Source: Jimgerdemannia flammicorona
Taxonomy: Eukaryota
Direction: 5' to 3'
DNA: 37,124 nt
Assembly: GCA_003990765.1 (NCBI GenBank)
Contig: RBNJ01000195.1
Span: 1 to 37,124 of the forward strand
A model generated the notes under the pieces. That model was not told the DNA's origin and did no database searches. It saw only the letters and a list, made by a program, of their open reading frames with translations. Shown here one piece after another: positions 1 through 37,124 of this stretch (its first letter is position 1; each line of letters opens with the position of its first letter). The position numbers and the translations under genes were made by a program.

Positions 1-821
1 CACCCTCCCACCACTCTGCTCACATATCTTCATCACTAAACCTCGACGTCTGCCCCCCTGAGGTCCCCAACCCACTCACCATCCAGTCAGCAGATCCCCC
101 ACCAGCTCCTCCCACCTTAACACCTTCTCACGTAACCTCAACCACTGCCCCTCCTCAAATACGAAAAGCCAATGGCCTGCCAATCCCACCCATACTGCTA
201 ATACCCATCCTACAGTGAGCCAACTGTCCCCAACCCCACCCACAAGCCGAGATTTGAAGTCCTCCCAGCGACCCCCCTCCCCCACCCGCCTATGCCCAAT
301 ACCCAATCTATCCCCTATCTCAGCCCAAAATTTCCCCAAGACCTCACACTCCCCCAGCCAATGTTCCGGCATCTGTACATAACCCCCAGCTTGCCCAACA
401 TCATAACACTCCTTGCAGTCAAATTGTCCACCCTCTACTAGATACCCTGAGCAGAAATTCAGCATGACATTCCTCTGCAACATTCTCCACCATACCACCC
501 AGTACTTGGGAGGGAGCCACCTCCGGACCTCAGCACTCCAAGACCAGATGCCTGCCCAGTCCCACTCCTCTCTGATTCCAACTACCTGCCAGCTACTCGG
601 CCAAAGGTCCCGGCCAAGCCCCTGCTGACACTCCACCCCCTCCCCAATATCAAACGCAGCTAGGGGAGTACCCCCCAGGAGCAGACTATCCCAATGCCAC
701 ATATTAGGCCCCCACGCCACCTCCCCCTCGTTACTCTGCCAGCGCAGGCCAATTCGGTGTGCTCTCTCGGCCACTCCCCACCAAAACCCCTTGAACTACA
801 GTCGCCAAACTCCATTCAGCC
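1..821 (-). mobile_element. 5'-truncated L1/Tx1-like LINE fragment (3' part of ORF2), inserted into the Gypsy-A 5' LTR; continues left of the window
   Basis: ORF 76-774(-) contains the C-terminal zinc-binding motif of non-LTR RTs (CKEC...EHWLGEC) and aligns by eye with the LINE ORF2 end at ~36190-36920 (FKGFWW...EGEVAW vs YKGFWW...EGEIPW; PPKYWVVWW). Similarity to the LTR starts abruptly at ~822. Confidence 0.85.
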
Positions 822-1660
822 CCACCAGTTGTTCATATTCCCAGTTGAAGCCGCCGATTCAGGAAGAATCCACGCCATCATTTCCCAGTTAGAGCCTGCT
901 GATTCAGGAAGAATCCACGTCACCTGCCATTTTTGAGTTATCCACTATATTCCCAGTTGAAGCCAAATCTACACTGTCCATCCGGGTTAGTTCCCAGTTA
1001 AGCCACCTTTTTCAAGAAATCCGCCGATTCAAGAGAATCCGTGTCATCTGCTGTTTTCAAGTCATCCACCGTATTTCCAGTTGAAGCCGAATCCATACCA
1101 TCGAAGTTATTTGTCATTCCCAGTGAGCCTGGTACAGAAGAAACCACGCTATATATTCCCAGGGAGCCTGAGTTATTGAATTACCCACTGCCAGTACAAT
1201 TCCCAGTAAGAAGAATCCACGCTATCTTCTATTCCCAAACCGCCGCTTTGGAAAACTCACACCAAATTGAGAAGTCTGCCAAAACTGTCCTGCCAGAAAT
1301 CGCATACTTTTGGAAACCTGTTGTGCTATACAAGATCGTCACACAGAAATCGCATAAGGAGAACTACTAGATTGCCAGACCATCATGCATAAGATCATCG
1401 CGGTACACAAATTCCGCCATTCCCAGTTGACCCAAGAAGGAAACCTGTTCATACATACAAATCGCCACTACACCCAGAGAACCATCCCAATAAGGAAATC
1501 ACTCACAGATATTCAGCTTTGACTATTATACCACTAAACACCAAGGATCTCAGGAATCTTAGAACATTTTGTTGCTTTTTGACAAAGTAACTGGGGGCTC
1601 AAGCCAAACTGTATCAACCCCCAATCTTGTAATTTGCCTCTATTGAGCCGGCACATTACA
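822..1660 (+). repeat. 5' LTR of Gypsy-A (only the 3' ~840 bp in the window)
   Basis: Colinear with 9974-10812; ends ...CACATTACA, differences mostly C/T and G/A transitions. Confidence 0.95.
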
Positions 1661-1662
1661 TT

Positions 1663-1680
1663 TGGGGGCTCAACTGGGAA
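1663..1680 (+). promoter_or_regulatory. Primer-binding site, tRNA-Pro type (TGGGGGCTCAACTGGGAA)
   Basis: 2 nt after the LTR end, begins TGG (complement of CCA); resembles the tRNA-Pro PBS of MLV (TGGGGGCTCGTCCGGGAT). Confidence 0.8.
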
Positions 1681-1888
1681 GATTTCAAAATCGATATGAC
1701 TTTTCAGCTCACAAGAACCCACAGTCAAACTGGATACATTTGATACAACACCAACCTCTGCCACTACAGGAGAACCAGTCATCACTAGCATTTGGACAGG
1801 AAGAGAAGTAATCACCTCAAGACTTGCCAACTACCCAGCATCAGAAGGATCCCAACCAGAAGCAGGAGGCAGTACAGCCTGAAATCCC

Positions 1889-1937
1889 CAACCAGATCAA
1901 CCAGATCAACCAGATCAATCAGATCAACCAGATCAAG
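1889..1937 (+). repeat. 9-bp tandem repeat (CAACCAGAT) x~5, encodes (QPD)n in the gag frame
   Basis: Seen directly: caaccagatcaaccagatcaaccagatcaatcagatcaaccagatcaa. Confidence 0.85.
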
Positions 1938-2254
1938 CAGACAATACAGACAGTCCTGCCAGAGTTTTTGGAGAACTTGTACAAGAACTAGACGAACTTA
2001 TTACCTGGACCCAATATCTTACAGCCAGACAGCATACACCAGTCCCACCCATCTCACCAATAGAACCCCTACCACAACCTCTTGCAGAACCAGAAGTAGC
2101 TCCTATAAGGATACCTAGGCCTACTCCACCCCACCTAAGGACCAGAACACCATCTTCAAGATACCCAAGCACCCTGGTCTCTAGTGACAGTTCAGAAAGT
2201 GAATCAGAATCAGAATCCAAATTCGAATCAGAACCAGAAGAAAGTGACGAAGAA

Positions 2255-3200
2255 ATGGCCACCTCATTGCCAATCTTTGCAGGATACCCAGAGGAAGACC
2301 CCAGAGAATTCCTTGATGAAATTGAAGGAATCGCAGCCTTGAGGAATCTCTCAGACAAAAGGAAAATTGCCATCTACAAAGCTTAGCTCAGAGAACCAGC
2401 CAGGGGGATCTTCCATCAAACAGCAAACAACCCAGATGCAGAACTAGCAAGACAGATACAAGCAGTAGTCTTCTATGAGCTAGAATATCAGACCATGGTC
2501 TACTGGCTCATAGAAAAGTATGCAGGAAATGAAACCTGCCACAAGGCTCAAGAATCCATCATGGGAATGAAGATGAATCTTGGAGAATCACCCAGAGCCT
2601 TCTTCACAAGAATCCAGAAGAGAATGCACTCTGCCAGGTTCAATGCCACCAACCAAGACATCATAGGTCCAATGACCTTCATGAATGGGATTCCTCCAAA
2701 TATTGCCCAGCATGTCCACACCCTAGGCATCAGAAGGTCTGAAGAGCAAGTAGATGCAGCCCAAGGATTCTTTGATGTCAGGCAAGGAACTACCTGGAGT
2801 GACCATGACAAGAAGGAAGATAAAGAAGATATTCTGGTCAAAGCCCTGCAAGGACTCCTTCAAGGACAAGAAAGGTCTGAAGAAAGAAGGCCAGCCAAGG
2901 AAGGAAAGAAGGACAGAAGTGAAATTCAAGACCTCAGCTCCAAGTTAGACTGATTGGTTGGACAGATTGAAAAACTCACCACACGTGAAAATCAGGACTA
3001 CCAAAACAACAGAGGGTACCCACCACAGAGGAGCCAAGGTTATCCATCAAGAGATAACAGGAATTACCAGCAAGAAGAAAGAAGGTACTCTGTCCAAGAC
3101 AGAGCCCAAGTCCAATGCTTCCACTGTGGACAACTCAGACACTATGCTACTGAATGTGACAACAAAAGAAGTGACCGAAGGGACTCAGAACCACCAAACT
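2255..3200 (+). pseudogene. gag: Gypsy-A gag (capsid + CCHC nucleocapsid knuckle)
   Basis: MATSLPIFAGYPEEDPREFLDEIE..., GESPRAFFTRI, FMNGIPP, CFHCGQLRHYATEC; in-frame premature stops; frame continues upstream and downstream. Confidence 0.9.
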
Positions 3201-3769
3201 GAAGGAATGACACTCAGTACAAGAAGACTGAAGCCCATCCTGTTGAAGATTTCGAGGAAGCAAGCAACAGTGAAGACTACAGTGACCTAGACTTATATCC
3301 TACCAAGGTTACTACCTGAAAGACAGTCTACCCAGCAGAGAAAAGAAAGAGACCTGTGGGAAGACCCTCCAGGAACATCAGCAGAAGAATCATCTAAGAA
3401 GAAGATGAAGAACATGAGGAGGAACAAGTTGAAACACCTCCCCGAACCCCTTCACCTTTTATGCCTGAGACAAATGAATTGCTACCAGAAGATGAAGAAA
3501 TGGAACAAGAAGAATGGGAACCTGTTGCTCCAAGGCCTAAGAAAAAGTATACCCCAAAGACCATGCCTAGAGACATTTACAATGAAGCCTGGCAGAAGAT
3601 CCAAGAAGCCAAGATGGAAGTTCCTCTCCTGCAGTTCTTGCAATTAACACCAGCCGGAGTCCAAAACAAATTGCTGAGAACCACCAGGTCTAGCACTGGC
3701 CAAGTTCCAATCCCACAGCAAGAACCAGCTCCCATCCCAGTTCAAGCAGCCAAAAGACATGTCAGCACC

Positions 3770-4140
3770 TACTTACATGGAGATATTGGAGGACAAAAAG
3801 CGAAAATCCTCATAGATATAGGAGCAGCTGTCTGTGTCATTGCCAAATGATTCCTGGACATGCTCCAATGGCCCATTGATGGACCATCCAACCTCAGCAT
3901 CATAGTAGCAGATGGAGCCCAAACTCAACCTCTTGGAGAAGTACAAAATATCACCATCTCCCTTGGACACATTCAGTTCTCCATCCCCAAAGCTATTGTT
4001 ACCAAAGCTGTCACCTATGACATGATTCTTGGTACCAACTGGATGAAGGAAATGAATGCAGTTGTTGATATTGGCCAACAAGTACTCAAGTTTGACTACC
4101 GAGGCAAGAAGTATAGAGTTAAGGTGACCAGCTATGAGCA
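3770..4140 (+). pseudogene. Gypsy-A aspartic protease
   Basis: ILIDIGAAVCVI (DTG mutated ACA>ATA), ADG, YDMILGTNW; same frame as gag. Confidence 0.9.
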
Positions 4141-5439
4141 ATCAAAGAAGAAGAAGAAGGTCACTATTCAAGAAGAATATGCCAGCAGTGAGGAGTCTAC
4201 TACAGAAGAGGAAGAAGAATCCGAAGATGGAAATGATCCCAGACTCAATCCACGAATTAACCTGGTGGATGACAGACCAGAAGACAATGTGTGGGCCAAG
4301 AACACTATTCCTATTACCATTGGAGCCATTGCAGGAGAAGCCAAAGGATGCCCTATATGCCTCAAGAGACATAAGTGTCTCGAGCACTCCTCCAAGATCA
4401 TGGGAAAAAGGAAATCACCTGGTGCAGCTGGCCCAGAATGCAGAAGAAAGAAGAAGAAATACAGACATGTTCCAGAAATACCTGCGACCAAAGCTGCAGA
4501 AGTACAAGCAATTTGGGGTCAAGAATCATCTGAGGAAGAAGAAACTTCTGACCAAGAAGTTCCTGAACAAGAAGTACCTAATGAAGAAGAAGTCCCTGAA
4601 CTCATCCCCTGGGATGACCTTGGTGGACACCACCTGAAGACAATGACCCCTGGAATACAGAGGAAGGACCCAGCACTATTACCATTATCCCTAAGAAAGA
4701 AACCCACCAAGAGAAAGCTTTCTGGCTAGGAAGATGTCCACATCAAATGATCTTTCACTCTCCCCGAGACTACTGCTATCAGTGTCATCTATTGGATCAA
4801 CAAGAAAGACAGAGACCCCAGAGACCAGAACCTCCAACTACTCTTGCACAGTCTACCACCTTCCAAGAAGTCACCACAAGGTTACAAAGTCGATTTAGAG
4901 GACAAGGCTTCTTTACCCGAACAGAAATATACTCCTTGTCTACCCTTCTGCCAACCTATGATCAAGATGGGTACCAATTCCCAAGACAACAAGAGATAAA
5001 TAGCAGGGAATATCATTTCCAAGCAATGGGATATTGCAACTATGGGAGACATCCTGATTGCCAAGACTACAGACACCAGAAGATTCACCTCAGCCATGAT
5101 GTTACAGTGCACACCTTGAAGAAAGGAGATAACCGAAGTCAGATCCGAAAAAGCCAGATTCGAAAAAGCCAGACCAAGAAGCCCGGAAAAAGAATCCTCA
5201 AGATCTACGATTTGGGAGAGGACATCCTAGCTCTCATCAGACATATAACCCGCCAAGGATGGGCAGAAGATGCCACCAACTTCATGGAAGCCCTTGACCC
5301 TACAGGAAGAAGGGGAATCAATTACCTCTGAGACCCCTCTACTGGAGCCAGATGGCCACACCTCAACCTTAGAGCTTGGAGGCTTTCCGCCAGTGGAGCT
5401 TCAGCCTTAGGAAAGCCTGAACTCAGCAAGGACATTGCC

Positions 5440-5850
5440 CTGTATGCCCTGCTGCACCCCAAGGCCAAACCCCCGACCAAAGCCCACCCAGAGGATGTAG
5501 GATATGATCTTCACAGCCTGGAGGATGAATCTATCAAGCCTGGAAAAACCTTCATGGTCAGAACTGGATTAGCCATGCAGCCACCTCAAGGAGCTTATAT
5601 TCAACTGACCTCAAGGTCCGGACTTGCCAGACAAGGGATAACTGTAGAAGGAGGAACCATTGACCCTGGATATACAGGCAAAATCAAGGTCATCCTACAC
5701 AATAGCAGTGCAGAATGGCACCAAATCATTAGAGGACAGAAGATTGCCCAAGCAGTCTTCATGAAAGTCAAGACTCCACAGTTACAGGAAGTCTCTGAAC
5801 TAACTGAAGGAACAAGACAAGCTAAGGTATTTGGAAGTTCAGACAGAAAA
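5440..5850 (+). pseudogene. dut: Gypsy-A dUTPase domain (between PR and RT)
   Basis: All five trimeric dUTPase motifs: GYDL, RSGLA, GTIDPGYTG, GQKIAQ, RQAKVFGSS (RQAEGFGSS in copy 2). Confidence 0.93.
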
Positions 5851-6251
5851 GAGGTACATCTCCTTCAAGTCAACTATCTCAAGAGGAATGTTCTCCAGCA
5901 AGTATACCACCAACCAGTCAGACTGCACAAAAATCTCATCCTGGAGCCTGGAGAACAAACCACCTTCAAAATCTTTGCACCACCCAACCCCAGGAACCTT
6001 TTCTTTGAACCCAAGGAAGATATCCCACACCTGGATATAGAGGGATACACATTCCCTGACAAGATGAACCCAGTACACTCCCAAGCAACCAACCAAAGTT
6101 GGGAGATGATCATCCTGCCAAAAGGAACCATCATAGGACATCTGGTCCCCTTTCTCAACCAAACTCATAGGGAAGTTTATGAACTAAACCTATCAGGAAA
6201 TGGCAAAAGGTCTCAGAAGAAAGAAAAGGCCCCTCTGCGACCCAGGAGACA

Positions 6252-7667
6252 GTGAAGCCTTCCACCAACATTGGAGAAGAATTGACACCTCAACAACAGC
6301 AACAATTAGTAGAACTTCTCAACAAATATCAAGATATCTTCACCACCGATTATGGCAACCTACCATACAATCCATCATATCACCACAGCATAAATATAGG
6401 AAGTACAACACCCATCCAGCAGAAATCCTATAGAATACCCCATCACTTGAAAACATTCGAAAAGGAGCACATCCAAGAACTCTTAGATAATGGAGTCATC
6501 CGACCCTCTACCAGCCCCTGGGCCAGCCCTATACTTATTGTACCAAAGAAAGGAGGATGGAGACTCTGCGTGGATTACAGAAAACTCAACTCAGTCACTG
6601 AAAAGGATGCTTATCCTTTACCCAGAATCGATGATCTTTTGGACTAGTTACAAGATGCCAGATACTTCAGCAGTATGGACCTCTTCACAGGATTCCATGA
6701 AATCCCCATGGACCCCAAGGACATTCAAAAGACAGCCTTCCTTGCTTTAGGAAAACTGTTTGAATACCTCCAAATGCCCTTTGGACTCTGTAATACACCC
6801 CCCACCTTCCAGAGGATGATGAATTCGGTCTATGCCCCCTTGATCCACCACTGTCTGATTGTATATATAGACAATTCCAATATTTATTCAGCAAATTTCG
6901 AAGAACACCTGCACCACCTAGAGGAATTCTTCAAGCTCACCCACAAGAATCACTTGAGGTTGAATGCAAAGAAATGCTACTTTGGAAAACAGAAACTCAA
7001 ATTCCTTAGATTCATGGTCTCAAAAGAAGGAACTCATGCAGACCCAAAGAAAACTGAGAAGATCAACAATTGGCCAGTACCCAAGACTCTGAAGGAAACA
7101 CTATCATTCCTGATGCTAGTATCCTACTACAGAAGGTTCATCAAGGATTTTGCCCAAATTGCTGCCCCAATCCAAATCCTTCTCAAGAAAGGAGTACCAT
7201 TCAAATGGACAGAATCACAGGAAAAAGCCTTCAGAGAACTCAAGAACCATATGACTACAGCACTAATCCTTGTGCGCCCCAATCTACAGAAGCCATTCAT
7301 CTTGTATACAGATGCTTCCAAAGATGGCCTAGGAGCAGTTCTAGCTCAAGAAGGACCTGACCAACAGTACCATGTGATAGCTTATACAAGCAGAGCCACC
7401 AACCAGCAGCAGATGAACTATGGTAGCACCAAACTGGAATGCCTTGCAGTCATATGGGTGGTCACCCTGTTCAAGTATTACCTCATCAGAAAAAGATCTA
7501 CCCTGATCACAGACCATGCAGCCCTCAAATGGTTATTCAACCACAAGGAACCTGCTGGAATTCTAGCCTGCTGGATCCTTATCCTTCAGGATTACAAAAT
7601 CACCATCATTCACAAAGCAGGGAAAGCCCACAACAATGTTGATGTACTTTCCCACCAGCCCCAATAA
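6252..7667 (+). pseudogene. pol: Gypsy-A reverse transcriptase-RNase H ORF
   Basis: [34 protein letters not shown] (YIDD decayed), YTDAS, LECLAV, TDHAAL; one premature TAG at ~6645. Confidence 0.96.
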
Positions 7668-8740
7668 ATCAGATGAGGGGTGTCTCGAGGAACCACACTC
7701 TAAAGAAAGCTCCTCAGACTATCAAAGCACAAGAAGATCTCATTCGAAAAGAACATCAGAAAGCCTACCAAGGACAGACAAGCATAGAAGACAGGATTCG
7801 AAAACAATATCAACATTGGCCCCACCTCAGAACTCAAGTTCGAGACATTATTCAGAAATGTGACATCTGCCAGAAGTACCAAGGAAAGAAGAACTATCAA
7901 GCCCCTCTGCAACCGATTCCCCCACCCACTCACATCTTTCAAAGATAGGGAGTAGATGTAATTGGACCTCTACTAGTTACATCAAGAAGAAACAAATACA
8001 TTCTTGTATTTGTAGAACATCTGACCAAGTGGCCTGAGGCTTTCCCAATGGAAATCGCAGATGCCTTAACCATTGTAGGCCTCCTCCATGGACTCATACT
8101 CAGATATGGACCTTCAGAAGAACTCATCTCTGACTGAGGCACAGAATTCATCAATAACATAATCACAAGTTATGCCTGAATTCACAAGATCCACCTCAAA
8201 AGGACCACATCATACCACCCCCAGACCAATGGCATGACAGAAAGAATGAACCAGACCATCAAGAAAGGACTTGCCCGAGTCAACCCTATTAATTGGGACC
8301 TCTGCTTACCTGAGATCCTATGGGAAATTCGGAATACCCCTGCCACATCCACCAAACAAAAGCCATTTGAAATGATGTTTGCCAAGAAAACCAGAACTGC
8401 TGACTACGAGAATCTCGGAGACCTCCTCAAGAAGGCAGAACAGTTATGAAATCAAGCCCAAAGACAGATTATCAAAGCCCAGGAAAGACAAAAGAAGTAC
8501 TATAACCAAAAACAGAAGGATCAGGAGATCAAGATTGGAGATCAAGTCCTAGTTTAGAGAAGTATGATCGAGACAAACTTTGCCGCCAAACTGGAACCGA
8601 AATGGGAAGGACCTTATCTTGTACACAACATCAGAGGAACCAGCATCTATTTAAGAAGTATGAATGGACAAACCCTGAGGACACCAGTACACATCAATCG
8701 CCTCAAGATATACTTCTCACACCATGAACCAGAGAATTGA
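7664..8740 (+). pseudogene. Gypsy-A integrase ORF (separate frame from RT-RH)
   Basis: HHCC finger (EHQKAY...CDICQ), GVDVIGPL, LISD*GTEF, YHPQTNGMTERMN, GPY/F module KWEGPY; several C>T stops. Confidence 0.93.
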
Positions 8741-9239
8741 CAACCGCCTTCAAACTCTTGTCCTCAGTTCCCTCCAAGCCCTACCAGTTCCCTTGCCTCA
8801 GTTCCAGGAACCCAATGGAACCTATCTTCAGAAGATCCAAGTTCATCAAGAGAACCTCACTTTGGCCAAGAGGCTACTCCAGGTCCACTAGCTGTAAGCA
8901 TATTATGCAATTGGAGAACAATTGCAGAATCTCCCTCTCCCAGACCTAACCTATGTCCGAAAAAATACCACTGGCCTAAACAGAAGGAATACTACTGCCG
9001 CAGACAGACTATATACAATCTATAAACGAAATCCTTCTGCCTTAATCCAGGCCCAGTTTTCCCTGAATGACCTCCAAAGGATGACACAGCCCACCTATCT
9101 CAGCATTATTCATCAAGTAGAGATCCTATTTCCTGAGGAAGAAGAAGAGCCCCTGGAATGGAGTGACCACAGCTCAGATGATGATGATGGAACAGGTATA
9201 GATGCAGAAGCTGCTTATGCCTATTGGGATGATGACTGA
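8724..9239 (+). pseudogene. Extra ORF of unknown function downstream of integrase (~171 codons, two C>T-type stops)
   Basis: ATG at 8724 in frame with ORF 8922-9239; MNQRIDNRLQ...AYYAIGEQL...AADRLYTIY...acidic tail YWDDD*; homologous reading frame in copy 2 (~19646-20150). Confidence 0.75.
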
Positions 9240-9266
9240 AGAATAGTCTGGGACAGACTACCCTTC

Positions 9267-9278
9267 AGTGGGGGCTGA
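9267..9278 (+). promoter_or_regulatory. Polypurine tract of Gypsy-A
   Basis: AGTGGGGGCTGA immediately before TGTAAC; AGTGGGAGCTGA in copy 2. Confidence 0.75.
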
Positions 9279-9440
9279 TGTAACAGACCAAAACGTACTA
9301 CCCAAATTATAACTTAGCCAGATAACATGAACAATTAGCATACTTACTCAGCATGATGTGACTTCCAGTATATCATAGTTACTCATGTCTGTCACACTTA
9401 TAATTAGCCAAGACACCAGATCAGGATTGTTTACCTGTAT

Positions 9441-9529
9441 CCTGCAGACACACTCATGTCCTGCGGACACACTCATGTCCAGCGGACACACTCATGTCCT
9501 GTGGACACACTCATGTCCTGCGGACACAC
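9441..9529 (+). repeat. 19-bp tandem repeat in U3 (CCTGCGGACACACTCATGT x~4.7)
   Basis: Seen directly; contains dyad GGACA-N6-TGTCC. Confidence 0.9.
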
Positions 9530-9611
9530 CTGTACCTAGAGGACACACCCAAACATTACCAAAGATAGCAAATCTATAGTTAGCCACATAGTAACCAGAT
9601 AGCAACCAACT

Positions 9612-9645
9612 TATATAAATTACTCCAGAGGCGAGAGTGAATAAA
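9612..9645 (+). promoter_or_regulatory. Putative LTR TATA box (TATATAAA, 9612) and AATAAA (9640)
   Basis: Motifs downstream of the U3 repeats; both retained in the copy-2 LTR (~19314-19347, minus). Confidence 0.5.
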
Positions 9646-11269
9646 ACCTCAGTCTGAAATACAAATACCAAAGAAGCCTCTAAAGATTGAGCATTGGTCC
9701 CCTTTCCACTCCGGTCCACTTTCTGATACAAAGATTGATTGGTTCGCTTGCCAGATAAGTCTGAAGATTTGTTGCCTAAGTTCAAGGAGAACTTCGCCAC
9801 CTTTTGAGTAATCCGCCACTTAAGGAATAAGCCACCATTTTTAAGTTATCTGCATTCCCAGAGAAAGCCGCCTTGCCCAAGCCAGTTGCCGATGCAACTT
9901 CGCAGTGATCTGTTCACGTAAACGAAGCCAGTCTTTGACATAACTTTGCCAAGAGACTCTTTCTCAAAGAACGCCGCCAGTTGTTCGTATTCTCAGTTGA
10001 AGCCGCCGATTCAGGAAGAATCTGCGCTATTGTTTCCCAGTTAGAGCCTGTTGATTCAGAAAGAATCTGCATCACCCGCCATTTTTGAGTTATCTACTGT
10101 ATTCCCAGTTGAAGCCAAATCCGCGCTGTCCATCTGAGTTAGTTCCCAGTTAAGCTGCCTTTTTCAAGAAATCCACCGATTCAGGAGAATCCACATCATC
10201 TGCCATTTTCAAGTCATCCGCCATATTCCCAGTTGAAGCTGAATCCGTGCCATCGAAGTTATTCATCATTCCCAGTGAGCCCGGTACAGAAGAAACCATG
10301 CCATATATTCCCAGGGAGCCTGAGTTATTGAATTACCTGCTGCCAGTATAATTCCCAGTAAGAATAATCCATGCTATTTTCTATTCCCAAACCACTGCTT
10401 TGGAAAACCCGCACCAAATCGAGAAGTCCGCCAAAACCATCCCACCAGAAATTGCATACTTTTGGAAACCTGTCATACTATACAAGATCGTCACACAGAA
10501 ATCGCATAAGGAGAACCACTAGATTGCCAGACCGTCACGCATAAGATTGTCATGCTACACAAATTCTGCCATTCCCAGTTGACCCAAGAAGGAAACCCGT
10601 TCATACATACAAATCGCCGCTACACCCAGAGAACTGTCCCAATAAGGAAATCGCTTGCAGATCTCCAGCTTTGACTATTATACCACTAAACACCAAGGAT
10701 CTCAGGAATCTTAGAACATTTTGTTGCTTTTTGACAAAGTAACTGGGGGCTCAAGTCAAACTACATCAACCCCCAATCTTGTAATTTGCCTCTATTGAGC
10801 CAGCATGTTACACTACATATATATTATATAGATATACAAATATATATATGCAAATACATATATACAAACATACAAATATATATTAATAGATCAGTCTTTA
10901 ATAGTTTATAGTACCAATGATACTTCAAGTTAAATATTCTCAATAGTTCCATACTTTTTATATAATTCTTATTCTGAAATCTGACAATATTATACTAAGA
11001 CTAGAGATAATATTATTTGTAATTATTATAGATAAAAAATTAAAAAAAAAAAGATATATTTATGATACAACTGATACCTTTGTTTGATATATATATAATA
11101 TTATTCTACCAATCTCTTATACTATATAGCTAGAAGTTCAAAATACTTAGTGATTTAATTTTGAACATATATTAATATATAAAAGACAAATACTCTATCA
11201 AAATTAAAAAGAATATAGATATAAATAAAATCAATATCCAAACTATAGTGGGTATTTATCTGATTGCCT

Positions 11270-13500
11270 GACTATTTCTATATCAATAATCTCATTTAAT
11301 CAATAATATTTAGTTATATTCTTTAGCAAAATTTCAAAATTGAATTATTTGCTGAATTATATATATAGACTAACTATTCATAACCATTAAGAGTGATCAA
11401 TTGCAGAGTATCTTTGATATTCTCAAGCATGATTTATATCTGCCAAGTACTGATATTATTTATAAAGATATTCTGGAGGCCTATAGGAAAGAGCTTGATA
11501 ATCTTTACCAGATACTTCAGATAAAATAAATAAATAAGGACTATACTATGACCATTATAAACTAAATTATATATATATATATATATATAAAGAGCTCATC
11601 AATTTAATCTCACATTCAATAAATAGAATTTAGTAGGTAGAATTTTATTTATAATTAATATATAGATATCTCTCAATGTAATTATACTTCTAAACATTAT
11701 CAGTTATTAGATTGACCTTAATTGGTAACTTAAATCTCTTACTCTTGACTTTATCAAACTTGCTGGTCTTTATTCTAGAAAGAACATTATAGATATTTTT
11801 ATTAGTTGTATCTAAGAGCTTGAGATTACAGTTAAGATAAAAAGAGAGGACTTGTCATTAGATTGGTATTTTGAGAGAAGTTATAAAACAAACCAAATTT
11901 TAATGATTATTTATTTTCACATAAATTTATCAATAGAATATGTTAAATACAGATTTTGACTATTATAATAGATAATATCTCAAACAACTCAGCATTTTTT
12001 TCGAATTTTAGTAACCAGTCTTAAACAGGAAAATGTAATCTTAGGTATAAAAAACTACTGTATATATTATCAGGCCCATATACTAAACCTTGCTATTCAG
12101 GATTATCTTATATATATATATATAGACAAAATATCCAAAAGTGGAGAAATCCTGAGTATTGTTTTCAAGTTATATAAACTGGTTACATTGGTTCAATCAT
12201 CTCTACAATGATAAGACAAATTCACTGCACAGTATAGAACAATCAGTTTAATCCCAAAAGAGCTGATATTAGATATCTATATATATTGGAACTCAACAAT
12301 TGCAATGACCCAGCATATACTAGAGTTTGCTATGATATGTACTCTTTTTTTTGATTGGCTGAAGCAAATTATTTTAGATGACTGAGGGTTGTTAATTAAT
12401 TACAAAACGAATTTTTTTTAAAATAAAAAAAAAAAGCTGATAGATTCAATAGTTACTAGAAATATAGAGTGAGGCTATAGATGAAAGTAAGTAGGATATA
12501 CTAAGAAATGTTATTAGAGTTTTAGAAGTAAATAATAATTACTTTAGCTCTATATTTGTTTTGCCTGCCTCTATATAGTAATGTAACAATTCACCATTTT
12601 TAACTATCAGTATTTGATAATTATATATAGAATATAGTTAAAAAAACCACTCTAACAATAAGCTCTACAATACTGGTATATAATCTTTTGATTGATTGAC
12701 TAAGAGGATAAGCTTAAGAATAGACTAGAGAGTAGTAGTAATTTTCAGTTTAGCCCAGATCAGAGAGATACTGTAGAGGTTGATCTGAGCAAGCTTAGAA
12801 ATACTACTCCAAAACAGATACCACTATATACTCAATCAGTATAAATATTTTAGTTTAGTAGTTAGTTCTTCCAAAAAAAGAGAAATCTCTACAAAACTCA
12901 CTCTCTTTTCTCAGAACAGTATTGGATCTATACTTAAAGCTACAAATTATAAAGATCAGAGCTGAGAGGAGTACTACATTAAGGAGACCAAATAAGTTAT
13001 AATCAAAATATACTAAATAAACTATATACTATTATAAGATTCTGACTAAAGTCCAGATGAATATGCTGAAGGATCTCTTTTATTATATATTTACTTTAGC
13101 AGAAAGAGAAAAAGAGAGCCATCAGTAGAAGAACTGCTATCAATAGACAAACTCACTATTTACCTCACTAGTAATTATATAATCTTGCTAGAGAGTATAT
13201 AGATGCTCAACAGATAGAAGATAGATTGTCTTCCTATAGATAGTTGATAGGGTTGAGCCAATTTTAACTATCATTTTAACCACCATTCTACTCTCTGGGG
13301 CATATAGTCACAGATGTATCAAACAGACTTCCCCAGCCTATATGGTATAGCTTAGAATTATCTAGCCATTCTTACTACTAGTACTTCAGTTAAGTAGATA
13401 TTCTCTAATAAAGATAAATCTTATTTTCCTAAGAGATATATACTGAATACTAAGGTAATCTGGGCTTACATATTCCTAAAGTCTTGGTTGAGCATGGGCT
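11270..13500 (+). pseudogene. Degenerate hAT transposase, copy 1 (intron-containing)
   Basis: Decayed motifs in order: LPSTDII, GLYSRKNI (H-S/T-G-xNI), IIIDNISNN, QAHILNLAIQ, LDIYIYWNST (DVxTRWNST), LDL/P, FPSL..A*NYLAILTTSTSVK*IFS (hAT dimerisation domain). Confidence 0.85.
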
Positions 13501-13835
13501 GCTAAAATTGGACAAGTTCTGTAGTATTAAATAAATAAATAAATAAATAAAAATAAAAATAAAAGTTCAGCCCAGGATATAAGGTGGTAGACAAGAGAGT
13601 ATACCAGAGTTTGAAGTCTCTCACCAGCTGCAGAGGGCTATCTTGAGTAGCCTGAATAGAGCCAGAGGATAGTGAAGTTGATGGAGAGAGTGTATAAAAT
13701 TTGCAGTCCTCCATCAGTAGCAAGGAGCAATCCCAAGCTATCAGTTGGTGAGAAAGTCCAAATTGGAGAGAGCATGCAGAATTTGTAGCCCAATGACCCA
13801 CAGCAAGAAGTAACTTCAAATAGTCAGAATCTAGC

Positions 13836-13910
13836 ATAGATTAAACTTTAGTATAGATTAGACTCTTGGTATATATTGGACTCTAATATAGATTTGGACC
13901 CTACAGATAT
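13836..13910. repeat. Imperfect 17-18 bp tandem repeat x4 (TATAGATTGGACTCT..), possible hAT subterminal repeats
   Basis: catagattaaactttag tatagattagactcttgg tatatattggactctaa tatagatttggaccctac; lies 3' of the transposase. Confidence 0.45.
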
Positions 13911-16029
13911 CTTGGCTCTGTACTATAGCACTATATCAGCAGTACTATAGAGTAAAAGTTAAGAGACCAGTTGAGCCTAGTAAAAAGCTAAACTAGTACT
14001 ATAAAAAGAGACCTGACTGCCTGCCTAACCTTTATAAAAGACTGCCTAACTCTCACAAAACTGCTCCACCCACTGGTCTCAGGTCTTAATAAGTCTATTA
14101 TCCATTGTAAATATGATAACTATAGTGTTTGAGCTCTCCTTGAAGGTGACAGTACTATGGAGATTGTGTGCTTAGAATAAAATAGCTATATTGACTATAA
14201 ATAGAACATCAAAACTATAAGTAAGATTATACCAGATACTACTACTGTTCTCTCAAGTTGGGCTCTTTCTTTCTAAAATATAAAATATTACTAAAGTGAC
14301 ATTGTTATCTATATGTGTAGGTAGAAAAATATTATACCTAATGTACTCTGATGTAATATAAGCATATAGTTGGGTAAACTCTTGGCCTAGGACTTTATAT
14401 TACCAGACAATATTGGAGAATACCTAACCTTCATCAAGCTCTAAGAGCCCTGGCTTAGAAATCTATAAAATAGACAGTATCTAGCCAAATCTTATCTTTT
14501 CACATACAGAGAACAGAAACTCTCAAGTTATATAAAAAAAAAAGTCAAGTCCTCTCACCTTATACAGTATACTAAATTGTGCCAAGAATGTATATATAGT
14601 CATACTAAGAGTACAGAATCTTATATATTCTTAGAAATTTAACAAGTATAGATTAGTAAAGAAAATCTTGAAAGAGAGAAGATAAATGTGGAGAATTTCA
14701 GGAAAACTCCAGAGAACCCACCCTTTGCCAATATTGCAGTATACCTAATTCCCATTCAAACCCTCCCCTTCTTGCTTTTTATATCTCTTATTTCTTACCA
14801 CTTAGTATTTTATACAATCCTCATAGTTGATAGCAATAAAGCTTATTACTATAGAGATTTCTTATTACCATTACAACTATCTCTCCATGATCATTAATAA
14901 TGATATAGTTCTCTTTGTCATTATATACTCCAGCAGACCAATAGGCTTCTTGATTGAGGATAATTGGCTCTGATTTGAATATAAATCTCAAGTCTTAATA
15001 GTAATACTGATATTGCTTATACTGAATAACTTGCTATTAAACTTCTCTATTTGATCAGATATTAGATATAATCAAACTTGAGTAACTTTAAACTCTTCTC
15101 TACAGTAGAACTGAGTCTTGATCTGAGTAGTGAGCTGAGTTAAGTATATAGATAGATTATATATGAATATTATATAGGAATTTTTAGAGAAGAATATATA
15201 AAAATAAAGTTAAATAAAATATAGAGTAAGTATTCAGAAAAGAGTATGAGAAAGAGTTACATATAGATAAGTTGCAAGATTGCTCATGAAGACTTTCTTC
15301 TGATCCTTTTGAGATCTCTATCATATGATATATTGACTCAACAGCTCAGCCACTAAAGATATACCTCATAATGTTCTCTAGTCTTTCTTCAACTTAATCA
15401 GATATTGTTAATAAAGTTGGCAGATCTCACTATAGAGCTGTAGACCCTAAGAAAAAGAGAAAGTATGAAATAAATTTGATCATGCTATTGTAGTAGCAAA
15501 ATGTAATCTATATCTACTATTAGCTATTCTAAAAAGGCTACTGTATATATAGCTGTGAGATCTATGAATTCCAAGATCCAAAGGATTGCTATAAGTTATT
15601 GCTAGAATTCTCTCATCTTTGTCATTACTATTACCATTACTACTGCCACTTTGGCTCTCAATGAGAAGCTTGTATACTATCTATATGAAAAGAATTTAAC
15701 ATTATTAGTAGAGAGTACTTTTCTATCTTAAATATTCTCTCTTTTAATAATTATGAAATAGATAAAAAAAATGAGTAGACCAATATACAATTAAGGACTG
15801 CTATTTATTTGTTTATAATATAGCAAGAGAAATAAAAAGAAGTATTAGAGAACAAAGAAAGGGTAATGTTACTAAAGATTTTAAATAATCCAGATCAGTC
15901 TGGATCAATCTGGATCAGATTATAGGACCAATATAAATTAATTTGAATCCATCACATGATGAATCTAAATTGAATCTCATCTGGATAAATTGTATTCATT
16001 TAGAATACTATTTGAAATAAATTATAGAT

Positions 16030-17450
16030 ACTAGCTATTATAATAGATAATACTACAAATAATACTATATTTTTCCACAGTTTGATAATAAAGCTTTATT
16101 TAGAGAATATGACCTTTAATGCTAAAAATAGCTATATATGATATCAGACCCATATTATGAACCTTACTATATAGGAGTATCTCATATTTATTAATTATAA
16201 TAAATTACTTAAAGATATAATTACCAAGTTATGAAAATTGATTAGATTGATTAAATCTTCACTATAGTATTGAGATAAGTTTGCTATATAGTATAAAGTA
16301 AATAATGTAAAACTGAAAGAATTAGTGCTGGATATCTATATATAGTAGAATTTAAATGATATAATGATTAAATAAGTATTAGAACTAATAATTATAAGTT
16401 TTTGAAAATTACTAATATGTATTATATATTTAACTGATATATATTGACTTACTTACTCAACTATAGATCAAGTCAATAGATTTCATAGTTGCTACTGATA
16501 AAGAACTAAGAGATGATGTGATTAAAGAAGATAAATGAAAAATATTAAGAGAAATTGTATAAATCTTAAAGATAGATATTAGGTTGATAAGTATTGCTCA
16601 GCTTATATCTATAGATATTTAAAGACTATATCAGGACCATGGTCTGCCAGCTATACTCAATAATGAGTACTATAATTCTAGTCTATAACTATCTAATAGA
16701 CCAATTTGAAGACAGGATGGATAAATTATCTAAAGATCAGAAAGATACTATAAAAAATATTATACAAAAACAGACAACCTTGTTTACTTAGTCAGTATAG
16801 ATGAGTCTTTTTTTTAAAGTATCTCAGCTAAAATAAAAAATATAATAGTAGCATAGTAGAAACTTACTACTTTTTTTTTCATTTTCTCTACAGTACTTGA
16901 CCCATGTTTGAAGCTGCAGTATTATAAATAATATAGATAGGAATAATATTACATTAGAGAGACTGAGTAGACTATTGCAGATATATATCAAAAATACTAT
17001 ATATTTCTACTAGATTTGGATTAATAGTAAGATAGCTGTATTAGTAATTCTCTAATATTACATATTTATGATAAAAAAAGAAAGAGAGATACCTAATAGA
17101 TGAGCTCATAGTATATCTGTCCAGTGAATGAGCTATCTTATAAATAGACTCAGAATTATTAGAGTTGTAAAAGATATGCTCAGTCCAAATTTATATCAGT
17201 CTTTTGTATATTTTACTTATCAAATATTTTGATAAACTCAAATTACTGTTTCTGGAGCAAAGGCACACCAGTCAGACTATCTAAACTTATACTATATAAT
17301 ATGAGATTATCTGGCTATTTCTGCTATAAGTACTCTAGTCAAAAGGGTATTTTCCAGTAGTAAAATCCTTATTTTACCAAAAAGATATATACTGGGAGGG
17401 GTGATAATTTGAGCTTATATATGTCTAATATCTTAGTAGAATAGTAGAGG
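16030..17450 (+). pseudogene. Degenerate hAT transposase, copy 2 (5' part missing)
   Basis: IIIDNTTNN, QTHIMNL, ELVLDIYI**N, LDPCLKLQYY, DYLAISAISTLVKRVFSS; same motif order and intron positions as copy 1. Confidence 0.83.
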
Positions 17451-17867
17451 ATCAGAGAGCTTGGAAGATTATAGTTTAGACTGTTTGAGAGAATTAGACA
17501 TTAGTGTGGGAAATAGCAGATATTAGTAAGATAAATGTAAGTTTTCAAGAAAATATAAATTAAAAATAAACTTTAAATGAAAAAGAATTTTTCTGGGCCA
17601 GAGAGACCTGGGAGTATACAGAATTTATAACTCAGGCCCCCTTTACAGTAAAGAGTAACTCTATACTGCTATATTAGAAAAGATATATTCTGCATAAATA
17701 TATTTTGAAGTAAGGAAGTGTATGAAATTTACAGCTCTCACTTTATTTCTACATACTGCTTAAGTTCAGATTCTACATGCTCATATTTATTTTCAGTATA
17801 TTGGCTAGTACAATAACTCTTAAATCATTAATATAATTCTCTATAAGTATATAAGATATATATATAA

Positions 17868-19039
17868 TATAACATATCTAGCTCAATAGAGACAAATTAT
17901 AAGATTGAAAGTTGATATAGTTTGGCTTGAGCCCACAGTTACTTTGTTAAAAAGCAATAAAATATTCTTAGTATTTAGTAGTATAATGGTCAAAGCTGAA
18001 TATTTGCAAGTAATTTCCTTATTAGGTAATGATCTTATATAGCACAGTGGATTTCTTATATACATATAACAGTCTGGTGATTTGGCAGTTTTTCTTCTTA
18101 AATGACAATCTCTAAAAGTATGCAATTTCTGATAGATAACTCAATTTGGCACAGATTCTCCTGAATTGGATTCTTCCTGAATCAGCTCTTCTGAAAATAG
18201 CAGATAGTATAGATTCTTCTAAATTGGGCTCACTGAGAATGGATGTATAACTTGAGTAGTGAATAATTCAGATAACTTAGTTTGGTATAAATTCTCTTGA
18301 ATTGACAGATTTCTGGAAAATAACTCAGATAGCGGATAATTTAAATAACTCAAGTATAGATAATCCAGTAGCTTAGATGCAGATTTTTGATAAGTTATAT
18401 CAAGACTGGCTTTATTTACATAGAATTATATCATAGACTGACTTTACTACAAAGTTACATCAGAAGACTGGCTTATGGTAAGGTTTCTTAAAGAGGGCTT
18501 TCTGGAAATAGCAGATAACTTAAAAACAGAATATTAGCTAGGGGAGTACAAGGTACTTGGTGATTTTTGGTTAGCAGTTGGGAATAGATTGGGTGCTATA
18601 TATAGGGGGGATGGTAAGCAGGGTCAATGGGAGAATCTGAGGAATAGATTGGTAGAGGGGGTGGAGAATGAGTGGCTGACTTTGAGTTAGATATTGGCAG
18701 TATGGATGAGACTAGCGGGTTACTGATTGTTAGTTTTTGAGGAAGGAAAGTATTTGAGTCTAAGAGAGTAGTTGTTGAGGTGAGAAGGGTTGATGGAGGA
18801 TATCTTGACAGGCTGGTGGCTGGGATAGAGTCTGCAGAGAGGTTGGTGGCACTATTTAATGGAGAAAATTTGTGGGTAGAGTGAGGGGAAAGTTAGAGTA
18901 GTGGGTGATAAGGTGGTTTTCAAGTATGAGAGTATAAGGGGGGGGGGGCTCCCTAGGGGTATTGGGTAGTAGGAGGGAATACTATAATGTAATTATATGT
19001 AATAGATTGGTAATAAATAGTAAAGTCCAAGAAACTATA

Positions 19040-19075
<36 letters not shown>

Positions 19076-19605
19076 TCAAAAACAGCAGACTTCTCAAAAA
19101 TAGCAGCTCTTCCTTAAGCAGCAGATTTTATATAAATGGTGACTTATTCTTTAAGTAGTGGATTTCTCTTTAATTCTTTACTCAAACTTTAGTAGTAAAA
19201 TACTTAGATTCTTCAGACTTATTTGGCAAGTGTACTAATTAATCTTTATATCAGAAAGTGGACCAGAGTAGAAAGAGAATACTGTTACTTTATATTTAAT
19301 TTCAGACTGAGGTTTATTTACTCTTATTTCTGGGGTATTTTATATAAGTTAGTTGCTACCCAGTTGCTATGTAGCTAATTATAGAAGGCTATTTATGACA
19401 GGTGTTTTTGGTTTTATATAAGTGTTCAGGTCTTATACAAGTGTTCAGATCCTATACAGATACTCTTTCTAGTATATCTGGCTAATTATATAAGTTGTCA
19501 TGACAAAGTAGTCCTAGCTATCCAGATATGTTTGGCTGTCTTTTTATATATCTATTATAATATACAGTTATAGTGTTTTTAGTACAATTTCTGCTGCTTA
19601 TTACA
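17868..19605 (-). repeat. 3' LTR of Gypsy-A copy 2, interrupted by LINE fragment
   Basis: Starts TGTAAT at 19605; ends matching ...TCTATTGAGC..TGTTA(C/T)A at ~17868. Confidence 0.85.
18530..19070 (+). mobile_element. 5'-truncated LINE 3' end with (TAA)n tail and 15-bp TSD
   Basis: Matches ~36623-37124; TSD ATAACT(T/C)AAAAACAG at 18515-18529 and 19071-19085. Confidence 0.92.
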
Positions 19606-22600
19606 TCAGCTCCCACTAAAAGATAGTCTGCCCCCAGACTGTCCTTTAGTCATCATTCCAATATGCATAAGTATCTTCAGTATTAATATCTGAAACATTA
19701 TCCTCATTAGTATCTGAGTCACTCTACTCTATGAGTTCTTCTTCTTTCTCTGGGAATAGGATTCAATATGGTTGATAATACTAAGATAGGTGGCTAGATT
19801 CATCTCTTGTATATCATACAGAGAGAACTATGCATATATCAATACTGTAATATTTTGTTTATAGATAGTATATAGTCTGTCAGCAGTAGTGGTATTTCTT
19901 TATATCAGATCTGTAGTATTCCTGATATAGGTCTGTTCTGAAGCTGGGAGGTTTTATAACTATTCACCAATTGCATAGTAGGCCTATAGCTAGTGGACTT
20001 GTAAGAGACATCTAGCTAAGGTGAGATTCTCTTAATGAATCTGAATTCACTAGAGAGAGTTTCTATTGGCTAGGCAGAATTGGGGTAGGGGAATTGAAAG
20101 TGACTGGAATGAACTGAGGATAAGAGTCTGGAGATACTAGTTAATCCTCTGATTTGAGGTGATTGATATATACTAGTGTCTTTAGGGTTCATCTATCCAG
20201 ACTTCTTAAATAGATACTTGTTTCTCTGATATTATATATAAGGTAAGATCCTTTCCATTTGGGCTTCAGTTTGGTGACAAAGTTTGTTTTGATCATACTT
20301 CTCCAAACTGTACTTGATCTCCAATCTTGAGCTTCTGATCTTTCTACTTCTGATCATAGTACTTCTTTTGCCTTTCTTGAGTCTTGATAATTTGAACTCA
20401 GGCTTGATTACATAATTGTTCTGCCTTCTTAAGAAGGCCTCTGAGGTTCTTATGATCAGTAGTTTTAGTTCTCTTAGTAAACATTATTTCAAAGAACTTT
20501 TGTTTGGTAGAGACTGTAGGAGTGTTCTGAATTTCCCATAGGATCTCAGGTAAGTAGAGGTCCTAGTTGGTTGGGTTGACTCAGATAAGTTCTTTCTTGA
20601 TAGTCTGGTTCATTCTTTCTATTATACTATTGGTCTGAAGATTATATGATAGGTCTATTTGAGATAGATCTTATAGATTCAGATATAACTTATGATTATA
20701 TTATTGATGAATTCTGAGTCTTGGTCAGAGATAAGTTCTTTTAGGTGTCCATATCTGAGTGTAAGTCTATGGAGAAGACTTACAATGGTCAAGACATCTG
20801 TAATTTTCATTGGGAAAGTCTTGGGCCACTTGGTCAGATATTCTACAAATACAAGGATATACTTATTTCTTCTTAGTATAAATAGTAGAGGTCCAATTAT
20901 ATCTACTCTCCATCTCTGAAAGATGTTATCTAGTGGTATGATTAGTTGTAGTGGTGCTTGGTAGTTCTTTCTTCCTTGATACTTCTGGCAGGTGTTATAT
21001 TTCTTAAGTATGTTCTGGACTTATATTCTGAGATTGGGCCAATATTAGTATATTTTTCACAGCTTTTCTACTATATTCACTTATCCTTGATAAGCTTTCT
21101 GATATTCTTTTCAAATGAGATCTTCTTATTCCTTAATGGTCTGGAGAACTTCTTTTAGGGTATAGTTCCTTAGTATATCCTTCTTCTAATTCATTGGAGT
21201 TGGTGGGAAAGTATATTAACAATATTATAAGCTTTCTTTACTTTATAGATAATGGTGATTTTATAATCCTAGAGGATAAGAATCCAGTGGGCTAGGATTC
21301 TAGTAGGTTTTTTATAGTTGAATAGCTATTTGAGGGCTACATGATCAGTTATCAGAGTAAATCTTTTTCAAATAAGGTAATGCTTGAACAGAGTGACTGT
21401 CTATATGATTGTAAGATATTCCAATTTAGTGCTACCATAGTTCATCTGCTGCTGATTAGTAGCTTAGCTTGTATAAGCTATCATATAGTATTGTTAGTCA
21501 GGTCCTTCTTGGGCTAGAACTGCTCCCTGGTTATCTTTGAAGGCATCTGTATATAAGATGAATGGCTTCTGTAGATTGGGGCAGACAAGAATTGGTGCTG
21601 TGATCATGCAGTACTTGAGTTTCTTGAAGATTAGTTCTTGTAATTCCATCTATTTATAAGGTACTTCTTTCTTGAGAAGAGTTCAAATTGGGGAAGTGAT
21701 TTGGGTAAAGTCCTTGATAAATCTTCTATAGTAGGACACTAGTATCAGGAATGATAGTATTTTCTTTAGGGTCTTGGGTACTGGCCAATTGTTGATCTTC
21801 TTGATTTTTTTTAGATCTATATGAGTTCCTTTTTTTGAAACTATGAATTTAAGAAATTTAAGTTTCTGTTTCTCAAAGTAGCATTTCTTGGCATTGAGTC
21901 TCAAGTAGTTCTTATAGGTAAGCTTGAAGAATTCCTCTAGATAATATAGGTGTTCCTCAAAATTTACTGAATAGATATTGGAATTATCTATGTATACAAT
22001 TAGACAGTAGTGGATCAGAGGGGTATAGACTAAATTTATCATTTTCTAGAAGATGGGAGGTATATTGCAGAGTCCAAAGAGCATTCAGAGATATTCAAAT
22101 AGTTTTCCTAGAGTAAGAAAGGCTGTCTTCTGAATGTCTTTTAGGTCCATGGGGATTTTATAAAATCCTGCAAAAAGGTCCATACTGCTGAAGTAACTGG
22201 CATCTTGTAACTGATTCAAAAGGTTACCAATTCTGAACAAGAATAGGCATCCTTTTCAGTTACTGAATTGAGTTTTTTATAGTCTACACAGAGTCCCAAT
22301 CCTCCTTTCTTTGGTACAATAAGTATAGGGCTGGCCCAAGGACTGGTAGAGGGTTAGATGACTCTATTGTCCAAAAGTTTCTGAATGTACTCCTTTTCAA
22401 ATATCTTTAAGTGATGGAGTATTCTATTGGATCTCTGCTAGATGGGTGTTATATTTCCTATATTTATACTGTGATGGTATGATGGATTGTATAGTAGGTT
22501 GCTATAATTAGTAGTAAAGATATCTTGATATTTGTTGAGGAGTTCTACTAGTTGTTGCTATTACTGGGGTATCAATTCTTCTCTAATGTTAGTGAAAGGC

Positions 22601-24008
22601 TTCACTGTTTCCTGGGTTACAGAGGGGCCTTTCCTTTCTTCTGAGACCTTTTGCCATTTTCTGATAAGTTTAGTTCATAAACTTCTCTATGAGTTCAGTT
22701 AAGAATAGGCACCAGATATCCTATGATGCTTCTTTTTGACAAGATGATGTTTTCTCAGCTCTGGTTGGTTGCTTGAGAGTGCACTGAGTTCATCTTGTCA
22801 GGAAATGTATATCTTTCAATATCTAAATTCAGGATGTCTTCATTGAGTTTAAAGAAGAGATTTCTGGGATCAGGTGGTGCAAAGATTTCAAAGGTGGTTT
22901 GCTCTCTAGGCTCCAAGATGAGATTTTTATATAGTTTGACTTATTGGTAGTATACTTGCTGGGGAACATTTCTCTTAAGGTGATTGACCTGAAGGAGATA
23001 TACTTCTTTCTTATCTGAGCTTCCAAATCCTTCAGCTTGTCTTATTTCTTCAGTCAGTTTGGAGACTTCTTGTAATTATGGAGTCTTGACCTTCATGAAG
23101 ACTGCTTGAGCAATCTTTTGTTCTCTAATAATTTAGTGTCATTCTATACTATTATTGAGCAGGATGATCTTGATTTTGCCTATATATCCTGGATCAATAG
23201 TTCCTCCTTCTATAGTTATTTCTTGTCTGACAAGCCCAGACCTTAAGGTCAGTTGAATATAAGTTTCTTAGGGTGGCTACATAGTTAGTCTAGTTCTGAA
23301 TATCAGTGTTTTTCCAGGTTTGATAGATTCATCCTCCAGACTATAGAGGTCATACTCTATATCTTCTTGGTGAGCTTTGGTTGGGGGTCTGGCCTTGGGA
23401 TGTAGCAGGACATACTGGGCAATATCTTTGCTGAGTTCAGGCTATCCTTGGGCTGAAGCTCTACTGGCAAAAAGTCTTCCAGCTCTGAGGTTGAGGTACA
23501 GTTATCTGGCTCTAATAGAGAGATCTCAGAGATAGTTGATTCCTCTTTTTTCTGTTGAGTCTAGGGCTTCCATGAAGTTGGTGGCATCCTCTATCTATTC
23601 TTGGCAGATTGTATGTCTGATGAGAGCTAGAATGTCTTCTTCTAAATTGTAGATCTTGAGGGTCCTTCTTCTTAGTTTCTTGGTCTGGCTTTTTTGAATA
23701 TGGCCTCTATTATCTCCTCTCTTCAAGGTGTAAATTGCAACATCCTGGCTGAGATGAATTTTCTAGTATCTACAATCTTGGTAGTCTGGATATCTTCTAT
23801 AGTTGCAATATTCCATTGCTTGAAAATACTGTTTCTGGTTATTGATCTTTTGTTGTCTTAGAAATTAGTATTCATCTTAGTTATGTATAAGTTAGAGGAA
23901 AGGTGGCCAAGTAATATACTTCTTGACTTTCTCTGGTAATATTCAGGTTATATAACCTTTTGGCAATACTTACAACACAGTTCTTAAAGAAAAGCTACTA
24001 GTATTATA

Positions 24009-25500
24009 GTGACTAACAAGTATTCTGAGGTATGTACTGGGCAGGGTAGCTCTAGTGCATTCAACTGGCAGTATGTGGAGAGGGGCCCTGGCTTGGGGGG
24101 AAGCATGAGGGGCCTGCTAGTGGGTGAACATGGTAGGGGATGGGGTAGTACTGATAAACAGAAGACTGGAAGGGCAAGCTTTGTGGACAAGATGAAAGAA
24201 GGTCAGCAAGGAGCTGGACTAGAGAGTTGGCTGAGAAGAGACAAGAAGATGCCAAAGCCTATAGAGCAATAGCCTCAAGGGAGAGTCCTTCTGGAGGGCT
24301 AGGGTAGTGGAGCTGATGGTGTAGTGACTGAGGGGGTGACTACTAATGAGAGTATGAGTGGTAATTGGGAAAAAAATCTAGATGGAACTGCTGATAGTAG
24401 ACTGAGCAGTGAGAAAGGCATGAGGCCTAGTGATCTGGCTGATTGTATAATGCGACTAGTGGTAGCACCATTACTTAAGAAGTTAATCTCAGAATTCACA
24501 GTCACTCTATACTTCAGAGGCTTGGTAGTGATGGTAAAAATGGTCCTGGGGCTAATTGTAAAGCAGGTGGAAGGTGTGGTATCTGTTTAGTTCCTAAAGG
24601 GCCTTGAAGGAGTAGAGGTGGGCTTTGAGGAGGCAGGGCTACTGGAGGAGGTACTGAAGACTGGGTTGATAGTTGGGGAGATATAAGTCCTGATGATATG
24701 GTACTTGAGATGAGATCCCAGCAGCTCCTTTCTCTGCTACTTTACCAGTCACAAGGTTTGGTAGGTGACCTTCTGAGTCCCCTTTCCCCTATTATTACTC
24801 CCTCTACCTTGGGTTGGTTTGCTGTACCTGCATGGGCATAGTGGGAGGAGGGCAATGGTGATGAGTTGCTCCTTTATCGGTATTGGATCAGTGTCTTCTT
24901 CACTTTTTCATAGATTCTGGTACCTTTAGCTACATCTGGAGTATACCCATTTTGGTGTGGCACCTTCTTCCTTTTACTATCACCAACAAGGTATTGTCTC
25001 AGTATATCATAGGTTACATAGGGAGTCAGCTGACCTTGGGTATCAAGTGCCTAGTATAGATTACCTGCAGGTCCTTAGTATCTGTGGTGGGACTCTCTGG
25101 CTTTGGCAAGCTTCCTGGTGAGTGCGGTTCTAGTATAGGTGACTGTTTTTTGGGTGTTGTCAGGATGGGAGGGGAGATGGCCATCACAGATAGAAGGAAG
25201 AGCAATTACAGTAAACCAGTAGAGTGCCAGGCTGGGGACAGTCATTAGGGTTGGGGCAGGTGCTACTTCAGTGGGGCCTTTTGATTGGTACAGAGCAGTT
25301 AGGTAGTAGGTGTCACTCTCAGCTTCTTTTGGCAATTCAGCAGGTTGGGCCCCAGTCATTGAAAGGGATCAGGGGACCTGAGGCTATCCATTTCAGGTGT
25401 CTTTGCTGCACTCAACTGGAACCAGGAGCTGACACAGCAATGTGATTGAGGCCTGCAGGCTTGAGTAGTGGGGTATTGGGGGTCTCCTCCTGCCTCATAT
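24009..25500 (+). pseudogene. Degenerate LINE ORF1-like region A
   Basis: In-frame ORF pieces 24009-24272 and 24324-24590 continuing as GLEGVEVGFEEAGLLEEVLKTGLIVG (RRM-like); decayed Cys/His cluster near 24995-25050. Confidence 0.5.
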
Positions 25501-25658
25501 ATAAGTCCTCTACTCACCTCATCTGAGAGAACCAGGCCCTACCTACCATAATATACTTTGATAGGGATTTTTTCTTTGTCTGTTATTCTCTTTGGGGTGG
25601 CAGGAGCTATTCTATTTAGCTCGGATATAGTCTTGTATATACATTGGGATCTCAGGCA

Positions 25659-25714
25659 TATACTTTCAGTCATTTTTTTTTTTTTTTTTTTTTATAGTTA
25701 TACTTTCAGTCATT
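25659..25714 (-). mobile_element. Minimal LINE insertion: poly(A) + last ~6 nt of element, 16-bp TSD
   Basis: TATACTTTCAGTCATT at 25659-25674 and 25699-25714 flanking a T run + ATAGT; reverse complement AACTATA(A)n equals the LINE 3' end. Confidence 0.85.
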
Positions 25715-25719
25715 AGCAT

Positions 25720-27231
25720 ATGGCTGGGTTCTCTCTGATGATAGGGAGAGCATGGTGTGCAGAATGAGATGTGGGCCAACATAGGTCCTACTGCATCTGA
25801 CATGGTCAAGCTGCTGGACAATAGCTAGTCTGAGTTAATGAGAGAGCAGTGCTTGATGGGTAGTGGGAGAGGGTTTTGGCCTATATAGTCTAGGTTCTCT
25901 TTCAATAAAAATCCATGGGACTCTGAGGCCATAAAAAAAAAAAAAAAAAAGAGATAAGATCCCAGGATGGTGCAGCTTCTGGTGAAGAGAGTGTCTATGG
26001 TGACTGCTATAGAGATAAGGAGGAGAGTAGAGGAGATCATAATTGAGTATGGGGAAGTAGTCAATATAGGGTTTAGGGTCTGGGAAGAGACCACTTCCAG
26101 ACAAGAGATATTGATGTCCAGATTTACCTGGCAGGAAGAGAGACTACTGGTAAGATATATGATTGGCCTTTAGTGATGATGTGGAGAGCCTTTGTGTATA
26201 AGGTGACAAGGGTAAAGGGGAGTGAGGAGGAGGAAGAGGACCTGTTGAAGATGCTGGAGCTGAGTGATACAGTGAAGTGGAGGGCAAAGGCCTGGAAGAT
26301 ATATGTGGAGTTGACACTCTTAGAGATTATTGATGAGAGATGAGTCCATATTGACAAGGGACTGTGGGAGAGATCCCAAGGTCACAGAAGGCAGAGGAAG
26401 TTGCTGGCAAGGCTGGAGGTAAAGAAGATGAGAGTTGCTGATAGTAGTGAGAATACTGGAGGAGCTTTGGCAAATGTCTGGGCTAGTGGGCAAGAGGAGA
26501 ATATAGAGGTGGGTCTGGAGGAGACCAGTAGGGCACTGAGTGAGAACCAATATGAGAATAGTAGGTTTGAAGTCTGGGAGCAGTCTCCTACTCCTACCCC
26601 TCTTATTAGGTAGAGACCAGCTGTGAGGGGTCAAGTGGCAGAGGATGTGTCTATGTGTGGTGCCCAGCAGGTATATTTTGGGATTCCTGAGATATCAAAA
26701 GGAGGATAAGTGGTGGCAGTTGGCAAGAAGGAACTGGTGGATGTTCTGGAGGAGGGGTAGAATGAGGCTGCAAGTGTGGGAGAAGATATCTCAATACTGA
26801 GTGGAGGGCAGTCTGTGACCCCTGGGGAGAAGGAAGTAGAGAATCTACTGTGGATATGCTGGATAATGAATAACCTTGCAGCTGAGGAACTGGAAGAAGT
26901 GGACCTGAGAGTGATGAGTGATGAGCATTGGGCAAGGATCCTGTATAGTGATAAAGTGGTGGAGGCATTGAGGACAAAGGTACTGGTAGTTTTCCTGAAG
27001 GAGAAGGAATATGAGAGGGAGACTGAGCTGGCAGTTGTTGCTGGTGAGTGGGCCACCTACTGCTGGGAAAAGCATCATGGTTTGCAGTTCTGGCAGGAGA
27101 CCTGTCTGAAGTATCATAAGGATTTTGAGGAAAAGGAGGATGGGGAAATAGCTGAGCTACTGGAGAGATTGGAGACTAAGAGGACTAAAGAGAAGGAGGT
27201 GTCTGGGAAATATAACCTGGACTTGGCATAG
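25720..27231 (+). pseudogene. Degenerate LINE ORF1-like region B
   Basis: ORF pieces 25967-26173 (VQLLVKRVS...IEYGEVVNIGF, RRM-like), 26401-26613, 26776-27231 directly upstream of ORF2. Confidence 0.5.
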
Positions 27232-27286
27232 GAGGTGATGACTATAGAGCAGTAGAGGATGTGCTTTCAATTTCACAATATTTCTT

Positions 27287-28901
27287 ATGAATAGTACAAC
27301 TAATATTTTTTCTCTCAATATGAATGGGTTATGGGATTCATTTCAGTATCAGAATATTTTTGCTTGGCTGAAGGGACTGGAGGTCAATCTCTTTCTTTTG
27401 CAGGATGTCAGATGTGAGGATGATATACATATATAGACTGAATGGACTAAGGAATAGAGAAAAGAGGCTGTATGGAAAGACAAAGTAGAGATTCTGGTCT
27501 AGGCAGAGGAGAGATTCAAGAGGTGAGGAGCTGCAGAGATAGGCTGGTTTGGAGAGAGTAGATTCAAGCTGGTTGGGAGCCAGTTACAGTAGGGTCTTGC
27601 TACTGTTATGCTGTACAGAGGGAGTATGTGGCCTGGGTGAAGAGTTTCTAAGAGAGTGGGGCCATTATAGAGACTGGAGTAGATATGCTTGGCAGGGACT
27701 TCAATATGGTTCAAGATATATTGGTGGATAGAACTGATGGAGGATGGGGAGCTGAGGGTAGGAGTGGAGGTCTGAAGGTATGAGAGAAAGTGGAGAGACT
27801 GAGTGTACTGGTGGATGCTAGTAGGGGATTTTGGAGTGATAGGAGAGTTTACATGCACTGGGTCAGAGGTCTGGGGACAAGGATTGATTGGGTTTTAACA
27901 GCAGACTACTGGGGTTTGGATATCTGAAAATCACTGGAGGTTGAATAGTATCTGTAGTCTGATTATTGGAGGTTGTTGGAACAGGGACATTTTGGGGGGA
28001 GGGGGGATGGGCCTGGATATTGGTACCTCAATTCCTCTTTATTGGACAATAAGGAGCTGTAGGACAAGTGAGCTATAGACACTCAGCAGAGAGTGGAGGG
28101 ATGGGTACAAGAGGGGGCCTCTATGAGTGTTAGGTAGATATGGCTGAAGGAGGCTACTAGAGTTTATTGGAGAGAGGCTGGCAAGATAACTGGCAGACAG
28201 AGGAGGGGATGAGTGGTGTGGGCTTCTGTTAGACTGGCTTGGCTTCTAAAGAAGGGGGCTGGGTTGTTGGCCCTAGAGGAGGGAGAGAGCTGGAGATTGT
28301 TGTGGGTGCAGAAGGAGGTTGAGGAGCTATAACTGGTAATAAGAGAGGAGGAGAAGGCACAAGTGCAGAGTCTGGCAGTATAGTTGTATTGGCAAGAACT
28401 GAAGGAAGAGAAGAGGTCCTCTAAGTTCCTTATGAGGACTCTTTGGGCAAGAAGAGTTCAGCAGAGATAGAAGGGGGTATTGGATGCTGATAGTCATCTG
28501 GTGCACAGTATATAAGATATTCTTGAATTGTTAAAGGAGAGGTGGAGTGGTCGGTGAAGTGAGGAGGAGGGAGAGGCTGATGATACTGCCATTGACCATA
28601 TTTTGGAGGATTAGTACCTACCACAGATAGAAGTACTGAGCAGCCTGGTGTTGCTGGTATGGAAGAATGAGATTTGCCAGGTTCTTGTCACAACTATACT
28701 GGGTATAGTACCAGGGGAGGATGGCTTGCCCTGGGACTTTTGAAAGAAGATAGTGGGAATCCCTAGTATACTAGAAGAGCTGATGGTAATGTGTGACTTG
28801 GTGCTATAGTCAGGGAGATGGGTAGGTGAGTAAGATCTAGAGCTGGTGGCACTACTCTATAAGAATAAAGGCAGAAGAGAGGACTAGAGGAACTGGTAGC
28901 C
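27287..28901 (+). pseudogene. LINE ORF2 5' part (APE endonuclease, linker, start of RT)
   Basis: IFSLNMNGL, LLQD, AGDFN, RIDWV, SDY(H), GYWYLNSSLL, PGEDGLP, LLYKNKG...NW*P. Confidence 0.88.
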
Positions 28902-29369
28902 TATAATGGTTCTAGTTTCTTTAGGAGAAAGTAGATAAATCTGAAAGTTCTAGTTAGCCTAAAGTAGTTCAAAGAGATACTTAAAGGTTCAAGTATTCTT
29001 GAAGGATTTCTGGGAGAAAATATTCTGAGCTTTATTTAGATAGAGAATAAGGATATTTATATATGATCTGAAAGAAAGATCTGGAAGGATCTTAGAAAGA
29101 AAGAGAAATACCAAGAAATAGGTTTTCAGCAAAGCTGACTAATACTATTCTACAATGTTCTGAAAGGTTCCATGACTAGCTAAGACAAGATACTTGGTAT
29201 TAAGGAAAGACAAGAATATTCTAGTGGTGTCTGGACACTGAGAGAAGGTTTCTAAGCAAGTAGAAGGTGACAGAACATACATAGTAGAATGTTCATAAAA
29301 TGACAAAAAAAGACTAACTAAAAGATACAAAAATATACTAAGACTAAATATAACTATGAAATTGTTACA
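28902..29369 (-). repeat. 3' LTR of Gypsy-B
   Basis: Direct repeat of 34551-35014; preceded on minus by PPT AAGGAGGGAGAGA (29370-29382). Confidence 0.95.
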
Positions 29370-29699
29370 TCTCTCCCTCCTTAAGAACCAATATCCTCAT
29401 TGAGTTCTTAGATAATACAAGACTAGATACTTAACCAAAATTTCTCAAACTTGTATCAGTGTATTGGCAGGGATTGGCCATCCTTATATAGGGCAGAGGG
29501 CCTATTATCAGACTAACCAACTAGGAGGAGTTCAAACCCAGCTAGTAGCTTCATTTCAGTGAACTTTTTGTTCATTAAATATTCTGCTAGTTCCAGGGTC
29601 CCAAAGTAAACTTCCAATACATAAGACACTGGTTATTGCTATAGGTCATCAACAATCCAAGAAAGTCACTATAGAGATTGAGCAATACATTTTACCTCA

Positions 29700-32600
29700 A
29701 AGTCTTGAACTAGATCTTAAGAGTTCTTAAGGTGGATCAGTGGTTTCCAGATAGTATCATATTCAGGATAACCCATCCACTTGACTAGATATTTAGGATG
29801 GCAGTAGCAGATTCATTTGTCAAGGATTTTCTCAGCTTTATACTCAATATGGTCTTCAATAATCACAGGGACAGAAGGCTTAAGAATTCCACCAGGATAG
29901 GGTAGTGACTGGTTCCAGGTCTTGAGATGTGACATATGAAAGACTGGGTGTATTCTCATGATTTCAGATAGCTTAAGGCAGTAGGAGGATACAGAGATCT
30001 GTTCAGTGATCTTGAAAGATCTGATATACTTGGGTTGGAACTTGTTCAAAGGGCAGTTGACTTGAGATTGTATCTTGAGGTTCTTAGTAGACAGTAGGAC
30101 TTAATCTCTAATAGTGTAAGTGACATCATGGCATTTCTTGTCAGCATACTTAGCTTGATGCTGTTGAGTCTTCTGAAGATATACAGTAGCAATCTTGAGT
30201 AGTTTGTCTATTTTGTCTATAAGGTTCTTAGTAGTTAGGACTTATATTTGACTGGTTTTCTTGAAAGGGAACAGACTTGCAGGGATCTCAAGATCTTGAC
30301 TATAGAGTAACTGGAAAGGGGAAAGACCAGTAGATGATTGGATAGCATTATTGTATACAAACTCTGCATAAGTCAGGTGGATGTCTCAATCATCTTGCTT
30401 ATAAGAAACATAGTTTCTAAGCATTTGTTCTAGAGTTCTGTTCATGTGCTCAGTTTGTCTATCAGTTTGTAGGTAAAAGGTAGTAGATATAGCCAATTGG
30501 GTTCCCAGAGTCTTAAAGAGGGTTTGCCAGAAGTGACTGGTGAACTTAGAGTCACAATCACTAACAATTACTTGTGGTAGACCATAGTGATGGAAGATGA
30601 ACTTGAAAAAGATTCTTGCAATCTCAGGTGTGGTAGCATTGGTAGTAGTTGGTTCAGCAATCATAGTCTTAGTCAGGTGGTCAATGAATACAATGATAGC
30701 ATCAGCACCAGATTGAGTTCATAGTAGTTGAGTTACAAAGTTCATAGTGACTTGTTTGAACTTCTTGATAGAAATTGGTAGTGGCTGTAGTAAACTGGCA
30801 GATACTTGGTTGGTAGACTTGTTATACTAACATAGATCACAGCTGGCAATATAGCTTGATTTCCTTGACCATGTTTGGCCAATAGTAGTGGTGTTAGATA
30901 TTCTTGACAGTCTTCTCAATTTCCAGATAACTGGCAAGAGGAGAGTCATAGTGTTCTTATAAAACCTTATAGTATAGATTCATATTTTCAGATAGGTAGA
31001 CTTGATCTTGATAATAGATCAGGTTGTTCTCAACAATATATATATCCTTGAGTTTATTTGAAAAAACTCTAGTGGCAACTGTGTCTTCTTTGTAAGCTTG
31101 CCTGATTTGGTCTAGAAATTCTGATGCCAAGGTGACTTGTATGATTGTGGCAAGGTCTGAGTATCTTGATAAGGCATCTGGTACTATAAGTATCTTACCA
31201 GACTCATAGATGATCATCAGATTGAAGGTTTGAAGCTTGAGGCTCCACTTGGCTTATATATTTGACAGAGTAGGTTAGGTGTTGATGTACTTGAGGGATT
31301 GATAATTAGTAATAACATCAAACTCAACACCTTCTAGATAGCATCACCAGTAGTCTAGTATATATATTATTGCTAGTAGTTCCTTCTTGTGAGTAGCTAG
31401 CTTTTATTCAGGTGGGGCCAGCTTACAGGAATCAAAAGTAATAGGGAAATGTTCTTTACCATCATCTTATGATAGGACTGCTCTAATGGCAAAATTCAAT
31501 GCATCAGTAGTGACCATAAATTTTAGGCCTTGATCTGCATTATATAGGAATGGAGTATAGATCAGGTAGTTCTTGAGTTCTTGAAAGGCTTGTTGACAAA
31601 AGAGGTCCCAGGTATAGGGTACATAGTGGTCTGAGTGCGGAGCCTTCCTCATGAGATTAGTCAGTGGTTCAGCAATAATAGAGAAGTTTCTGACAAAGCA
31701 GTAGTAATAGCCAGCTAGACCAAGGAAGGATTAGAGTTCTGTGAGGTTTGACAGAATGGGACATTCTTCAATTGCTTCTATCTTATATGGGTCTACTTGA
31801 ATTCCTTGTGCAGAGACAATATGACCAAGGTATTTGACTTGTTCTTTGAAGAATTCATACTTCTTGAGCTTGGTGTAAAGCTTGTATTTTCATAGAATCT
31901 CCAGGACTATTTGAATATATTTGAGATGTTCTTCTTTAGTTGTACTAAAGATCAGGATGTTGTCAAGATATACCAATAGGAAAATAAATAGTTGGTCCTT
32001 GAATATCTTGTTCATCAGGGTCTGGAATGTGGTGGGTACATTGATGAGACCAAATGCTAAGACCAGAAATTCATAAAGTCTAAAGAGAGTTATGAATGCA
32101 GTCTTGGGAATGTCTTCTGGCTTGATTTGAATCTGGTGGTATTCTGACATAAGGTCTAACTTGGTGAAGTACTTAGTATTCTTGAGAGCATCAAAGATTT
32201 GATCAATCAAGGGTAGTGGATAGCAGTTCTTAACAGTGAGTTTATTGAGTGTATAATAGTCTATATATATTTGCAGAGTACCATCCTTCTTCTTGATGAA
32301 TAAGACTGGTGAGCCATAAGGAGATTTGCTTGGCTGGATGGCTCCTCATATAAGTAGTTCTTCTAGTTCCTTCTTGACTGCTTCAATTTCAAGTGGTGAT
32401 ATATAGTACATGTATTTCTTGGGTAGCAAAGCTCCTGGGGTCAGTTTGATTTCATGATCAACTTCTCATGTAGGTGGTAGACCAGGTAGCTTGTCTGAAA
32501 AGACATCCTTGAATTCTTCTAGTAGTAGCTTGATGCTTTCATTGACTGATAGTCTCTTGTCTTGTTTCTTGGGGTGGATCATTACAATAAAGACATACAT

Positions 32601-34460
32601 TGTCTTCTTGAGTGCTTTCTTGTACTGTATAGCTGACAGTGTTGCAATCTGGGTCTTGCTCATAGTCTTGTCTGTCTTGATTGTAATGTTGGCTCTATCT
32701 TGAAGTAAGGTAACTTCATTCTTGTACCAATCAATGTCTGAGTTGTGTTTCATAAGCCAGGGTTTTCCTAAGATCAGGTTATGATCTCCTAGTAGTGCAA
32801 CTTCAAAGTCTACTCATTCCCAATATTTCTAGATCTTAATGGACAGTTTGGTAGCAATTGACTCAATGGGGTGTAGAGTACCATCTGCAGTAACTATATT
32901 ATTATTCTTGGGTGCAGGCTTGGTGAGAATCTTGAGGCTTTTGATGAGATTCTGATTGATGAAGTTCTCTGCAGCTCTGCTGTCTATGAGTACTTGAACT
33001 TCTTTTTCTTTGACTAGGCCTTTGAAGATGAGCATAGCTTGAGCTCAATTTTCACTAAGACTTGCTACTTGATCAGTGCTGTCAAAACCCTTTTGATCTC
33101 ATTTGGTTTCAGAGAGTTCTTGGACTTCTGTAATCTTGAGTTAACTGGCTTTTTCTAGGATCATTTGCATGACTTGGTCTCCTTCTTTAACTGTGTAGTC
33201 TTGATCCTTCTGGTTGACAAGCAAGACTTGAACTTATTCTCAAAAGTCTGGGTCAATGATACCAGCACCTATATCTAAATGATATTTGATACTGAGTCCT
33301 GATCATGGTGCAATTCTAGCATAATGTTCTTCAGGATATTGAACTACAATTCCAGTAGACACCAGAGTATGGCCCTTGGCTAGAATAGTGACTTGTTTGA
33401 CTGAGTGTAGGTCAAGGCCAATGACTCCTTTTGTTTGATATTGAGAGACCTGGGCCTTCAGATGAAGCTTCTTGATCTTAAGCTTAAGTTGACTGGTAGT
33501 GGGATTGATAGGTGTGTCCTTAGACAATACAATGACTGGTCTTGAGAGATTGCTAGTCTTTCTAGGACATTTGGTTGCAATGTGTCCTATTTGGTAATAG
33601 AAGAAATAGACTTCAGATTTCTTCAGATGGTCCTTTTCTTCAGGAGTGAGCTTGGTGTTCTTTTTGTTCATAGTGTTTAAGTCCATTAGTGCTAGGCCAA
33701 CTGTCCTTGGTTGGTTTCTATCACAATTCTCAAAGTGGTTCTTCTTGTGGTATTCTGGTTTGAAGCAGTTACCAAAGGTGATGATATCAAATCTATTAGT
33801 GATTCTCATGGCTTCATTAAGAGTTTTGGGCTCTTCTAGTTCAACCTTGACTCATATGTTTTCCTTCAGACCTCAGACATAGTGGTCTATCTTTTCATTC
33901 TCAGATACTGCTGGTAGCTTAAGTAAGATTGATAAGAATTGTATATTATAGTTTTATATAAACTTGAGTTATCTGATGTTTGCTAGCTTGTCCCTGGCTA
34001 GCTTGGTGGCATTAGCAGACTTGAACTGCTTGTGAAGGACTCTCTTGAAAGCTTCCCAATCTCTGATTTGTGTATATGAGTATACAGATATAACCATAAT
34101 ATAATTACACCACCAGATGGCTACATTTTCTTGGAGAAGTGTGGCAGCAAATTAGACTTACATATCATCTTCCATTCTTGTGAGTTCAAAGTATTGGTCC
34201 AACTAGAAGGTCTATACATCTGTAGATAGTCCTCCTCTATAGCTGTCAAAGGTATCTGGCTTGAGTGGCTTAAAACTAACTAGTGCTATGATAGAATGTG
34301 ATGTATCCACAGTTTGTGTTTTCTGATATTCTAGTTGTACTTGAAGTTCTTGAATTTGGTGGGTCATAGCATTGATCATATCTTCTATGTTGAGCTGTGA
34401 TCCTCCTGCTTCTTCTGTAGCAGAGGGGTCTGGCTGGTAGACTGACTCTTCGTGGCTCAT
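29700..34460 (-). pseudogene. Gypsy-B gag-pol polyprotein (gag, CCHC, dUTPase, PR, RT, RH, IN, chromodomain)
   Basis: KPLKPDTFD, MDLN, GHIATKCP, LIDSRAAENFI, AFGLINVP, VYLDN, TDALNFAI, IVSDCDSKF, QTDRQTEHMN, IHPVFHMSHLK, EYKAEKILD...YLVKWMGYP. Confidence 0.93.
33075..33490 (-). pseudogene. dut: Gypsy-B dUTPase domain (between NC and PR)
   Basis: GLDLHS, VSTGI, IAP*SGL, AGIIDPDF, EGDQVMQ, decayed GF(D/G)ST. Confidence 0.88.
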
Positions 34461-34534
34461 TTCAGATTCATGTGACTAGTTGTGACTAGTTTCTGAATTT
34501 GTGTGAGGTTTCTTAATAAGATAAGGTATAACAA

Positions 34535-34548
34535 CACCACTGCTACCA
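34535..34548 (-). promoter_or_regulatory. PBS of Gypsy-B, initiator tRNA-Met type (TGGTAGCAGTGGTG)
   Basis: 2 nt inside the 5' LTR; TGGTAGC matches iMet-primed elements such as Ty1/Ty3. Confidence 0.8.
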
Positions 34549-34550
34549 AG

Positions 34551-35014
34551 TGTAATGGTTCTAATTTCTTTAAGAGAAAGCAGCTAAATCTGGAAGTTCT
34601 AGTTGGCCTAAAGTAGCTCAAAGAGATACTTAAAGGTTCAAGTATTCTTGAAGGATTTCTGAAAGAAAATATTCTGAGCTTTATTCAGATAGAGAATAAG
34701 GATATTTATACATGATCTGAAAGAAAGATCTGGAAGGATCTTGGAAAGAAAGAGAAATGCCAAGAAATAGATTCTCAACAAAGCTGACTAATACTATTCT
34801 ACAATGTTCGGAAAGGTTCCATGACTAGCTAAGACAAGATACTTGGCATCAAGGAAAGACAAGAATATTCTAGTGGTGTCTGGGCACTGAGAGAAGGTTT
34901 TCAAGCAAGTAGAAGGTGACAGAACATAGTAGAATGTTTAAAAAATAACAAGAAAAGACTAACTAAAACATACAAAAATGTATTAAAACTAAATATGACT
35001 GTGAATTTGTTACA
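34551..35014 (-). repeat. 5' LTR of Gypsy-B
   Basis: TGTAA...TTACA termini; direct repeat of 28902-29369. Confidence 0.95.
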
Positions 35015-35019
35015 CAGCC

Positions 35020-37056
35020 AATTATACTACTGGATATAGACAGAAAGTTGGTTACTAAGTTAGTGGTAGCAAGGTTGTAGAAGGTGGCCCAGCAGGTATT
35101 GGGGTAGGAGCAGCAGGGCTTCATAAGTAGCTAGCTCATTAGAGATAGCACAGCTTGGGTATATGGTATTATTGAGGAGGCACAAGCCTGTGGACTAGAT
35201 GGGTGCCTGGTTTTTCTGGATTAAGAGAAGGCATATGACTATGTTTGGTTGGTCTGGTTGGCAAAGGTACTGGATAGTATTGGCATCTCTCAGTAGTTCC
35301 AAGTAGTAATGATCAGTCTACTGAAAGGGAGTAGAGCAGTACTCATATATAATGGATACTGAGAGAGGGCTTTTCCTCTAGGTAGGGGAGTTCCCCAAGG
35401 GGACCCATTGTCTCCCATTTTGTATATACTCTCATTGGAGCTATTGATGGATAGGATTTGGTAGAAGATCATAGGGCTCTCAGTATTGGGCATTGGATGG
35501 AAGGTTGAAGCCTTTGCAGATGATATGGTGGTTAGCCTGGAATTAATTGCTGATGTGAAAGAACTCAAGGCAATAGTAAAGTGGTATGAGGTATATTCTG
35601 GGGCTAAACTCAATTAACATAAGAGTGAGATGATGGTGTTAGATAATGATCTGGTGAGAGGGGATGTCATTGGAACAATTGTCCCTACTGGGGAGGTAGT
35701 GAGATATCTAGATATTTATCTCTCAGTATATGGGTCAGTCTTACTAAGAACTTGGTGGAAGCAGTGAGTTGTAATCTGAGGAGAGGCTCTGTAAAGTTGG
35801 GGTGGCTGCCATTTGTCTCTTACAGGGCATGTTTCTATTTTGAATGTTTACTGGTTACTGGAGCTGTGGTATTTAGCTTATCATCTGGACTTCTCAGCTT
35901 AGGTGGTGAAGAGATTATTGAAACTAAATAAGGGTTAGATCTGGGCTGGGAGGAGAAGTCAGATCAGTTGGAAAATCTTATCTTTACTAGTTGCTAGAGG
36001 AGGTCTGGAGCTGGTTGACTTTCTGAAGAGGCTGTACTGCTTGAGAGCATGGTGGCTAAAGAGAGCAGTAGAGCTGAGAGACAGTAGCTGGGTTTCTCTG
36101 ATGAAGAGAGTCCGGGAGATGAAGTCCTCACCAAGAGGCTCTATAGGTGATCTACTGTCCTTGGTCAGACTTCAGAACAATAGTCACATATAGTATAAGG
36201 GATTCTGGTGGCAGGTTGTAGATGAGGCATACTATATTGGAATTTACTGGCAAGAAGATGAAGGGGAGATACCTTGGAGTCTTATAATATAGAGATAGGA
36301 CTATATATTGTTGGGGGGTATCTTATTACTCAACTTCAATATTAGTGATAGGGTCAAGTGTCAGAGGGGGTTAGGACAGGATTTGTGGCCTGGCAGATGG
36401 CAGTAGACAGGTATCAGAGAGGAATAGAACTGGAATGGGGTTTGGGCCTAGAGTGCTGAGGTCAGACAGTGGTTATCACCAAAGTACTGAGTGGTCTGGT
36501 GATACATATTGTAGAGGAATATCATGCTCAACTTTTGCTCAGACCACCTAGTTGAGGGGGGAAGTTTTGACTGTAAGGAGTGCTATAATGTAGAACAGAA
36601 AGGGAGTTTTATGCAGATACTTGAATATTAGCTAAGAGAGTGTAAGGTGCTTAGTAACTTCTAATTAATAATTGAGTATTGATTGAGTATAGGGTGGGAG
36701 TTGAAGTGAGGGCTGATGGGAGAACTTGTGAGACAAATTGGTGGGGGGGGGTTGAGACAGAGTGGCTCACTTTAGGTTAGATTATAGCTATATGGGTGAG
36801 GTTGGTGGGTTACTGATTGTTTGTTTTTGAGGATAGGAGGAGTCTAGAATTGAGGACACAGTTGCTGAGATGAGAAAGGCTGATAGAGGATATCTTGATG
36901 GACTGGTGGCTTAGTTGGGGCCTGTAGAGTGGTCAGCAATATAGTTTAATAGAGAAAATCTATAGACAGAGTGGGAAGAGAGTTGGGGTAATGGGGGATA
37001 GAGTGTCTTTTAAGTATAAAGGAATAGGGGGAAGCTCCCCTAGGGGGATTGGATAG
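35020..37056 (+). pseudogene. LINE ORF2 3' part (RT and C-terminal zinc finger)
   Basis: IILLDID, QQGF, LD*EKAYD, GVPQGDPLSP, AFADD, SGAKLN, GGLELVD, DCKEC, ends SPRGIG*. Confidence 0.93.
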
Positions 37057-37124
37057 TGGGTGGAGGTACTGTAACTACATCTATAGATTGGTAATAAATG
37101 GCAAAGTCCAAGTAACTATAAAAA

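Follow-up and report, generated by a model that had tools for sequence, protein, structure and literature searches.

The window, meaning the whole 37,124-nucleotide stretch of Jimgerdemannia flammicorona DNA that was analysed (contig RBNJ01000195.1), contains two dead copies of one Ty3/Gypsy LTR retrotransposon. Table 1 lists their features. Copy 1 lies between a pair of LTRs, while copy 2 runs on the opposite strand and carries a heavy C>T / G>A mutation load. In copy 1 the Pfam domains follow in the order dUTPase (E 6.8e-27), RVT_1, RNase H (RT_RNaseH) and Integrase_H2C2, and the RT-RNase H (RT-RH) of the window clusters with Gypsy pol proteins both in a protein search and in a tree. The LTR pair and the order protease (PR), RT, RNase H and integrase (IN), by which Ty3/Gypsy elements are recognised, are both present. 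A single PR-RT-RH-IN polyprotein, which is the usual Gypsy state and not a strictly defining one, is seen neither in the window nor in the branch of 54 rows described below.

Table 1. Positions of the element, its reading frames and the features at its junctions (window coordinates)
Feature	Position	Strand	Remarks
Copy 1	822-10812	+	Ty3/Gypsy LTR retrotransposon, fungal type
5' LTR of copy 1	822-1660	+	ungapped 839-nt match to 9974-10812, 89.9% identity
ORF1 of copy 1	1883-6255	+	gag-PR-linker-dUTPase; from ORF lists and Pfam
CCHC knuckle in ORF1	about 3116-3157		
Protease D-I-G in ORF1	about 3815-3823		
dUTPase in ORF1	5464-5841		
ORF2 of copy 1, RT-RNase H	6183-7667	+	Pfam RVT_1 and RT_RNaseH; in-frame stop 6645-6647
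Pyrimidine-rich run ending CAG before junction 1	6230-6245		CCCCTCTGCGACCCAG
Junction 1, copy 1	6252-6255	+	GTGA: ORF1 stop TGA 6253-6255, GTG 6252-6254
Hairpin GGGAAAG...CUUUCCC	7620-7653	+	ends 10 nt ahead of junction 2 (7664)
Pyrimidine-rich run ending CAG before junction 2	7647-7658		CTTTCCCACCAG
Junction 2, copy 1	7664-7667	+	ATAA: RT-RH stop TAA 7665-7667, ATA 7664-7666
ORF3 of copy 1, integrase	7664-8740	+	H2C2 finger and core; five in-frame stops; start now ATA
ORF4 of copy 1	8724-9239	+	acidic C-terminus; two in-frame stops
3' LTR of copy 1	9974-10812	+	pairs with 5' LTR 822-1660
Copy 2	19601-23923	-	5'-truncated; 79% identity to copy 1 4923-9283
Junction 2, copy 2	21194-21191	-	ATGA
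Junction 1, copy 2	22605-22602	-	GTGA

In both copies gag-PR-dUTPase, RT-RH and IN follow one another in three frames with successive steps of -1, just as an earlier reading made from the sequence alone (the sequence-only reading) had described. Within ORF1 a long linker separates protease and dUTPase, and a basic C-terminal tail follows the latter. The ORF1 of copy 1 is interrupted by in-frame stops, which in gag add to those of RT and IN given in Table 1, and by a private frame change at 4617, where one base that the other copies have after this position is lacking. The dUTPase frame (positions = 1 mod 3) is open over 5332-6255.

When the two copies are aligned, nine indels are obtained, all of them away from the junctions. 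Copy 2 alone has lost one nucleotide at each of three places, in RT (6617 in copy 1 numbering) and in IN (8207 and 8550), which breaks its frames internally, and it carries a 21-nt deletion corresponding to 8706-8726. The two copies had been reported to agree in both frame relations and spacing; the frames do agree, while the junction-to-junction spacing is 1411 nt versus 1412 nt, a difference of one because copy 2 carries the private deletion inside RT. In contigs from four sequencing runs over 2900-9400, no junction indel was among those listed; the extra base after 4617 was among them, and it joins the two ORF1 frames. Fourteen runs containing window sequence were listed, from soil and root metagenomes and one organism, with a best share of sampled words of 0.29, and no RNA run was among these 14.

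ORF4 had been reported to start 17 nt before the end of IN. This is so in copy 1, where ORF4, from its ATG at 8724, shares 17 nt with the end of IN (stop 8738-8740), and is not so in copy 2, where the 21-nt deletion takes out the ATG; the ATG region is nevertheless present in a loose end of run X1. No Pfam family was assigned to ORF4 at E <= 0.01, and the best match in an atlas search (0.85) was below the useful range and pointed to unrelated clusters.

The two junctions

The stop/start overlaps of the sequence-only reading, GTGA at junction 1 and ATAA or ATGA at junction 2, are present in both copies (Table 1). At junction 1 the RT frame (0 mod 3, -1 relative to ORF1) is open from 6183, that is, for 72 nt upstream of the stop. 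Conserved coding in the RT frame (KPSTNIG...) begins at the junction, and it abuts the conserved end of the ORF1 frame (...KGKAPL...) within about 15 nt. An Ogre-type intron across junction 1 was rejected, as the conserved coding stretches abut, the frames overlap and no room is left for it. No ATG occurs in the RT frame of the copy 1 translation within the first ~160 codons. As for the GTG, an NTG in the -1 frame precedes any TGA, so that NTGA is automatic and only N = A or G is informative (about 1 in 4 each); the GTG ahead of TGA is near chance expectation.

The ORF1 of P0210 (79% identity) stops where that of the window stops. P0211, an intact gag-PR-dUTPase of 1179 aa, and P0212 end 21 residues past the window stop and are without RT. 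Their ORF1 thus goes 21 codons beyond the onset of RT-frame conservation, and because of this the 4-nt overlap at junction 1 is not conserved in distant relatives. The dUTPase|RT break itself was seen again in three lineages, and in the dUTPase-bearing relatives P0431, P0446 and P0411, dUTPase and RT lie within one ORF. Scans of genome contigs and viral contigs with the ORF1 alignment returned only cellular and phage dUTPases. With the missing ATG, the near-chance GTG and the longer ORF1 of P0211 and P0212, RT as an independent cistron, which the sequence-only reading had proposed, is not supported.

At junction 2 the IN frame of copy 1 (2 mod 3, -1 relative to RT-RH) is open from 7643, that is, for 24 nt upstream of the stop. 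The ATAA of copy 1 had been explained as a decayed ATGA, and this derivation is supported by three comparisons: in copy 2 stop and start still overlap as ATGA, the Met of P0122 (IN 83% identical) falls exactly on the window codon 7664-7666, and the RT-RH of P0001 ends ...Q* one base after that codon. The final RT-RH residues of close relatives (Q, Q, R, K, Q, V, L) also fit NNA-TGA, where ATGA is deduced only from the terminal residues of separate database proteins. From the sequences compared, the 4-nt overlap appears confined to the window family.

A programmed scan of both overlaps in both copies gave no in-frame X XXY YYZ heptamer, which agrees with the sequence-only reading; as its positive control, it recovered T TTA AAA where gag and pol overlap in locus L001, a relative described below. 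The TTTCCCA run at 7648 was rejected as a slippery site, for its phase is that of the IN frame instead of the RT frame. No stable downstream structure was found at 6256-6375 (z -0.17) or at 7668-7790 (z 0.36) with a fold model that has pseudoknots outside its range. The sequence-only reading had also suggested looking for upstream motifs, and the outcome differs between the junctions. Upstream of junction 1 there is no structure signal (z 0.11), and the nearest TGGGA-type motif, searched by eye, lies some 150 nt before the junction, at 6100-6104. Immediately ahead of junction 2 no such motif was seen by eye, while the fold of 7560-7667 in the decayed copy 1 has a z of -2.63, with 1 of 200 shuffles as stable, and includes the hairpin of Table 1. 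The 5' arm of this hairpin is mutated in copy 2, and L001 has no counterpart. Its arms encode conserved G-K and L-S, and the hairpin may be a coding by-product.

The split in related elements

Among the 134 relatives that reach the ADxLSR motif, 46 stop at most 15 residues from the stop of the window, including P0001 (79%), P0002 (63%), P0003 (62%), P0004 (56%) and Rhizopus proteins (45%). This first protein search left out proteins longer than 594 aa. A further search, with the RT N-terminus, returned mostly generic Gypsy pols, and supplied P0411, P0431 and P0446 as well as the fused forms for the tree. In the FastTree of 103 RT-RH rows, the window falls in a branch of 31 split rows plus P0435 with local support 99, and the split label changes 6 times compared with 29.8 times in shuffles, none of 500 being as low. 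A quick IQ-TREE run gave 30 split rows and P0435 (SH-aLRT 98). After partial rows were added (151 rows), the branch grew to 54 rows, of which 42 are split, their RT-RH ORFs stopping no more than 15 residues from the ADxLSR motif, 8 have tails of 18-84 aa and 4 have tails of 186-271 aa; the rows outside it include 72 that are fused or long and 7 that are split. The root was placed by midpoint only. The branch members come from Rhizopus and other presumably early-diverging fungal elements and from soil metagenome contigs.

By Pfam, rve and Integrase_H2C2 are absent from 7 of the 12 tailed rows of the branch, these being all four with long tails, two of the three with 39-84 aa tails (P0052, P0047) and P0437; P0065, with a 20-aa tail, was left out. 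Thus no fused RH-IN is found among the 54 rows, whose tails are either too short or, in the seven tested by Pfam, without an IN domain. Two branch members, P0435 with 1267 aa and P0437 with 1140 aa, consist of gag-PR-RT-RH and lack IN. Judged by these sequences, an RH|IN break just past the ADxLSR motif marks the whole branch, and both breaks are older than the window family.

The integrase side gives a matching pattern of starts. Among 88 IN relatives, 25 are stand-alone ORFs of 370-453 aa with Met at one fixed offset and a common beginning, M-x-x-[EDQHR]-[LIMFYE]-[YHLK]..., at pairwise identities of 38-98% (median 47%). Since the programs that call database ORFs always start at Met, and the first protein search was limited to 594 aa, the pattern could be an artefact; the invariant place of the Met and the two long branch ORFs lacking IN weaken that possibility without removing it.

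At the DNA level, a metagenome scan with the RT-RH alignment gave at least 80 loci, and the relatives listed were all at most 44% identical. Of the 80 matches listed, most carry an ordinary fused Gypsy pol or are decayed. Locus L001 has three intact ORFs: gag of 972+ aa, PR-RT-RH of 688 aa and IN of 429 aa. After its RT-RH, the IN frame contains the stops TAG and TAA, and the ATG of IN follows 30 nt on in the same frame. Locus L031 has a 74-nt spacer with IN-frame stops ahead of the IN ATG. Therefore, neither frameshifting nor readthrough can join RT-RH to IN at these two loci. Readthrough was rejected for junction 2 as well, as the frames differ in the window. The RH|IN junction was compared as DNA in three branch lineages, namely the window, L001 and L031, and because its geometry differs in all three, the ATGA overlap is not a branch-wide signal. 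The expectation that both overlaps would be conserved in relatives is therefore not borne out, junction 2 failing in L001 and L031 and junction 1 in P0211 and P0212.

These comparisons bear on whether the breaks are lesions of a defective master copy or later decay, with an active element that has one continuous pol. Both copies are plainly dead, with many stops and private indels, and share a common ancestor, as such an origin would predict. It is nonetheless very improbable, given that ORF ends and starts match in relatives down to 38-45% identity, including the intact ORFs of 1179, 688 and 429 aa, that no fused RH-IN appears in the 54-row branch, and that no junction indel is among those listed in other copies. 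The sequence-only reading, which a defective master would have refuted, has held up in this respect: the breaks are of ancestral and conserved design. We consider it likely that the split is ancestral, that the RH|IN break marks the branch, that its IN Met is invariant and that IN is initiated separately, with no one translation mechanism implied.

Possible routes of expression

The coding region would then be split by design into ORF1 (gag-PR-dUTPase), ORF2 (RT-RNase H), ORF3 (integrase) and ORF4, with the integrase a separate protein initiated at its own AUG and not the tail of a Pol polyprotein. The start codon is conserved across the branch and RT-RH always ends just ahead of it, so it is very probable that IN forms a cistron of its own, as the sequence-only reading had suggested.

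In the window family, reinitiation by ribosomes that have just terminated on RT-RH is the single most likely route to IN, and a tentative one. A broader form, in which one polycistronic genomic mRNA is translated by termination-reinitiation at both 4-nt overlaps, with GUG for RT-RH and AUG for IN, appears unlikely to us. It draws on the ATGA of copy 2, on the ATGA deduced for relatives of 79-83% identity together with their compatible RT-RH ends, on the stable hairpin upstream of junction 2 in copy 1, on the ORF4 ATG near the IN stop, and on precedents given in PMC10275272 (SART1 with UAAUG, caliciviruses, and CaMV with its transactivator). At junction 1, however, it meets the near-chance GTG, the absence of a structure signal and the long ORF1 of P0211 and P0212; at junction 2 it meets the spacers that replace the overlap in L001 and L031, and a hairpin that is missing from L001. 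With the overlap so family-specific, termination-reinitiation as the general mechanism, which the sequence-only reading had favoured, is not sustained. It is equally unlikely that the genomic RNA of the whole fungal Gypsy branch is translated as a true eukaryotic polycistron in the manner of caulimoviruses, with restarts at the IN AUG, between ORF1 and RT and between IN and ORF4, and with ORF4 as a possible reinitiation factor.

Nearly as likely as reinitiation for the IN of the window family, and still only a possibility, is a spliced or otherwise subgenomic mRNA in which the IN AUG comes first; RT-RH and ORF4 might perhaps be read in the same way, and the overlap would then reflect genome compaction. 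Across the branch the AUG of IN is kept, yet the RT-RH stop lies at varying distances and in varying frames from it (overlap, 30 nt in the same frame, 74 nt), as would be expected if the mechanism took no account of that stop. Pyrimidine-rich runs ending in CAG precede both window junctions, and splicing onto an AUG-bearing leader would also account for the RT frame without ATG. On the other side, an AG often follows a pyrimidine run, and a donor site was not found; copy 2 has AA in place of the AG of junction 2, and in L031 the IN ATG is not directly preceded by an AG.

Two programmed -1 frameshifts in the manner of betaretroviruses would yield Gag-PR-dUTPase-RT-RH and a little Gag-...-IN. 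This would explain why each downstream frame lies at -1 and is already open ahead of the stop, why RT-RH lacks an ATG, and why ORF1 bears PR and dUTPase as the betaretroviral pro frame does, and L001 shows canonical -1 slippage at gag/pol to be available to the same branch. The double event is nevertheless improbable, given the lack of heptamers and of stable downstream structure, the impossibility of a frameshift at the RH|IN of L001 and L031, and a conserved IN Met that would be needless. At junction 1 alone, -1 frameshifting is a reasonable if uncertain candidate.

For RT-RH, the extension of ORF1 by a non-canonical -1 event may be the likeliest route, ahead of reinitiation at GUG or a near-cognate codon, which is somewhat unlikely, and of splicing, which is more doubtful still. 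All three are tentative, because the frame has no ATG, its GTG is near chance, and neither a frameshift signal nor a structure was found.

Comparison with known systems

To our knowledge, every retrovirus and LTR retrotransposon makes its integrase as the C-terminal part of Gag-Pol or Pol. The polyprotein link both brings integrase into the particle and determines its amount. A monophyletic Gypsy group with a free-standing integrase cistron and a conserved AUG would break that rule, and raises the question of how ribosomes reach an AUG kilobases into an mRNA, whether by reinitiation, from spliced RNA or by internal entry; a separately made integrase would also need its own route into the particle. 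If the polycistron reading is true, this would be the first LTR retrotransposon known with a separately initiated integrase. In the full texts searched, outside Repbase, subscription journals and supplements such as those of PMC2864245 and PMC3248453, no account was found of a Gypsy lineage whose integrase is a cistron of its own. There is also a consequence for annotation, as gene callers and transposon classifiers would score such elements as degenerate or 'IN-less' despite intact copies with three ORFs of the L001 type.

Among known systems, foamy viruses translate Pol from its own spliced mRNA, plant Ogre elements have an intron between pro and RT, and retroviral env is translated from a shorter (spliced or subgenomic) RNA. 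As in foamy viruses and Ogre, part of Pol here would be expressed apart from, or discontinuously with, the upstream frame. Unlike in Ogre, the window frames abut or overlap, with conserved coding up to junction 1 from both sides.

Betaretroviruses have the frames gag, pro with dUTPase, and pol, connected by two -1 frameshifts. The window element resembles them in its three frames, each -1 to the last, and in having protease and dUTPase upstream of RT. It differs from them in that its second break is RNase H|IN and not pro|pol, with a conserved AUG downstream, and in that slippery heptamers and downstream structures are missing.

A dUTPase between PR and RT is reported for the fungal elements PosPlaTy3-5 (PMC2864245). 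As far as the accessible part of that source goes, these Ty3/Gypsy elements share with the window the LTRs, the CCHC gag, the PR-RT-RH-IN order and the position of the dUTPase, but they have single or gag/pol ORFs, whereas in the window IN, and also RT-RH, lie in frames of their own.

Termination-reinitiation is described in the available parts of PMC10275272 and PMC2699510 for calicivirus VP2, influenza B BM2, victorivirus and hypovirus AUGA/UAAUG, and the non-LTR element SART1. The window has in common with these an out-of-frame ATGA stop/start overlap, a long upstream ORF and a possible structure upstream. Unlike in these systems, the overlap is lost in the wider branch, so that conservation among relatives is lacking, and the case here is read from sequence. 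No earlier case in an LTR retrotransposon was found in the full texts searched.

Caulimoviridae translate a polycistronic 35S RNA by transactivator-dependent reinitiation, according to the parts available of PMC10275272 and PMC5902531. Unlike the window element, caulimoviruses have neither integrase nor LTRs. No transactivator homologue was found in the element, the sole unassigned ORF being ORF4, which has no Pfam family or atlas relative and might encode a novel factor. Caulimoviruses are, like the window element, Gypsy-related and reverse-transcribing, and have consecutive ORFs joined by short overlaps or spacers, as is seen across the branch.

Copies of the element and their junctions

The layout of copy 1 was obtained from stop-to-stop ORFs and Pfam domains, and the element belongs to the Ty3/Gypsy LTR retrotransposons (Metaviridae) on the evidence of its LTRs, its RT phylogeny and the order of its domains. 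The match of copy 2 is restricted to an internal part of copy 1, so copy 2 is 5'-truncated.

Features of the two element copies and their ORF junctions
Feature	Position	Strand	Remark
5' LTR, copy 1	822-1660	+	839 nt, ungapped, 89.9% identical to 9974-10812
gag (CCHC knuckle) and protease, copy 1	up to 4729, frame 2	+	ORFs, Pfam
gag-PR protein continuation with dUTPase (E 6.8e-27), copy 1	4618 to TGA 6253-6255, frame 1	+	ORFs, Pfam
RT and RNase H, copy 1	6183 to TAA 7665-7667, frame 0	+	ORFs, Pfam
Integrase, copy 1	7643 to TGA 8738-8740, frame 2	+	ORFs, Pfam
Unassigned ORF4, copy 1	from ATG 8724, frame 0	+	stop-to-stop ORFs
3' LTR, copy 1	9974-10812	+	839 nt, ungapped, 89.9% identical to 822-1660
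Copy 2	19601-23923	-	matches only 4923-9283 of copy 1, 79% identity
Junction 1 (dUTPase/RT), copy 1	6252-6255	+	GTGA
Junction 2 (RNase H/integrase), copy 1	7664-7667	+	ATAA
Junction 1, copy 2	22605-22602	-	GTGA
Junction 2, copy 2	21194-21191	-	ATGA

Copy 1 is dead, with stops in RT (one), integrase (five) and gag. In the pairwise alignment, C>T (304) and G>A (239) outnumber T>C (94) and A>G (91) in copy 2 relative to copy 1, with a preference for CpA/TpG contexts; CpA>TpA is the commonest (156 of the 304 C>T). Copy 2 has decayed strongly by transitions in one direction, in a RIP-like manner, and the host genome would appear to be that of an early-diverging fungus. Copy 2 also has private 1-nt deletions inside RT and inside integrase, and a 21-nt deletion takes out its ORF4 ATG; none of the nine indels in the alignment falls at a junction. 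The contigs of three of the four sequencing runs carry an extra base (C) after 4617, with which gag-PR and dUTPase become one frame; unlike the two junctions, the frame change at this position is private to copy 1.

The G+C content of copy 1 (window 1-11000) is about 45% compared to 25-33% in the surrounding non-element DNA, including 11000-17000; in composition, copy 1 is foreign to the host background. Two direct repeats (28904-29203 and 34553-34852; 94% identical, 5649 nt apart) look like the LTRs of another, unrelated element.

The split ORFs and the junction tetranucleotides of both copies lie exactly where the sequence-only reading had placed them. A programmed scan of both overlaps in both copies found no in-frame X XXY YYZ heptamer, again as that reading had it, while the same scan recovered T TTA AAA in the gag/pol overlap of L001, a related metagenome locus, as positive control. 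It should be noted that "NTGA" is automatic for any TGA stop, and so only the identity of N is informative.

Integrase as a separate cistron

The protein database was searched with RT-RH, and with the RT N-terminus among longer proteins. From 239 proteins examined, 227 were aligned. The ADxLSR motif at the RNase H end is covered in 134 of the alignments: 46 of these proteins stop at most 15 residues from the window's stop, 26 carry a tail of 16-99 residues, and 62 extend by at least 100. All five motif-reaching relatives above 55% identity (P0001, 79%; P0002, 63%; P0003, 62%; P0004, 56%; P0056, 55%) stop within two residues of the window's codon, and Rhizopus proteins at about 45% identity stop at the same place.

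In a FastTree tree of 103 RT-RH rows, the window falls in a branch with local support 99 that holds 31 split rows (stopping just after the motif) and one long row, P0435; being a "clade" assumes a root outside the branch, the root being midpoint only. The split/continuous label changes 6 times on this tree against a shuffled mean of 29.8, and none of 500 shuffles is as low. IQ-TREE in quick mode gave the branch again (SH-aLRT 98; 30 split rows and P0435). When partial sequences were added (151 rows), the branch grew to 54 rows, of which 42 are split; of the other 12, 8 end in tails of 18-84 residues and 4 in tails of 186-271. Pfam found no integrase domain in the seven of these 12 tailed rows that were scanned (the four rows with long tails, P0437, and two of the three whose tails measure 39-84 residues), and the other five tails, of 18-20 residues, are too short to hold one. 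Among the seven, P0435 (1267 aa) and P0437 (1140 aa) each form a full gag-PR-RT-RH frame but have no integrase. Outside the branch there are 72 continuous forms and 7 scattered split rows, among them P0395, which is nearly identical to a continuous form and is therefore a decayed copy. The tails within the branch may hold captured domains; in P0118, a 271-residue tail after RNase H matches NUDIX weakly at residues 221-280 (E 0.0011, which misses the Pfam cut-off).

On the other side of the junction, a search with the window's integrase frame (stops read as X) gave 88 relatives, 25 of which are stand-alone ORFs of 370-453 residues starting with Met and then x-x-[EDQHR]-[LIMFYE]-[YHLK], for example MNPELYYGL. 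ORF callers always begin at a Met, but here the Met stands at a constant offset from the motif in all 25 (pairwise identity 38-98%, median 47%); if callers had merely picked the earliest Met of a more extended frame, its position would vary. In P0122, the closest relative (354 aa, 83% identical, without internal stops), the Met aligns with codon 7664-7666, an ATA in copy 1 and an ATG in copy 2. As the RT-RH frame of P0001 ends in ...MTQ*, the two proteins, if they come from one contig, would fit an ATGA in their lineage.

L001 and L031 are the sole branch members recovered as DNA among the metagenome contig matches listed. L001 is intact, with gag (>972 aa), PR-RT-RH (688 aa, in the -1 frame after a canonical slippery site) and integrase (429 aa); between RT-RH and integrase, TAG and TAA lie in the integrase frame and 30 nt separate the first stop from the ATG of MDIQLYEAI.... 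In L031, RT-RH is followed by a 74-nt A+T-rich spacer with integrase-frame stops and then the ATG of MEFELYIHI.... Joining RT-RH to integrase by frameshifting or readthrough is impossible in both loci. Inherited damage as the source of the breaks is contradicted by the RT-RH ends, the tree, the integrase starts and the relatives' DNA; the same ORF ends and starts recur across the branch, which bears out the proposal that the breaks are a design feature. Integrase in this Gypsy branch forms a cistron apart from RT-RH and has a conserved start codon to itself, as had been proposed for the window, whose family is a branch member in which stop and start came to share four bases. What is kept in the branch is the RH/integrase break and not the 4-nt overlap, given the spacers of L001 and L031.

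Several further features of these loci were observed. The gag ORF of L001 (1-2919) is unusually long; it contains numerous Cys-rich repeats and, ahead of the capsid-like part, a run of PPPI/NNPPP repeats. The L031 spacer holds a mini-ORF of eight sense codons (1018-1047, ATG GCT ... TGA) that overlaps the integrase ATG and might bear on how a downstream AUG is reached. In the metagenome contigs L029 (3510-6014) and L072 (291-4553), RT is preceded in its own frame by an integrase match, a domain order like that of Gmr1.

That integrase is separately initiated is highly probable. Given this, coupled termination-reinitiation in the window's family is the likeliest single route, though well short of even. 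The ATGA overlap favours it, as do the final RT-RH residues of close relatives, compatible with NNA-TGA, and a stable hairpin (7620-7653; z -2.63, 1 of 200 shuffles) ending 10 nt before the overlap; however, the overlap is not a branch feature, and the arms of the hairpin code for the conserved residues G-K and L-S, carry mutations in copy 2 and lack an equivalent in L001. A spliced or subgenomic mRNA for integrase is only slightly less likely on the same premise; it is indifferent to spacing and so fits the variable junction geometry well. It is also weakly suggested by pyrimidine-rich runs ending in CAG before both junctions (6230-6245 and 7647-7658), but the AG of the second run is AA in copy 2. 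Both runs have the look of a 3' splice site. Other routes take the remainder.

The dUTPase/RT junction

Apart from the dUTPase domain itself, the ORF1 tail has only three relatives in an exhaustive profile-free search, all without RT: P0210 (79% identical) ends at the window's ORF1 stop, while P0211, an intact 1179-aa gag-PR-dUTPase frame by Pfam, and P0212 end 21 residues beyond it. The break thus occurs in three lineages, 35-38% identical in the region, and is also old, but it is narrower in distribution than the RH/integrase break: PR and RT share a frame in L001, P0435 and P0437, and dUTPase and RT in P0431, P0446 and P0411. In the ORF1-tail alignment, conservation in the ORF1 frame extends to ...KGKAPL...; the "conserved" tail of P0211 and P0212 (LPPTLE...SSHWRK) would correspond to the window's ORF1-frame reading across its own RT-frame coding, which would place the functional frame switch of all three lineages at 6252 or slightly upstream.

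For RT-RH synthesis, a non-canonical -1 event is an appreciable possibility, short of even. Near-cognate reinitiation is rather doubtful. The RT frame runs for about 160 codons without an ATG, and a GTG before TGA is expected by chance roughly one time in four. A few more distant RT-RH ORFs (P0010, P0017, P0019, P0422) begin with a Met that coincides with the conserved "IG" of the RT N-terminus or lies close to it, which is suggestive but could be caller bias. Splicing, to which the run at 6230-6245 is relevant, is unlikely. No unusual RNA structure was found on either side of the junction (z 0.11 and -0.17). The proposed termination-reinitiation at both 4-nt overlaps is unproven, and for the RT junction weakly founded.

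After the dUTPase, ORF1 (window 5900-6160) contains a stretch, ...NQSWEMIILPKGTIIGHL..., that recurs in Rhizopus P0015 and in P0211, located between dUTPase or PR and RT. It could be a degenerate second dUTPase-like module, from a likeness of beta-strand pattern by eye.

Comparison with known systems

What is solid and of interest in the finding is that integrase has an independent cistron. Betaretroviruses make two -1 steps in succession, with dUTPase encoded in the frame between them, and the window element resembles them in this. Fungal Gypsy elements described in PMC2864245 share with it the dUTPase between PR and RT. In the portions of the full-text literature covered, including "LTR retrotransposons in fungi" (PMC3248453), no LTR retrotransposon with a free-standing integrase cistron was found; Repbase and supplements may have one. 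Reinitiation after long ORFs is described in PMC10275272 for caliciviruses, influenza B and the non-LTR element SART1, and also for cauliflower mosaic virus, where it involves a viral transactivator. Neither these systems nor the betaretroviruses are LTR retrotransposons in which integrase stands as a cistron of its own.
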